NCBI GenBank assembly: GCA_965279515.1
Contig: CBDIID010000003.1
Span: forward strand, 320,001 to 384,000
From: Turneriella sp.
GTDB taxonomy: Bacteria; Spirochaetota; Leptospiria; Turneriellales; Turneriellaceae
Length of the DNA: 64,000 nucleotides
Direction of reading: 5' to 3'
This document shows positions 1-64,000 of the stretch, in pieces (position 1 is the stretch's first letter; each line of letters starts with the position of its first letter). The notes under the pieces were generated by a model. It searched no databases, had not been told where the DNA came from, and saw only the letters and a program-made list of their open reading frames with translations. Both the position numbers and the translations under genes were made by a program.

Positions 1-1250
1 GCGACACACACCTCGGTGGTGACGACTTTGACCAGGCTGTGATTGACTGGATCGTAGCGGAGTTCAAAAAAGAAACCGCTATCGACGTCGGCAAAGACAA
101 GATGGCACTGCAACGCCTGCAAGAAGCGGCAGAAAAGGCGAAAATCGAACTTTCGAACAAAGAAACCGCGGATATCAACATCCCGTTTATCACGATGGAC
201 GCATCGGGGCCACGTCATCTCAACATGACGATCACCCGCGCCAAATTCAACCAGCTGACGGCATCGCTTGTCGATCGTTCGGTTGAGCCGTGCAAAAAGT
301 GCATCGCCGATTCAGGCTACAGCATTAACGAAATCAACAAGGTAATCCTTGTGGGTGGTTCGACACGTATCCCCGCGGTGCGCGAAAAAGTGAAGGAACT
401 CTTCGGCAAAGAACCGGATAAATCGGTGAACCCCGATGAAGCCGTCGCGATCGGCGCGGCGATCCAGGGCGGTGTGCTCGCCGGTGAAGTCACCGACGTG
501 CTGCTGCTCGACGTTACCCCGCTCTCTCTCGGTATCGAAACGCTGGGCGGCGTGATGACCAAAATTATCGCACGCAACACGACGATCCCCACCAAGAAGT
601 CAGAGGTATTCTCGACAGCGGCAGACAGCCAGACTGCGGTGGATATCCACGTTCTACAAGGCGAACGCGAACTCGCGAAAGATAACCGTACACTGGGACG
701 CTTCCAGCTCTCTGAGATACCGGCTGCCCCCCGCGGCACACCGCAGATCGAAGTGACTTTCGACATTGATGCGAACGGTATCGTGCACGTTCAGGCGAAA
801 GATTTGAAAACGAACAAAGAGCAGAAGATTAAGATCGAAGCTTCGAGTTCGCTTTCTGAGGCTGAAATCCAGAAAATGGTCAAAGACGCAGAGGTTAACG
901 CCGAAGCGGATAAAAAGGCCAAAGAAGCGGCATCTGCCTATAACGATCTCGACAACATCATCTACACCACGGAGAAAATGGTTGCCGATGCGAAGAACCT
1001 CGACGCCGGCATCAAGACCGAAGTCGAAGGTGTCGTTGCCAAAGCCAAAGAAGCGCTGATGTCACGCGATGCAGACAAGATGAAAGCGGCCGCGCAGACA
1101 CTCGGTGAAGTGATGCAAAAACACCAGGCAGCCTTCGCCGCACCGGGTGCTCCCCCTGAAGGTGAAGCGCCTAAGGCTGAAGGACAGGGCAAAGGCGACG
1201 AGAAAGTAGTCGATGCTGAGTTTACGGAAATAAAGGACGACAAGAAGTAA
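1..1250 (+). CDS. dnaK: Chaperone DnaK (Hsp70), 5' end outside the window
   Basis: Frame is open from the window edge ([10 protein letters not shown]). Hsp70 motifs [35 protein letters not shown] and C-terminal VVDAEF. Confidence 0.98.
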
Positions 1251-1277
1251 AAATTTTACGGGGTTTGGTATCGGAAC

Positions 1278-2396
1278 ATGGCGGATAAGAGAGATTATTA
1301 TGAAATATTGGGCGTGCCGAAGTCGGCAGCCCTGGCCGATATCAAAACCGCCTACCGTAAGCTGGCGATGAAGTATCACCCGGATAAAAATCCCGGGAAT
1401 GCGGAAGCCGAGCAGAAGTTCAAAGAGGCAACCGAGGCCTACGAGGTTTTGCGTGACGAGCAGAAGCGCAAGATCTATGACCAGTACGGTCATGCGGGTC
1501 TCGGTGGTGCCGGCGCGCAGGGCTTTGGCCAGGCCGCCTACAGCGATTTTTCGGATATATTTTCGGGCACAAGCTTCGAAGATATATTCGAGAACCTGTT
1601 TTCAGGTTCCGGTTTTGGTCGCTCGCGTTCGGGCAGTTCTGTCAGGCGCGGCAGCGATTTACGTTATAATTTAGAAATCACATTAGAAGACGTTTTCAAC
1701 GGCAAAGAAGAAGAGATTGTCATCCCCCGCGAAGAGAGCTGCGGCGATTGCAGCGGTACGGGGTCATCCGACGGCAAGCTCGATACCTGCCATATCTGCG
1801 GTGGTTCAGGGCAGATTCGGCGTAGTACGGGGTTTTTCTCCGTAGCTTCGACCTGCAACACCTGCGGTGGCGCGGGCAAGCTCATCAAGAACCGCTGCAA
1901 GACATGCAGCGGCCAGGGTACCATCAGCAAAAAGCGCAAGCTCGCCATCCGTATACCTGCCGGTATTGATACCGGCACGCGCCTGAAGATTTCGGGTGAA
2001 GGCGAGGCGGGCCCGCGCGGAGGTCCATCCGGCGATCTCTATGTTGTTGTTCAAATTCGTAAGCACCAGCTCTTTGAGCGCGACGGCGTCGATCTTGCCA
2101 TGTATATCGATGTGCCGGTAACGACGGCGATGCTGGGTGGCGAGGTGACAGTCGAAACGCTCGATAAGAGTAAAGTTAAAGTCAAAATCCCATCGGGCAC
2201 GCAGCCCGATACCCTCTTCCGCGTACGCGGCAAGGGATTACCTTATATGGGCGGTCAGGGACGTTTCGGCGATCTCATTGCGCACTCGCGTATTGAGATT
2301 CCAAAATCGCTTTCGAGCAAAGCCAAGGGGCTCGTCAAAGAGCTTGAAACCGAGATGCAGGCTTCGGGCTCCGGAATTTTCGGAAAATTCCGCTGA
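1278..2396 (+). CDS. dnaJ: Chaperone DnaJ
   Basis: J domain with HPD, G/F-rich region, four CxxCxGxG repeats; follows dnaK. Confidence 0.98.
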
Positions 2397-2412
2397 TTGA
2401 GTTTCCCTGAAC

Positions 2413-3384
2413 ATGGCAAACAAAGCACCGGTTCAAAAAATCAGGTTCGGCATTATCGGCGTAGGCCACATGGGCAGCTACCACCTCAACGTGGTTTCGG
2501 CCCTCGCCACACACGATCTCGTCGGCATTTTCGATGCCCGGCTCGATTACGCAAAGGAAAAGGCGGAGCAATTTGAGACACGCGCCTTTGCGACTTACCA
2601 GGAACTCATCCGCGAATGCGAGGCAGTGACGATTGCTGTGCCGACGCACCTGCACTTCGATATCGCCAAATATGCACTGGAAAACGGCGTGCATGTCCTG
2701 GTCGAGAAGCCGATGACCTTCGACATCGCTCAGGCACAGGAACTCATCGGCCTCGCCGCTGAGAAAAAACTCATCCTCCAGGTTGGGCACGTCGAACGTT
2801 TCAACGGCGCGGTGATGGCCCTTTCAAATATCGCGACCGAGCCCCTGCTCATACAGACACGGCGTTTGCATCCGAACAACAACCGCATTCTCGACGTCGG
2901 TGTGGTTCTCGATCTTCTAATCCATGATATTGACATTGTTCTGAATCTGGTGCGAAAGCCCCTGATCAAACATTCGGCCGTCGGCAGCTGTATTACGGGC
3001 AAACATGAAGATATCGCCGTGATCGAACTGCAATTTGAAGGCGGCTGTATTGCGACCCTCACCGCTTCGCGGCTCTCTCAGTATAAGGAAAGGACACTGA
3101 CGGTTACGCAGAAGAATAATTTTGTTATTCTGAACTATGGACAGCAAGAGATTGAAATCCACCGGCAGGGAAACTCGGTTACAGTAACGGCGCCTGATGA
3201 GATTAAATATTCACAGGAATCGGTCGTCGAGCGCGTCTATGTGCATAAGGATAACCCGCTCAAGAGCGAGCACCTGCATTTCTATAACTGCATCATCGGT
3301 AAAGAACAGCCCCTGATTACAGGCGAGGCAGATCTCAATACCTTGCGCATTGCGCTCGATAGCGTAAAACAAATCACCGGTTGA
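2413..3384 (+). CDS. Gfo/Idh/MocA family oxidoreductase (possibly GnnA-like)
   Basis: GIIGVGHMG Rossmann motif, VEKP, QVGHVERFN, DLLIHDID. Confidence 0.9.
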   Translation: MANKAPVQKIRFGIIGVGHMGSYHLNVVSALATHDLVGIFDARLDYAKEKAEQFETRAFATYQELIRECEAVTIAVPTHLHFDIAKYALENGVHVLVEKPMTFDIAQAQELIGLAAEKKLILQVGHVERFNGAVMALSNIATEPLLIQTRRLHPNNNRILDVGVVLDLLIHDIDIVLNLVRKPLIKHSAVGSCITGKHEDIAVIELQFEGGCIATLTASRLSQYKERTLTVTQKNNFVILNYGQQEIEIHRQGNSVTVTAPDEIKYSQESVVERVYVHKDNPLKSEHLHFYNCIIGKEQPLITGEADLNTLRIALDSVKQITG

Positions 3385-3386
3385 TT

Positions 3387-3785
3387 TTAATACGCCGCAA
3401 AACTGGCGTTGGTAATTTTCAGCTCTTTCGTTTCACCGTCGCTGCTGAAACTGGCATTCTGTGTAAACGTAACTCCGGAAGCAAAACTACCGGCACCGCC
3501 GTCGACATCGATCTTTACCGTATAACTGCGCGTGCCTCGCGTCAAATAAAGGGGATAGAAAAACCGCCCCGACGCATCCGTTTTTTCAGCGCTCGTTTGC
3601 AGCGTCGTGCTCCCTAAACTATCGGTATACTGAATGCGCACGGACCGCTGTGCTGCGAGGCCAGTCGCATCGATCATGAGCAGCTGCTTCGCGTCGTTGG
3701 TTCTATCCGTGCCGGGAGGTGTCGAGTCGTATGTGCACTGGCTGAGTAAAAAAGCGGCAAAGGCGGCGGCAATCAGGCGTTTCAT
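3387..3785 (-). CDS. Hypothetical lipoprotein
   Basis: Signal MKRLIAAAFAAFLLSQ-C; ATGA overlap with the upstream gene. Confidence 0.75.
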   Translation of the reverse strand: MKRLIAAAFAAFLLSQCTYDSTPPGTDRTNDAKQLLMIDATGLAAQRSVRIQYTDSLGSTTLQTSAEKTDASGRFFYPLYLTRGTRSYTVKIDVDGGAGSFASGVTFTQNASFSSDGETKELKITNASFAAY

Positions 3786-5410
3786 GCCGCGTTCATCCGG
3801 TAAGGTATTCTTGCGTTCTGGCCGACAAACGCCGAGAGCAGCTGCATTTGCTGTTTATTCTCTTCTGTGGGGAATTTTTCTACCCGGCGCTGCATCTCGA
3901 TGAGTGCAAATACGCGCCAGAGTTTTTCGCAGATATACATGCGGTTTACATCGCGGTCAAATTCGTTGGCGATCATCGGTTTCAGTTCAGACCAGATCTC
4001 TTCAATGTATTTATTGCCGTCGGCGGCCATCTGAAGACTCGCCGATTTCAGATACGTTTCAAAGGCCGCCTGCACTTTAGGCCTCTTCGCGGCGTGAATC
4101 GCGTGTTCGGCGAGAAGCGCGTGCGTGCCTTCCCAGGTCTCGTTGATGATTGCATCGTTGAGCACGCGGGGCAACACGCTGAAATCCCCCAGAATGCCAT
4201 TGCCACCGTGCAGGATCATCGCCTCTTTCACAACCACAGCGCTGTACTGTGTGACGATCATCTTCAGCAGCGGCACCAGCATTAGCTCGAGCGCCTCTTC
4301 TTTTTCGCTTAGACGAAAGGCGTAAAAGCTCACCAAGGTCAGCGCATCGCGCAGCATACGCATCTCACCAAGCGTCCGTTGCACGCTTGGGAACGCCGCC
4401 AGCTTGTTGCCATACGCTTCGCGCGCCGCGACATAAGCTTCGGCTTCGATGACACCGCGCGCAATATGCCCCAAGCCTCCGCAGATGACGTGCAGGCGCG
4501 AGGTACGTAAAATGTAGCGGATCAGGTTAGCGAGCCCATGCGAGGTGCGCCCGAGCGCGGTAGCCTCGCAGTTCTCGTAAATACTCTCTACGGTAATTTT
4601 TCCCTTAGAGCCGATAATATCTTTCTTGCGGAGCAGGTGGCAGCCGTTCAGCGAACCATCCGCCTTGAGGCGCCCGACCAGAAACAGGCCCACCGTATTT
4701 GTGCCTTCAACCTTTGCCGTCGTCACCCAGACATCTCCGGGATTCGAACAAAACCATTTTTCACCGTTGAGCAGCCAGGTGCCGTTTGCCTGCGGCGTCG
4801 CGACCGTGCGGTTAGCCGCGACATTACTGCCGCCGACACGTTCGGTCACGTATTGCCCCGCCATAAAATGCGAGGTTGAATCGGGGGATGTCAGCATCGG
4901 CAGAAAGCGTTCTTTTTGTTCTTCGGTACCGATAGCGCGCAGCGCATGGATAAGCCCTTCTGTCATGGCCAAAGGACAGGCGACACCGCCCTCGCCGTTC
5001 ATATTCGTGAGAATCGCCAGCGCCATACGGTGGGGTATGGAAAACTCGTGCTTCCAGTCAGCCTGGCAGTCACGGTTTACAACGCCGTGGTCGTAAAAAA
5101 TCTTGCGCAGCTTTATTTGTTCCGGCGCATAACGCACCTCGTCGATGCGGTTGCCGAAGCGGTCGTACTGAATGAGTTCACCCCATTTCCCCTCTTTATG
5201 GCAGGCAATTGTAAGCTCGTTGATTTCTCCGCTTAAGAGCTTGCCGAGTCCTGACAGGTGTTCCCTAACAGAAGCCAGGTAAGCGGGTGTTGTATTTGCA
5301 GAATTGAGTTCAAAGGCTTCTTCAAGAACCCGTGTTCCATTGAAAAAATTCTTCCCTGATACGCCGCGGTAGTCGCTTAGATCAAAAGGTTTTAAAGCTG
5401 GATTTTGCAT
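3782..5410 (-). CDS. Acyl-CoA dehydrogenase family protein (AidB-like)
   Basis: CPLAMT, TERVGGSNV, LNGEKWFCS, R-x-AYG, HGGNG, ETWEGT. Start placed at ATG 5410 (MQNPAL). Confidence 0.9.
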   Translation of the reverse strand: MQNPALKPFDLSDYRGVSGKNFFNGTRVLEEAFELNSANTTPAYLASVREHLSGLGKLLSGEINELTIACHKEGKWGELIQYDRFGNRIDEVRYAPEQIKLRKIFYDHGVVNRDCQADWKHEFSIPHRMALAILTNMNGEGGVACPLAMTEGLIHALRAIGTEEQKERFLPMLTSPDSTSHFMAGQYVTERVGGSNVAANRTVATPQANGTWLLNGEKWFCSNPGDVWVTTAKVEGTNTVGLFLVGRLKADGSLNGCHLLRKKDIIGSKGKITVESIYENCEATALGRTSHGLANLIRYILRTSRLHVICGGLGHIARGVIEAEAYVAAREAYGNKLAAFPSVQRTLGEMRMLRDALTLVSFYAFRLSEKEEALELMLVPLLKMIVTQYSAVVVKEAMILHGGNGILGDFSVLPRVLNDAIINETWEGTHALLAEHAIHAAKRPKVQAAFETYLKSASLQMAADGNKYIEEIWSELKPMIANEFDRDVNRMYICEKLWRVFALIEMQRRVEKFPTEENKQQMQLLSAFVGQNARIPYRMNAA

Positions 5411-5417
5411 TACTAGA

Positions 5418-6377
5418 TTACCTATAGGCTTCAAATAACATATCAATGCACGGTAAATCTTGCAAACGTTGTTTTTCCTCATGACTGGGCGGGACGTGCT
5501 CGATCTGAAATTGCTCGTCTGTAATGATTAGCACAGAATCACCCCAAAGCATGTCATATGTCTGTCCCTGATTAGAAAGTCGTATTTTTTCTCCAAACCA
5601 GGAAAAAACCGAAAATTCCCTTCCTTGTTTCGCGAAATGTAATTTCTCTGATTTCAGGGAACTCATGTCATGGTACGCCACTGAAAATTCTTCAGTGTTT
5701 AATTTAGATGCAAAGGACGAAATTTTCGGTTCTTGATCATGTATGCAGCTGATAGCCTGATCGAGATGAAGCGTCCTCCCCCTTCCGAAGTCAAAAATAC
5801 GAAATGTATGGTCTGATTTTTGTTGAATTTCATAGAACAGTATTCTACCTGTTGTACTATGAACCAACCCGGGATTCAGGGTTATGACATCCCCGGCCTT
5901 TGGTGTACGTACATTAAAATGCGATAGCGGATCGCGGTCAGTTTCAAGGGAACGAAGTATGCTAGCCTGTTCGCCCGGTTTTAAACCCAGATAGGCGCAG
6001 GCATTTTGATCGGCTTCCAGTATACTCCAGCATTCAAATTTACCCTTACCCGAAAGACCCAATTTAGTCACGTCATTATCAGAGGGGTGATTTTGCAGGG
6101 AAATTGGTTCAGCTGTCGATAGAATCTTCAGCATAAACGGTACTTCTTGTTCTTTGAGATTCAGGCTACGCCAGAAACGAGAAAGTGGAATATTTTCTGC
6201 ACCAACCCTGACTCGTACTGGAAATTGGTCCAGATCAGAAAAAAGGACATATTCACCGATTTTATCATCCAACCGATTATTGGCAAGATTATCTAAATGG
6301 CCTCCGGCCCAGGGTTTAGGTACGGCGAACGGAATCAATGGGAAAATACCTTGCTTCTGCGGCATAATTAACCGCAT
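5418..6377 (-). CDS. Class I mannose-6-phosphate isomerase (cupin)
   Basis: KPWAG, IGE, LKILSTAEPISLQNHP, K-x-ECW, PGLVHS, EIQQKSD-x-TFRIFDFGR-x-R-x-LH. Start could be 6377 or 6365. Confidence 0.85.
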   Translation of the reverse strand: MRLIMPQKQGIFPLIPFAVPKPWAGGHLDNLANNRLDDKIGEYVLFSDLDQFPVRVRVGAENIPLSRFWRSLNLKEQEVPFMLKILSTAEPISLQNHPSDNDVTKLGLSGKGKFECWSILEADQNACAYLGLKPGEQASILRSLETDRDPLSHFNVRTPKAGDVITLNPGLVHSTTGRILFYEIQQKSDHTFRIFDFGRGRTLHLDQAISCIHDQEPKISSFASKLNTEEFSVAYHDMSSLKSEKLHFAKQGREFSVFSWFGEKIRLSNQGQTYDMLWGDSVLIITDEQFQIEHVPPSHEEKQRLQDLPCIDMLFEAYR

Positions 6378-6432
6378 TTTTATTTCGCTTTCATGCCTAC
6401 GAACAGAATTTGAACCGGACTCCAGGCGAAAA

Positions 6433-7260
6433 GTGACCACTTATCTTTACAGGATTCTTTTCTGGGCAGCCATCGCCGTATTGCCGCTTACATTTGTATT
6501 TAATTCCGAGCTTTTCCGCATCCTGAATTGCCCCAAAAACGGCGGCAAGCTGGACATGTTTTTGTTACTCATGACTTCGCTGGCCGATGGCCTTTGGGTC
6601 GTTATGATTGTAACCGTTGTGCATAGCCTGAGGAAAAACCGCGCGGCTGACACTCACGAAGGCCGGCATGCTCATTTCGGGACATTTGCCCTGGCTCTCT
6701 TACTGGGCACTGCCCTGCTGCATTCGGCGAAATACTTTTTTGATGCCCCGAGACCCGTCATAGCGCTGGGGGACCAGGTTTGTGTTCTCGGGCAAAGGCT
6801 GACTTCGCGCAGTTTTCCATCCGGCCATTCTTTCTCTGCGATACTGCTCTTCATGTACCTGAGGCCCCGGCGGTCCGTGACGCTGGCGCTGGCCGTTGCG
6901 GCGTTATGTGTGGTGGGAGTGCTTTCCCGGGCCTATGTCGGTGCGCATTTTCCGCGCGACATGATCGTGGGCGGATTAATTGCCGTCTTCGCGTATTTTG
7001 CCGCGGAAATTCTTAATCTGAAAATACGTCCATGGAAGATTTCAGCGGAAAAAAGAAAAATCCTGATTGCGGTTCCGGGCCTGGGCACCGCTCTCATCTA
7101 TATTTTTCTCTATCATGAAAAGACGCGCGAACTGGAATTTCTGCTGACCCCGCTGGCCTGGGCCGTCGTGGCTTACTGGGTCATATTCATCGCCGCACGC
7201 ATGCTGCAGATGTTCAGGAAGCTGCAGCCGCCATCCGGTACAGGATCATCTCCCGCTTGA
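6433..7260 (+). CDS. PAP2 family membrane phosphatase
   Basis: K-x5-PRP, SFPSGH, SRAYVGAHFPRD and several TM segments. GTG start at 6433 is inferred. Confidence 0.88.
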   Translation: MTTYLYRILFWAAIAVLPLTFVFNSELFRILNCPKNGGKLDMFLLLMTSLADGLWVVMIVTVVHSLRKNRAADTHEGRHAHFGTFALALLLGTALLHSAKYFFDAPRPVIALGDQVCVLGQRLTSRSFPSGHSFSAILLFMYLRPRRSVTLALAVAALCVVGVLSRAYVGAHFPRDMIVGGLIAVFAYFAAEILNLKIRPWKISAEKRKILIAVPGLGTALIYIFLYHEKTRELEFLLTPLAWAVVAYWVIFIAARMLQMFRKLQPPSGTGSSPA

Positions 7261-9061
7261 TGCCCTTGAGCTGGGCGGCATAAGGCTGCGGGTTCATATT
7301 CCGGAGTAAATTCGTATCGCTGAGGCGGTTAAAGATATCTTCTGAAATCACGGTTTCATTGCCACCTGCCTCGTTCTGGATGCGCGCGGCCTTATTGACC
7401 GTGGAACCGAAATAATCCAGTTTCTCGTTCAGAGTCAAGGCCAATGCCGGCCCTTCATGCAGGCCAATCTTGACTACAAGCTGGTGCCCCGGCGAGGTTT
7501 TATTGAATGTGCGGATATCCGCGTGGATTGCCTGCGCGGCCTTTAATGCGTCTTCGCTTTGCGTGAACACAGCCATGACAGCATCGCCGATGGTTTTCAC
7601 GACGGCGCCGTGATTTGCCGCGATAATGCGTATCATAATGTCAAAGTGGGCTTGTACCAGTGCGAAAGCCTCGGCGTCGCCGCGTTCTTCATATAACTGA
7701 GTGGAATCCTTGAGATCGCTGAAAAAGAACACAGCATTTTTGATGGCAAGTTTCAGGTCGGGGCGCAGGATTTCAGAAGAAAATAAATCCCTGAACGTCT
7801 GCATTGTCGAGATTTCAAAGGCAGTCAGGGCAAAATCATTATACGATGGATGCTCGATACGGATGGTTTCGACTTTTCCCGTATCGTTATGGATCACAAG
7901 GTCTTTTTCGGCGGTGAGAATAAGACCGCCGGCCGCCGCAGAAAGGTTTACCCTGTTGCTGTGGTGGCCGCCCTTTTCAACCGAAACGCCTGAGACCTGG
8001 CTGCGCTCCCCGCGGCGCAGATTATAGAGGCCAGCCGGCGCTCCCCCCAAAATGACCTGTTTTTCGCCGGGCAGCAACGTCAGTTGCGCAAAGATGTGCG
8101 GGGTCTGCCCCGGGTTGCCGCGGCAGTACATCACCGGATCGACTTTGCGCACGCTGCCATGCGGGGAAAAACATACTTCCACGTTGCGGTCAAAGTCGGC
8201 ATCATAACGGATGTCGCAGAATTCACAATGCGATTCTCCCGAGAGCAGTGAAAGGCCGCGGCTTTCGGCATTCGGCGCACGGCAGGCGGGGCAGAGAATC
8301 TCCCAATGCATGTCGAATAATCCCGCGCGCGTGGCCTGCAGCAGAAAGGCCGTGGTTACGGAAAAATGCACCTTGCTCTTCAGCGAGATTTCTTTCGGCC
8401 GGATTTTCTGCACCTGCACATCGGGGGCATAGGCAACAAATTCGCCCAGCGTTCGCGCCGTGGCGTCATCCGCACCATGTTCACGGTAGAGTTTAATCAG
8501 CCTCTCAAATGCTTCCTGTTTTTTATTGCCTTTCTCGTAGAAGTACGCGGGGTCAAAATGCATCTTCGATGGAATACGCGTTGCAATTTCACTATAGAGG
8601 CGCCGGTATTTGCGAAACGCGTCGCCGACAATAAAACGCGCCAGCAAGAACCCGCGCGGGATATAACGGACTTCGAGATTGAGGCGGGTGCCCGTGCCCT
8701 CGGGGCTTAAAGTTACGGAAATGACGAAATATTTAACGGGGCCTGAGATGCTGATTGCTTCAAAGCGCACAAATTGGTTTTCGACCCAGTCCCAGGGTAG
8801 TTCCCATGCGTGGACGCGCAGCCCCATTTTGCTGAAGGAGGTTGCCATGAGCTTCCAGCCGGCGGAAATTTTTTCGCCTTCGAAGATTGTCGCTGATTTT
8901 CCGGCCTCACGTGCCAGCAGGTTATTTTTTGCCACATAGGGCCACACCTCTGCGAGCGGCTGAGGCAAAAAAATATGTGACTGAAATTTGTGTTTCTGGG
9001 AGGCCTCGCGGAGCGCAACGATGGAGTCACACAGCGCGAGTGCCTTTTCGACACCTTTCAT
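7214..9061 (-). CDS. Class III adenylate cyclase with N-terminal SRPBCC-like and DUF5939-like zinc-ribbon domains
   Basis: FSDLKDST, VKTIGDAVMA, DYFGSTVNKAARIQ; CPACR...CEFC...YC; N-terminal 'PLAEVWPYV...W-x-ELPWDW'. Confidence 0.88.
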   Translation of the reverse strand: MKGVEKALALCDSIVALREASQKHKFQSHIFLPQPLAEVWPYVAKNNLLAREAGKSATIFEGEKISAGWKLMATSFSKMGLRVHAWELPWDWVENQFVRFEAISISGPVKYFVISVTLSPEGTGTRLNLEVRYIPRGFLLARFIVGDAFRKYRRLYSEIATRIPSKMHFDPAYFYEKGNKKQEAFERLIKLYREHGADDATARTLGEFVAYAPDVQVQKIRPKEISLKSKVHFSVTTAFLLQATRAGLFDMHWEILCPACRAPNAESRGLSLLSGESHCEFCDIRYDADFDRNVEVCFSPHGSVRKVDPVMYCRGNPGQTPHIFAQLTLLPGEKQVILGGAPAGLYNLRRGERSQVSGVSVEKGGHHSNRVNLSAAAGGLILTAEKDLVIHNDTGKVETIRIEHPSYNDFALTAFEISTMQTFRDLFSSEILRPDLKLAIKNAVFFFSDLKDSTQLYEERGDAEAFALVQAHFDIMIRIIAANHGAVVKTIGDAVMAVFTQSEDALKAAQAIHADIRTFNKTSPGHQLVVKIGLHEGPALALTLNEKLDYFGSTVNKAARIQNEAGGNETVISEDIFNRLSDTNLLRNMNPQPYAAQLKGIKREMILYRMAAAAS

Positions 9062-9062
9062 T

Positions 9063-12000
9063 TCACACGACTACACGATGGTAACGCAGAATCAAGTTTT
9101 TTATTGCTTCTGACAAGAGCACAGGCGCCTGCTCAAAAGTTTCTTCATGGATCCAGAGCCATTCCTTGAAAAGGTGTTCTGCGATGGAGCGCGTGCCGGT
9201 CTGCACGGCTAAGACGTGGATGTTTTGCCGTGCATATTCTTCACCCAGTTCGCGGAGTTCCTGGCTTGGGGGGCTTAAAATTTCTTTCTTGAGATCGGCG
9301 CGCGCACGGTGGCCGCGGAAATCGGAAACCATGACGACGAATTTAGTCACCGCCTCGGGGGTGAACTGCTCAGCCGCATAACGCAGAACCTGCGATTCTT
9401 CGATGGTGTCGCCGTTCCAGTTGTCCGTCATGTTTTCAAACAGGGAAACCTTTTCCGCATCCGATGGGCTCTCGCCGTCGGTTGAGATAAAACGGTTAAT
9501 ATCGATCGAATGTTTCATATTTTCAAAGTCAGAATAGCCAAAGACTTTGACGGGAATCTTACGATCAAAGAGGATTTCCACTGCCGACTGCACGGCGATG
9601 ATCGCTGATACGGCGGCTTTAAAGTTGAACATGCGCCGGCCTTTTGCCAGTACGAAGATGAACTCCACGCCCTTCAGTTTATTCTCCGAATGCAGAATGC
9701 GCGTGCGGTCGAAGATGCGGTCGTTGCCGGCATAGGCCTGGTAGGTGATATAACGCCGCGCATCGACGCGGTGCCCCTGCGCCATCAGGCGCCGCTCGAT
9801 TTCGGGTTCGGCATCGAGGGCGTTTTCGAGATCCATCTGCAGTTCAGAGAGCATCTTGCCGAAGACATCGTAAAAATCTTCGAGCGAATAACCCATATGG
9901 TATTCCCACTTGGGTTTGTATTTTTTTAAGAATGACTGAAAGAGTTCGTCGGTGCGGGTGCCCCACGCGCCGCCGCCGCCCGCGGGTTCACCCTGCCCGC
10001 CATTGCCCTGGGTGTCAGAACCATACCAGGCGTCGGGCCCTTCCTTCGTATTGCCGCCGGTTTCAGGCGTATCAATCCGCAACCCTTTTTTCAGCTCCTG
10101 GCCGTTCAGGCGTTTTTGCGCCTTGCCGGTATTCGCTTCGCGAAAATGTTTTGCCTTGTCCCAATCGGGTGGGACAATCTTCTTATCCCGCTTTTTTAGC
10201 TGGGTGAGGACTTTTTTTTTACCGTCTGCGAGCGAGGCGAAAATTTCATCCCAGGGCATATCGGCGAAGATGCGGTCGAAGAGCCGGCGAATCTGTGTGC
10301 GGTCCTCTGTGCCCGTGAGTTGGCCTGCATAATAGATATCGACGCCGCGCTTCATGACTTCGAGACCTGCAGGCGCCGTGCTAGCGCCGCCGGCGTTTGA
10401 AGGCGCGTCAGCATAACGCGCGGCGTGCCCAAGCAGGCGCAGCAGATGCTCTTCGCGGTAACGGATAATTTCGGCGAGATTTTCCCCGAGCTTTTTCTCG
10501 CGCGCCGCCTCATCGGCTTTCGTGTGGAACAAGGTCAGCTTCTGGACAAAGGTTTTCCTGAGCGGTGTCTGGTCTTCGCCGAATTCATGGGCGAGTGTCA
10601 GGTCGACGATTTCATGCATCACCTGCTGGTTTTCCAGCACCGGCACATGCATATTAAAAAAGCGGTTTCTGAGCGCGCGCGAAATGGTCTGCTGATTGCG
10701 GCTCTTGCGGGCGCGTTTGATGGCGATGATGCGGCACTCACCCTCTTTTTTCAAAATCGCTTCGCCCTCGGCTTCGGGTGGCAGAGCCAGCCGCCCGGCG
10801 TGGTCGAGCAGCATATTGAGTTTTTCCACAAGCTCTGACCCGGCGGCATCGATGTTCTCGAGCACAATGAGGTCGCCGCGGCGCAGCGCCGCCGTCAGCG
10901 GACCATCCACCCACTTCACCGAACTGCCATGCGGTCGTAACGCGCCGATGATGTCGCTTGTATGCATGCCGCGCGAAAGAAAGATTTCGGTAATCGGACG
11001 GCCGGCGAGCGCCGCGTAAATATGGCAGAGCTCGAGAATGCGCGCGGCATCTTCACCCTCGATGAGTAAGTTGTCATTGGCGGTGAGCGAGGCCTCCATT
11101 TTATCGAGTAAGGCGGCGCGCGAAGCTGTCACAGGGAAAAACATGCGTGTCGGCGCGGTGTCGCCCGCCTCGGCATATTCTTTCCGGTCGCGCTGGGGCG
11201 CGGCACCCAGGTAGATTTCATAATCGCGGTTGAGCTGGCCCAAATCGTAACCCAACACTTCGGCGGCAACTTTAGTAGCAAGCGCGCGGTCAGCCTCGAG
11301 GCGGAATGCTTCGGTGAAAAACGTAAAGATGAGATCGCGGAATGCCGGTGCATTGACGTCAGTGAGCCCCGCCACAAGGGCGCGGTTCATAAAGCGCTGC
11401 GCTGTGCGCAGGTTAAAGTGGTAGTGTTCGAGATCGTCTTTGGCGAGTTCGTTTTTCCAAATCGATGCTTCGAGCGCGCGTTGCAGCGTCACAACCGTGT
11501 CAGCAATGTTCGCATATTCTGCAGGATACAGGCCACGCAGGATTTCTTTCTCTTCATGCGCCGGGTAATGATCGAGATAGATGGTGGTGAAGTGCCGCGC
11601 AATACTTTCAGGCAGGTTCTTGCGGCCTTCAAAGCCGCGCGCCGGGTTCTGTGTGGCGACGAAGGAAAAGCGTTCGCTGGCCGCAACCTCGCTGCCGTCT
11701 TTTTCTAGCAATGCCAGGCGGCGGCGGTCGAAGACACTGATGAAGCGCTTCAAAATTTCAGGCGAAGCGAGATTCATCTCGTCCGCAACGAAGGTGTAAC
11801 CCTTCTCGAGCGCTTCGGTCAGCGGGCCGTTATTCCATTGGAAACCATTCGGCAGCACGCGGAACGATCCCGACAAATCTTCGGGCAAGGTGTCCTGATT
11901 AAAACTAAACCGGATCGTCGGCAGGCCGCGGATCTTGTTGATATAATAGATGAGTGCATTCTTGCCGACACCGGCATCGCCGACGAGTAAAACGTTCTGC

Positions 12001-12140
12001 CCCTCGATCAGCGGATAGAGAATCTTCTTTAGGTTGGCGAGCGTCGTCTCGGTGAGAATCAGCTCCTGGTGAAAAACCAGATGTTTTTCCGCAGGCGCGA
12101 CATCCGCCGCTTCGAGAATAATACCGGCTATCTCAGGCAT
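9063..12140 (-). CDS. Tandem AAA+ (dynein/MoxR-related) ATPase with C-terminal vWA-like domain
   Basis: AAA1: GDAGVGKN, FVADEMN, ATQNP. AAA2 has a degenerate Walker A (GEDAARI), IVLENID and ALRNRF. Gly-rich linker, then a vWA-like alpha/beta tail. Confidence 0.85.
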   Translation of the reverse strand: MPEIAGIILEAADVAPAEKHLVFHQELILTETTLANLKKILYPLIEGQNVLLVGDAGVGKNALIYYINKIRGLPTIRFSFNQDTLPEDLSGSFRVLPNGFQWNNGPLTEALEKGYTFVADEMNLASPEILKRFISVFDRRRLALLEKDGSEVAASERFSFVATQNPARGFEGRKNLPESIARHFTTIYLDHYPAHEEKEILRGLYPAEYANIADTVVTLQRALEASIWKNELAKDDLEHYHFNLRTAQRFMNRALVAGLTDVNAPAFRDLIFTFFTEAFRLEADRALATKVAAEVLGYDLGQLNRDYEIYLGAAPQRDRKEYAEAGDTAPTRMFFPVTASRAALLDKMEASLTANDNLLIEGEDAARILELCHIYAALAGRPITEIFLSRGMHTSDIIGALRPHGSSVKWVDGPLTAALRRGDLIVLENIDAAGSELVEKLNMLLDHAGRLALPPEAEGEAILKKEGECRIIAIKRARKSRNQQTISRALRNRFFNMHVPVLENQQVMHEIVDLTLAHEFGEDQTPLRKTFVQKLTLFHTKADEAAREKKLGENLAEIIRYREEHLLRLLGHAARYADAPSNAGGASTAPAGLEVMKRGVDIYYAGQLTGTEDRTQIRRLFDRIFADMPWDEIFASLADGKKKVLTQLKKRDKKIVPPDWDKAKHFREANTGKAQKRLNGQELKKGLRIDTPETGGNTKEGPDAWYGSDTQGNGGQGEPAGGGGAWGTRTDELFQSFLKKYKPKWEYHMGYSLEDFYDVFGKMLSELQMDLENALDAEPEIERRLMAQGHRVDARRYITYQAYAGNDRIFDRTRILHSENKLKGVEFIFVLAKGRRMFNFKAAVSAIIAVQSAVEILFDRKIPVKVFGYSDFENMKHSIDINRFISTDGESPSDAEKVSLFENMTDNWNGDTIEESQVLRYAAEQFTPEAVTKFVVMVSDFRGHRARADLKKEILSPPSQELRELGEEYARQNIHVLAVQTGTRSIAEHLFKEWLWIHEETFEQAPVLLSEAIKNLILRYHRVVV

Positions 12141-12325
12141 AGCTCCTTCCCCAAAGGCGCGTTCCCCTGTAAATGAAGATATATGTGTACATACACGTTA
12201 CTCGAAGGGATGGAATTAGCCGGGGTCTTCCCGGAACTCCCCCAACTCTCTATTGATCTGGTGCCATAGCGTAAGTCCCACTCATTTTTATTTGACGATA
12301 AGATCGCCCGGAACCATAAGTCTGT

Positions 12326-13228
12326 ATGCGTATACCTGCCGCACAAGTATCCCTGGTGGGATTACTTCTCTTCATGCCCGCATGCAAGGAAAAGCCAATG
12401 GCCAGCTCCTATTGGATTAGCAGCGTTGAGGCCACCAGCACTCTTGCCGACAAGCAAGACCGTTACAATAAATCCTACCTGACCGACGGCACGCTCCAGC
12501 CGTGGTGCGAAGGCAAACCCGGCGACGGCATCGGTGAAGCCATTACCCTGAATTTCAAAGAACCGGTGCAATTTTGGGCGATTTATATAAGCAATGGTTA
12601 TCATCACGGAAAATATTTTGCGCTCAACAACCGCATCAAGGGCCTGGAAATCCTGTCGAACGGCAAACCCATCAGCACAGTGGAGCTCAGGGACGAACCT
12701 GGGGCACAATTGGTCAGGCTCGGCCCCGATGGCAAAAGCGGCGACTCTAAGGTTATAACCACCACGGCTATCACGCTCAGGATTCTTTCGGTCTATCCTG
12801 GGAAAAAAGACCGGGACACTTGTATTACCGAAATCGGCTTTGACCAGATACTGATCAAATCAACAGGCGGAGCAAGTACAGAATCCGCCAAGCCAGAGTG
12901 TTATAAATTTGGCGATGAATGCGTCGATTCCGCGCGTTGGTCCGATTTTCTGGGCATTTGGTCTGGTGGTTCAGTGACGACAGCCAGGGAATCGGAGGCA
13001 ATTACTCTGTCCATCAATGCAGACCAAACCTGCAGCTGGAGTTCGAGTGTGGACGGAAATCATTCCTGCAGGTGGGAGCCGGAGCGCAATGAAAAATCCG
13101 TCGGCGGCGTCATGATCATGCTGAACTTCTCGGGAAGCGGACCCGGGACAAAACAAATGGATTGCGATAAAGCGGGTGACCAGGGAAAAAATCTGGCCTG
13201 CAGCATATATTTTTTCGACCGCAAATAA
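12326..13228 (+). CDS. Lipoprotein with NADase-type discoidin-like glycan-binding domain
   Basis: Lipobox-like LLFMPA-C. Pattern STL...Y...LTDG...W-x-EG..GDGIGE...NGY...NNRIK...VYPG..DTCITEI. Confidence 0.75.
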   Translation: MRIPAAQVSLVGLLLFMPACKEKPMASSYWISSVEATSTLADKQDRYNKSYLTDGTLQPWCEGKPGDGIGEAITLNFKEPVQFWAIYISNGYHHGKYFALNNRIKGLEILSNGKPISTVELRDEPGAQLVRLGPDGKSGDSKVITTTAITLRILSVYPGKKDRDTCITEIGFDQILIKSTGGASTESAKPECYKFGDECVDSARWSDFLGIWSGGSVTTARESEAITLSINADQTCSWSSSVDGNHSCRWEPERNEKSVGGVMIMLNFSGSGPGTKQMDCDKAGDQGKNLACSIYFFDRK

Positions 13229-13236
13229 ACGGGCGT

Positions 13237-14007
13237 CTAAGCCAGCGTCCGCAGAAAAGGCAGCACCAACCCTAACAGGGCATCCCGGTGCGTGTGGTGC
13301 AGCCAATGCTCCGCGTCGGCAAAGTCGTGGTATTCGAGCCGGGGAAATGCCGCGCGCATCAGCGCGACATCCGCGTCGCTGACATAGTCAGATTTCAGGC
13401 CGCGCACGCCGAGCACCGCGCCTGTATAAAGAGGATTTTCAAAGGGGGGAAATACGGTGCGCGAACGCGAGGTTTCGACCGCTTCGACATTGTTCATCCA
13501 CACATATTGCCCGGTTTCATCGCGCCCAATATTCATCTGTAAAAACTGCCGCATGGTTTTATTCGGCAGCACACTCGCCATCACGTCATCGATGTCTTTG
13601 CGTGTGGCAAATCCACTGATATCGATTTTCTGCGCCGCGATCTCCTCTGCGTGCCCGGGCGCATAGCTGCGCGGCGCGATGTCCAGAACCACCAGGGCTT
13701 TTATTTGCGATCCGCGGGTACGGGCAAAATCCATCGCCGTAAGCCCACCCATCGAGTGCCCGATCAGAATCGGGTTTATGATCTTATGCTCAGAGATGAA
13801 CTCGCCCAGATCTTCGCTGAGATCAGAAAGATTGTGCGTCGCGGTATGGTGGCTGCGGCCGTGGTTGCGTGCGTCGTAGGCAAACACCCGCGCGGCCGGT
13901 GTTAATCCCTCGGCCAAAGAAGAAAAGTTTTTTGCCGAGCCAAAAAGCCCGTGTAGTAGCACCACGGTATTCTTTGGATTTCCTTCATAAAAATCAAAGG
14001 CTATCAT
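13237..14007 (-). CDS. Alpha/beta hydrolase (YbfF/ABHD11-like esterase)
   Basis: LHGLFGS, DARNHGRS, GHSMGG, DIAP, HWLH. Confidence 0.9.
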   Translation of the reverse strand: MIAFDFYEGNPKNTVVLLHGLFGSAKNFSSLAEGLTPAARVFAYDARNHGRSHHTATHNLSDLSEDLGEFISEHKIINPILIGHSMGGLTAMDFARTRGSQIKALVVLDIAPRSYAPGHAEEIAAQKIDISGFATRKDIDDVMASVLPNKTMRQFLQMNIGRDETGQYVWMNNVEAVETSRSRTVFPPFENPLYTGAVLGVRGLKSDYVSDADVALMRAAFPRLEYHDFADAEHWLHHTHRDALLGLVLPFLRTLA

Positions 14008-14136
14008 GGTACATGGATGTATCGAGGTTCGCGCTGACAAGGACGTCATCGGTGCGCGAACCACGGACGGGTTCGCTGCTCACAGGGGCGCGGCGTAATA
14101 TTCTTTACAATCTCACTCAGGCGCACAGTTAAATCA

Positions 14137-15384
14137 ATGTCCCAAGCAGTGCGTTTTTCCGCCAATAAATTCTGGATGAACTGGCAGTCGCTGGGCCGGG
14201 CGCATGAACTCGATAACCTCATGCATGCCGGCGCTAAAAAATGGCCAGCGGCGTTTTCAACCGATTACATGAAAGTCGCCGAACTTGCCCCGCTTGAAAA
14301 ATGGGCGGCTGAACTGCGCCAGCTCGACGCGCAGAGCCTGATCGTCATCGGTATCGGGGGGTCATCGCTTGGCGGCATTGCCCTGAAAGCACTCATCGAC
14401 CCGCATTCCGATAAACTCATTTTCTGGGAAGGCCCCCACCCCTCAAAAATGCAGAAGATTGCGCAGGTGGCAGAGAACAAGCAGACTGCGGTACTCTTTG
14501 TGTCTAAATCCGGCACGACGCTCGAAACACGGGCGAACCTTTCACTCTTCCGGCAGTTTTTCCCCGGTGTGCCCGAATATTTTATCACCAGCGAACCCGA
14601 CCAGATCAAGGATTTAGGCGCGCATAAAAAAAATACCTTTCTGATCCCGAAAAACCTCGGCGGGCGTTTCAGTATTGTGTCGCCGGTCGGTATGATGCCT
14701 GCCCTGTTCGTCGATTATAACGTAAAAGCGTTCCTGACCGCCTTCGATGAGGCCAATGCCGAGTGGGAGCTCTCGATCCCCGTCGCCGAAAATGTCGCGA
14801 AACAAACGGCCATCCACTTTTACAACCTATTCGCGGCGCGCTTTACCGGCGTCGCATTCTGGGTCTATGCCGCAGATCTCGTCGACTGGGGTCGCTGGCT
14901 GGTGCAGCTCTGGGCCGAATCGCTCGGTAAAAAGCCACACATCGCCGCGTTGCCGATGATTGTGCAGGGGCCCGAAGACCAGCATTCGCTGCTGCAGTAT
15001 TTTATGGAGGCGTCGAACCGCCACCTCCATTGTTTTGTGCACACCGAAAGTTATGGCCGACGCGACAGCCTCATCACTTCTGAAGTGCGCGGCGACTTTG
15101 CCGACAAATCGATGAGCCAGATTCTGAATGCGCAGATGCGCAGTATCGAAGCGGCGCTCTCGATCAACGAACGCCCGGTTGCCGAATACCTGCTGAGCGA
15201 TCTTTCCGAAGCGGAGATGGCGCGCTGGTTCTGCTTCTGGATGCACGTCGTCTCATACCTCGGCTACCTTTGGGAGATCAATCCCTTCGACCAACCCGGC
15301 GTCGAGACCGGCAAGATCATCTGCAAGAAGCTGCTCCGCGGCGAAGCGGTTGAAGACGCGGTTCAACCAGTTTTCGATCTGTGA
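14137..15384 (+). CDS. pgi: Glucose-6-phosphate isomerase
   Basis: GIGGS, SKSGTT-x-E, GGRFS, QLWAESLGK, DQHS, NPFDQPGVE-x-GK. Confidence 0.9.
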   Translation: MSQAVRFSANKFWMNWQSLGRAHELDNLMHAGAKKWPAAFSTDYMKVAELAPLEKWAAELRQLDAQSLIVIGIGGSSLGGIALKALIDPHSDKLIFWEGPHPSKMQKIAQVAENKQTAVLFVSKSGTTLETRANLSLFRQFFPGVPEYFITSEPDQIKDLGAHKKNTFLIPKNLGGRFSIVSPVGMMPALFVDYNVKAFLTAFDEANAEWELSIPVAENVAKQTAIHFYNLFAARFTGVAFWVYAADLVDWGRWLVQLWAESLGKKPHIAALPMIVQGPEDQHSLLQYFMEASNRHLHCFVHTESYGRRDSLITSEVRGDFADKSMSQILNAQMRSIEAALSINERPVAEYLLSDLSEAEMARWFCFWMHVVSYLGYLWEINPFDQPGVETGKIICKKLLRGEAVEDAVQPVFDL

Positions 15385-15421
15385 CCCGAATATCTGGAGC
15401 CCCGACCAGGAGGGCGAGATT

Positions 15422-15511
15422 AACCGCAAAGTACGCGGAGTTACGCAAAGTTTCATAGCATGAATCTCGCTTTGCCGGTTTTCTTTGCGTTCCTTTGCGT
15501 ACTTTGCGGTT
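15422..15511. repeat. Imperfect inverted repeat (REP-like, CGCAAAG/CTTTGCG units)
   Basis: AACCGCAAAGTACGC (15422-15436) pairs with GCGTACTTTGCGGTT (15497-15511); ACGCAAAG pairs with CTTTGCGT. Confidence 0.75.
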
Positions 15512-16359
15512 GCCTCTTTTTAATCTTCCGCGAACGCCGCCACCGGCCACTTTCCTTCGCGCGCTATTTTGCGGACTTTAAACCGACTCTCGCTTCACAC
15601 CGCGGTTATGGAAAATATGCGGAGATTCCCGAAAACACAATCCCTGCGTTCAAGGCATCAGAAAAACTGGGTTTCACGGCGCACGAGCTCGATGTCCGCC
15701 GTACCCGCGACCGGCAGATTGTGTTGCTGCATGGCCCCCGTCTCGAAAATACCACAGATGGCCAGGGCCGTATCGAAGAGCACAGTTACCCGCATGTGCA
15801 GACGCTGAACGCCGCGCATTACGTTGCGCGGCTCTTTGATGGCACTAAGGTTGCGCGAACACCGATGCCGACACTCACCGATGTGTTATTGCAAACCGGT
15901 AAGAATACACGTATCAATATTGAAATCAAGCGCGACCGCTGGGATTTCTCCCGTGGCCTGGAAGAAGAAACCGTGCATGCGGTACGCGAGGCGAAGGCTG
16001 AAACGCGCGTGTTTTTCTCCGGGTTTCATTTCCTGACGCTGTGGCGGCTGCGGCGCCTCAATTCAGGCATCCCCGTGGGATTACTCATTGAACCCGGCCC
16101 CATGGCGCGGTTCAAGTTCTGGCTCTACCGGTTAATCCTGTTGCCCGATAATATCCATCTCCACTTTACCACACCCACCCCCGCGCTCATGCGCCGGCTG
16201 AAAAGACAGGGCTATGGCCTCGCATTCTGGACGGTCAACAATGAAGACGTCGCGCGCGGATTATTCGATCTCGGCGCCGATGTTGTTATCACCGATAAAA
16301 TGGAATTTATCAGGCAGTTTCCTGATGAAAAAATCCGGGCTGCGGGCCGGCGCAGTTAA
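15460..16359 (+). CDS. Glycerophosphodiester phosphodiesterase (GDPD)
   Basis: SHRG, PENT, ELDV, LLH, NIEIK, WTVN, VITD. Confidence 0.92.
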   Translation: MNLALPVFFAFLCVLCGCLFLIFRERRHRPLSFARYFADFKPTLASHRGYGKYAEIPENTIPAFKASEKLGFTAHELDVRRTRDRQIVLLHGPRLENTTDGQGRIEEHSYPHVQTLNAAHYVARLFDGTKVARTPMPTLTDVLLQTGKNTRINIEIKRDRWDFSRGLEEETVHAVREAKAETRVFFSGFHFLTLWRLRRLNSGIPVGLLIEPGPMARFKFWLYRLILLPDNIHLHFTTPTPALMRRLKRQGYGLAFWTVNNEDVARGLFDLGADVVITDKMEFIRQFPDEKIRAAGRRS

Positions 16360-16769
16360 CGTTTTTCTTTCCGGATCATCAGCTTAAGCCCCGACCAGAC
16401 ATCGGTGACAGCGCAAACTTTCAGGTCGACTAAGTCCAGCGGATAGGCCAGCTCACGCACAGTATCTTCGGTAACATCCGTCGGCACGCCCGAAGATTTT
16501 TTGGGCCACGAGACCCAGATTATACCATCGGGTTTGATTGTCTTGCGCAGCACTTTCAGGTGCTTTGCCATTTCAGTTTTAGATTTTGTGAAAAGATGGA
16601 TGAGGTCGGCGCCTTTCTGGTCTTTATAGGCTATGGGTTTTTGCCCCAAAACCTCATGGTACTCCTTTCCCGGATCATTGATGACGAAAAAAGCCATTCC
16701 AGCTTTGACGCCCAGTTTTTGCACGAGCGATTTTCCCGAATACCCGGGAACCGTTTTTTTGGCGGGCAT
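16356..16769 (-). CDS. DUF3052-like protein
   Basis: GYSGKSLVQKLG, WVSWPKKSS-x-VPTD, LVDLKVCAV...WSGLKL. Confidence 0.8.
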   Translation of the reverse strand: MPAKKTVPGYSGKSLVQKLGVKAGMAFFVINDPGKEYHEVLGQKPIAYKDQKGADLIHLFTKSKTEMAKHLKVLRKTIKPDGIIWVSWPKKSSGVPTDVTEDTVRELAYPLDLVDLKVCAVTDVWSGLKLMIRKEKR

Positions 16770-16815
16770 GGAGGGCAGCAATGGCAGTCAGCATGACGGG
16801 CCAAGAATTTATGTA

Positions 16816-17631
16816 TTAGCGGATAAACCGGTCGCGGATCGCTGCAGCGCTGGTATAATATCCGCCAGCGGAGAACAGGTGTGCATGCACGAGAAGCGGA
16901 TAGATTTGAAAGATCCAGAGCAGCTCTTCCTGATGCTCACGGCGCGGCCTTACCGAAAAATAGGCTTCATAGAACTCCGGATCAAAGCCGCCGAAAAGTT
17001 TTGTCATCGCAATATCGGTCAGCGGGTCTCCCCAATACACCGCAGGATCGATAAAGACGGGCCCGCGTGCCGCGTGGTAGAGGTTGCCTGACCATAGATC
17101 TCCATGTAATAACGCGGGTGCCGGGCAGGAATTCAACAACGCCGCAGTCTTTTCAAAAAAATTTTGCCATAGCCCGCTTTCCCGCCCGGCTGTGAGCGGC
17201 TCAAGCCTTTGCCTGAAATAAAAATCCGCCGCATTTGCACCGGGACGGTTGTTCTGCAGCAATGTTGCAAGGTAAGTGCTTTGATTGTAACCGTACTCCG
17301 GTGCAGCCAGCGAGTGCAGCTGCGCGAGGCTCTCGCCGGCGATGGCAGGTTTTGCCTCACCGGGGGTTAAATATTCCATGAGCAGGAAATTATCCCCCCA
17401 GCCCAATACCTGCGGCACATCCAGACCCGCCTTGCCCAGGGCTCGAAGGCCCGCTTCTTCTGACCCGAAGAATCCCGGGGGCGCGGCGGCGTGCGTCTTC
17501 ACCACAAATTGCCCCTGTTGCGTATCCAGACGATACAGTGTACTGATGTCGCCGCCCGTCAAGGGCGTGGCGGCTTGAATCTTACCGGAAATCTCCTCAA
17601 TGGTAACCCTGAGTCCGCCCGTAAGCGGCAT
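16816..17631 (-). CDS. Fructosamine kinase family protein
   Basis: GGDIS, E-x-x-GL, LLHGDLWSGN, IDPA, LFGGF, YPLLVH. Confidence 0.92.
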   Translation of the reverse strand: MPLTGGLRVTIEEISGKIQAATPLTGGDISTLYRLDTQQGQFVVKTHAAAPPGFFGSEEAGLRALGKAGLDVPQVLGWGDNFLLMEYLTPGEAKPAIAGESLAQLHSLAAPEYGYNQSTYLATLLQNNRPGANAADFYFRQRLEPLTAGRESGLWQNFFEKTAALLNSCPAPALLHGDLWSGNLYHAARGPVFIDPAVYWGDPLTDIAMTKLFGGFDPEFYEAYFSVRPRREHQEELLWIFQIYPLLVHAHLFSAGGYYTSAAAIRDRFIR

Positions 17632-17634
17632 GGC

Positions 17635-18141
17635 TCAGAGCTTCTCTTTGAGCAGCAGCGCGGGAGATTTGCGTGAATATAAGAACAGGAAATTCAGAAA
17701 GCTTAAGGCGACGGCCCCCGCAAGAATAAATTGCGCTGCGATAACGCGGTCGAAGTTGGCGGTTGGCATGTTCTTCTGCGAGAACACATTGCTCAAAATC
17801 AGATCGGTGGAAACCGCGGGTAAGAGAGCCAAAAGCGCTATGAAAACGTTTTGTAGCGCGTAATAGCCGAGAATCTTCAGACGGGTAAATCCCAGCATTT
17901 CAAAATTACCGATTTCATAGCGCAGCGAGCGGCATAAAATCGCCTGCACCATGACGACGCCGAAGGCAAAACCGATCAGCAGCAGGGCAAACGCATAGAG
18001 CAACAGCGTATTGCTCGAGCTCAGGAATTTTGCGTAACGCACAAAAACCGCAGTTTCCACGTAGGCAATAAGGTATAAGACACCCGCGAGGGTCCACATG
18101 ACCGGAGCACGCTTCAGACCCAACCGCCAGAACTGGATCAT
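17635..18141 (-). CDS. Hypothetical membrane protein (FtsX-permease C-terminal-like)
   Basis: Four TM segments; R-x-EIG...LGFT and terminal 'SPALLLKE'; ATGA overlap with the gyrA stop. Confidence 0.6.
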   Translation of the reverse strand: MIQFWRLGLKRAPVMWTLAGVLYLIAYVETAVFVRYAKFLSSSNTLLLYAFALLLIGFAFGVVMVQAILCRSLRYEIGNFEMLGFTRLKILGYYALQNVFIALLALLPAVSTDLILSNVFSQKNMPTANFDRVIAAQFILAGAVALSFLNFLFLYSRKSPALLLKEKL

Positions 18142-20666
18142 TTCTTGGCCGGAGCCTCCGGAATATCTTCGGGGTTATAGACCGTCATATCAGCGACCTT
18201 GTCGCCGGCCGCGATATCGACCACGCGTACACCCGACGCCGTGCGTCCCTGCACGGTGATCTGTTTCACTTCACTGCGCAGAACCATGCCGGAAAGTGTC
18301 GTGACAATCACCTCGGCGTTTTCGGTTACAGTGCGGATTGCCACAGCCTTGCCGGTTTTTTCCGTTACCTTGAAGAAGGCCATACCTTTGCCGCCGCGGC
18401 CCTTGGTGCCGAATTCGTCATATTTGACGCGCTTGCCATAACCCGATTCGCTGATTACAAGCAGGAAGGATTTCTGTCCTTTAACCACATCGAGACCCGA
18501 CATGTAATCCTTGCCTTCCAGCGTCATACCGATGATGCCGGATGCAGCGCGTCCCTGCGGCCGCATTTTACCCAGGTTGGTACGAAGCCCCGAGCCTTCG
18601 GCGGTTGCCATGAAGATATCGTCTTTTTCCTGAACGAGGGCAACATCGACCAGATAATCTTTTTCTGAAGCTTTGAACTGCATCGCCATCACTCCGCCTT
18701 TCTTGGCGTTCGAAATCTGCGAAAGTTCGAGCTTCTTAATAATGCCCTGGTGCGTCAGCATCAGCAGGTATTTCTTTTCGGTGAATTCTGTGACCGAGCG
18801 AATAACCGTTACAACTTCATCGTTACCCAGCGACAGAAAACCCTTGATATGCTTGCCGCGCGCATCTTTCGATGCCTCGGGCACTTCATATGCTTTCATA
18901 AAGAAGACTTTGCCGCGCGTAGAGAAGAACAGCAGGTAGTCAAGGCTCTGGCAGAAGTGGACATGTTTTAATGCGTCTTCTTTTTTACCGCCTGAAATCA
19001 CACCCTTGCCGCCACGCCCCTGCCTGCGGAATGTGTCGAGCGGCATACGGCGGATATAACCGCTTTCTGAAATCGTGATGACTTCATTCTCATTCTGGAT
19101 GAGATCTTCGGTGTCCATCTTCGTCGATTCGGCGTCGATCAGCGACACCTGTGAACCGCGCTCGGTGCCGTGCTTCTGTACGATCGCGCCGAGCTCGCTG
19201 CGGATAATGCCGAACATGCGCGTTTCGGATTTCAGAATGTCTTTTAGCTCTTTAATCAGCTTCTTGATTTCAGCGAGTTCTTCGAGAATCTTTTTAGACT
19301 CGAGAGAGGTCAGCTTTTGCAGGCGCATCTCGAGAATGGCGTTTGACTGCAGCTCAGAAAGTTTGAAGCGCTTCATGAGCGAAGAGCGTGCGACGTCGAC
19401 GGTTTCACTCTTGCGGATAATCTTGATGACTTCGTCGATAAAGTCGAGGGCGATCTTGAGGCCTTCGAGGATATGTGCGCGTTCTTCAGCTTTTCTGAGA
19501 TCGTAGCGCGTTCTGCGTTCGATTACTTCGCGGCGGTGCGCGAGGAAATGCTGCAGCATTTGCTTGAGGTTAAGAAGTTTGGGCTCGTTATTGACGAGCG
19601 CGAGAAAAATAATACCGTAACTGATCTGCAATGCCGTGTGCTGGTAGAGCTGGTTGAGGACAATATTTGCCTGCGCTTCTTTTCTCAGTTCAAAGACGAT
19701 GCGCATACCCTTGCGGTCAGACTCGTCGCGGATTTCGGCGATCCCTTCGATTTTTTTGTCGTTTACCAGTGCAGCGATGCGCGCCAGCAGATCGTTTTTA
19801 CGCACTTCGTAGGGAATTTCTGTTACGATGATGGCTTCGCGACCGCGCGTGCTCTCTTCAATATTCGCTACGGCGCGGATCTTGAACGAGCCCCTGCCCG
19901 TGGTATAAGCCGATTTGAGGCCTTCTTTGCCGATGATGATGCCGCCGGTCGGAAAATCCGGTGCGGGAACCTTTTTCATAAGTTCTTTGATCGAAACATC
20001 AGGGTTTTCAATGAGTAGTTCCAGGGCGGAAGCGACTTCGCGCAGGTTATGCGGTGGAATCTTCGTGGCCATACCGACGGCGATGCCCGAGGAACCGTTG
20101 ACGAGCAGGTTCGGCCACGCTGCTGGCAGTACTTTGGGCTCGCGGCGCGTGCCGTCAAAGTTGTCTGAAAAGTCGACGGTCTCTTTATCGATGTCCCGGA
20201 GAAGCTCTTCGGCCATCGAAGTCAGGCGCGCCTCGGTATAACGGTATGCCGCCGCCGGGTCGCCGTCGACACTACCAAAGTTTCCCTGGCCATCGATGAG
20301 TAGTTCACGCAGCGAGAAATCCTGCGCCATGCGCACCATGGTGTCGTAAACGGCAGAGTCGCCATGCGGGTGATAGTTACCGATAACTTCACCCACGATT
20401 TTCGCCGATTTAACGTAGGCGCGGTCTTGGCGCCAGGCACGTTCGTTCATCGCATGCAGAATGCGCCGGTGAACGGGTTTCAGGCCGTCGCGCACATCGG
20501 GTAATGCCCGCCCCACGATTACGCTCATGGCGTAGGCGAGGTAGGATTTTTTCATCTGGTCTTCTATTTCGACCGGAATGATTTCCTTTGCCACTACATC
20601 GGGAGCTTTGGCATCGTTTTCGCCCTTACCCTTGCCCGCAGGGCCGCTGCCCTTTCCTTTCGCCAT
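18138..20666 (-). CDS. gyrA: DNA gyrase subunit A
   Basis: RALPDVRDGLKPV, YHPHGDSAVY, AAYRYTEAR catalytic Tyr, GyrA-box QGRGGKG, beta-pinwheel repeats. Confidence 0.96.
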   Translation of the reverse strand: MAKGKGSGPAGKGKGENDAKAPDVVAKEIIPVEIEDQMKKSYLAYAMSVIVGRALPDVRDGLKPVHRRILHAMNERAWRQDRAYVKSAKIVGEVIGNYHPHGDSAVYDTMVRMAQDFSLRELLIDGQGNFGSVDGDPAAAYRYTEARLTSMAEELLRDIDKETVDFSDNFDGTRREPKVLPAAWPNLLVNGSSGIAVGMATKIPPHNLREVASALELLIENPDVSIKELMKKVPAPDFPTGGIIIGKEGLKSAYTTGRGSFKIRAVANIEESTRGREAIIVTEIPYEVRKNDLLARIAALVNDKKIEGIAEIRDESDRKGMRIVFELRKEAQANIVLNQLYQHTALQISYGIIFLALVNNEPKLLNLKQMLQHFLAHRREVIERRTRYDLRKAEERAHILEGLKIALDFIDEVIKIIRKSETVDVARSSLMKRFKLSELQSNAILEMRLQKLTSLESKKILEELAEIKKLIKELKDILKSETRMFGIIRSELGAIVQKHGTERGSQVSLIDAESTKMDTEDLIQNENEVITISESGYIRRMPLDTFRRQGRGGKGVISGGKKEDALKHVHFCQSLDYLLFFSTRGKVFFMKAYEVPEASKDARGKHIKGFLSLGNDEVVTVIRSVTEFTEKKYLLMLTHQGIIKKLELSQISNAKKGGVMAMQFKASEKDYLVDVALVQEKDDIFMATAEGSGLRTNLGKMRPQGRAASGIIGMTLEGKDYMSGLDVVKGQKSFLLVISESGYGKRVKYDEFGTKGRGGKGMAFFKVTEKTGKAVAIRTVTENAEVIVTTLSGMVLRSEVKQITVQGRTASGVRVVDIAAGDKVADMTVYNPEDIPEAPAKK

Positions 20667-20707
20667 GCGACATAATAGAGGGCGCTTTCAGCCAGTCGAG
20701 GAATTAG

Positions 20708-21766
20708 TTATTCCGCAGTGGATAGGTAGACAAACTGCGGATAGAGCGCCTGCACCGAGCGCACGGCCGAAATGACACTACCTGCCGCCTTGTAGCGCTC
20801 GATAAAATGCCGCACCAGGGCTGCATCGTCAAAATCGGGAATCGGTTTGAGCGGCGTCAGAACACATGCCGTCGGCAACCTTTCAAGGCGTAGATCGACG
20901 GGATTCGCAAGGCATGAGACATGCAGGTACGCCGAACAGCTAAAGGGCGGCAGGATCCAGATACCGTCTGTGAGCCGCCACGCGATCGCGCCTTCGCGGG
21001 CGACGCCATGGCCCCGGTAGATTAGGCAGTCCCACTCCTTGAGAGCAAGCACAGCTTCAACCCGCTTGCGCGTCAGCTGGCCGAAGATATGGCGAAAGCG
21101 GAAGCCCGAAATGCCTTTGGACCAGAAGTCGAGATTTTTTTCCAGCTCGGGCAAGGCCGGCCCCGCAATATTCGTAAAAACCAGCACCTCCCGAATCTGC
21201 CGTTCGTGGCGCGGCCGCAGCTCCTGCATGCGTTCGAGCTCGAAGACAATGCCCGCTTCGAGGTTGTAACTGAAGAGCTGCGTCACGTGCGTGAGTTCGC
21301 TGGCGACAAGCGTCAGGCGGATGTTCCTGTACTTCAGTTTAAACCGCGTGAGCAATGCCCTGAGCTCGCCTGCGGTGTGCGGTACCCGCGCCGCAATACG
21401 GCCTTTCAGCGCAGCATGCACAACATAGCAGTTCTGCAGGGCATGGATGCGGATTTCCACCGGTTCTCCCGCCGGGCCCTGGCGTGCCGCGGCGACAAAC
21501 CTGCGCATCTCGCCCGGCGTGAGTGTTGCCGGTGCAGCATCTTTCAGGCGCTGCAAAACATCGATCAAAACAGAATCTTTGCGGCGAATCCACGGCGTGA
21601 GATTCCAGTCGAAAAACAGGTTCTCAATACGGATCAAAAAGGAAAAATCGTCGCTGACAACCACCGCAAGACCGCCCTTTCTGCGGGCATTTTTCATGCG
21701 CCGCAGCTGCGATTCGGTGGTCAGCCAGTACTTCAGAACTTCGCTCCCTTCGAGTAGGCCTCGCAT
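20708..21766 (-). CDS. Hypothetical protein with probable CHAT (caspase-like) domain
   Basis: ALPELE, DCLIYRGHG, LTDG, YLHVSC and 'PIPD...F...AVRSVQ' occur in CHAT consensus order. Start uncertain. Confidence 0.6.
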   Translation of the reverse strand: MRGLLEGSEVLKYWLTTESQLRRMKNARRKGGLAVVVSDDFSFLIRIENLFFDWNLTPWIRRKDSVLIDVLQRLKDAAPATLTPGEMRRFVAAARQGPAGEPVEIRIHALQNCYVVHAALKGRIAARVPHTAGELRALLTRFKLKYRNIRLTLVASELTHVTQLFSYNLEAGIVFELERMQELRPRHERQIREVLVFTNIAGPALPELEKNLDFWSKGISGFRFRHIFGQLTRKRVEAVLALKEWDCLIYRGHGVAREGAIAWRLTDGIWILPPFSCSAYLHVSCLANPVDLRLERLPTACVLTPLKPIPDFDDAALVRHFIERYKAAGSVISAVRSVQALYPQFVYLSTAE

Positions 21767-23586
21767 TTTTTCAGTGCGACCACAGCCCGGTCAAAATTCG
21801 GGGCGAGGTTCAGGGCCAGGGCAAAGGCGGCTTTGGCTTCGGCGAGCTGCCCGGTATTATAGAAGATGATGCCGTCGGCGTATGCCTTGAGCGCTGCCGG
21901 TGCGATGGGGCGGTCTGATTCCGCCCACCTTTGCCTGTTGAGCCGGCCTTCGATGCGCGCAAACAGCGCCCTCGCCTTGACATTCGTCGGGTCGTCGGCC
22001 AAAAGCTGGCGCAGTACGCCGAGCGCGGCTTCGGGGTCTGACTGCGAGAGCAATAGGGCGCGTTTATACAGGGCTTCCAGGAACTCCGCGGGCTGAACCG
22101 CCTTTTTGAGTACCTGGGTTTTCTCCGATAGCTCACGCTCGAGTTCGGGAATTCTCGGATTCTGCGGATCGATGAATTTCAGAATTTCAAAATACCGGCG
22201 CGCCTCGAACGCGTTCTGGTCTTTCATCCTGTAAATACTTTCGATGAGTTCTTTGATGATGCCGTCTTTGCGCTCGGGGTTCAGGATAATAGTGCATGAA
22301 AATATATGCTGGTTGGAAATCCGGTTCTTCGGGAAAACCTCGACGATGGCGCCGAAATGTTTCATGGTCGCATTGCAGTCGCGCACCTTGTAGCTGTTGA
22401 GCCCCATCGAGGTGAGCGACTGCACAAAGTTATAATACGGTGAATCGCGGGTGATGAATTCCTCATCCTGGCGCAGCATTGCGTCCTTGGCTTTTTGCAA
22501 CAATGCCTCGGCGTGTTTTTGCGTCTCTTCTTGTTTGAATTGTTTGGCGATCTCGATCACCGCTTCGAGTTCCTCGACAGCAATCGGGTAATTTTCCAGC
22601 AGCATCTGCAGCATCGCGGCCTGGTAGCGGCGCTCCAGTTCTTTCAGCTTATCTGCGAACAGGTTTTCTTCCTGTTCCTTTTTTGCCGCCAGGGCTTTTT
22701 TGATCAGCGTATCCCAATCGGTGAGCTTGGGATCCATCGCCTGGCCGACACGGTATTGCTCGACGGCAAAGCTATAATCGGCCTTGCGCATGGCTTCATT
22801 GCCGCTGGTCAGGTATTCGCGCGCGAGCAACTTACGCTCCTTTTCGCTGAGCTGCTGCTGCATGAAATCGAGCAACACAGCCTTGCGCTCTGTCGCCTGG
22901 GAATTTCCGGGCTCCAGGCGCAGTACCCGGTCATAGCTGCCAATTGCCTGCGCAAACCGGCGGTCCTTTTCGTGTTTTTCGGCCTGCTTAAAAAATGCGG
23001 CTAGCTTCTGGTCTGCGCCCTCGCCCTTTAGCAGGCGTTCAGCCTCTGCGTAGCCCATTTTTGCATCCAGCGATTCCGGAGCGATCTTCAACGCTTCACT
23101 ATAACGCTGCATGGCTTCGGCATACTTGGTCTGATCCATGGCCTGCTGGGCGGCCTGCATCGCGGCTTCATAGGCTTTGCGTTTTTCTTCGGGTAATTTA
23201 GCGATGATGGTTTTGGTGTTATCTTCCCTTTTGCGACGTATGAGTTCGCGCAGCTCGGGAATTTTGGGATGTGTCGGGAATAGCCCTTCGGCGACGTCGA
23301 GCTCCGCATCGGCATTCTGGTATTTATCAAAACTGATGAGCTTCTGCGTGTTACGGATATGCAGTTCGGTTTGAAGCAGGTCGGCATAGGCCTGGCCGTG
23401 GTGTAATACAGCGGGCATCCACGTGGAATCGATGTCGAGCGCAGCGCCGAGAAGACGACGGGCCTCTGACAGGTGGCGCTGGTTATAGGCCGCGATACCG
23501 GCTTTGGTGAGACTTTTTACTTCGTCGAAGACCTGCGCCGCCAGAGGCGCAACTGTGGTAAGGAGTATAAAGCAGAGTGTCCTCAT
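21733..23586 (-). CDS. Exported tetratricopeptide repeat protein
   Basis: Signal peptide; repeated 'A...Y..AL...P' TPR units. Confidence 0.85.
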   Translation of the reverse strand: MRTLCFILLTTVAPLAAQVFDEVKSLTKAGIAAYNQRHLSEARRLLGAALDIDSTWMPAVLHHGQAYADLLQTELHIRNTQKLISFDKYQNADAELDVAEGLFPTHPKIPELRELIRRKREDNTKTIIAKLPEEKRKAYEAAMQAAQQAMDQTKYAEAMQRYSEALKIAPESLDAKMGYAEAERLLKGEGADQKLAAFFKQAEKHEKDRRFAQAIGSYDRVLRLEPGNSQATERKAVLLDFMQQQLSEKERKLLAREYLTSGNEAMRKADYSFAVEQYRVGQAMDPKLTDWDTLIKKALAAKKEQEENLFADKLKELERRYQAAMLQMLLENYPIAVEELEAVIEIAKQFKQEETQKHAEALLQKAKDAMLRQDEEFITRDSPYYNFVQSLTSMGLNSYKVRDCNATMKHFGAIVEVFPKNRISNQHIFSCTIILNPERKDGIIKELIESIYRMKDQNAFEARRYFEILKFIDPQNPRIPELERELSEKTQVLKKAVQPAEFLEALYKRALLLSQSDPEAALGVLRQLLADDPTNVKARALFARIEGRLNRQRWAESDRPIAPAALKAYADGIIFYNTGQLAEAKAAFALALNLAPNFDRAVVALKKCEAYSKGAKF

Positions 23587-24521
23587 GGCGTTGCCAGAAG
23601 CTCACGCGGTAATTTAAAAGTGACGTCCTCCTCTTTAAGCCTCAGCTCGCTGATCTGAGTAAATCCGAATTCTGTTTTGAGCCTCTCTGTCACCTGTTGT
23701 ACAAGAATCTCTGGTGCCGAAGCCCCGGCCGTAATACCGATACGCTCAACACCCCCGGAAAAATGTTCTGCCGATACGTCGGCTGCATTGTCGATCAGGT
23801 AGGCGCGCGCGCCTTCCGATTCGGCGAGCTCTTTCAGGCGGTTGGAGTTACTCGAGTTGCGCGAGCCGATCACATAAACAATATCGCTTTTAGGCGCAAT
23901 CGCTGAAACCGCTTCCTGGCGGTTGGTGGTAGCGTAGCAGATATCGCTGGAATTTGGTCCTTCGATATGGGGAAAAAGTTCCTTGAGGCGGGCAATGAGG
24001 CCCCGGGTGTCGCGCACCGAAAGAGTCGTCTGCGTCAGGTATGCGAGCTTTTCAGTCTGGGAAATTTGCAGTTGATCGATATCCGCGAGGGTTTCAACAA
24101 TGGTAATCTGTTCGGGCGCTTCGCCATAGGTGCCGCGCGCTTCGATGTGGTCTTTATGGCCAATCAGGATAATACGGTAACCTTCGCGTGCATAACGGCG
24201 CGCTTCAATGTGCACTTTGGTGACGAGCGGGCAGGTTGCGTCGAGAATTTTCAGCTTCTTGGCTTGCGCCGAAGACACCACAGCGGGAGAGACCCCATGC
24301 GCGCTAAAGATGACAGTCTGATTTTCAGGGATCTCATCGAGGTTGTCTACAAAGATGACTCCCTTCGCGCGCAACGAATCGACGACGTGCCGGTTGTGCA
24401 CAATTTCATGATGCACGTAAAGCGGAGTCCCATAGACCTCGATGGCCTTTTCGACGATCGAAATCGCACGGTCGACGCCTGCGCAGAAACCCCGGGGCGC
24501 CGCGATGACGATTTCTTTCAT
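23583..24521 (-). CDS. ispH: 4-hydroxy-3-methylbut-2-enyl diphosphate reductase
   Basis: GFCAGV, HEIVHN, SAHG, DATCPLV, QTT, DICYAT-x-NRQ, SSNS, TAGAS. Confidence 0.98.
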   Translation of the reverse strand: MKEIVIAAPRGFCAGVDRAISIVEKAIEVYGTPLYVHHEIVHNRHVVDSLRAKGVIFVDNLDEIPENQTVIFSAHGVSPAVVSSAQAKKLKILDATCPLVTKVHIEARRYAREGYRIILIGHKDHIEARGTYGEAPEQITIVETLADIDQLQISQTEKLAYLTQTTLSVRDTRGLIARLKELFPHIEGPNSSDICYATTNRQEAVSAIAPKSDIVYVIGSRNSSNSNRLKELAESEGARAYLIDNAADVSAEHFSGGVERIGITAGASAPEILVQQVTERLKTEFGFTQISELRLKEEDVTFKLPRELLATP

Positions 24522-24524
24522 TGC

Positions 24525-25028
24525 TTAGTCCTGCAGCCTGAGTTGGGTTGTCAAATCTAAGCAGTTTTCGGTCGCGAGAAACTGTATGGATTGTACAGGG
24601 TCTAAATTTGTTTCGAGCGCTGCGAGAAAAGAAAACATTGCCTGATCGCAGCGCCGCTGAGCTTCCCTGAACTGGACTTCCGCCTCGCCGCTCTTAACGG
24701 GTTTGAGAGCAAAACTGACGGTCAGCCGGCTGGATTCCCCCCGCCCCTTTATTTCGAGGGCAACATCGCGGTATTTATTGGCCTGTGCCGCCGCGGAGGG
24801 CACAAGCTGCGTTTCGGAATAGATCAGGCTTCGGCCCCGGAAGTATGATTTCAGCAACTGCCGGCGCCGGGCTTCGGCCCAGCCATCAGCACCCATGCCG
24901 CGCGAGGGTAAAAATTCGGGATTTCTAAATGATGTCCGGAGAGATTCGAGCGTTGTTTGTCCGTGGGTACAAACAAAGCACAAGGGCAACAAACTAAAAA
25001 GGAGAAATGAACGGATGAACCGCGTCAA
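24525..25028 (-). CDS. Hypothetical exported protein
   Basis: Signal-like N-terminus; tightly packed between co-oriented genes. Confidence 0.6.
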   Translation of the reverse strand: MTRFIRSFLLFSLLPLCFVCTHGQTTLESLRTSFRNPEFLPSRGMGADGWAEARRRQLLKSYFRGRSLIYSETQLVPSAAAQANKYRDVALEIKGRGESSRLTVSFALKPVKSGEAEVQFREAQRRCDQAMFSFLAALETNLDPVQSIQFLATENCLDLTTQLRLQD

Positions 25029-25333
25029 TATTCTTTGCGCTTACGGCCGTTGTTGATTTTACTGAGTAAAAGCACGCTGACCACACCGCCAACCAGGGCC
25101 GCAATGACGTTGACATTGCTCACGTGCAGGCCATCTTGCAATGCATCGATGACAAAGTTGAGCGGCTTCTGCAGCAAGAAGGCACCTAAAATCGAGCCAA
25201 TCAGGGCGACGACAGCACCGCCCAAAAAACCACCAAAAAGATCTAACCGGCGAAGGTAGAAAAAAAACCAACTAATCATCGCCCCCAGGGCAATGTAGAC
25301 AAGAAAATCAATGAGGTATTTAGCAAATTCCAT
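25025..25333 (-). CDS. GlsB/YeaQ/YmgE (transglycosylase-associated)-like small membrane protein
   Basis: Gly-rich TM helices, 'ALIGSILG', 'AALVGGV'. Confidence 0.7.
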   Translation of the reverse strand: MEFAKYLIDFLVYIALGAMISWFFFYLRRLDLFGGFLGGAVVALIGSILGAFLLQKPLNFVIDALQDGLHVSNVNVIAALVGGVVSVLLLSKINNGRKRKEY

Positions 25334-25381
25334 CGCTGAACTGTGCGGAGTTTCCGTAAAACGGAGACAGGAGTGAGAGCA

Positions 25382-26410
25382 TTATTTTACTTTCCGTCCC
25401 AGCTTTGCCTGATTTTTTTTGGCCCCGCCCGCTTCCTTTGTGAAGAGCCCGGCGGGGGATGCTCCCCGCGGTATTTCCTCCGGCCTGAAATGATAAATCT
25501 TGGCGACAGATTTCTTGGCCTTTTTTTTCGCAATGGCAGCCATCTCAGAGAGAGTGGTAAAATCGGCCACCTGATCGCGGGTGATACCGTCTAAAATTGC
25601 TGTGGAAATCGTCAGCAAAGGAAAAGAACAGATGTTCCCCTGCCTGTCGGTGCCGCGGTAATGCCCGGCTTCCAGCTCTTCGGGCGTAAAAAACGTCTTG
25701 CTGGAAGAAGCAAATAGCTTGTGGAGTTTCTTCACCGCCGAGGCTATGCGGGTTTGAGCGCCGAGTAACAGAAAGTCATCCCCGCCGATATGCCCGACAA
25801 AAAGTTGCTCGCGTGGCACGGCAGCGCGTAAGTCATAGAGAATTTTCGAGACACACTGAATGGCGTCATCACCCCTCTTTACGCCTTTCTCATCGTTGAA
25901 GGGCTTGAAATTGTCGAGATCGGTGTATGCCACAGAGAAAGGTTTGCCTTTCTGCAGCCGCAGATAAAATTCGGTCTCGATCGCCGAGTTACCGGGCAGA
26001 CCCGATAGGGCCTGTGCATTGAGCTTTTTGCGCGTCTGGAACAGCAGATTTTCAATCTTTGCGATTAAAAAGCGCGGCATCACAGGTTTCAGAATATAGT
26101 CATCGATACCCGACTTATATGCTTCTTCGATCACAGCCATATCGTCTTCACCCGATAGCAGCAGAACGGGCAAAAAGCTCGAAGCCACATTTTGCCTGAC
26201 AAGCCGCGTGGCCTTGATGCCGTTGAGTGTAGGGTGATTCAGGTTATAGTCGACAATGAGCAAAGTGGGATGGAACTCCGCGATGATTTCGGGCATCCGT
26301 TCGGGGTATGAAGTGAAGCGAATTTCACCGAAATTGGCGAGAATTTCGGCCAGGGCACGGGCATAACCGGCGTCATCTTCGAGAATGAGAATGCGCTCTG
26401 CCCCCGCCAT
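25382..26410 (-). CDS. Response regulator receiver + GGDEF diguanylate cyclase
   Basis: ILILEDD, IVD, DDYILKP; ALSGLPGN, DLDNFK-x-FND, HIGGDDF. Confidence 0.92.
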   Translation of the reverse strand: MAGAERILILEDDAGYARALAEILANFGEIRFTSYPERMPEIIAEFHPTLLIVDYNLNHPTLNGIKATRLVRQNVASSFLPVLLLSGEDDMAVIEEAYKSGIDDYILKPVMPRFLIAKIENLLFQTRKKLNAQALSGLPGNSAIETEFYLRLQKGKPFSVAYTDLDNFKPFNDEKGVKRGDDAIQCVSKILYDLRAAVPREQLFVGHIGGDDFLLLGAQTRIASAVKKLHKLFASSSKTFFTPEELEAGHYRGTDRQGNICSFPLLTISTAILDGITRDQVADFTTLSEMAAIAKKKAKKSVAKIYHFRPEEIPRGASPAGLFTKEAGGAKKNQAKLGRKVK

Positions 26411-26535
26411 ATATATCTCTCGGTATTTCACCGGGCGGACTTGTGCCAATTCGTCAAGGACATAAAGAGCCACGCAGCCCCAATGGCCATTTATCTCTTT
26501 TCAAACCGACCCTGATATTTTTTATGCGGTGCCTT

Positions 26536-27021
26536 ATGGCACAGACCTTTACCCTCACCCAAGTCTTCCCTGCCTCCGTTGACAAGGTATTGGCGGCGCG
26601 CGAACGCCGGTTTGAAGACATGTCTAAGCTCGAAAACCTCAAAGGCCAGCAGATTCTCAGCCAAACGCAGGAAGGTTCGGTAAAAATCACCAAACGCGCC
26701 TTTTCGCTGGCCGATAAGATACCCGATGCCATTAAACCCATGGTTCCCGCCGGGTTCCTGAATCTCGTCGAGACCGCGCGCTTCGATCATGACAGCAATA
26801 TCAACCGCTTCGACGTTATCTATGAGCAAAACCCCGACCGCCTGCGCATCAGCGGGGTGACGAAATACATCGCCGAGAGCGGTTCGAGTTCGCGGCGCGA
26901 ATATCAGATTACCGTCAAAGTCAATATGGCGCTCATCGGCGGGGTACTCGAGAACCAGATTGCCAACTCTTTCAAAAAGGGTATTGAAAAAGATTACGAC
27001 ATCATCAAGGCATTACTCTGA
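26536..27021 (+). CDS. DUF2505-like (START/Bet v1-fold) protein
   Basis: 161 aa with 'F...QVFPASVDKV...R.....IP......V....IGG.LE..I' pattern. Confidence 0.6.
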   Translation: MAQTFTLTQVFPASVDKVLAARERRFEDMSKLENLKGQQILSQTQEGSVKITKRAFSLADKIPDAIKPMVPAGFLNLVETARFDHDSNINRFDVIYEQNPDRLRISGVTKYIAESGSSSRREYQITVKVNMALIGGVLENQIANSFKKGIEKDYDIIKALL

Positions 27022-27031
27022 CCTTATTACC

Positions 27032-28093
27032 ATGAAACCCAAAACCATAGAACATCCCCCGCTGGGCATTATCACCAACCCCTACGCGGGCAAGAACGCG
27101 GCCTCGAACCACCGCAGCAAAGAGTTGCAACGTATCATCGGTAAATATGGCCTCGTCAAGGAAAGCCGGAACATCGACCAGTTGAAATCCATCTTATCGG
27201 AATTTGCCGCCCACAAGGTGCCGTACATTGTCTGTGACGGCGGCGACGGCACAATCCACTGGATCGTCAATACCTACCTCGAAGTGCTTCAGGCATCCAA
27301 GCGCGACGCGATCGAGGCGGCGATGCCGGTCTTTGTGCCGACCAATGGCGGTACGATTGACTTTATCGCGCGTAAAGTGAAGGCGCACGGTGGCACGTAT
27401 AAAATCCTGCGCCGCCTCCATAAACTTATGGAAGCCGACAAACTGCCGCGCCCGGTGCCGCTGCGGACATTCATGATGGAAGGTAAATACACCAAAGAGC
27501 ATATGGGCAAATCTTACCGCAAGCTCGCGTTTGCGGGTGCCCTTGCGGGTTTTGCGCAGAAATTTTTCAACAAATATTATGAAAGCGGCAAACCCTCTTT
27601 ACAGACGATTGTTGAAGTCATTACCAAGACATTCACGTCGACTGCTTTTAAAGGCAGCTGGTTCGAGGGTTATGTGCCCAAAGACGTTGCGGGCTATGCG
27701 AATGAAATATTCGATCCCTTTGCTGCGGATGTGAAAATCGACGGCAAACCCGTGCCGTTCAAAAAACTCAATACCTTGAATGTCGGTTCGATTGCGATCG
27801 AGATTAAAAGTCTTTTAAAGCTCTTTGCCAATGCCGACCGCGACAAGAAGCTGCATATGCATGTCGGCTTTCTGCAACCCCACGAAGTTTTTGCCAACCT
27901 GGGTAATCTCTTTGCCGGCGCAGATTATTCCGGCAAAGACCTCGTGCAGACAACCTCAGAAACCATCGAAATTGTATCCAAAGATCCCGAGGGGCTGAAT
28001 CCCTGCCTCGACGGCGAGCTTTTCACAGGCATGGCGACGATGAAGGTCACTGTCGGCCCTCATATCCGTTTCATGGGCATCAAGGGGGAGTAA
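27032..28093 (+). CDS. Diacylglycerol/sphingosine kinase catalytic-domain protein
   Basis: ITNPYAG, GGDGT, GGT-x-D, LDGE. Confidence 0.85.
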   Translation: MKPKTIEHPPLGIITNPYAGKNAASNHRSKELQRIIGKYGLVKESRNIDQLKSILSEFAAHKVPYIVCDGGDGTIHWIVNTYLEVLQASKRDAIEAAMPVFVPTNGGTIDFIARKVKAHGGTYKILRRLHKLMEADKLPRPVPLRTFMMEGKYTKEHMGKSYRKLAFAGALAGFAQKFFNKYYESGKPSLQTIVEVITKTFTSTAFKGSWFEGYVPKDVAGYANEIFDPFAADVKIDGKPVPFKKLNTLNVGSIAIEIKSLLKLFANADRDKKLHMHVGFLQPHEVFANLGNLFAGADYSGKDLVQTTSETIEIVSKDPEGLNPCLDGELFTGMATMKVTVGPHIRFMGIKGE

Positions 28094-28098
28094 TCCCT

Positions 28099-29439
28099 TT
28101 GGCAACGCCCCGCCCTTTACCTGCTGATTTTCTCTGGGGTGCGGCGACATCTGCCTACCAGATCGAAGGTGCACACAACGCCGACGGCAAGAGCGATTCG
28201 ATCTGGGACACTTTTACCAGGCGCCGCGGCAAAATCAGAAACCGCGAAACCGGCAATATCGCCTGCGATCATTACAACCGCATGCCTGACGACGTCGCGC
28301 TGATGAAAAAGCTCGGCCTCCAGGCATACCGTTTTTCCCTGTCCTGGCCGCGCATTTTCCCGCACGACTCTGGCGCCATAAATTCCAGGGGCATGGATTT
28401 TTATGACCGGCTCGTGGATCACCTTTTGGAAGCGGGCATCCGGCCCTTTATCACCCTCTATCACTGGGACCTGCCCCAGTATCTCGAAGATAAGGGCGGA
28501 TGGACAAACCGCGAGACGGTCAGCCGCTTTGCAGATTATACCTCGGCGTGCGCGCGGGCATTGGGCGACAGGGTTAAAGATTTTATCGTTTTCAACGAGC
28601 CCATGATCTTCCTGAGCCTCGGTTATTTGCTGGGCATCCATGCGCCCGGTCGCCGGGGTTTTAAGAATTTTTTCTCCTCGAGCCACCACGTTCTGTTGGC
28701 GCAGGCTGAGGGAGCAGCAGCCCTGCGCGGCGCTGTGCGCGATGCGCAGATCGGCACAACAATTTCGGCCACCGCTGTTTATCCGGCGACGGCTTCGCCA
28801 CTCGATGCACGCGCGGCAGAACGTTTTGATACGTTTTACAACACCTTTTATCTCGAGCCGGTGCTCACAGGTAAATACCCGACCGAGCACTTTCCGGTGC
28901 TGAAGAAATTCGAGCGCTATATCCGCCCCGGGGATATGGAGAAAATCCGCTACGATTTTGACTTTTGGGGGCTCAATACCTATACACGGAAGCAGGTACG
29001 GTACAGCAGGTTCATCCCCTATATCCGCTGGCGTGAACTGAAAAACCCGCCGGGTTCAAAAGAAACCGCCATGCGCTGGGAGATTTACCCCGAGGGAATC
29101 TATGATCTGCTGAAAAAATATGCCGGTTACGAAGGGATAAAAAAACTCTATATCACCGAAAACGGCGCCGCCTTCCATGACCAGCTGGTGGCTGGCCGTG
29201 TTGTCGATCCGTACCGCATCGACTATTTGCGCGACTACACGGCACAGGTTATCCGGGCCCGCGCCGAAGGCGTTCCCGTTGCCGGCTATTTTGCCTGGTC
29301 ATTGTTCGATAATTTCGAATGGGCCGAGGGCTACCATGCGCGGTTTGGTCTTATCTATGTCGACTATCTCACACAACGCCGCTATATCAAAGACAGCGGC
29401 TATTGGTACCGCGACCAGATAAAGCAGCAGCTCTCTTAA
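28099..29439 (+). CDS. GH1 beta-glucosidase
   Basis: FLWGAATSAYQIEG, YRFS-x-SW-x-RI, TLYHWD, FNEP (acid/base), ITENG (nucleophile), DNFEW. Confidence 0.96.
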   Translation: MATPRPLPADFLWGAATSAYQIEGAHNADGKSDSIWDTFTRRRGKIRNRETGNIACDHYNRMPDDVALMKKLGLQAYRFSLSWPRIFPHDSGAINSRGMDFYDRLVDHLLEAGIRPFITLYHWDLPQYLEDKGGWTNRETVSRFADYTSACARALGDRVKDFIVFNEPMIFLSLGYLLGIHAPGRRGFKNFFSSSHHVLLAQAEGAAALRGAVRDAQIGTTISATAVYPATASPLDARAAERFDTFYNTFYLEPVLTGKYPTEHFPVLKKFERYIRPGDMEKIRYDFDFWGLNTYTRKQVRYSRFIPYIRWRELKNPPGSKETAMRWEIYPEGIYDLLKKYAGYEGIKKLYITENGAAFHDQLVAGRVVDPYRIDYLRDYTAQVIRARAEGVPVAGYFAWSLFDNFEWAEGYHARFGLIYVDYLTQRRYIKDSGYWYRDQIKQQLS

Positions 29440-29478
29440 TTTACTTGATGGAATACCTGCACAATTTTCAGATTCCGA

Positions 29479-29931
29479 ATGAATAGAAAATTGACCAAAT
29501 TCCTGGCTGCTTTGGTTGTCGCCGCGCTGGCTCTTTCCTGCCGGTCCATCGAAGTAAACAAAGTCGATAAAGCCAAGTACGACATCAAAGATATCTGCAT
29601 TGTTATGAACCCGGCGGTGATTGTAGAGGACTTCTTGCCTGCTTTACAGGCTTTGCTCGAGCAGCGCGGCATTGCCTCAAAGGTAATACCCAAAGAGGAT
29701 GCGAGTTGTAGTTATAAACTCGTCTATACGGCGAACCAGTCCTGGGACATGGCGATTTACCTTAAATTTGCATCCATGATCCTCTACAAAGGCGCTGAGG
29801 TTGTCGGGCGTGCGACGTATGACAGCGGAGAAGGCTTAAATAAATTCGGCTCCGTTTACGAAAAATTGAAAATCGTCACCGACCAGCTTTTAGCCGATTT
29901 CAGCGAACGCTCGTCACTTAGCGGCAAATAG
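29479..29931 (+). CDS. Sbal_3080-like lipoprotein
   Basis: Lipobox LALS-C; ICI..NP.V...DFL, YTA..SWD...YL, NKF. Confidence 0.7.
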   Translation: MNRKLTKFLAALVVAALALSCRSIEVNKVDKAKYDIKDICIVMNPAVIVEDFLPALQALLEQRGIASKVIPKEDASCSYKLVYTANQSWDMAIYLKFASMILYKGAEVVGRATYDSGEGLNKFGSVYEKLKIVTDQLLADFSERSSLSGK

Positions 29932-30825
29932 CTGCCTGAGGCTCTGTGTGAGCGCTTCGGCGCTCTGTGAGATGCGTTGCTGCGTTTCGCGCACTCGTTC
30001 CATCACGGGCAGGTTCTGTACCCGCTGCGACCAGTCGTTATATTGCGCCTCGAGCTTAATCAGGCGATCTTCAAATTCATCCATCGCTTTCTTTACAGGC
30101 TCTTTACTCTCGTCTTTAAAATTGCCGAACTCATATTCGATGATATCTTCTTTGACCTTGCCTTTGGTCAGCAGGTGCATCTCCACCTGAAAATATTTCT
30201 GGATGAGCGAAAAGCGGCCTTCTTTGGCAAGACGCCGCACGCTGACCTTGAGCGACGTGGACTTCAGCACGTGGAGCGGCCGGTGTTTCGCCGCCCGATC
30301 AACGAGGTCGTGGTCTTCAGCCAGCCGCAGCGATTCATCGAAACCGCCGACGCGGTCGAACAGGCGTTTTGTGATAAATATACAAAACCCGGCTGCGCGA
30401 GGGTTGGTGTTGGCATTCATGCGCACGGTGAGATTGGCAAACGCGAACAAAATTTTGTCGAGCCTGAGGTCAGATAAGGGGTAAAATGCACAGGTTGCGA
30501 GATCGATAAAGGTCTCGTCCATTTCTTTGACGGCCTTCGCGAGAAAGTCTTCGGGCAGGACGACATCCGCATCGAAAAAGAACAGGTACTCACCCTCGGC
30601 TACTGCTGCGCCCCGGTTACGCCCCACCCCCGGCATGCCACCCTGAACCACACGTGCGCCATGGCTTTCAGCAATTTCGCGCGTTTTATCTTTTGAACCC
30701 GCGTCGCCGACAATGATTTCAAAATCACGGAATGTCTGCGCTTTGAGTGAATTCAAAAGTTCCGGTAAATCGCGTTCTTCGTTCAATGTCGGGATTACAA
30801 TGCTGACTTTTTTCCGGGCTGACAT
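29914..30825 (-). CDS. Glycosyltransferase family 2
   Basis: [11 protein letters not shown]-x-GS-x-D-x-T, RN-x-GA, FFDAD, GGFDE, ED. Confidence 0.92.
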
Positions 30826-30907
30826 CCGGCAGGGAAAGATGCCGCACACTTTTCGTCCACCAGAAATTCAGGGTTTACGGTGGATTCGTACCCCACGGGC
30901 TAAGCCA

Positions 30908-32305
30908 ATGCAATTCAGAACAGAAACGGATACCATGGGCGAGGTCAGCGTGCCGGCAGATGTCTACTGGGGCGCCCAGACAGAGCGTTCGCGCAATAAT
31001 TTCCGGATCGGCGATGCCGGCAGTATGCCTCTTGAAATCATCCGGGCGTTTGCATACCTCAAAAAAGCCGCCGCCGAGGCCAATCACGATCTCGGTATTC
31101 TCGCGCGTGCAAAATACGATCTCATCGCCCAGGTCTGCGACGAAATTCTTTCGGGAAACCTCGCTGATCAGTTTCCGCTGGTGATTTGGCAAACGGGTTC
31201 GGGCACGCAGACGAACATGAATGTCAACGAAGTCATAGCCAACCGCGCCCATGTTTTAAGCGGCGGTTTGTTGACCGACGCTCAAAAGATTCTTCATCCG
31301 AACGACGATGTCAATAAATCGCAATCGTCGAATGATACTTTTCCGACAGCAATGCATATTGGCGCCTACGAGGTCGTCGCAGAGAACACGCTGCCAAAGA
31401 TGCGCCTCCTGGCAGATACATTGTCCGCCAAATCTGCCGATTTTAAGGATATTGTTAAGACGGGCCGCACGCACTTCATGGATGCAACGCCGCTGACGCT
31501 GGGGCAGGAATTTTCAGGCTATGTACAGCAGATTCGTAACGGAGTTCGCGCCCTCGAAAACGCGCTTCAGGGTATCGCCGAACTGGCCTTGGGAGGTACC
31601 GCGGTAGGTACCGGGCTCAACGCCCCCAAAGGCTATGATGTACTCGTGGCGCAGAAGATCGCCAAACTCACGGGCCATCCTTTTGTCACAGCGCCGAACA
31701 AATTTGAAGCGCTCGCGGCGCAAGATGCCATGGTCGAGCTCTCAGGCGCGCTCAAGCGCTGCGCGGTTTCGCTCATGAAGATTGCCAATGATATCCGTAT
31801 GCTGAGTTCCGGCCCCAGAAGCGGCATCGGCGAAATTCTGATTCCCGATAACGAACCCGGTTCATCGATCATGCCGGGCAAGGTGAACCCGACACAATGC
31901 GAAGCGCTGACGATGGTGTGCGCCCAGGTCATCGGCAACGATGTCACGGTTTCGCTCGCCGGGCTCAGCGGTCACTTCGAACTCAATGTCTTCAAACCCG
32001 TTATTGCTGCGAACGTCATTCAAGCGGCGCGGCTGATCGGTGACGGCTGCGCTTCATTCCGCGAACACTGCGCTGCGGGAATACAACCGAATCTGGAAGT
32101 TATTAAAAAACACCTGGAAAACTCGCTCATGCTTGTCACTGCGCTCAATCCGCATATCGGTTACGATAACGCCGCAAAAATCGCTAAAAAAGCCCATAAG
32201 GAGAAGACGACGCTGCGTGAGGCGGCCGTCGCATCGGGAATCTTAACTGGAGAGCAATTCGACGCCTGGGTTAAACCCGAAGAGATGACCGGATTCAGGG
32301 GTTAG
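30908..32305 (+). CDS. fumC: Class II fumarate hydratase
   Basis: [37 protein letters not shown]. Confidence 0.98.
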
Positions 32306-32313
32306 CTGCGGAA

Positions 32314-34389
32314 TCAGCGGCCATCGCCGCCACCCAGCTTCTGCCGTAAGAAGGTACCGGTAGACTTACTCTTCTGCACCGAACTTTCCATATTACCGAA
32401 CTTCGTCTTGAGCTTGGCTTCGAAAACCTTCACATGCTCTTCCTGGCGTTTGATGTCCTTGTCGATCTGCTTTGCACGTTCGGCGTTGGATTTAATCTGT
32501 TCCGAAATCAGGCCGCGCGTGAACCGCGTATACGGTTCGAGAAAGTTTTCGGTGACATGCGCATAACCGTTGTCAATCCTCAGGTCGCCGTTGCTGTCGA
32601 TGGCGAAGAGTTCTTTGACAGCCGTCGGGTGTTCGGCCAGTGCCTGCGCGAGTTTGGCCTCATCGACTTCGAGAAAGCCTTTGATGACTTCTTCGCGTTT
32701 ACCGCCGATGGCGCCGGTGGAGATACCGATCTGCGCCAGTGTGCGCAGGTGAGGTTCGCGGTTTGTGGGGTAAGCGTTAGATGTATGCACTTTAAGGCCA
32801 TTCACCAGCTGGCGGATGGTCGCATTCGTGGCAAGAATACCGGATTCCTTGCGCATCTCCTGGTATTTACCGGCTTCTTTGATCCGTGCCGACTTGGCCA
32901 CTTCTTCAGAGAACTGCAGCAGCTCGTTATAGGCCTTGACGAAGCCCAACACCTGCTTCTTCGCCGCGTCGTTGTCATTCAGAATCTCGGTCTGTATGTT
33001 GTCAGGCGATGTCTTGAGCAAGTTCAGCGAAACGCCTTCGATCACATCTGCGAGATTACTGTTGGTTTTGCGGCTGATATCGATACCGTCGATTTTAAGG
33101 TGGGCGTTCTGCGCCGGCCGTAAAAGGTTAGGAAAGATTCTTCTTTGCTCTTCTTCAGCCGGGGTCTTATCTTTTTGTTCCTTTGCATGGTCGATCTTCG
33201 GCTGCGCTTTAACCGCATAGGTGAGTTCCATGGGTTCAAAGAGGATGTCTGCACCTTGCGCGTAGAATTCCACTGCTGCTAAATCTTTTTCCACCGGAAT
33301 CTGCTGCGCACCGGCTTTGTTTTTTAGGGAAATCTTTTCTTCGCGGCCGTTATATTTCAGAACAACGCCATAATCGGTGTCACGCATTGCTTCTTTTTTG
33401 CGTGTGCGCGTAATATTATAAGTTTCGAGTTCAATGCCCTTGATATTGATATTGTCTTTGATGCCGTCTGAGACGCTGTCGGGCGCATCATCATTATCGA
33501 TAGCTTCAGAGGGTGAAAGAGCTGCGACCGAGATTTTTTTCAGGCGCTTGGTATCTCCGGCTGCTGTCTGTCCCGGGAGAAAACGATAACGCCCCACCGA
33601 GTTTTCGGGTACGGTCAGGGTCTTCTTATCTTCAGCGGGCACAGATGCCTTGCCCGAGGCGGTCTCGAGCTGCGCCGCGTTGACAATCCAGCGCTCGCTT
33701 TCTGTCGTCTCCGGTGTTTCAGGAGGCTTCTTATCTTCGCCGTCTTTTTTTTCCGGTGGTTTTGGCTCTTTGCCGAAATCGGGGGTGACTGCCGCGCTGA
33801 TGAGCCCGAGACTGCGCAAGAGGCCATCCGGATCTTCCATTTTAATGAGCGCATCTTCGCCCTGCGCAATGGTATCGACGATCAGAATCGATTCATTTTC
33901 CTTAATCTGGACAATCTTGGGGCTCAAATGTTTGCCGTGGTATTTCTGAATGTGCTCGCGCAGCGATTGCAGCGTGCCGCCGTTAAAGGTCGATTCGATG
34001 CCGGCAATTTTCAGCCTTGCCTGCGGCAGTTTTTTACCCGGAGCAAAAGGCGCTGTGGCAAAGCTCAGGTTCGAAGCGAGCTTCAAAATATTCAGTGTAT
34101 GCTTTGATGGCGGCGCATTTTTGCGCACGGTGCCGTCTACGATACCGGCCGGATTGGCGTTGAGTTTTTTCTGTTCAAACGCCGCTTCGAAAGAAGCCAT
34201 CGCATGCAGGGCATCCTGCAGGGTCTTTGTGCGTTTTCTGAGTTCCGTCAGCGCCTTCGAGGTATCTGATAGATCTTTTTTGTTGCCTTCGAGGCGTACG
34301 ATCGGGGCTTTTTCAACCTCAACGAGCTTGCGGACAAGGTCTTTGGTATCTATTCCCGACGCGAGGCCGGTCATTTGCGGTGCTGGCAT
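32314..34389 (-). CDS. fliD: Flagellar filament cap protein FliD
   Basis: GLASGIDT..LV.KLVE.E..P, AQNA...IDG, N...DVIEGVSLNL, C-terminal coiled coil ending KF..ME. Confidence 0.92.
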   Translation of the reverse strand: MPAPQMTGLASGIDTKDLVRKLVEVEKAPIVRLEGNKKDLSDTSKALTELRKRTKTLQDALHAMASFEAAFEQKKLNANPAGIVDGTVRKNAPPSKHTLNILKLASNLSFATAPFAPGKKLPQARLKIAGIESTFNGGTLQSLREHIQKYHGKHLSPKIVQIKENESILIVDTIAQGEDALIKMEDPDGLLRSLGLISAAVTPDFGKEPKPPEKKDGEDKKPPETPETTESERWIVNAAQLETASGKASVPAEDKKTLTVPENSVGRYRFLPGQTAAGDTKRLKKISVAALSPSEAIDNDDAPDSVSDGIKDNINIKGIELETYNITRTRKKEAMRDTDYGVVLKYNGREEKISLKNKAGAQQIPVEKDLAAVEFYAQGADILFEPMELTYAVKAQPKIDHAKEQKDKTPAEEEQRRIFPNLLRPAQNAHLKIDGIDISRKTNSNLADVIEGVSLNLLKTSPDNIQTEILNDNDAAKKQVLGFVKAYNELLQFSEEVAKSARIKEAGKYQEMRKESGILATNATIRQLVNGLKVHTSNAYPTNREPHLRTLAQIGISTGAIGGKREEVIKGFLEVDEAKLAQALAEHPTAVKELFAIDSNGDLRIDNGYAHVTENFLEPYTRFTRGLISEQIKSNAERAKQIDKDIKRQEEHVKVFEAKLKTKFGNMESSVQKSKSTGTFLRQKLGGGDGR

Positions 34390-34448
34390 GATTTATGTCC
34401 CCTATCCGCTTTTCGGCGGATTTAGGCAAATCCACAAGCCTTTTTCAT

Positions 34449-34476
34449 AAAAAAAGGGGTGGTCACCCACCCCTTT
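34449..34476 (-). terminator. Rho-independent terminator after the DUF2147 gene
   Basis: Minus strand reads AAAGGGGTGG-GTGA-CCACCCC followed by a T7 tract. Confidence 0.85.
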
Positions 34477-34513
34477 GGTCGTTTTTAGAGAGCCGGTAGC
34501 TCTCTGACGGCGA

Positions 34514-34945
34514 TTAAAGCTTTTTCCAGACCTGTGTGCGTCCGAGCAAAGAGAAGCCGATAAAGCCACGCACCTTCAGTGAGTTGCCTTCGCGCTTGAT
34601 CTTGCACTTATAGGTTTTACCGTTTTTAGGGTCGAGGATCGTGCCGCCTTTCCATTCATCCCCGTCTTCTTTAAGATTCCAGAGAATCATAAGGCCCACG
34701 ACTTTTTTGCCGTTGTTTTCGCCTTTGCACTCTGTGCAAACGGGATCCGGATCTTCGCCGGGTTTACGGTTGAGAAGTTTTGTAACTTTTCCGTACGCCG
34801 TGCCGTTGTGAACCCAAATGTTCACATGCGACCGCGCCTGGCCTGTCTCATCATCGATGGTCATCCATGTGCCAGCGATGTCTTCTGCCATGAGTCCTGT
34901 GGACAAAAGGCCGAATGTAATCATACCGAGCAAGATTTTCTTCAT
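34514..34945 (-). CDS. DUF2147 family exported protein
   Basis: Signal peptide; G-x-W-x-TIDD, G-x-ILDP-x-NGK-x-Y, VRGFIG...GRTQ-x-W. Confidence 0.9.
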   Translation of the reverse strand: MKKILLGMITFGLLSTGLMAEDIAGTWMTIDDETGQARSHVNIWVHNGTAYGKVTKLLNRKPGEDPDPVCTECKGENNGKKVVGLMILWNLKEDGDEWKGGTILDPKNGKTYKCKIKREGNSLKVRGFIGFSLLGRTQVWKKL

Positions 34946-35017
34946 TGATTTTCCTCCGCTACCGGCCGCAAAAGGTCCGGTGACTTTTTTGCTCAGGTCG
35001 CGCACCCTGAAGCACAG

Positions 35018-35554
35018 TCAAGCATTATTGATCGCTTTAAGGGCCATTTCAAGCGCCGGTAAAATCTGTTCTTTTTTGGCACGCTGGTTTTCCGGCTGAA
35101 AAGATAACAGATAATCGGCGATGCCATTCGAATCATCTGCCGGTCTGCCAACGCCAATACGTATGCGATGGAAATCCCCCGTGCCGATGACAGCCATGAT
35201 GCTGCGCAACCCGTTATGCCCCTTGTGCCCGCCGCCGAATTTATGCCTGACTTCAGTAAACGGTAGTTCAACTTCATCATGTAATACAATCAGGTGGGAT
35301 TTCTCAATGTTATATTTCTTGAGCGCCTTTGCCACGCTTTGGCCCGAGAGGTTCATAAAAGTCTGTGGCTTCAGGAAAATGAACACAACGTCGCCCTCTT
35401 CGCTTTGGCCCGTATAGGCCTCGAGCGCTTTGTTCGCGCTGTATGATACGTCTGGAAAAACCTGGTCCAGCGCCATGGCACCGGCATTATGCCGCGTGAA
35501 GCGGTATTTATCCCCGGGATTCATGAGCCCCGCCAGCAGCACTTTTTTCGACAC
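35018..35554 (-). CDS. pth: Peptidyl-tRNA hydrolase
   Basis: NPG..Y..TRHN, KPQTFMNLSG, HDE, GHNGLRS, RIRIGVGRP. Confidence 0.96.
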   Translation of the reverse strand: MSKKVLLAGLMNPGDKYRFTRHNAGAMALDQVFPDVSYSANKALEAYTGQSEEGDVVFIFLKPQTFMNLSGQSVAKALKKYNIEKSHLIVLHDEVELPFTEVRHKFGGGHKGHNGLRSIMAVIGTGDFHRIRIGVGRPADDSNGIADYLLSFQPENQRAKKEQILPALEMALKAINNA

Positions 35555-35600
35555 GCCGGTTGAGTCTGAATTCGCCCTTACCGCGCCAGTTCTTTTTTGG

Positions 35601-35628
35601 TTGCAAAAGCCACGACCTGTGATATAGC
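35601..35628 (+). promoter_or_regulatory. Sigma70-like promoter for the 6S-like RNA
   Basis: TTGCAA (35601-35606), 16-nt spacer, extended -10 TGaTATAGC ending at 35628, just before the RNA's terminal stem. Confidence 0.55.
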
Positions 35629-35631
35629 GGC

Positions 35632-35897
35632 GTGCCGGTTTCTGGGACGTACGGGCTTCTTTTTTAAGTTTTGAACCAATGTTAGAAAACCGGAGGCCAA
35701 GACCCCTTGAGGGTTCTATTTGTTATGTTCGCGCAGAGGGGCCAGCCTTTCTGCGCGGGCCCTGCAGGAACCGTAACCCGGTTCCGCCACGGCATAAAAG
35801 TAGGGGTACACCCCGAAGAGTAATGCATAACGTGAGGCCTCCAAAATTATTTGTAGGTTCAATTCTGCAAATGACAACGGCGCCCTGGTACCGGCAC
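35632..35897 (+). ncRNA. ssrS: 6S RNA-like (SsrS) with enlarged branched apical domain
   Basis: Terminal stem GTGCCGGT/ACCGGCAC followed by TTTTCTT. 6S-type TTGAACC/GGTTCAA helix flanks an A/T-rich bubble closed by GGAGGCC/GGCCTCC. Confidence 0.75.
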
Positions 35898-35907
35898 TTT
35901 TCTTACC

Positions 35908-36507
35908 ATGCAAGACCTCAAAGATGAGGAGCTGATCCGTGAACTCAAACGCGCCGAGCTCTCAGAACACCTGATCGGCGACACCGGGCAAACAGCCGGT
36001 GCACAGAAAATTTTCGCGATTCTCGTCGACCGCCACCACCGGCCCTTTGCCCGCCTCGTCGCTTTACGTTATCCCGTCGACTCCTCGAGCGCCGATGAAA
36101 TCACCCAGGACTTTTGGCTTGAATGTTATTCCGCCCTGCCCCGTTATAATCCCGAGCGGCCCTTTTTGTCATGGGCGACGACGATCCTGTTCCGCACCGC
36201 AGAGCGTTTTCTGAAGAAGCGCCGCAAAGAGGTGCAGCTTTCACCGCAGAACGATTTTTTTGATTTGCAGGCATCTAAAGGCGACGGCATTGAGAACGAA
36301 ACACTCGACCGTAACCAGATTGAGGGTATGCTGACGGCGGTCAGAAAATTACCGGGCGACCTGGCGCTGCTCATTCAACTCAGGTTCTTTGAACAGAAAA
36401 AAATCGAAGATATTATGGAGGCAACGGGGCTTGCGCGCTCGACGGTGTTTGACAAGCTCAACCTTGCCTATAAGAAAATCCGCACCCTCATGGGCACGGA
36501 ACCATAG
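35908..36507 (+). CDS. ECF-type RNA polymerase sigma factor
   Basis: Region 2 'EITQDFW...Y...F.SW..TI'; region 4 'LP...LRFFE...I...TG....TV...L..A'. Confidence 0.88.
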   Translation: MQDLKDEELIRELKRAELSEHLIGDTGQTAGAQKIFAILVDRHHRPFARLVALRYPVDSSSADEITQDFWLECYSALPRYNPERPFLSWATTILFRTAERFLKKRRKEVQLSPQNDFFDLQASKGDGIENETLDRNQIEGMLTAVRKLPGDLALLIQLRFFEQKKIEDIMEATGLARSTVFDKLNLAYKKIRTLMGTEP

Positions 36508-36510
36508 GCC

Positions 36511-37650
36511 CTACAAAAGCTCTTTTGCGGCTTTTTCGCGGAGTTCTTTAATTTCCGCCAGCGCTTCGCGCTTCGCGATCAACAGCACACCGTTATCCTC
36601 AACAAGCACGCAATTTTCCAGCCCTAAGAGTGCAATAGTCAGATTCGTTTTGATAATATTTCCCTTTGCGCGGTGGCTAATCACATTTCCCTGAATTACG
36701 TGATTTCCGTTTTCATCGGCCGGATAGATGCGGCTAAGAGCATCAAACGAACCGACGTCGTCCCATGAGAAATCCGCCTGAATCAAGCCTACCTTTTTGG
36801 TTTTCTCCATAATCGCATAGTCGATGGAAATATTCTGCATTTTAGGAAAATTTTTAGCCAAATTTGCGGGGCTTAGGGCTGACAGATCTGCGAGTTTAAG
36901 CATCTCACTTTGATAAATCCGGAAATCCTCCCGAATACGACCCAGTGAAAAAATGAACATCCCTGAATTCCAAAAATGCCGCTCCGTGGTCAGGTAGTGA
37001 TTCGCTGTCTGATAATCTGGCTTTTCACGAAAGCTGGAGATGGCACTCATTCGAGGGGCAACTTCAATTCCGGCTTCAATATACCCATATCCGGTTTCAG
37101 CACGGGTTGGCTTTATCCCAAGACACCATATGCGTTCTGCGGCGCGGGCCAGAGCAAGTTTAACGGTTTCTGCCCATTGCATCGGCTGACCGATATGGTG
37201 ATCCGCTGCAAGCATGACGACTCCAGATTGGTCATCCGCACCGAATTGCTTGAGATAAGATGTAAAATACGCAATGATTGGCGCTGTATTGCGCGCCACT
37301 GGTTCTATCAGATATTGCTTCTTGTCTAGCTTAACAATCTTCTGTATCTTTGCTGCCAAATCTTTATTTGTGCCTATATAGATACGATCCGGTGTCGTTA
37401 AAAGCCGCGCACGATCCACAGCTTCTTCAATCAGGGTTTTTTTAGTACCAACGTGAATTAACTGTTTGGGCCGGCTTATCCGACTCAGTGGCCAAAGCCT
37501 TGTCCCTGAGCCTCCGGCCATGATCATTACGAAGGGTTTGCCATTATGTACAAACTCTTTTGTCGCCTTTACAGGTTTTAGCGTCGATTTTGGAGCCACT
37601 TTACTCTGCCCGCCCGATTTCGCCGCCGTCGGTGTTTTCGCCTTTGCCAT
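36511..37650 (-). CDS. manC: Mannose-1-phosphate guanylyltransferase
   Basis: MAGGSGTRLWPLSR...PKQ, EP..RNTAP, DH, TGYGYI, F.EKP, WNSGMF, ISIDYAIMEK, WDDVGS; AAGGGG RBS. Confidence 0.93.
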   Translation of the reverse strand: MAKAKTPTAAKSGGQSKVAPKSTLKPVKATKEFVHNGKPFVMIMAGGSGTRLWPLSRISRPKQLIHVGTKKTLIEEAVDRARLLTTPDRIYIGTNKDLAAKIQKIVKLDKKQYLIEPVARNTAPIIAYFTSYLKQFGADDQSGVVMLAADHHIGQPMQWAETVKLALARAAERIWCLGIKPTRAETGYGYIEAGIEVAPRMSAISSFREKPDYQTANHYLTTERHFWNSGMFIFSLGRIREDFRIYQSEMLKLADLSALSPANLAKNFPKMQNISIDYAIMEKTKKVGLIQADFSWDDVGSFDALSRIYPADENGNHVIQGNVISHRAKGNIIKTNLTIALLGLENCVLVEDNGVLLIAKREALAEIKELREKAAKELL

Positions 37651-38563
37651 CTCGTCCCCTTGCTGGTTTTTTGTCAGTTTGAATAGTCATGTTGCGCTTA
37701 GGGCCGCCCGAGGCGTCGAGAATGACGCTACCGGCGCGCGGCGCAATTTTCTCAATTTTGTAATATTCGAGAATTTCAGGATTTTCCGTAATCAGTGCGC
37801 CCATGCGTTCAGCCTTTGCGATATCTTCATGGTTACGCTTACGGTCAAGCGCCAAATCGGCTTCTTTTTCAATCTGCGTTAACAGCGCCTGGCGGTCGGC
37901 GGCGGCGACCTGGTCGAGGTTTTTTGTCTGCGCCGCATAAATCTGGCTATCAGGCACATAGAGGTCGCGCAGTTCAACGGCTTTCAGTTTATACCACGAA
38001 CTTCTCAGCTGTGCATCGAGACGCTTCTGTAGCTCAGCGAGATTGCTGTTATTAAAAAAACCGGTGATGGCCGTTTTAATCTTTTCGAGATTTTTTTCGT
38101 CGCTGTTGATAGCGATGAAATATTCTGAAGCCAGAAACTGCAGCTGTTCTTCGATAAATTTATCCCGCTCTGTCGGCTTCATTTGTAAGGCCTTCAATGC
38201 CGCAAATGTGTCAGCCGGGGGGATCTCCCCCTCGATTCTGAGTTTTAGCTGCACATAAAACAGGTCGCCCAGCCTGAGGTAGGCACTGTATTTCAAGGGC
38301 AGTCTGATCTTGATTTCCTGTACCTTCGGCTGGGTTTCGAGCTGGTACTTTCTAAACCGGTATGGTACAAATAATGTCGGCACAAAGGTCATGCCCGGCT
38401 CGTAGAGGAAAAAGCCGCGGTTCTCAAGCCCGCCGGTGGCGAACTGCGATTGCAGAAAAGTTACATGTCCCGGCGGGACGGACAGAATATTCAGGTAAGC
38501 GACCGTTACAACCGAAGCCAGAGCTAAAATCTGAAAAGCTCTTCTGAAAAAATCTGCGAACAC
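37601..38563 (-). CDS. Membrane-anchored protein, degenerate SPFH/band-7-like
   Basis: N-terminal TM then VPPG; C-terminal coiled coil ending 'ALITENPEILEYYKIEKI'. Confidence 0.55.
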   Translation of the reverse strand: MFADFFRRAFQILALASVVTVAYLNILSVPPGHVTFLQSQFATGGLENRGFFLYEPGMTFVPTLFVPYRFRKYQLETQPKVQEIKIRLPLKYSAYLRLGDLFYVQLKLRIEGEIPPADTFAALKALQMKPTERDKFIEEQLQFLASEYFIAINSDEKNLEKIKTAITGFFNNSNLAELQKRLDAQLRSSWYKLKAVELRDLYVPDSQIYAAQTKNLDQVAAADRQALLTQIEKEADLALDRKRNHEDIAKAERMGALITENPEILEYYKIEKIAPRAGSVILDASGGPKRNMTIQTDKKPARGRDGKGENTDGGEIGRAE

Positions 38564-38569
38564 AGTCTG

Positions 38570-38827
38570 TTATTCGCCGCTATTTTCCTCAGAACCGGGA
38601 GCGTCAGGATTATGCAGGCGTATCGGGCGTTCAGGGGATATCGTCGTCACTGCATGCTTATAGACAAGCGTCTGTTTGTGGTCGTGCTCGAGCACGATGG
38701 TGAAATTATCAAAGCTGACGACCCTGCCCTTGATGGGTACACCGTTGGAAAGGTAGATGGTAATGCCCATCTTTTCCTTGCGGATCTGGTTGAGAATGAA
38801 GTCTTGCAGGTTATTTTTAGTCATCAT
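38570..38827 (-). CDS. hfq: RNA chaperone Hfq
   Basis: NLQD..LN..RK, IYL.NG...KG....[15 protein letters not shown]; follows miaA. Confidence 0.96.
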
Positions 38828-38831
38828 GGTA

Positions 38832-39800
38832 TCAGATCGCAAATTCTTTGACAAGCGCGGCAATTCGCTCATTTTCATAAGACGGGTCAACTGTTTTTGT
38901 GTTCGGGGGTTTGGGTGTTGCGTTTTTGTACCATGTCTGCTGGCGTTTCACGAGGCGGATCGTATTCTGCGCGATAGCAGCCTCCACATTCTTCAACTCC
39001 TCCGGCGAAAGTTCCCCGGGTAACCGGCCAGTTGCATCATAAATTTCGAGAAATTCCCGGATGCCGATACCCGTCAGCGCGGGAATCCTTTGCCAGTTTT
39101 TTATGTCACCTTGCTCACGCGCCGCAGAGAGCACCTGCTGCACTTCGGCCACGAGACCTGCGGCGAACATTTTGCTCACACGCTCTGCCGTAAGCCGGCG
39201 CAAACGCTCGCGATCCATGTCGAAGATGAGCATGAGAATCTCAAAATCAGCTGCGATGCCGCCAATCCGGGAAAGGCCGCTGATCGGTGCGCCATGCGCG
39301 AGGCAGAGCATCAGCGCACGCCTGACGCGGATGGTATTGTGCGCGTGGTTCTGCGCCGCTGCCAACGGATCGAGTTTCTGAAGTTCTGCAAACGCTTCCT
39401 GCGGCGCCATAGCGTCGACGCGAGACTGTATATCGATCGGTATATCGATAGCCGGCAACAAACCGTAGAGCAGCGCCTGCAGGTAAAAGTAGGTACCGCC
39501 ACAGATGAGTGGTATCTGCCCTCTCCCCTGGGCCTGCGCAATTTCAGCCTTTGCGGCCCGCATGAATTCCCCCGCGGAAAAGGTTTCGCTGAGCGGTAAA
39601 AAGTTATAGAGCGCATGCGGAAATTTTTTGAGCTCGTTGCCCGTTGGCGCGGCTGAGGCAATCGAAATGCCGCGATAGACCTGGCGGGAATCCGCATTGA
39701 TGATGGTCAGTGGCAAGCCGGAGAGTTGGTTATAGATGAAGGCAGATTTACCGGCGGCCGTCGCCCCGGTGATGATGACTAATTTGGGGCGTGTTGTCAT
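38832..39800 (-). CDS. miaA: tRNA dimethylallyltransferase
   Basis: [20 protein letters not shown]-x-FY, R-x-x-RAL, KRQ-x-TW. Confidence 0.95.
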
Positions 39801-39875
39801 GAAAACTTTTACCGAAGATAGCTAAAATATAAAAACCACGGCGGCACGGCGAGCACGGCGCTGGTTATACTCCAA

Positions 39876-40436
39876 TTAAGTCATATGGGTGCGAACAATT
39901 TGCGCCAGCTCTTCGGCGGCATTCATCAGGTCGTCGTTGACCACAACATAGTCAAAATTGTCTTTTTCCATGATTTCGAGCCGCGCGAGTTCCAGCCGGC
40001 TCTGGATCTCCGCTTCGGTTTCAGAGCCACGCGCACGCAGTCGGCGTTCGAGTTCGAGCATGTCAGGGGGCACGATAAACAGGCTCACCATGCGCAGCTC
40101 TTTGCCGCGCAGCGTCTGCGCCCCCTGCACGTCGATGTCGAGGATAGGATATTTACCGTCTTTAAAGATGCGGTCGAGTTCGCCGACTTCGGTGCCATAA
40201 AAATTTTCGAGCACCTGGGCATATTCGATGAATTGGTTCTCAGCGATGCGTTTTTCAAATTCTTCGCGCGACAGAAAATGGTAGTTGATACCGTCAATTT
40301 CGTTCGCGCGGCGCTGGCGCGTGGTTGACGAAATCGAATGTTTCAGCCGTGGCTCTTTTTGCAGCAGTATGTTAATGAGACTGTTCTTTCCTCCCCCGGA
40401 AGGGGCCGAGATCACGAAGATCGGGCGCTCGAACAT
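39876..40436 (-). CDS. gmk: Guanylate kinase
   Basis: SAPSGGGK, S-x-TTR, G..YHF, YGT, DIDVQG, LR-x-RG-x-E. Confidence 0.97.
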   Translation of the reverse strand: MFERPIFVISAPSGGGKNSLINILLQKEPRLKHSISSTTRQRRANEIDGINYHFLSREEFEKRIAENQFIEYAQVLENFYGTEVGELDRIFKDGKYPILDIDVQGAQTLRGKELRMVSLFIVPPDMLELERRLRARGSETEAEIQSRLELARLEIMEKDNFDYVVVNDDLMNAAEELAQIVRTHMT

Positions 40437-40485
40437 TTTTCAAGATCGGCGAATTTGATGGCGCGTAAACAAGTTTCGCGAGCAA

Positions 40486-41415
40486 TCAGGGGCGGTTATA
40501 ACCGACGCCAAATCTTTCCAGTGAAGCAAGCCTTTCGCGGGCCGCATGCTGGTAAGGGCTGCCTGAATATTTGAGGACCTGTTTGTATGCCGCCTGTGCC
40601 TTATGGGTATCCCGGTGGTACCAGGGCCGCTCATAGAGCTGCCCTAGGTTATACCAGGCCCGATCGAGCGGCAGTTCCTTTAAGGTTTGCCCGGTCTTAA
40701 CGTCTGTGCCCTCGGCCATCAGCGTGCGCGTCAGGTGCGGCAGCGCCGCCTCAAAGCGACCTGCATCTAAAAGAAGCAATCCCAGCCGCAGCCGCGCGAG
40801 TTTACCTTCGGTCGAACGTGGTTGCAATTCGCTGATATAGGCATAGATGCGCTCGGCGTCATTCAAACATTCATTCTTTTTCAGGATTTCCTTCGCGCAG
40901 GCATGGTAGCCGTCAGCGATACGCAGGTATGCCTGCACCTTGAGCTTTTCATCGACGCCCTCAGCCTCGCCTTCAAGCCCGGCATCGCCGCGGCGGGCGC
41001 GCAGCCAAAGTGCGGTCAGCCGGGCCTCGCGGCTGTAGTCGTCGTCACCTGCTTCCTGCGATTTTTTCAGGAATTCGAGGCTTTTATCGGTACGGTTCGA
41101 GCGCAGGTACATGTGCGCATTCTCGAGATAAACTTTGGTCAGGGGATGCTTTTGCGCAGCCAGTGCTGCCGCTTCTTCGCGTGCGGCTTCGGCAGTATCA
41201 TTGCCAGCCGCAGGGCTTGCGGGCGCCGGCGCCGCGGTTTCGCCCGGGGGTGGAGTTACCGGAACGGCCGAAGTGGCAGGCGGTGTGGCCTGAACAGCTT
41301 CGCCGGCAGCTGTTTCGGGCAAAATATTGCCGCGTTGGTCAAAACGCCTTTTCGCGGCAACAACGGGAGATGCCACCGCAACGATCAGGATGTACCAGAG
41401 AGCGGAGCGCATCAT
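40486..41415 (-). CDS. Exported TPR-like protein
   Basis: Signal peptide, Ala/Pro linker, TPR-like helices. Confidence 0.7.
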   Translation of the reverse strand: MMRSALWYILIVAVASPVVAAKRRFDQRGNILPETAAGEAVQATPPATSAVPVTPPPGETAAPAPASPAAGNDTAEAAREEAAALAAQKHPLTKVYLENAHMYLRSNRTDKSLEFLKKSQEAGDDDYSREARLTALWLRARRGDAGLEGEAEGVDEKLKVQAYLRIADGYHACAKEILKKNECLNDAERIYAYISELQPRSTEGKLARLRLGLLLLDAGRFEAALPHLTRTLMAEGTDVKTGQTLKELPLDRAWYNLGQLYERPWYHRDTHKAQAAYKQVLKYSGSPYQHAARERLASLERFGVGYNRP

Positions 41416-42176
41416 TCCATAAATTCCATTTTGTTTTTCGAAGATTTCGGCGCCGTTGCGGCTTTTTCGGCTGCAGGAGCTTTTCGTCGGGGGGCATCCC
41501 CCTCGTCGAAGACATCGCGTGCCTTTGTGGCCGCTGGTGACACGGGTTTCATCGCCTGTGGCTTCTCGACCGCAGGGGCACCGGGGGCTTCCTTCTTCGC
41601 TGAGGTTTCCGCCGCAGAGGGCATCCTGCCCGGCGTAAACCCCGCGCTTCCTTGCGCCGCACCGATTTTCTCTTTGGTCAGGTGTGCATCATCGTCTTCA
41701 ATGGCTTTCTTATCGGGGGCAATGCGGGGTATCTGGTAGCTGTCGCCCAAATAACCGGGGGATTTCTCTTTGGGCCGCATCACGTCTTCGTGCTTGAGCA
41801 CCTCTTCTTTTTCACCCATGAGGTGGCCCATGGTGTCGCGGCCCATGGGTACAAAGCTGGTATCATCCTTCGCCTGCTGCCGCGACGGAAAATCCAGGGG
41901 ATCGACTTCGACGTCTTCGACGAGTTTACGTTTCTTGGCATACTCTTCGCGCATTTCCTGTAAATAAAAGATATCGCGGTTGCGTTCGACGAGTTTAAAG
42001 CCCACCGGTTTGGCATCTGCAAGGCCCTTGTTGATACCGGCAATGATAGCCAGCAAAGCACAGAGCGCCGCAAAGGCCAGCGAGGCCTTCTGTATGATAT
42101 CGCGGATATGGGGGGGAATCTTTTCAATCATCCCGTCGATGCCGGGTATGATCCGACCAAAAATGCGGCGCAGCAT
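41412..42176 (-). CDS. Hypothetical single-pass membrane protein
   Basis: One TM segment, Ala/Pro/Lys-rich tail, 4-nt overlap with the next gene. Confidence 0.65.
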   Translation of the reverse strand: MLRRIFGRIIPGIDGMIEKIPPHIRDIIQKASLAFAALCALLAIIAGINKGLADAKPVGFKLVERNRDIFYLQEMREEYAKKRKLVEDVEVDPLDFPSRQQAKDDTSFVPMGRDTMGHLMGEKEEVLKHEDVMRPKEKSPGYLGDSYQIPRIAPDKKAIEDDDAHLTKEKIGAAQGSAGFTPGRMPSAAETSAKKEAPGAPAVEKPQAMKPVSPAATKARDVFDEGDAPRRKAPAAEKAATAPKSSKNKMEFME

Positions 42177-42267
42177 AGGTTGATTATCGTAATTTTTGCC
42201 GCCTTTGCCCGCAAAAATTACGGATCATATAGGCTTTACTACATGTGCAGCGCACAAAAAATGACTT

Positions 42268-42783
42268 ATGCAGCGACTTAAGCAAAAGTTAAAGCGGCCA
42301 AAATACAAGTTCTGGCTAGGCCTTCTTGCTTCAGGAGTTTTCCTCGTCCTCGAAGTTATTCCCAGAACGGCGGCTTTCGCTGTCAAAACGACAGCTGCTG
42401 CGAAACTTCCCCGCGAGGCAGACATCCGCGATGCGGTCGTGCGCGGTGCACAGAGCTACCTCAACCTTCCTTATATCTTCGGCGGCGCATCACCCAGCGG
42501 TTTTGACTGCAGCGGCCTTGTGCTCTATCTCTACAACCAGCAGGGTTTCACCATGCCGCATGGCGTGATCCATATGCGCCCGACCCTGAAACTTACGAAG
42601 AACCCACAAAAAGGTGATGTCATCTTTTTCCTGAACGACAACGGCATTGCCGGCCACGTGGGGATCTACATCGACGAAGAGCGTTTTATCCATGCGCCGA
42701 AAGAAGGCGCAGTGATTCGTTATGAAAAGTTAAAGCACCCGTACTGGAAAAAACGTTTTGTCGAGGTCCGCTCGGTGCTTTAG
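42268..42783 (+). CDS. NlpC/P60 (C40) peptidase
   Basis: PY.FGG....GFDCSG, GD.IFF, HVGIY, FIHA. Confidence 0.93.
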   Translation: MQRLKQKLKRPKYKFWLGLLASGVFLVLEVIPRTAAFAVKTTAAAKLPREADIRDAVVRGAQSYLNLPYIFGGASPSGFDCSGLVLYLYNQQGFTMPHGVIHMRPTLKLTKNPQKGDVIFFLNDNGIAGHVGIYIDEERFIHAPKEGAVIRYEKLKHPYWKKRFVEVRSVL

Positions 42784-42825
42784 ATAGACACGACGCGCCA
42801 CGGGCAGTCCCTCTGGCTGCACTAA

Positions 42826-42881
42826 TGATAACCCGTTCTCACTTTAATGACAGCCATGTCATTTTTTGGCACGGTGTACGT
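42826..42881 (+). promoter_or_regulatory. Conserved upstream module, copy 1 (two palindromes + TGGCAC)
   Basis: TGATAAC-CC-GTTCTCA; AATGACA-GCCA-TGTCATT; TTTTGGCAC-N7-GT. Repeated upstream of the paralog. Confidence 0.65.
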
Positions 42882-42953
42882 CTGTTTCGCCATTATTATG
42901 TCAGATGAGGCTTAGCGCCTCTCAAATTAGAAATACGTGAAAGGAAGTAAATA

Positions 42954-43994
42954 ATGAAAAAGCTCACAGCTATTGCTTTGATGCTCCTGACCGCCTCTTC
43001 GGCATTTGCCTGGAAAGGTGCGACACACAGCCGTCTTTCGCAAGATGCGATCGACCTATTGAACAGCATGACGAGCAACCCGCAAGCGCAGGCGGCGGTG
43101 CAAAAACTGATCGTCAAATACGGTTCGCTGGCAGCGGCTAAGACCGCATACGGCAACCAGGCAAAAGATGAGGATATCCCCCAGCCAAACACACCGCTCG
43201 GAAACGACCAATGGTACGATGCATGGTGGTCCTATTCGCGCAACGGTTCACCGTCGCTCTTCGGCCTCGTCGACGTCTCTTACTTTGTGGCGCTGACCCA
43301 CTTTGTGAACGCTTTTAATACATCGCCCAATGCTGATGTTCACGGGCAGAAGCCGATGGGCTACCAGTATTATCGCAGCCGCCCGATGTATAACCTCGTC
43401 GGCGACAGCACGACAGGCGACTACGACTGGGTGACAGAGGCTTATAACTATAACCTGAATCCTGAGAGCAGCACTATCACGCGGATGAAAAACCTCTGCG
43501 GCGGATCGTGCGTATTCAACAGCGGTGCCTACAATGACGATTACCAGGATGTCAACCAGCCATCAGGCGCAAGCGCCTGCGCTGCACTCATCAACGGTCC
43601 GTCGGGTTATATCGCCAGCGGTAACATGACGCTGATTGCGCGTTGTTACCACTACATCGAAGACGGTTCGCAGCCGCACCACGCGGGTGCCTACTACGGT
43701 AAGGATCACACTGACTTCGAGGGTTTTGTAGACGATAACTACTACAATTCAGCGTACCAGATTAGCCAGACTCCGGCGAAACTCGCAGAAGCACAGGCTC
43801 TCTTTCCGCTTTTTGCCGGTATGTCAGCGGAAAATATCGTGAAGAATATGGCGCAATTCTCGACAACGAATTGTTATGCGGTTTATACGAACGACTACAC
43901 AAGCAATGAAATCGCTTGCGCAGAACTTCTGATGCCCCGCATCCGCGCTGCAGTAGCGGCAATGACGGCAAACTCAATCCAGAGCCGTCCCTGA
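42954..43994 (+). CDS. Secreted Zn-dependent phospholipase C/P1 nuclease-like protein, paralog 1
   Basis: Signal ending AFA then W-K-G-A-T-H; HYIED, QPHH and HTDFE Zn-ligand motifs. Confidence 0.8.
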   Translation: MKKLTAIALMLLTASSAFAWKGATHSRLSQDAIDLLNSMTSNPQAQAAVQKLIVKYGSLAAAKTAYGNQAKDEDIPQPNTPLGNDQWYDAWWSYSRNGSPSLFGLVDVSYFVALTHFVNAFNTSPNADVHGQKPMGYQYYRSRPMYNLVGDSTTGDYDWVTEAYNYNLNPESSTITRMKNLCGGSCVFNSGAYNDDYQDVNQPSGASACAALINGPSGYIASGNMTLIARCYHYIEDGSQPHHAGAYYGKDHTDFEGFVDDNYYNSAYQISQTPAKLAEAQALFPLFAGMSAENIVKNMAQFSTTNCYAVYTNDYTSNEIACAELLMPRIRAAVAAMTANSIQSRP

Positions 43995-44037
43995 AGATAT
44001 TTATTAACTGTGGGGTTATCCCATAGTTAATAAACCA

Positions 44038-44070
44038 AGACCGCCGGAGTAAACCCCGGCGGTTTTTTTA
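44038..44070 (+). terminator. Rho-independent terminator
   Basis: ACCGCCGG-agtaaac-CCGGCGGT followed by a T tract; a second hairpin at ~44000-44034 precedes it. Confidence 0.88.
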
Positions 44071-44178
44071 TGCCCAGAGTTCCCCTTTAACGACGGGGCT
44101 TTTCACTTTTTCGGAAGTTTCCGCAGCCTGCCCAGGAAGTTCTGAAAAAGCCAGAATCAGAACTTACCCTCCCCTTAT

Positions 44179-44235
44179 TGATAACGCATTCTCAGATTAA
44201 TGACATCGCTGTCACTTTTTTGGCACTCATTCTGT
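44179..44235 (+). promoter_or_regulatory. Conserved upstream module, copy 2
   Basis: TGATAAC-GC-ATTCTCA; AATGACA-TCGC-TGTCACT; TTTTGGCAC-N7-GT. Confidence 0.65.
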
Positions 44236-44324
44236 CACGGCTCGTATATTATGTCATATACGGGATATCCGTATGCATGCAGGTAACCCCTGCAAATTCT
44301 AAATACGTGAAAGGAAGTATATTT

Positions 44325-45365
44325 ATGAAAAAGCTCACAGCAATCGCTTTGATGCTCTTAACCGCTTCTTCGGCATTCGCCTGGAAGGGTGCAACCCACA
44401 GCCGTCTATCGCAGGATGCGATCGACCTGCTCGCCAGCATGACGACGAACCCGCAGGCGCAGGCCGCGGTACAAAAACTGATCGGCAAATACGGTTCGGT
44501 TTCAGCTGCGAAAACCGCGTTCGGTACTCAGGCAAAAAACGAAGACATTCCGCAACCGAACACCCCGCTGGGCAACGACCAATGGTATGACGCCTGGTGG
44601 TCGTGGTCACGTAACGGTTCGCCCTCGCTTTTCGGGCTCGTAGACGTGAACTATTTCGTGGCGCTGACGCACTTCGTGAACGCCTTCAATACTTCGCCTA
44701 ACACCGATGTACACGGTCAAAAACCGATGGGCTATAACTACTACCGTAGCCGAGCCCTCTATAATCTCGTGGGCGACAATTTCACCGGCGATTATGACTG
44801 GGTGACAGAGGCGTATAACTATAACCTGAACCCTGAAAGCAGCACGACAACGCGTATGAAGAACCTCTGCGGTGGTTCATGCCGTTTCAATGCGGGTGCA
44901 TACGACACCGATTACCAGGACGTTAACCAGCCCTCTGGCGCCAGCGCCTGCGCCGCCCTCATCAACGGGCCGCAGGGTTATCTCGCTTCGGGCAACGTCA
45001 CGCTGATCGCCCGTTGCTACCACTACATCGAAGACGGCGCACAACCGCACCACGCGGGTGCTTATTACGGTAAAGACCACACCGACTTCGAAGGTTTCGT
45101 GGAAGACAACTACTACAACCCCGCATACCAAATCAGCCAGACTCCGGCGAAACTTGCTGAAGCTAAAGCGCTCTATCCGCTTTTTGTAGGCATGTCAGCA
45201 GAGAACATCGTGAAGAGCATGGCGCAGTGGTCTACGACTAACTGCTATGCGGTTTACACAAACGACTACACCAGCAACGAGCTCGCCTGCGCAGAAAAAC
45301 TTCTGCCGCGCATTCGTGCGGCTGTCGCTGCGATGACGGCGAATTCGATTCAGACTCGTCCGTAA
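44325..45365 (+). CDS. Secreted Zn-dependent phospholipase C/P1 nuclease-like protein, paralog 2
   Basis: Same 346-aa length and motifs as paralog 1; AAAGGAAG RBS before ATG 44325. Confidence 0.8.
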   Translation: MKKLTAIALMLLTASSAFAWKGATHSRLSQDAIDLLASMTTNPQAQAAVQKLIGKYGSVSAAKTAFGTQAKNEDIPQPNTPLGNDQWYDAWWSWSRNGSPSLFGLVDVNYFVALTHFVNAFNTSPNTDVHGQKPMGYNYYRSRALYNLVGDNFTGDYDWVTEAYNYNLNPESSTTTRMKNLCGGSCRFNAGAYDTDYQDVNQPSGASACAALINGPQGYLASGNVTLIARCYHYIEDGAQPHHAGAYYGKDHTDFEGFVEDNYYNPAYQISQTPAKLAEAKALYPLFVGMSAENIVKSMAQWSTTNCYAVYTNDYTSNELACAEKLLPRIRAAVAAMTANSIQTRP

Positions 45366-45389
45366 ATCGTAGACAGACCAGACGATTTG

Positions 45390-45424
45390 GGGCCATGGGA
45401 TATCCTATGGCCCGCTTATTTTAT
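45390..45424 (+). terminator. Probable terminator hairpin
   Basis: GGGCCATGGG-ATAT-CCTATGGCCC followed by T-rich sequence. Confidence 0.55.
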
Positions 45425-45430
45425 AACCCT

Positions 45431-46732
45431 ATGAAAACATTACTCAGAACCAAAATCTTAATCTTCACTGCGCTGGCACTGTGCTGCAGCGGCAAGGTCA
45501 CGCACGACCTCACGGAACCGGGGATTATCGCGCAGAGCGGCGAATTCCGCGTACCGACAAAGGTATTCCAGGACTTCTTTCTCGCGATGAAAAGATCGGG
45601 ATTACCCGAGCGCAAAGACCCCCGCTCGGCGCTTTTTCTCATGATCGCCGATCATTATCTTGGCGCGGAATACAAAGCAAGTAAGGGAGATAAAATGGAT
45701 CCCGCGATTACGGCGGAGATCGAGAAAGTCTATAACGAAACCCTGGTTTTTTACATCCGCGACAAAAATCCCGAGGCGCTATACAAGGCTTACGTCGGAA
45801 ACTTTACGCTTCCAGACGTGAAGACGCAGAAAAGCCTTTTCAATGAAAAAGCCGAGGCTGCGTATACAAATGTGCCACTGATACGCGAGGCGGCGGAAAA
45901 GATTGTGGTCGCTGCCTACGGCCCCAAGGGCGAAAAAAAGCTCAGCTATGCAGCGCTTTTCGACGGCGCGCCCCAAGCGGGCAAGCTGCATCTTTTCACA
46001 GCGCCAAACGCTGAATCCCTCAAGGAAATGATCCATACGCACTTGCGTAAAGAGTTTGTGCGTGATTTCATCGCCGCAGCGTCGGAAGCCGAAAAGGCAG
46101 AGTATGCGGCGCTCAAGACGATCGTCAGCAACAGTATCTTATCGCGTAACTTTCGCTACGAGATGGGCATGGAGAACGCTAATCCGCACGTCGAGAACAG
46201 CGCCATCAAAGAAAAGGCTAAAGGCATCTCTTTGAGTCGCATCAAGGACTATTACGAAGTAAACAAAGACAAATATAAAGAAGTTCAGACCGTCGATTGC
46301 CGCCATATTCGCCTGAAAAACTACGAACAGGCAGTCAATATGCGGGATAAGATCGAGCACGGCGCCAACATGATCGACTATGTGAAGAAGTATTCGCTCG
46401 CCGAGGACAAAAACGCCGCCGAGCCGGGCCTCATTAAAGATATCAAAAACGACGTAAACCTGCACAAACGGCCGCGTCTCGAAACCCTGTGTATGATGCC
46501 GAAACAGGGTCAGGTCGAACTCGTGCGCGATGGCGAGGTCTATGAGATTGTAAAAGCCGAAAAGCGCATCGACGGTTATCCCCCACTCGACGACACTACC
46601 CACCTCCGGGAAGATCTGTCCCGTGAGATTGCGGCTATGGATTTGAAAAAAGAATTCGACGCCAAAAAGAAATCGATCCTTAAAAGGGTTGATATCAGGA
46701 TAAATAATACCGAATTGGGCAAAATAAAATGA
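45431..46732 (+). CDS. Lipoprotein with PpiC/parvulin-like rotamase domain (PrsA/SurA-like)
   Basis: Lipobox LAL-C; 'IKDYYE.NK..Y....V..RHI.L....A....I..G......KKYS'. Confidence 0.75.
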   Translation: MKTLLRTKILIFTALALCCSGKVTHDLTEPGIIAQSGEFRVPTKVFQDFFLAMKRSGLPERKDPRSALFLMIADHYLGAEYKASKGDKMDPAITAEIEKVYNETLVFYIRDKNPEALYKAYVGNFTLPDVKTQKSLFNEKAEAAYTNVPLIREAAEKIVVAAYGPKGEKKLSYAALFDGAPQAGKLHLFTAPNAESLKEMIHTHLRKEFVRDFIAAASEAEKAEYAALKTIVSNSILSRNFRYEMGMENANPHVENSAIKEKAKGISLSRIKDYYEVNKDKYKEVQTVDCRHIRLKNYEQAVNMRDKIEHGANMIDYVKKYSLAEDKNAAEPGLIKDIKNDVNLHKRPRLETLCMMPKQGQVELVRDGEVYEIVKAEKRIDGYPPLDDTTHLREDLSREIAAMDLKKEFDAKKKSILKRVDIRINNTELGKIK

Positions 46733-47322
46733 GACCAAAACACCTGATCCTGGCGGTTTCCGCGTTTCTCGCCGCGCTTTATTTCCTGACACGCGAATCT
46801 GAAAAGAAAGCGGGTATAGTCCAACGGCAAGAACGCATAACCGTCATTTCGGCGACATATAATGCTGCAGATTATCAGCCCGACCTGGACAATTACCGGC
46901 TCGAGCGCGACGAGCTGATGGCAAAGCCCAACCACAGCGAAGCGCGGCTAAAACCGGAATTCAAAGGGGCTCCCGAATATAAATATTCGAATCTGCGTGC
47001 AAAAGTACCCGGTGGTCCCGTAGATGATTTCGGGGCGCCATTTTTTGTGCCTACGGAAACCGCGATGACCGATCCGAAGATTTTCGAACAAGAGTTGGCG
47101 AAACACAAGGAACGCTCAGAGGCTTATTCTGCGGCGCGTATGGACGAACTCAAGATGAACACGACCGCAGAGAAAACACAGATGCGCGGCGTCATCGACC
47201 AGGCGAAAGCCAGTGGATCAAAAACACCCGAAGAGATTAAACGCGCCGAAGACGCTTACGCACGCATCGAAAATCTTGAAAAAGTACTTAAAGGTGAAAA
47301 GGTCGAAAAAATCCTCGACTAG
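46729..47322 (+). CDS. Hypothetical membrane-anchored protein
   Basis: N-terminal TM; 4-nt overlap with the upstream gene. Confidence 0.65.
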   Translation: MRPKHLILAVSAFLAALYFLTRESEKKAGIVQRQERITVISATYNAADYQPDLDNYRLERDELMAKPNHSEARLKPEFKGAPEYKYSNLRAKVPGGPVDDFGAPFFVPTETAMTDPKIFEQELAKHKERSEAYSAARMDELKMNTTAEKTQMRGVIDQAKASGSKTPEEIKRAEDAYARIENLEKVLKGEKVEKILD

Positions 47323-47876
47323 GGTTTTTTAGCCGCTTGACCCGGCGCAATAAAAAAATCATTATCGCCATTGGGGCGCACGACCTGCACCAACGGAAAC
47401 TGCAGTTCGCGCCCGGCATCGGTTAGACGCGCAAGTTCTGTCCAGATTTTACGCAGTGCGATCGCCGTCTGTGCATAAATAGTAAATTTATAAGCCGGGC
47501 TGATTTTAAGTTCATAAGGCTTTTTGCCCTGCGCCGCGAGGGCTTTTACGACATGCGCGGGCAGTTTTTTTTCCGTGATACAGCCGCCCGCAGATTTCAG
47601 GTAGGGTTTTCCCACGGTGATGGCATTCTCAAAATAGATCAGAACCGGCTCGCAGGGCAACGCATACGATTGTAACAGGCGGCGTGTCTGAACGATCTGT
47701 TCGCCGGTCTTGTTATAGTCACCGCGATGTTCACCCGCATAAATCGTCGCGGCAAAAACTTGTCCCTCGGACCGCTCTGCGCCGCTGAAGACGCCGAGAT
47801 AGACATACGAAAATATAAAGAAACCTGGCACTGTGATTGTGAATGCCGCAATGATGAGGATGAATTTCTTATTCAA
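47319..47876 (-). CDS. Hypothetical membrane-anchored protein (GyrI-like fold possible)
   Basis: N-terminal TM; 'H.GDY..TG', 'IYFEN', 'S.GGCI'. Confidence 0.6.
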   Translation of the reverse strand: MNKKFILIIAAFTITVPGFFIFSYVYLGVFSGAERSEGQVFAATIYAGEHRGDYNKTGEQIVQTRRLLQSYALPCEPVLIYFENAITVGKPYLKSAGGCITEKKLPAHVVKALAAQGKKPYELKISPAYKFTIYAQTAIALRKIWTELARLTDAGRELQFPLVQVVRPNGDNDFFIAPGQAAKKP

Positions 47877-48355
47877 GATTTTTTTCCCGTGGCGATGAGT
47901 TTCTCGATAATCTTAACCTCGGCGTCGGTGAGCGGAATCACGGAAAGCCGGAAGCTGGTAAAGAGCAGTGATTTTCCCAGGCCCGCAGCTTTCAGGACTT
48001 CGCGGTCGAGTTCGAACGGGTATTTTTTGACGAATTTGAAACGCGGCGAAAACCACTGCGGTTTTTCACGTTTGCTTTTGGCGTCAAAATAAGGCGACTT
48101 TTTATCGAATGCGCTTTCATCGGGTTCCGCTTTGGCGATAACCTTCATCTCGCCGACGATCGCCGGCACCGGGCAGCTCGAATGGTAAAAGTAGCCCCGG
48201 TCACCGATTTCCATCGCGACCAGATTGTTGCGCGCAGTAAAATTGCGCACGCCGTCCCAGAGCGTTGTCTTATCTTTCAGCGCCATGAGATGGTCGATGC
48301 CGAACGTATCCGGCTCTGATTTCAGAATCCACGAACGTGGCGGGCGCGCTGCCAT
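47873..48355 (-). CDS. EVE domain protein
   Basis: WILKSEP..F, WDGVRN..ARN, GD...FYHS, YFD.KS, RLSV.P. Confidence 0.93.
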   Translation of the reverse strand: MAARPPRSWILKSEPDTFGIDHLMALKDKTTLWDGVRNFTARNNLVAMEIGDRGYFYHSSCPVPAIVGEMKVIAKAEPDESAFDKKSPYFDAKSKREKPQWFSPRFKFVKKYPFELDREVLKAAGLGKSLLFTSFRLSVIPLTDAEVKIIEKLIATGKKS

Positions 48356-48585
48356 CAGGACGGACTTCCTAAATCCCAGACATACTCAAACTCTTCTTTA
48401 GCGGCTTCATCGAGACGTTCGGGCTGGAAAAGGGTTTTGACTTTCGGATTGGGATAGAGCTTTACTTCATTGGCTTCGGGAATATGCGTAATCATGCGCA
48501 CGATGGTGTTTTCGCCTTCAATCTCGTAGAGCATAAAGGCGGTGCCTTTGCCCGGCACAGGCATCGCGGATTTCAGATAGCGCAT
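48355..48585 (-). CDS. Small hypothetical protein
   Basis: 76-aa ORF (MRYLKS...) whose stop overlaps the EVE start; start uncertain. Confidence 0.6.
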   Translation of the reverse strand: MRYLKSAMPVPGKGTAFMLYEIEGENTIVRMITHIPEANEVKLYPNPKVKTLFQPERLDEAAKEEFEYVWDLGSPS

Positions 48586-48643
48586 GACGCCGATTGCGGG
48601 GCTTTCGACAAAGCGAAAATCACTAAACCGCGGGGCGGGCCGG

Positions 48644-49921
48644 CTAATCACCGGCCACGGTTAAACGCTCAAAAAACACGCCTTTAGGCCCAAAATACGA
48701 GGCCCGCTGCACCGTTTCCTGCGATTTGAATGCGGTGGCGAAGGCTGTCTGCGTCGATCCTGAAACCGAGCCGCCCTTGATCGGAATCTTTTTACCATTC
48801 TTGTGCAGGTAACCCAGGCGGATTTCCCCCGAGAAGGCACCCGAAATCGTATTCGGCTGGAACGTTGAAAACTTGCTGAGTTCGAGCACTCCTTCACCCA
48901 GGAAATCCGCATAGCGAGTGGCACCGCAGGCAACTTCAATATTCATGAGCGCGCTCGTGCGCGGAGTTTTTAAGAGATCGGCGTAACGCCCGTCGATCAG
49001 AAAGTTCGTGACCGTTGAATTTTCGATGAGTTTCACTGTCTCTGCGGCAAAACCGAGATCGTCGAAAACAAACGAGCGCATGCCACCGGGAATTTCCGCG
49101 TTAGAGGAAATAGCCAGGGGTTCTTTCGCGTCGCGGACAACCATGTCGCCCCTTTGGAAAATCGAATAGCGGTTAAAGAGAGCATGCCCGTCGAGCTGCG
49201 CGACAAAAAAATCAAACAGGCTATCCAGCGCGTCGCCGGCAAGCACGACCGGAAACTCGCCGGTCGGCGGCAACACCGCAGCCTCAAGATCACTGAGTAT
49301 CGCTGCGTCTTCTTCGAGTTGCTCTTCGAGTGTCAGGTCGGCAAGCAGGCGGCGTTTTTTGATACCCATGATCTCGTGCCGGTTATCGGGGCTGGTGAGT
49401 ACGTAGTCGCAGACGACCCGGGTTGACGCCGCTTCGACTTCGAGGCCACGATGATTGCGGATCAGGTAATCGTATTCTTCAAAAAAAAGCTCCATGCTGT
49501 TTAAAGGAAACCGCGCCAGGTTTTTGAGCCGGAAATTTCTTATCCGGTCGGCGTAGGCGATGAGCGCATCGAGGTCAGCGTCACCAATCGCCGGGTCAAG
49601 AATCGCAGCCGTCCTTTTCGGCGTGTATGCAGCTGAAAAATTAAATGCGGGATTGCGCACCAGCCGTGCGCGTGCAGCGGTCTGGCTGACGAGATCCGTA
49701 AGCGATGCCGGTTTGCCCTGAAAACGCGTGGTGCTCTCACCCATCAACGCATCGTCGACCGGCGTCTGTATGCGCAGCGCGTAATTTTGCACCGAGTTAC
49801 AGCGGACAGTCTCGATTTCGTCCTTAACGAGGTAGACTTCGGTCGATCTTTTTTGCAGGTTGCTGACCTGCCAACCGCGCAGGCCGATTGCTTTTTTAAG
49901 AACAGAGATAAGACTTTTCAA
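48644..49921 (-). CDS. TldD/PmbA family protein (PmbA/TldE-like, no HExxH)
   Basis: G.FPVVL, S..FDD.G, LIE......FL, SG.FSG, PI.G.SVSG. Confidence 0.85.
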   Translation of the reverse strand: MKSLISVLKKAIGLRGWQVSNLQKRSTEVYLVKDEIETVRCNSVQNYALRIQTPVDDALMGESTTRFQGKPASLTDLVSQTAARARLVRNPAFNFSAAYTPKRTAAILDPAIGDADLDALIAYADRIRNFRLKNLARFPLNSMELFFEEYDYLIRNHRGLEVEAASTRVVCDYVLTSPDNRHEIMGIKKRRLLADLTLEEQLEEDAAILSDLEAAVLPPTGEFPVVLAGDALDSLFDFFVAQLDGHALFNRYSIFQRGDMVVRDAKEPLAISSNAEIPGGMRSFVFDDLGFAAETVKLIENSTVTNFLIDGRYADLLKTPRTSALMNIEVACGATRYADFLGEGVLELSKFSTFQPNTISGAFSGEIRLGYLHKNGKKIPIKGGSVSGSTQTAFATAFKSQETVQRASYFGPKGVFFERLTVAGD

Positions 49922-49927
49922 TTTTTT

Positions 49928-50272
49928 TCAGGGACAAAAGGCGGTATCGGATACTTTGTACTTTGAATTATTCGAGCATGTCAGCGTATAGCCACTGGAC
50001 TCGCATTTTTTATCTTCATAAGCAATGATAGTATCGTCGTAAATTGTCAGCGAAGTGGATGTGCAGTCTACACTCAGGTTCTTGCAGGCGTCTTTACTGC
50101 TTTCATCCGTGCAGTAAGTGGCTATGCGTTGGCTCGCGTTGCCGCCACCGCAGGTCGGCGTTTTAACGGTAATGGTCGTCGAATGGATGCAGACCGTCGG
50201 CTTGCTATCGTCTTTTTTCATATTATTGCAGCCGGCAATGAGGAGTAAGGCCAGGCAGAAGGCGATGCGCAT
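49928..50272 (-). CDS. Cys-rich lipoprotein
   Basis: Lipobox LIAG-C plus eight further Cys in about 100 aa. Confidence 0.75.
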   Translation of the reverse strand: MRIAFCLALLLIAGCNNMKKDDSKPTVCIHSTTITVKTPTCGGGNASQRIATYCTDESSKDACKNLSVDCTSTSLTIYDDTIIAYEDKKCESSGYTLTCSNNSKYKVSDTAFCP

Positions 50273-50630
50273 ACCGGCACAGGTCGGCTTTTCGGAGCGG
50301 CGTCAACCCTTCCCCGCTGGGAAATAAGAAATTTCTGTTTTTTTCTTCGATACCATAAAGAGACAGCTTAGGCTACGTCCAAGGCTTCCAGGGCGCTCTC
50401 AGTTCAAATAACTTAAGATAACGAGGGTTCAGAGCAACCGTACATATGCCGTATGAAACGATTAAGGTAGGTTATGCCTTTGGGGCGAACTTACCGTTTG
50501 AAAGAGTAACTCCCCCTCCGGGGATTAATCCCGAAGTCGCCGCCTGGATACACGTCGTGTGTAGCGGCGACTGTGAGCCTCGTGCTCATTATCAGCGGCC
50601 CCGGTGCCGCCGTAATCGGGGGCTGCTGAT

Positions 50631-50648
50631 GCAACCAGGGATGGTTGT
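50631..50648 (+). promoter_or_regulatory. CsrA-binding-site-like hairpin in the flaB leader
   Basis: GCAACCA-GGGA-TGGTTGT exposes ANGGA at the loop; a second ANGGA lies in the SD (CAAGGAGG, 50708-50715). Confidence 0.65.
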
Positions 50649-50721
50649 GGCACAGCTCAACTGGGTCCAGGGCCTTTTGCCTTTGGCAAAAGGCATTGGA
50701 AATTTTCCAAGGAGGGAGAAG

Positions 50722-51585
50722 ATGCAGATCAATCACAATCTGCCCGCGATGCAGGTGAACCGTCAATTGCACAAGGCTTTCAGCCGCTACGAGAAATCGA
50801 TAGAGAAGCTGAGCACTGGCGAACGGATCAACAAAGCGGGCGACGACGCGACCAATTTGGCCGTGTCAGAGAAGATGCGCACACAGATTCGGGGCTTGAA
50901 ACAGGCCGAGCACAATGCGATGAACGGAATGTCGTTCATCCAGACTGCCGAAGGCAACATGGGTCAGGTCAACGACATTCTGCAGCGTATCAGGGAACTT
51001 TCGGTGCAGTCAGCCAACGGGATTTATTCCGACGGTGACAGGCAGCAGATTCAGGTGGAGGTATCGCAGCTGATCGACGAAGTCGACCGCATCGGTACAT
51101 CCGCAGAATTTAACCGGATGAAACTTCTGACCGGCAGGTATGCACGCGGGTCAAAGCTGGGGTCGATTTTCTTTCACGTGGGGCCCAATAAAGACCAGCG
51201 CATCCAGGCGTTCATTAAAACAATGAATGGACGGGCGTTTGGTTTTTACCAGGGCAACGGCGCGAAAGCGGCCAAAAAACCGTTAGCGACGGTTTACCAG
51301 GCGAATGAGATGATCGGGACCGTGGATAACGCTCTCGATAAGCTCGTGCGTCAGCGGGCGGATCTCGGCGCGTATCACAACCGTATTGAAACCACGGTTG
51401 AAGCGCTCCGAACCGGCTATGAGAACATGGTGGCGGCAGAATCACGGATTCGCGACACTGACATGGCCGAGGAACTGCTGGAGTTCACGAAAAATCAGGT
51501 TCAGTTACAGAGTGGTACGGCGATGTTGGCTCACACCAACTTTTCCTCTCAGCTTGTAGTGTCTCTTATCGAGCACAGCAAGTAG
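50722..51585 (+). CDS. flaB: Flagellin (periplasmic flagellar core protein FlaB)
   Basis: INHN, EKLSTGERINKAGDD, QTAEG, ILQRIREL-x-VQSANG, ESRIRDTDMA; strong SD. Confidence 0.95.
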   Translation: MQINHNLPAMQVNRQLHKAFSRYEKSIEKLSTGERINKAGDDATNLAVSEKMRTQIRGLKQAEHNAMNGMSFIQTAEGNMGQVNDILQRIRELSVQSANGIYSDGDRQQIQVEVSQLIDEVDRIGTSAEFNRMKLLTGRYARGSKLGSIFFHVGPNKDQRIQAFIKTMNGRAFGFYQGNGAKAAKKPLATVYQANEMIGTVDNALDKLVRQRADLGAYHNRIETTVEALRTGYENMVAAESRIRDTDMAEELLEFTKNQVQLQSGTAMLAHTNFSSQLVVSLIEHSK

Positions 51586-51608
51586 TTACAGACCGGATTT
51601 TCACTTCG

Positions 51609-51643
51609 AGGGGATGTTCCAAGAGGGAGCATCCCCTTTTTTA
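51609..51643 (+). terminator. Rho-independent terminator after flaB
   Basis: AGGGGATGTTCC-AAGA-GGGAGCATCCCC followed by a T tract. Confidence 0.88.
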
Positions 51644-52426
51644 TTTGCCTGTATAGTGCGGCGGACGCTTTTCGAAAAATGACCTGAGTGCCTCTTTAAA
51701 ATCCGCGGTCTGATTAAGCAAAAACTGTTGTTCCAATTCAAAGCGCTGTGATGCCTGCAAAAGGTGAGCGTAGGAGTAATCTACGATCTGCTTGTTGAGA
51801 GCAACAGCCTGCGGTGGCAAAGCGAGAAGTTTCCGGATCCATCGCTCCCTGGTGGCAGACAACTTTTCCTGCGGGACAACCTCGCTCAGAAAACCGAGGG
51901 TCTGCATCTCGTGCGCCGTAAAGTTTTCACCGAGCATGGCCATCTGCTTCGTCGCTGCAATACCGATGAGGCGTGTGACACGGCAGAGCCCCATAATGAC
52001 ACCGATACTGCGCTTCACCTCGGGCAGGGAATAAATGGCCCGGTCACTGCTGATGCGGAAATCGGCGCAAGCTGCGAGAATGACTCCCGCTCCGATGCAA
52101 AAACCCTGAATTTCGGCGATGATGGGCTTAGAAATAGCTTCAAAGCTGTCGATACAGCCCTGCCCTGCGCTTAAATGTTTGGCATAACTTTCAAAATCCT
52201 GATCAGCCATTTGCGCAATCACCGAGACATCCATGCCTGTGGAAAAATGTTTACCTGCGCTGCGCAATAAAACGACGGCCACCCCACTGTCAGCCGCGAT
52301 ATCCGCACTGATCAACCGCAACTCTTCGAGGCATTCGAGGTTGATGTTATTGCCGGTTTCCGCCCGCTGAAGAGTGAGCGTCGCCACTTTTTGCGCTATT
52401 TCACAGGTCCAATGCTGCAGTTTCAT
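51641..52426 (-). CDS. Enoyl-CoA hydratase/isomerase family protein
   Basis: FSTGMD, KPIIA.I.G.C.G.G, DFR, LPEV, F.EKR.P.Y.G. Confidence 0.92.
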   Translation of the reverse strand: MKLQHWTCEIAQKVATLTLQRAETGNNINLECLEELRLISADIAADSGVAVVLLRSAGKHFSTGMDVSVIAQMADQDFESYAKHLSAGQGCIDSFEAISKPIIAEIQGFCIGAGVILAACADFRISSDRAIYSLPEVKRSIGVIMGLCRVTRLIGIAATKQMAMLGENFTAHEMQTLGFLSEVVPQEKLSATRERWIRKLLALPPQAVALNKQIVDYSYAHLLQASQRFELEQQFLLNQTADFKEALRSFFEKRPPHYTGK

Positions 52427-54411
52427 TAGGATACACCATGAAACTGCGGATGGTTGCGCACACGATGGGATTGCCTCGCGTCCTTGACGTTGCTGACATC
52501 GTAGCGTTTGAGCCAGGCATCACCGAGCAGTGTATACTTCGTATCCTGCGGATGAAAATTCGTCGCTACTGTCGTCGAGTTTTTCGGCCCCATCGCGACC
52601 CCGCTCGAAACAAAAAACCCGGCAGCCAAAAGGTTTGCGCGGATGCGTGTGGATGAAGAATAGGTATACAGGGATGTCTGCTTCAGTCTGAAAAACATCA
52701 GCAGCTCGGTAAAAGTCTCCTCGATCCAGAACCGCGATTCGGTCTGGAAAGAGAACATGTCGTAAAAAACCTCATCGGGCGGCGGGGCATCCGCAAAGGT
52801 CTTCATAAAATCGCCTTGTATCAACTTCCATTCAAAAGAGCGTTCAGGGTTCGTGTATTCACCCTTGGCGAGAATCGCGCCGGGTGCGCGGTGCCGCAGT
52901 TCAGGAAAAAGACTGCGGTACTGGTAAGCAAGTTTCAGCGGATCGAGATCGGTCTCAAAGCTGATGAGTTTCACCGGGCGCAGCGTGCGTTTTTCGAGCA
53001 GCAGTTTCTCGTAAAGGGAAAGTACACCCATGGCATTGGTGGCCGCGCCCAGACCGACATCCCAAATGACTAAAGGTTCAGATGTCGCGGCCTGCAGTTT
53101 CTGTTCAATCTGCGATTGGTCGATGTAAAGTTTTTTGGCTTCCACCGCGGGCTCGGTCACCGAATGCATAATCTCTCCGGAAACACGATCCTTAATCGAA
53201 GCAAACGAGCCGTCCTTGCTGCGGTGGATTTCAAAATTGCCCAGCGATTCCGATTTCCGGTGCCTTTTGATTACCGGCTGATAGGTAATCTCTGGTCCGT
53301 CGCTGCGAATCAGGTCGGTTTGTTTCTGCCGGTAAAAATCTAAAAAGCGGTCTTCACGAATCGCGCCGCGGATCTCATTCATCAGCTTGTGGTAGAACTG
53401 CAGGTTGTGGCGGCCGATCAGGTGCCAGCCCAGGATCTCCTGGGTTTTGACAAGATGATGCAGATAGCCGCGCGAATACGAGCGGCAGGTATCGCACGCG
53501 CAGGCGCTATCCAGCGGTTCATCGGCAAGCCGGTAGCGTGTGCGCCGCAGCGCCACCTTGCCCTCGCCGGTAAAAGCCGTGCCCCTTTCAGCATATTGCA
53601 GCGGCAAAATGCAATCGAACATATCGATGCCGCGGTGCACACCCTCGAGCAAATCAATGGGAGTGCCCACACCCATAAGATAGCGCGGCTTTTCCTGCGG
53701 CAGAAATTCCGTGGTAAAAGCGGTGATGTCTTCGCGCTCGGCTTTGCTTTCACCGACGGCGAGGCCGCCCACTGCGAAACCGTCAAAATCAATTTGCGTG
53801 AGTTCCGCCGCGCTGCGTTTTCTGAGATCGGTAAAACACGCGCCCTGGACGATGCCAAAGAGCGCCTGCACGGAATCGCCCCTGGCGGCAAAGGAACGGT
53901 GAGCCCAACGCGTCGTGCGTTCGAGGGCATCGATCACTTCGGCGCGTTCAGCGGTTGAAGGGATGCACTGGTCGAGAGCCATCATGATATCGCTGCCGAT
54001 GGTTTTCTGCGCCTGGATGCTGAGTTCGGGTGAAAACAGCGTCTTTTTGCCGTCGACCTGGCTGATAAATTCCGCGCCTTGTTCGGTCATTTTTCGTGCA
54101 TGCGGCAGCGAGAAGATCTGGTAGCCCCCCGAATCGGTCAGTACGCTTTTGGGCCAGTTCATGAAGGTGTGGATGTCTTTGAATTTCTCAAAGACCTGGA
54201 GCCCCGGCCGCGAGAAAAGATGGTAGGTGTTTGCCAGCAGAATCTGGCTGCCCGTATCGAGCAGGGTTTCGCGCGTCTGGCTTTTTACCGTGGCGAGCGT
54301 GCCGACGGGCATAAAGATCGGCGTCTCAATAACAGAATGAAGCGTCTTCAGGCGGCCGACGCGCGCCTGTGAATGGCTGGCTTTGTGGGTTACGGAGAAT
54401 TCAAGGCGCAT
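52426..54411 (-). CDS. tgt: tRNA-guanine(34) transglycosylase fused to MnmC/MnmD-like methyltransferase
   Basis: TPIFMPVGT, NTYHL, TDSGGYQ, DQC, GGLAVGE, DMFDC, CACDTC...H. C-terminal GEIMHS, DVGLGAATN, ISFE, FYDMFS, TYSS. Confidence 0.92.
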   Translation of the reverse strand: MRLEFSVTHKASHSQARVGRLKTLHSVIETPIFMPVGTLATVKSQTRETLLDTGSQILLANTYHLFSRPGLQVFEKFKDIHTFMNWPKSVLTDSGGYQIFSLPHARKMTEQGAEFISQVDGKKTLFSPELSIQAQKTIGSDIMMALDQCIPSTAERAEVIDALERTTRWAHRSFAARGDSVQALFGIVQGACFTDLRKRSAAELTQIDFDGFAVGGLAVGESKAEREDITAFTTEFLPQEKPRYLMGVGTPIDLLEGVHRGIDMFDCILPLQYAERGTAFTGEGKVALRRTRYRLADEPLDSACACDTCRSYSRGYLHHLVKTQEILGWHLIGRHNLQFYHKLMNEIRGAIREDRFLDFYRQKQTDLIRSDGPEITYQPVIKRHRKSESLGNFEIHRSKDGSFASIKDRVSGEIMHSVTEPAVEAKKLYIDQSQIEQKLQAATSEPLVIWDVGLGAATNAMGVLSLYEKLLLEKRTLRPVKLISFETDLDPLKLAYQYRSLFPELRHRAPGAILAKGEYTNPERSFEWKLIQGDFMKTFADAPPPDEVFYDMFSFQTESRFWIEETFTELLMFFRLKQTSLYTYSSSTRIRANLLAAGFFVSSGVAMGPKNSTTVATNFHPQDTKYTLLGDAWLKRYDVSNVKDARQSHRVRNHPQFHGVS

Positions 54412-54545
54412 CGCCGAACGAAAAGGCATTTGAATGACTCTGTAAACTGCGATTTGGATTGGCGGAACGCTTTGTGCGCCGAACAATAAACAGGGTGACG
54501 GCATGTCTCGATCACCGGAATCTCCGTTTAAGAGATAACATCCAT

Positions 54546-55982
54546 TTGAGTACCACGACAGCAAAAAAGACATTCGCCGAACTCGGCGTCTCACACACTA
54601 CACTTCAGGCAATCACCGACATGGGCTTCCGCGAAGCCTCACCCGTACAGGAAAAGGCCATACCGATTCTGCTCGAAGGCCATGACCTGATTGGTCAGGC
54701 GCAGACCGGCACCGGTAAGACTGCGGCGTTCGCGATTCCTGTCATCGAGCGGATTTCCACCGAGAAGCGCCTGCAGGCGATGATTCTTTGCCCCACGCGC
54801 GAGCTGGCGATGCAGGTGGCCGACGAGATCCGTAAGATTCTGAAATATAAGAAGGAGATTCTTGTCGCAACCGTCTACGGCGGGCAGAAGATCGGCATGC
54901 AGTTCCGCGATCTGAAACTCAAACCGCAGATCATCGTCGGTACACCCGGCCGCATCATGGACCACATGGCGCGCAAAACCATCAAGATGAACACGGTGCA
55001 ATTCTTCGTACTCGACGAGGCCGACGAAATGCTCGCGCAGGGGTTTCGCGAAGACATCGAACATATTCTGACAGACGCCCCCAAAGAGCGGCAGACGATT
55101 TTATTCTCTGCGACAATGAGCAAGGAAGTGCTGGCGATTACTTCACGCTTCCTGACGAATCCACAAAAGGTGGATGTCCTCGCCGGCGAGAGCAATAAAC
55201 CCAAAATCGATCAATTCTTCGCCATCGTGCCCGAGAAGAACCGTGTCGAAGCGGTGATTCGCCTGATGGATTTTTACGAAATCAAGACCGCACTGGTGTT
55301 CAGTAACATGCGCTCCCAGGTTGACGGTTTAACCGCCCAGTTCAACGACCGCGGCTTCAGCGCCGAGGGCATCCACGGCGATTTGAACCAGGCGCAGCGC
55401 GACAAGGTCATGGCGCGTTTGCGTACAGGCAATGTGCGGCTACTCATCGCCACCGACGTGGCCGGGCGCGGCATCGACATCAGCCACATCGACGCAGTCT
55501 TCAACTTCGACCTGCCGCGCGATGTCGAGTCCTACATCCACCGCGTCGGCCGCACCGGGCGCGCCGGCAAGAGCGGCAGGGCCTTTGCCTTTGTGCGCAA
55601 CTCGGAGCTCAGTAAACTCAAGCGCATCGAAAGAACGCATGGCATCCGCGTCACTCCGCATGACATACCCGCGCTCGAGGCGCTCGTCGGTAAAAGAACG
55701 GCGGTCGTGCTCGAAGACCTGAAGGCCGTGGCGAAAAAAGCGAATCTGGAAAAACTGTATCCCCAGGTGCAGGAATTGGTCGAGCAGGGTTTTTCAGTCA
55801 CAGATATTGCCGCCGCCGCGATCAAAGTACTGCTCGGCCAAAATGGCGGTGGTTATGACACCAAGGCGCATTTTACTTCATTTAAGGAAGAGCTGAAATC
55901 TTTTCAAAGCGAAAAGCCGAAAGGCGGCGGTTACAAGGGCGGCAAAAGCCGAAGACGGTTCGGGCCTCCGAAACGCAAATAA
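54546..55982 (+). CDS. DEAD-box RNA helicase (CshA/DeaD-like)
   Basis: AQTGTGKT, PTRELA, TPGR, DEAD, SAT, RGID, HRVGRTGRAG; basic tail. TTG start inferred. Confidence 0.95.
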   Translation: MSTTTAKKTFAELGVSHTTLQAITDMGFREASPVQEKAIPILLEGHDLIGQAQTGTGKTAAFAIPVIERISTEKRLQAMILCPTRELAMQVADEIRKILKYKKEILVATVYGGQKIGMQFRDLKLKPQIIVGTPGRIMDHMARKTIKMNTVQFFVLDEADEMLAQGFREDIEHILTDAPKERQTILFSATMSKEVLAITSRFLTNPQKVDVLAGESNKPKIDQFFAIVPEKNRVEAVIRLMDFYEIKTALVFSNMRSQVDGLTAQFNDRGFSAEGIHGDLNQAQRDKVMARLRTGNVRLLIATDVAGRGIDISHIDAVFNFDLPRDVESYIHRVGRTGRAGKSGRAFAFVRNSELSKLKRIERTHGIRVTPHDIPALEALVGKRTAVVLEDLKAVAKKANLEKLYPQVQELVEQGFSVTDIAAAAIKVLLGQNGGGYDTKAHFTSFKEELKSFQSEKPKGGGYKGGKSRRRFGPPKRK

Positions 55983-56027
55983 TCCCATTGTTGTTTGACA
56001 ATTTCTCTCTGCGGACAGCCGTTACGC

Positions 56028-57461
56028 ATGAAGGGAAGAAACATTGTCCTGTCGTTCATTTTCGCAATACCAACAATTTACGGCATTTCAAAACATCTGG
56101 CGCCTTACGGGGCGAAGAACTTCCCTGATCACTACAGCGAAGCGGTCGATGCGTATTTTACCGCTGAGAAGCTCGTGCGCGCCGGGCAGTACGGCAGGGC
56201 CTCGGAAATTTTAACCGCATTCTGGGCGAAATATCCCCAGGGAAATGCAGCGTGGCAACAGCTACCACAGCAAGCCGGCGGTATTTTCACCGGGCATCCG
56301 CCCGCCTATGCTTCACTGCAAATGCTCACGAAAATTGCCGAGACCTTTGCCCAGGGCCTGCCCCGCCCGCGTGAGACGCTTGCGTTCACAGTTGTGTTGC
56401 CGCAGAACTCGACGGGGTTTGATCCCGCCAATGAGCAGGAATTGCGCGACAACCGGGGAACGCCGGTGACACACCACCTCGACCCGCGCATTTCGGCTGG
56501 CAAGTACCGCGCCGTGGACGAGTCGCTCTGGCTGTTCCAGGAATATCTCGGCGCCTTAACGGGGGGTGAAGCCCGCTTCACAGTCAGATATGTGCCCCTG
56601 AAAATTTCAATCCCCATTGTCACCGGCACTTCGTCCAAGGGCACCATTACCAGCAGGCCTGCAGATGAGGGCTACCGCCAGATCTGGGCAAGCATCGGGG
56701 CGCAGGTACGGCAACGCACCGATTTCTGGATGATCGTCTACCCCTCACATAAACCGGAGAATGCGGCTTTGCGAGAATCCCTTTATATTACCGGTGGCGG
56801 CATGGGGCGTGGCCCCGATGGCAGTCCGTGCATCATCGTCGATGACATGTTCCTTTTGCGCGCGCAGCCGCATTTCAAAGTCGCCGAGAAGGATTTTGAT
56901 GCGCTCGAACGCCGCCTCTATCTGCCGCAATTCATGCAACATGAGTTCTTTCATTACCTGTTCGCGATGTATCCGGAGTTTGGCTTGGAAGCAGAGAGCC
57001 ACCAATGGCACCAGCGCTCTGCCTGGCCGTCTGATTTTCAGGGAATCGTTGAGTCAGATTATTACCAGGAAAGTTTTGAGAAACGCATCCGCGCGGCGGC
57101 TGTTCCGACCATTGCCAAATTGCGTTTTCAGGGGCCTCAGGATAATCTCTTGCGGGCCATCGAGCCCGCACAAATAGCGGGGCGTTACAGCCGCGAGCCG
57201 GTACAAAATGGCTGGCATAACGGCACGATCACCGTTGGGGAAAATTCCCTGCTATGGAAAAACACAGCCGGCGCGCTCTGGAACCTGCAATGGAACCAAA
57301 AAGGTGAGCTGATCACGGGCGATGATAATCCGTATTTTAAATCAAATCCGGCGAGCGGGCGCTCATTCAGAATTCGCCTGAAACGCGATGCTGCGGGTAA
57401 GTACACCACAGCCATCGACGGCTTTATGTTTCAGGATGAATTTTACCGGAAAGTCGAATAG
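56028..57461 (+). CDS. Hypothetical exported protein with HExxH motif
   Basis: N-terminal hydrophobic segment; QHEFFH. Confidence 0.7.
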   Translation: MKGRNIVLSFIFAIPTIYGISKHLAPYGAKNFPDHYSEAVDAYFTAEKLVRAGQYGRASEILTAFWAKYPQGNAAWQQLPQQAGGIFTGHPPAYASLQMLTKIAETFAQGLPRPRETLAFTVVLPQNSTGFDPANEQELRDNRGTPVTHHLDPRISAGKYRAVDESLWLFQEYLGALTGGEARFTVRYVPLKISIPIVTGTSSKGTITSRPADEGYRQIWASIGAQVRQRTDFWMIVYPSHKPENAALRESLYITGGGMGRGPDGSPCIIVDDMFLLRAQPHFKVAEKDFDALERRLYLPQFMQHEFFHYLFAMYPEFGLEAESHQWHQRSAWPSDFQGIVESDYYQESFEKRIRAAAVPTIAKLRFQGPQDNLLRAIEPAQIAGRYSREPVQNGWHNGTITVGENSLLWKNTAGALWNLQWNQKGELITGDDNPYFKSNPASGRSFRIRLKRDAAGKYTTAIDGFMFQDEFYRKVE

Positions 57462-57471
57462 CAGCGCAGGC

Positions 57472-58014
57472 TTAGAAAAACGTATAACCGACACCCATAG
57501 CCGCCCAGAAGTGGTGTTTCGGACCCGGGATAAAGGCGTGCAGGCACTGCAAACTGATCGTTACACCGGAGCTCTGGAATAGAGGCAGGTCATAGTCGAG
57601 TCCATAACTGATGCCAACCCCGGCGGTTGCCTTAATACCCATGGTCTGATCATGTATGCCGCCGAGCCCTGCCGCACCCTTCGCGACAAGGCGGTTATTC
57701 CAGATAGGTTTTTTGAGCATCAGCATCCAGCCGCCCACCAAATGCTCTCCGCCTGAAGGCATGGCAAAACCCTTCGACTGGATAAACGTATGGTCGAGCG
57801 CAACGGTGATCTGGCTTTTTCGGAAGGTGCCGCCAATCTCCATATTATGGAACAGGCCACCTGAAGTCGGGCCATAACCCCAGCCGATCTGCGCCTGAAA
57901 GTGAAAACCGCCACGCACCGGAAGAGGTGAAACAATATCTTGGCTTGTCGCCTCAGCAAAAATAAAATTTTGCATCATCAGGACGATTACGCCGAAAATC
58001 TTTAAAGAACGCAC
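57472..58014 (-). CDS. Small outer-membrane beta-barrel-like protein
   Basis: Signal peptide, Gly/aromatic alternating strands, C-terminal GVGYTFF. Confidence 0.65.
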   Translation of the reverse strand: MRSLKIFGVIVLMMQNFIFAEATSQDIVSPLPVRGGFHFQAQIGWGYGPTSGGLFHNMEIGGTFRKSQITVALDHTFIQSKGFAMPSGGEHLVGGWMLMLKKPIWNNRLVAKGAAGLGGIHDQTMGIKATAGVGISYGLDYDLPLFQSSGVTISLQCLHAFIPGPKHHFWAAMGVGYTFF

Positions 58015-58035
58015 GGCTGACCCCCTACCCGCTAT

Positions 58036-59724
58036 ATGATTCGTAAATATGTATTTATTTTTTTCTCTCTATTGCTCGTACCCGCCTTCGCCCAAAAGGG
58101 GACTCCGGGGCTCGGCATCGAAGATGAACTGAACCTGAATAGAGAGAAACAAAAAAAGAAGAAAAAGAAAGCAGAAACAAAAGAAGGCGATGATATCGCC
58201 GATAAGAATACAACGGTTGAGGGCGAAGACGAGCAATATGCCCCCCCGCGCAAAAGCGATATCGAGCTGCCCAAAGTTTCTGAAGGACAGCTCAGCCGCT
58301 GGGAAGACGAGGTGCGCGACCTCAACCAAAGCGAGCGCCGCGGCACGAAGATGCTCGAACGCAAGGCGCAGATCAAGGCCGAGTATGGCACGCAGAACAC
58401 GCTGGGTGCGCAGATTTTCGTCACGAAAAAAGACGAGTTTGGCGCCTACCTCATCGAGTACAAACGCAACAAATATGACTATGAGGCCTTTGGCACCGAT
58501 GTCGTGACAAACTCGGCGCTGTCGCATGATGCTTTAAAACTTTTGGGGCAGCTCAACTTTTCACAGAGCTACAAGATGCTGCTGCGCACAGAATATAAGG
58601 AGACCGACCGCGGGCTGCAGACCAATGCCATTTACGGCAATGAAAATAAGAAACTCGGCGTCTTCCAGTGGGATAACCAGATTCGGCCGGGGGATAACCA
58701 ACGCATCACGGCCGGCATCACAGGTACCCTGGCGAAAGGCTCGGTCACACAGACCGGTACTAATATTAACCAAAATGCGGATTTCAAAAGTATCAAGGCC
58801 GCACTCGAATGGCAATACATCTTCGGCGAGCGTAATGCACTGACGCTCTCGAGCGATCTCTGGTATGGCGAAAATACCGACTACCTGACCGGTGTGCCGC
58901 AGTATTACCGCGCAGGCAATGCCGAAGCCCGCAATGTTTTTCCGCTCGCGCGATTTTTAGTGGGTAGCGATAACCAGTCGCTGCAGATCGATGCTACCGT
59001 CGGCGCCAAAGTATTTTTCGCGCAGGGATTTTCCCCCGTCATCGGCCCGCGCATCGCTCTCGATTTTTTTTACCCCGGCTACCAGGGCACCTTTGAAGTC
59101 GAGCGCACCGGCCAGATACCCGATACGGAAAAATACTTCTTCGCCCCACTTTATCAATCCCCCTACCGGTTTTACCAGGCCGAAGATGGATGGAAGATGG
59201 CGGCAAAAAACAATTTCCACCTGACTAAAGAGACCCACCTGAAGGTTTCGGCGACGCTGTTGAATCTGCCGGTTTATTTCGACCGCCGGCTCGATGCGGC
59301 AACCGGCCTCTTGACGCTGACGCCGATGAACTACCGCGCCGTGCAGGGTACGGTTTCATTCGCGCAGAATTTCGGGACGGATTTTTACCACGATACCGGG
59401 TTGGAAACCGAATGGTTTATTGACAGTGCCTCGCTGCGCGAACCGCTGTCGCTCTTCACACGGCTGCATTTCACGCCGCGCAACTGGGATTTCAGCCTCG
59501 ACCTGAAGTACATACACCAGCGGCGCGAAGTCGACCTGGCAACGCTGGCGAGCACAACACTTTCAGGTTACGTGCTTCTGGGCGCCGGGGTGGAACGCAC
59601 GCTCTTGCCCTCGGTTAAAATCTTCATCCGGGGTGAGAATTTATTCCATCAAAAGTACCAATTCGTCTCGCTTTATCAGGCTTCGGGCGCCCGGGCGTGG
59701 TTTGGGCTTAACATGGTTTATTGA
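58036..59724 (+). CDS. Large outer-membrane beta-barrel (TonB-receptor-like C-terminus)
   Basis: Signal peptide; terminal 'Y.LLG.G......V.IF..GENLF..KY.....Y...G...WFGL...Y'. Confidence 0.7.
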   Translation: MIRKYVFIFFSLLLVPAFAQKGTPGLGIEDELNLNREKQKKKKKKAETKEGDDIADKNTTVEGEDEQYAPPRKSDIELPKVSEGQLSRWEDEVRDLNQSERRGTKMLERKAQIKAEYGTQNTLGAQIFVTKKDEFGAYLIEYKRNKYDYEAFGTDVVTNSALSHDALKLLGQLNFSQSYKMLLRTEYKETDRGLQTNAIYGNENKKLGVFQWDNQIRPGDNQRITAGITGTLAKGSVTQTGTNINQNADFKSIKAALEWQYIFGERNALTLSSDLWYGENTDYLTGVPQYYRAGNAEARNVFPLARFLVGSDNQSLQIDATVGAKVFFAQGFSPVIGPRIALDFFYPGYQGTFEVERTGQIPDTEKYFFAPLYQSPYRFYQAEDGWKMAAKNNFHLTKETHLKVSATLLNLPVYFDRRLDAATGLLTLTPMNYRAVQGTVSFAQNFGTDFYHDTGLETEWFIDSASLREPLSLFTRLHFTPRNWDFSLDLKYIHQRREVDLATLASTTLSGYVLLGAGVERTLLPSVKIFIRGENLFHQKYQFVSLYQASGARAWFGLNMVY

Positions 59725-59752
59725 CGGTGCGTGTTTTTCTCTGGATTCACCC

Positions 59753-60685
59753 ATGATGGCTTGTTTTACGCAGAAATTCATATTTTTCGTGGGTATTTTG
59801 GGCATCGGAAACGCCCTTTTCGCCCATTCGGTCGAGATTCCCGGCGGGGCGAAGAGTCTTAAACCCGGACGCTATACCGCCATCGTCAAACTGGACCGTC
59901 CGCGTGCAGCGAAAGAAGGCGTCGAAGCCGATATCATCGTACCGGCCGGGTTGTCATCCCCCGCACCGGTGATTGTTTTTATCCACGGCAATGCCCGCAA
60001 TAAGGATTTCTATAAGAGCGCAGCGAATTTTTTGCTGGCGCCTGCGGCGGTGCGCAAGGCCGTCGTCATTACGATACAGAACTGGTGGCCGCTCTCGGGT
60101 GATAAACTCGAGGCCACCGAAGATACGCGCCGGGCACTCAACCTGCTGATCCATAAGCTTGTCGATGCGGGCGCAATCCAGGGCAAACATGTCTACTTGA
60201 GCGGCTTTTCGGCCGGCGGCCTCGCGGCCTTGGCAACCTTCTTACAGAGCACGGATCACTTCCGCAACGAAGCCTACAAAAATAAATTCATCACTTCCTG
60301 GGCTGCGCTGATTAAGGCTTCCAAAAAAGATCCGGAGGATTATTTTTATAATTTCCGTAACCCCGGCAAGGAAGCGGGATTTTATCCTTATGCTGGCGTT
60401 GTCTTCATAAAAGGGAATTTCTACAACAAGTTTTTCTCGTTTGTCAACGATCCGATCTTAAACGCCGACGAAACCCGAAAGCACTACGCGGCCTTAACCT
60501 GGGATAAAAAGATCATCCTCACCGTGGGTGGCGATAAAGAAGCCAAGGATGTGGTGAAAGAAGTACCCGCCTGCCGCGCGTTCTTAAAGAACCTCGGCAT
60601 GCGCCTCGACTACCATGAATTCGGCGACGAAGGCCACAATATCGATAAGTCGAGTGTCGAATTGCTCTGGCAGATGATGCCTTAG
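59753..60685 (+). CDS. Exported alpha/beta hydrolase
   Basis: PVIVFIHG, YLSGFSAGG nucleophile elbow, G..D, EGH. Confidence 0.8.
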   Translation: MMACFTQKFIFFVGILGIGNALFAHSVEIPGGAKSLKPGRYTAIVKLDRPRAAKEGVEADIIVPAGLSSPAPVIVFIHGNARNKDFYKSAANFLLAPAAVRKAVVITIQNWWPLSGDKLEATEDTRRALNLLIHKLVDAGAIQGKHVYLSGFSAGGLAALATFLQSTDHFRNEAYKNKFITSWAALIKASKKDPEDYFYNFRNPGKEAGFYPYAGVVFIKGNFYNKFFSFVNDPILNADETRKHYAALTWDKKIILTVGGDKEAKDVVKEVPACRAFLKNLGMRLDYHEFGDEGHNIDKSSVELLWQMMP

Positions 60686-60693
60686 GCGCTCAC

Positions 60694-60722
60694 TTCGACT
60701 CCGCTTAGTGAGCGAAGTCGAA
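60694..60722. repeat. REP-like hairpin between convergent genes
   Basis: TTCGACTCCGCTT-AGT-GAGCGAAGTCGAA. Confidence 0.6.
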
Positions 60723-60730
60723 CCGTCCGC

Positions 60731-62035
60731 TTAAAGAACGTCCATAAATGCTGAAACGCTGAAAACAGCCTTGCCCACGCCCGCTTCGCCATAACCCGGG
60801 GGTATAGGCAAGGCATACTTGCGGTGGATCGCGCGGTAATTACGTAACAGTTTGAGATAATACGGCAAGGGTGGTGGCGCCGAAATTTCTCCGAGCGGCG
60901 TAAAGGGTTCGGGACACCATGTAGTGAAGCGCGGCACGATGCCTTTGCTCATAAAAAAATCCAACCCTTCTGAGGTGGATGCGACGGCTGCATCGACGTC
61001 GCTAAAACCAACGCCGTCGGCCATCTCGACGCCGCCGACAAAATTCGGTATAACATGTTGCGCACCAAAGACATCGGCCGAGGCCACAACACGGCGGATC
61101 CAGTTGTCGCGGCCGATAAAACGTTCTTTGCCGGGGCAGATTTTCTTGAAGAGTTCGGCATCCCACACTTCATAATTGGGATGGTAAATTTTCACCCCGG
61201 CATCGACGGCTTTTTTGCAGTCGTCGGTTTCCCATGCCTGAATCACCATCTTAGAGATAAAACGTTCTTTGAGGGCATCGCTCATCGCACGCGGGTATTG
61301 CAGGTAGAATTCGATTTCATCTTTCCCCTGCAGTTTGCCCGTGACCGAGCCGCCCGTGATCGTAAACGCGCGCGCGACAGAATCAGTCGCCGCAATACGC
61401 TCCAGCGCTTCGACGAGGTGCGCCGGGTCTTTGACGCCGGTGTAGGGCCGGCCCTCGCGCTTTTGCTGGCGCCAGTTATGATTGATGTCGCAGAACTGGC
61501 ACTCCTCGTCTTTGCCAAAATACTGGCAGTTGCGGAAGACGGTGAGATAGATGAGATAGCCCCATTCTATGGCCGGGGCAACTTCGCCGATCGGTTTATC
61601 AAAACTGAATTTTTCGTTGTAATAGGCCGGCACCGGCGGATAGAGCGCGTTGCCAATCGCTTCACTCCCGAGAAAAAGCCGCACGGCACCTGTTTCGTCG
61701 GCGTCGAGTTTATACGGCGAATCGGGGTTCAGACGCACGGAGATCACCGTCGGCTGCAACGCCGAGATTCCCGGCGTGAGGCTATCGGTAAAGATGCGTA
61801 TCTCTTCGGGCACGCGCGTATGCTCGGGAATATCCTTGAGCGGCGCGCGGTCGAAGGTGAAGATGAAGTAATCTTTTTTCTTGAAATCTGAGGCCGCAAG
61901 CGCCGCGGCGGTGAAAGTCAGTCCCTGACGCAGGACATCCTGCTTGACGACCGCTTCGAAAGGCAGGTCGGAAAATTCAATTTGCCAGAGTTTTAACAGC
62001 GTCTCTGCGGTGTACGCGTCGCGTACGGCGATCAT
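60731..62035 (-). CDS. Radical SAM protein with CX8CX2C motif
   Basis: CQYFGKDEECQFC, ITGG, HPNYEVWD.ELF..ICPGK. Confidence 0.85.
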   Translation of the reverse strand: MIAVRDAYTAETLLKLWQIEFSDLPFEAVVKQDVLRQGLTFTAAALAASDFKKKDYFIFTFDRAPLKDIPEHTRVPEEIRIFTDSLTPGISALQPTVISVRLNPDSPYKLDADETGAVRLFLGSEAIGNALYPPVPAYYNEKFSFDKPIGEVAPAIEWGYLIYLTVFRNCQYFGKDEECQFCDINHNWRQQKREGRPYTGVKDPAHLVEALERIAATDSVARAFTITGGSVTGKLQGKDEIEFYLQYPRAMSDALKERFISKMVIQAWETDDCKKAVDAGVKIYHPNYEVWDAELFKKICPGKERFIGRDNWIRRVVASADVFGAQHVIPNFVGGVEMADGVGFSDVDAAVASTSEGLDFFMSKGIVPRFTTWCPEPFTPLGEISAPPPLPYYLKLLRNYRAIHRKYALPIPPGYGEAGVGKAVFSVSAFMDVL

Positions 62036-62089
62036 GCGCCAAAGTATAGCTTGTTCTTGTCCGGTCGTCTCAAAAGTATTTCTGACCCC

Positions 62090-62968
62090 ATGAAGAAATT
62101 CGCCGTCTTCGTGCTGGTTTATACCCTGGCCGTAATCTTGTTCGGCGCCTATGTGCGTATTTCGGGCTCGGGCGCCGGTTGCGGCGAGCACTGGCCTAGC
62201 TGCGAGGGCGAGGTCATGCCGGGTGACCTGTTCAAAAACCATGCAAAAACCATTGAGTTCACGCACCGTACCACCAGCGGGCTTTCGGGCGTCTTTGTCA
62301 TCATCCTTGCCATTGGTGCTTATGCAGCCAAGGCCAGCCCCTCGGCGAAGCGCTGGGCCATGATTTCATTGGTGCTCATCATTACCGAAGGGCTTTTGGG
62401 CGCTTCCCTCGTGTTATTCAAATGGGTTGGGCTCGATGCGTCGCGCGGCCGTGGCATCATGATGCCGCTGCACCTGGGGAATACCTATCTCTTACTCACG
62501 GCGCTCACGCAGACCGTGCGCGCTTTTTATAATCCGCAGGCGATTTACAGATTTGTCGCAAACCGTGCCGTCAAGATCGGCGCCCTGTTGCTGTTTGTGA
62601 CCGGCATGTTCGGCGCACTGGCAGCGCTGGGTGATACACTTTTCCCCGGCACCCGCGGCCTCGTCACCGAAGGGCATACGTACCTGAAGCTCAGAAACAT
62701 CCATCCCTTTCTCGCGGTGCTGACTATTGGCCACATTCTGGCGGTGGCGGTGCGCCAGAGGGATCTATACCGTACCCAGGTTTTCGGCCGTTATGCGATC
62801 TGCGACGTGATTCTGTTTCTGACGGCGCTGCAAGGCATCATCGGTGTAGTCAATATTATTCTCAGCGCGCCTCCCTTCATGCAGATTGCCCACCTCTTGG
62901 GTTCCGATACCCTGTGGATTTTTTACGGGATCTGGCTTTTTGAAGAACATGAAAATACCTTACGATAA
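62090..62968 (+). CDS. COX15/CtaA (heme A synthase) family protein
   Basis: G.YVR..GSG.GC..WP.C, EFTHR, further His residues in TM helices. Confidence 0.85.
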   Translation: MKKFAVFVLVYTLAVILFGAYVRISGSGAGCGEHWPSCEGEVMPGDLFKNHAKTIEFTHRTTSGLSGVFVIILAIGAYAAKASPSAKRWAMISLVLIITEGLLGASLVLFKWVGLDASRGRGIMMPLHLGNTYLLLTALTQTVRAFYNPQAIYRFVANRAVKIGALLLFVTGMFGALAALGDTLFPGTRGLVTEGHTYLKLRNIHPFLAVLTIGHILAVAVRQRDLYRTQVFGRYAICDVILFLTALQGIIGVVNIILSAPPFMQIAHLLGSDTLWIFYGIWLFEEHENTLR

Positions 62969-63725
62969 ACCGTTCGGCGCTTTTCTACGCTACATTAGAG
63001 AGGCGTACCCGGCCGCCGAATACGGCGAAGCTTTTATTCCGATGATCGCGCATAAGGCGACCGCGGGGTATGTGCTCGAAAAATATTTCCCGGAACTAAT
63101 GCCTGAATTTGTCAAACGCAACGGCGAATTCGTTTACGCAATCTCTGAACCCGGGTGGGCGAATTCACCGCTGAACATCAAGAGTACGCTTACGAAACAC
63201 GACGACGGCTCATTTGAACTCTATGCGCATAAAGCGTTTATCCTCGACGGCGACCTCGGTATCTTCGTTACAAAATTCGAAAAGGAATACGCCCTGGTTA
63301 TGGTCGATACCGACTATTACCGCAGTTTTCGCGTGCCGCTCGAAATGCCCGAGGCGACATTCCGCGTCTCTGCCGATCGTTTTATCACGCATTATAAAGC
63401 CGAATTCACCGCAAATCTCGGTTCTGCGCTTTACCGTACTATTTCAAAACGCGAAGTCCTGTTATTATCGCGCACGATTGTTTTTCGCGAACAGGTCGCC
63501 TATTCGATACTCGCTGCCGCTGAAGCCGCCAAAAGCGCCGACATGAGTGCCATCGATTCCCGGGTAGAACTTTTGTGCGAGCGCGCCAAAGAAGAACCGG
63601 GTCAGGACGACATCGCCGTGGCACGTGAGATTTTATCCGCGGCAATCGTGCGCATTCTCGCGCAGCCGAATACCCATGGCTTCTGGAAGTGGTTAGGCAG
63701 GTTTGTTAAGCCGACTTCGTCTTAA
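62949..63725 (+). CDS. Hypothetical protein with acyl-CoA dehydrogenase middle-domain-like segment
   Basis: 'YAISEPG......IKSTL......F.L...K.FI'. Confidence 0.55.
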   Translation: MKIPYDKPFGAFLRYIREAYPAAEYGEAFIPMIAHKATAGYVLEKYFPELMPEFVKRNGEFVYAISEPGWANSPLNIKSTLTKHDDGSFELYAHKAFILDGDLGIFVTKFEKEYALVMVDTDYYRSFRVPLEMPEATFRVSADRFITHYKAEFTANLGSALYRTISKREVLLLSRTIVFREQVAYSILAAAEAAKSADMSAIDSRVELLCERAKEEPGQDDIAVAREILSAAIVRILAQPNTHGFWKWLGRFVKPTSS

Positions 63726-64000
63726 CACTGAAAGAATCGAAAAATTCCATATCGCTCTCGGAAAGCCTGTCTTTGCTGAGGCCCATCTGGGCGAAATAAC
63801 CGCCGAGAATGCCGAGGTGAATCCTTTCATCGTCTTCACCGCTTCTTAAGCCCTGGTCTTTGGCGATACTTTCTGAATATTGCTGCATGACGCTGTCGAT
63901 GAATGCCTGTGTTTTTTCCGTAAAAATGAGACAGGCGGCGATAAAATCGAAGATCACGGTTTCGCAAATCTTTTCAAAATCAACTTCGTTTTTTTCCCAA
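63706..64000 (-). CDS. Hypothetical protein, 5' end outside the window
   Basis: Frame is open from the window edge to the stop at 63706. Confidence 0.55.
   Translation of the reverse strand, partial: WEKNEVDFEKICETVIFDFIAACLIFTEKTQAFIDSVMQQYSESIAKDQGLRSGEDDERIHLGILGGYFAQMGLSKDRLSESDMEFFDSFSVKTKSA

Follow-up and report, generated by a model that had tools for sequence, protein, structure and literature searches.

TGT puts preQ1 (7-aminomethyl-7-deazaguanine) at G34, the methyltransferase domain of MnmC methylates the aminomethyl group of nm5(s2)U34, and the tRNAs served by the Q34 pathway differ from those of the mnm5U34 pathway. In published descriptions, bacterial TGT strictly requires U33-G34-U35 and is the signature gene of queuosine (PMC5699537). 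Here we describe a gene of Turneriella sp. that joins a TGT to an MnmC2-type methyltransferase. Its changed RNA-reading residues suggest that the fusion would install a precursor of queuosine, which probably also becomes methylated, at a position in RNA where modification of this kind is not known.

The fusion gene (P0001, 52426..54411; like all features given below, on the minus strand of the window, the whole 64,000-nucleotide stretch that was analysed) has an ATG start and translates into 661 aa without an internal stop, as the earlier note had read it, and its TAA stop overlaps the ATG of a downstream enoyl-CoA hydratase gene by one base. Residues 1-372 (53296..54411) form a TGT domain belonging to a separate TGT clade, residues 373-388 (53248..53295) a basic, low-confidence linker (pLDDT <50 at 377-384), and residues 389-661 (52429..53247) a methyltransferase of MnmC2/MnmD fold, whose C-terminal extension is peculiar to the family and ends in HPQF. 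Pfam searches placed PF01702 over residues 15-364 (475 bits) and PF05430 over residues 525-617 (36.6 bits, cut-off 22), bearing out by HMM the two domains proposed earlier. The protein scores above the cut-off for bacterial Tgt (TIGR00430, 458 bits against 306.75) and under that for MnmC2 (NF033855 over residues 412-617, 56.9 bits against 136). Contigs from 3 of 4 sequencing runs, all from one sample that is possibly the assembly's own source, cover the whole stretch with zero differences. Independent support comes from a family of 707 relatives (matches to the methyltransferase part), both Pfam domains being present in all of the best 120, and the TGT domains of such proteins group as a single clade in a FastTree phylogeny (support 100; 60 of 90 rows). 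The possibility of an assembly artefact, raised earlier, is thus ruled out, and the fusion is confirmed as a real, widespread gene joining two tRNA-modifying enzymes.

Catalytic and guanine-pocket residues of TGT include D102, D156, Q203, G230 and D280 (PMC5699537). In the fusion, the DSGG motif with D93 (Zymomonas Asp102) lies at 54124..54135 and is invariant in the clade (247/247 domains); D147, C149, Q189, G216, A218, M246, D266 and the ligands of the zinc site (C304, C306, C309 and H335; 53407..53502) are likewise kept in all 247, and V219 and E221 in 246. The GGLAVGE pocket (residues 215-221; 53749..53769) corresponds to Zymomonas Gly230-Glu235, and the preQ1 determinants Cys158, Leu231, Ala232 and Val233 are matched by C149, L217, A218 and V219, a pocket of the preQ1 type described in PMC10164549. 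The pocket and C149 thus point to preQ1 as the base. All of the TGT motifs listed in the earlier note were found, including TDSGG, DQC (D147, C149) and DMFDC (D266). The predicted domain matches the Zymomonas TGT chain with a TM of 0.94, and it shares 44-52% identity with ordinary TGTs; the clade itself is conserved across phyla at 60-66% identity, with signature residues of its own.

The earlier description of an intact bacterial TGT holds for the catalytic, pocket and zinc residues, but the RNA-reading motif is not ordinary. The nucleophile D266 is followed by an altered motif, DCILPLQYAERG (53581..53616), with Q272 and E275 where control TGTs have Arg286 and Arg289, which in the Zymomonas enzyme we take to be the readers of U35; in the literature searched, which did not extend to structure papers on TGT-RNA complexes or to a 2024 review of deazaguanines, we found no text tying these arginines to U35. 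Both are present in 47 of 47 control TGTs, comprising 17/17 stand-alone TGTs from the same genomes, 11/11 bacterial TGTs from named records and 19/19 readable TGTs on viral contigs. These three sets were picked independently of the arginine motif, and "canonical" sets picked by that motif were excluded as controls because they would be circular there. Among 257 clade members, in contrast, Arg occupies the two positions in 1 and 6: position 272 is Q149 A66 S32 E4 K4 M1 R1, and position 275 is Q153 K70 H10 E8 T6 R6 G2 A1 S1, with Gln at 275 in 102 of 133 full-length members. Since 70 of the 257 have Lys and 6 have Arg at 275, and the following residue is Arg in 193/247 clade domains, basic charge may have been shifted rather than lost. 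Outside the clade, Lys replaces Arg286 in 6 TGT rows, one of which (L182) adjoins a queA-like ORF. Elsewhere on the RNA surface, G249 and D253 are invariant in clade domains (n=247). The E. coli TGT-tRNA structure implicates L98, K292 and R320 in tRNA binding (PMC13416341), and the equivalent positions hold L in 58/60, K/R in 56/60 and K/R in 58/60 clade rows.

The Turneriella genome also encodes an ordinary tgt, queCDEF, queA, a queG-like gene, mnmE, mnmG and a stand-alone mnmC2. The TGA inside the queF match simply ends a 137-aa ORF as its ordinary stop codon. In two sets of carriers, neither of them including Verrucomicrobia genomes, a second tgt was found in 21/21 fusion genomes and 44/45 carriers, and queA in 20/21 and 44/44; named genomes were scanned with one protein as query, which yielded only 3 loci. 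In the second phylum queA is near-universal (78/80 non-carriers, 80 of 106 having been examined), so its presence in carriers does not discriminate. With ordinary tgt and queA nearly always alongside, the ideas that the fusion is the only tgt or replaces QueA are rejected. The earlier note proposed that it could make N-methyl-preQ1 instead of queuosine. Such chemistry is plausible, with the MnmC2 fold and its catalytic residues kept, but the case for a replacement of queuosine on GUN tRNAs is weakened because ordinary tgt, queA and a queG-like gene are present and the arginine pair is lost. We consider it unlikely that the fusion has the customary GUN tRNAs as its substrates, where methyl-preQ1 at position 34 would compete with QueA, perhaps conditionally. 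Such a role would suit the intact preQ1 pocket and methyltransferase, and stand-alone clade methyltransferases do co-occur with only an ordinary tgt; U35 could also still be read by Lys or Arg at 275 (76/257) together with the frequent Arg at 276. The equivalent of Arg286 is nevertheless gone in 256/257 members, Gln predominates at 275 in full-length ones, ordinary tgt and queA accompany nearly every fusion, and a TGT clade retained after decay of its methyltransferase would be jobless if its target were unchanged.

The methyltransferase domain carries SAM motif I as DVGLGAATN (53035..53061), where ordinary MnmD rows have GFGxGxN. Within it, across 110 full-length fusions, G453, G455 and N459 are invariant, and position 457, a G in ordinary MnmD rows, is A 94 times and G 16 times. 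The catalytic DxF motif (52753..52761) contains D551, which corresponds to Asp178 of E. coli and Asp193 of Aquifex and is invariant in 110/110. In all, G453, G455, N459, E486, D534, D551, F553, Y584 and K610 are kept in 100 to 110 of the 110 (the SAM Glu E486 in 109, the motif III Asp D534 in 100, F553 in 105 and the motif VI Tyr Y584 in 108), and the conserved residues match published SAM, catalytic and RNA-binding residues of MnmC2. EIMHS (MHS in the earlier note), ISFE, FYDMFS and TYSS, also recognised earlier, are in place with motif I. The domain was modelled with a pLDDT of 96.4, and its top 9 Foldseek matches are all MnmC2/MnmC (best E 3e-14, TM 0.68). In a quick, midpoint-rooted tree, 90 fused and stand-alone clade rows split from 18 ordinary MnmD rows with support 97, and the genome's stand-alone mnmC2 reaches 158.6 bits with NF033855, above the cut-off that the fused domain fails to reach. 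A separate MnmC2-type gene is present in 19/21 fusion genomes, the fused domain being the only PF05430 match in the other 2. The methyltransferase is decayed in 78/212 clade proteins longer than 500 aa and absent in some carriers, a repeated loss that also fits redundancy with MnmD. Stand-alone methyltransferases of the fused clade were also seen in 10 genomes for which the search gave no TGT of this kind; 5 of these genomes have no other PF05430 match, and genuine nm5U methylases may therefore be among the clade's members. It could be argued that the TGT target is new and the methyltransferase is a second nm5(s2)U34 methylase riding along, which would leave plain preQ1 or Q as the TGT product. 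Its nearest folds, its repeated decay and the 2/21 carriers in which it is the only PF05430 match are in keeping with this view, but we judge it distinctly unlikely, given that invariant catalytic residues persist beside a separate MnmC2-type gene in the 19 genomes and that the domain falls outside ordinary MnmD and under the MnmC2 cut-off.

The distribution of the fusion is patchy and accessory; it was not found in 12/12 same-genus genomes. In 20 wide loci, and in a scan of 74 of the 91 flanking ORFs, neighbours were shared by close kin only, and no conserved neighbours hinting at a target were seen in the loci examined. tRNA genes lie near the fusion in 2 loci only (L082 and L146). Rfam gave zero matches in window positions 44000-64000, and no sigma-70 site was found. 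A mobile or defence setting is rejected: no full-length fusion match was found in phage or plasmid records, nor any among 29 viral loci; PADLOC gave zero matches for 3 proteins; and the GC3 of the gene, 0.66, is near the genome mean of 0.63 +/- 0.06. It is improbable that the target is some other RNA hairpin (rRNA, mRNA, tmRNA or phage RNA) or DNA, or that the methyltransferase acts on free preQ1 before insertion. TGT paralogues have switched targets before, DpdA to DNA and archaeal TGT to G15 (PMC5699537), and the patchy distribution would suit such a switch; against it, there was no DpdA match, dpd-like neighbour or PADLOC match, the domain is 44-52% identical to ordinary TGTs with anticodon-loop binding residues kept, and both halves derive from position-34 enzymes. 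Finally, a back-up role in which the fusion does no more than link Q34 to mnm5U34 synthesis without a new product, the fallback of the earlier note, would account for the Tgt score above the equivalog cut-off and the Tgt name, but is very improbable because both pathways have stand-alone enzymes of their own, the clade keeps its signature residues across phyla, and the pathways use different tRNAs, so that tethering gains little.

The reading that we tentatively favour, from the anatomy, conservation, clade structure and co-occurrence described above, is that of a second, accessory TGT directed at an RNA target of its own and bearing a tethered amine methyltransferase, in which preQ1 would be inserted and then N-methylated. 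The TGT domain is very likely active, removing a guanine and putting in preQ1. It would probably still bind an anticodon-like loop with U33 while no longer reading U35, and so would modify a position passed over by ordinary TGT; the likeliest is G34 in tRNAs with a non-U middle anticodon base. By analogy with MnmC2 on nm5U34, the methyltransferase would then probably N-methylate the aminomethyl group of the inserted preQ1. This methyl-preQ1 product (+14 Da) would probably not be carried on to queuosine by QueA; in lineages with a decayed methyltransferase the end product would be preQ1, and ordinary Q34 and mnm5U34 would be made in parallel by the stand-alone enzymes. With less assurance, we consider it possible that several free-living bacterial phyla have an unrecognised second 7-deazaguanine tRNA pathway, with a rewired position-35 pocket, preQ1 at a non-GUN G34 and an MnmC2-derived N-methyl cap. 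Our guess within this view is that the replacement of Arg by Gln, Glu or His reads C35, which would point to tRNA-Gly(GCC) and to tRNA-Cys(GCA) and tRNA-Ser(GCU), the latter two lying, like the Q tRNAs, in split codon boxes. Within the scope of literature given above, we found no account of this fusion or this clade, nor of methyl-preQ1 in RNA.

If true, a clade with the same chemistry and a changed RNA-reading pocket would widen 7-deazaguanine modification to new tRNAs or RNAs, with a new ribonucleoside added should methylation hold. RNA labelling by TGT would likewise gain an additional, orthogonal handle from an enzyme that recognises a different sequence. Databases name the fused protein Tgt, a plain label that hides the clade from pathway reconstructions.

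Compared with described systems, the fusion shares with bacterial Tgt (TIGR00430; Zymomonas, E. coli) the fold, the catalytic Asp pair, the Cys158/Val233 preQ1 pocket and the zinc site, and differs in its separate clade, its nearly constant status as a second copy, the lost arginine pair, the C-terminal methyltransferase and its accessory distribution. MnmC2/MnmD (Aquifex DUF752, 3vyw; E. coli MnmC's N-terminal domain) is the best sequence and fold match of the second half, which keeps the SAM Glu, catalytic DxF and substrate Tyr; unlike these enzymes it scores under the family cut-off, lies in a separate clade and has a GLGAAxN motif I and a C-terminal extension of its own, and it is joined to TGT where its MnmC counterpart is joined to the MnmC1 oxidase. 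Archaeal TgtA and bacterial DpdA are, similarly, TGT paralogues that changed target site or polymer, but their base is preQ0 and their additional domains are extra to or unlike those found here, whereas the fusion has a preQ1-type pocket and scores far under their cut-offs. Identity with TgtA (G15) is rejected on TIGR00432 (151 against 350 bits), a Leu-Ala rather than Val-Val pocket and the lack of a PUA match, and identity with DpdA on its pocket, the lack of a profile match at E 0.1 and the absence of dpd-like neighbours among 74 flanking ORFs scanned. Phage DpdA2 and DpdM make methyl-preQ1 in DNA (10.1101/2023.04.13.536721). They are separate phage genes, and DpdM is an unrelated metal-binding DUF3109 protein, whereas the fused methyltransferase has the Rossmann-type MnmC2 fold and not the DUF3109/YkgJ metal-binding fold. 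The logic proposed for the fusion would be the same as theirs: preQ1 enters the polymer by transglycosylation and is N-methylated there.

The fusion gene (window 52426-54411, minus strand) is a single open frame of 661 residues, and every motif that the earlier note had named is present in its translation. Both domains which that note had proposed were recovered by Pfam profile searches, TGT at residues 15-364 and Methyltransf_30 at residues 525-617. The TGT part scores above the threshold set for ordinary bacterial Tgt, and the C-terminal part scores 56.9 bits against the MnmC2 model, below its cut-off of 136. Structure prediction for the whole fusion gave a pLDDT of 91.5; the pTM of 0.62 and a loosely modelled linker (residues 377-384) are consistent with a pair of tethered domains. 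Modelled alone, the methyltransferase domain reached a pLDDT of 96.4, and its nine top structural matches were MnmC2 or MnmC. Genes near the fusion (window 47873-55982) encode an EVE-domain protein, a PmbA/TldD protein, flagellin, an enoyl-CoA hydratase whose start overlaps the fusion stop, and a divergent DEAD-box helicase, and these neighbours are not conserved around relatives. Farther along, a 511-aa ORF (window 60731-62266, minus strand) scores 167.5 bits against NF045502, a variant radical SAM model with a cut-off of 125, and has no Pfam match.

The concern that the fusion might be an assembly artefact is ruled out by its recurrence across relatives: a search with the methyltransferase part retrieved 707 proteins of 363-1157 residues, and the best 120 of these all carry both Pfam domains. 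Named relatives among the 707 matches include Leptospira, Oligoflexia, Verrucomicrobiota and Kiritimatiellia, and contigs from three runs, all of one sample that is possibly the source of the assembly, span the gene without difference. The fusion occurs in 19 of 301 genomes of its own phylum (the spirochaete group; one copy is cut at a contig end), and a TGT of the same clade, delimited by a score gap (at least 424 bits versus at most 378), occurs in 45 of 151 genomes of a second phylum, that of the Pseudobdellovibrionaceae record G301. In 20 close relatives, of which 12 belong to the same genus and some have closed genomes, no such gene was found. This distribution marks the fusion as old, widespread and accessory. 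In a FastTree built from 90 rows, a branch with support 100 sets the clade apart; public sources and the ESM Atlas label its proteins simply Tgt.

Across 247 clade domains there is no variation in either catalytic Asp, the guanine pocket, Cys149, Ala218 or the zinc ligands, and almost none in Val219 and Glu221; four papers describe residues of the Cys149/Ala218/Val219/Glu221 type as preQ1-type determinants (PMC5699537, PMC3074131, PMC3660597, PMC10164549). Equivalents of L98, K292 and R320, which help E. coli TGT to bind tRNA according to PMC13416341, are also retained. The stretch following the nucleophile differs, reading DCVLPTRSGRNG in the Zymomonas chain and DCILPLQYAERG in the fusion. 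In the Zymomonas TGT-RNA complex, we take Thr285, Arg286 and Arg289 to read U35, and Gly263, Lys264 and Asp267 to read U33. Of the U33-site residues, Gly and Asp do not vary among clade members. At the first Arg position, 257 clade proteins have Gln (149), Ala (66), Ser (32), Glu (4), Lys (4), Met (1) or Arg (1), and at the second Gln (153), Lys (70), His (10), Glu (8), Thr (6), Arg (6), Gly (2), Ala (1) or Ser (1). Among control TGTs, selected independently of this motif, both arginines were found in 17/17 distinct stand-alone enzymes of the same genomes, in 11/11 bacterial enzymes taken from named records and spread over several phyla (an archaeal protein that aligned weakly is without both), and in all 19 viral-contig enzymes with a readable motif, from 29 loci. 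Six non-clade TGTs are exceptions, with Lys at the first position. Judged from these alignments, and with the Arg pair taken to read U35, the TGT domain appears to keep its chemistry and to change its RNA-reading motif. Counting against a changed target, Arg stands at position 276 in 193 and at position 290 in 244 of the 247 domains, and basic charge may have shifted within the motif.

Methyltransferase residues G453, G455, N459 and D551 never vary in 110 full-length fusions, and each of E486, D534, F553, Y584 and K610 is conserved in 100 to 109 of them. The conserved residues align with the Aquifex MnmC2 chain, and the SAM-binding, catalytic and RNA-binding residues of MnmC2, as given in PMC3527978 and PMC3648344, match those of the fused domain. 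A TGT-domain search restricted to 204-651 residues added 119 clade proteins. Of these, 36 have at most 425 residues, and many of the 36 are probably partial; about 70 have a shortened methyltransferase without the EIMH and DxF motifs, including Prosthecobacter proteins. Among clade proteins longer than 500 residues the methyltransferase is intact in 134 and decayed in 78; position 275 is Gln in 103 of the former and Lys in 59 of the latter. Decayed forms appear in two separate positions in the FastTree (90 rows), and in some genomes a mid-contig clade TGT has nothing fused to it. The TGT is thus the core, to which methylation is added as an optional second step. Repeated decay also fits redundancy with MnmD.

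In a quick tree the fused domain and a stand-alone subfamily split (support 97) from 18 rows of ordinary MnmD. Stand-alone members occur in ten genomes (including G191) where the clade TGT was not found; five of these have no other PF05430 match, and two also have a strong ordinary MnmC or MnmD. This subfamily is large (about 275 aa; P0121-P0270; L085:8195-9028, L192:5078-5878, L193:5127-5963, L194, L195), starts with EIMH and ends with HPQF like the fused domain, and scores below the MnmC2 cut-off. It occurs both alongside the TGT clade and in its absence, and the same holds for ordinary MnmC.

The fusion coexists with complete ordinary pathways. Most of the genes that the earlier note had listed are in this genome, namely a stand-alone tgt (44% identical to the fused TGT), queA, mnmE, mnmG and an mnmC2 that passes its cut-off and has an FAD oxidoreductase next downstream, and queE-queD-queC and queF are present too; the queG-like gene, at 173.8 bits, falls under its cut-off of 200. 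Twenty-one distinct fusion genomes were counted (G302 duplicates G294, and G191 is without the fusion): a second tgt match is found in all 21 (in pieces in three), queA in 20, queF in 19 and a separate MnmC2-type gene in 19. In the second phylum, 44 of 45 clade-TGT carriers have a second tgt match; queA is present in 44/44 tested carriers and 78/80 non-carriers, a near-equality showing only that the fusion does not replace queA.

Two fusion genomes have second, weaker queA-like matches (G442:C5:15171-16196, E 2e-48; G350:C4:26912-27922, E 3e-44). Another second-copy TGT type in G301's phylum (L180, L184, L186, L196, L197) has DMSDC instead of DMFDC and TKFARG instead of TRxxRN, forms its own clade, and lies downstream of a large unassigned ORF. 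L187:2490-4411 (G219:C16) is a third tgt, on a long branch; immediately after it come a gene for an Rmt-like 16S rRNA G1405 methyltransferase (229 bits against a cut-off of 250) and an ORF resembling rsmI. Plasmids also show tgt adjoining rmtG or rmtE2. In this genome, the 38-kb contig C1 repeats a ~23.5-kb unit with queE-queD-queC and parA/parB-like genes, its copies differing in frame, and probably represents a small replicon whose assembly ran on beyond the end. The 19.8-kb contig C2 comprises three copies of a 6.6-kb unit that, judging by motifs, presumably holds a cytosine methyltransferase-like ORF, a convergent nuclease-like ORF and mobilisation/replication-like ORFs.

The reading that we propose, as the simplest, is that the fused TGT would act as a second TGT, putting preQ1 at a site untouched by the ordinary enzyme, and that the tethered methyltransferase would then methylate the primary amine on that base. 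MnmC2 performs this reaction on nm5U34, and the aminomethyl group that it methylates there is also present, at the same position, in preQ1. Methyl-preQ1 occurs naturally: phage DpdM makes it in DNA once DpdA2 has inserted preQ1, according to 10.1101/2023.04.13.536721. Since enzymes of position 34 gave rise to both domains and the U33 site is retained, the most likely target would be G34 of tRNAs without U35, for which this genome has twelve genes. As a guess, Gln, Glu or His in place of Arg would suit C35; the Lys lineage does not fit this idea. Gene neighbourhoods gave no hint of the target. On contig C3, ARAGORN called 39 tRNA genes and no tmRNA; tRNA-Thr(GGU) and tRNA-Ala(GGC) there have A at position 32. 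We favour a new RNA target for the fused TGT with some confidence, and give the full two-step model, preQ1 insertion at a new site followed by methylation, slightly under an even chance.

The clade is a real, conserved TGT subfamily, apparently undescribed, whose RNA target has probably shifted and whose methylation step is optional. A literature search covering mainly openly available papers found neither the fusion nor methyl-preQ1 in RNA described, and neither appears in the passages considered from PMC13602947, PMC10723273, PMC4425180, PMC6165067 and 10.64898/2026.05.18.725915. The fusion is none of DpdA, archaeal TgtA and DpdM. It lacks the arginine motif of ordinary Q34 Tgt, and its fused domain falls below the MnmC2 cut-off and outside the MnmC2 clade, so it should be filed under neither. 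It would work like a Tgt and an MnmC2-type amine methyltransferase combined, by the same logic as phage DpdA2 with DpdM.
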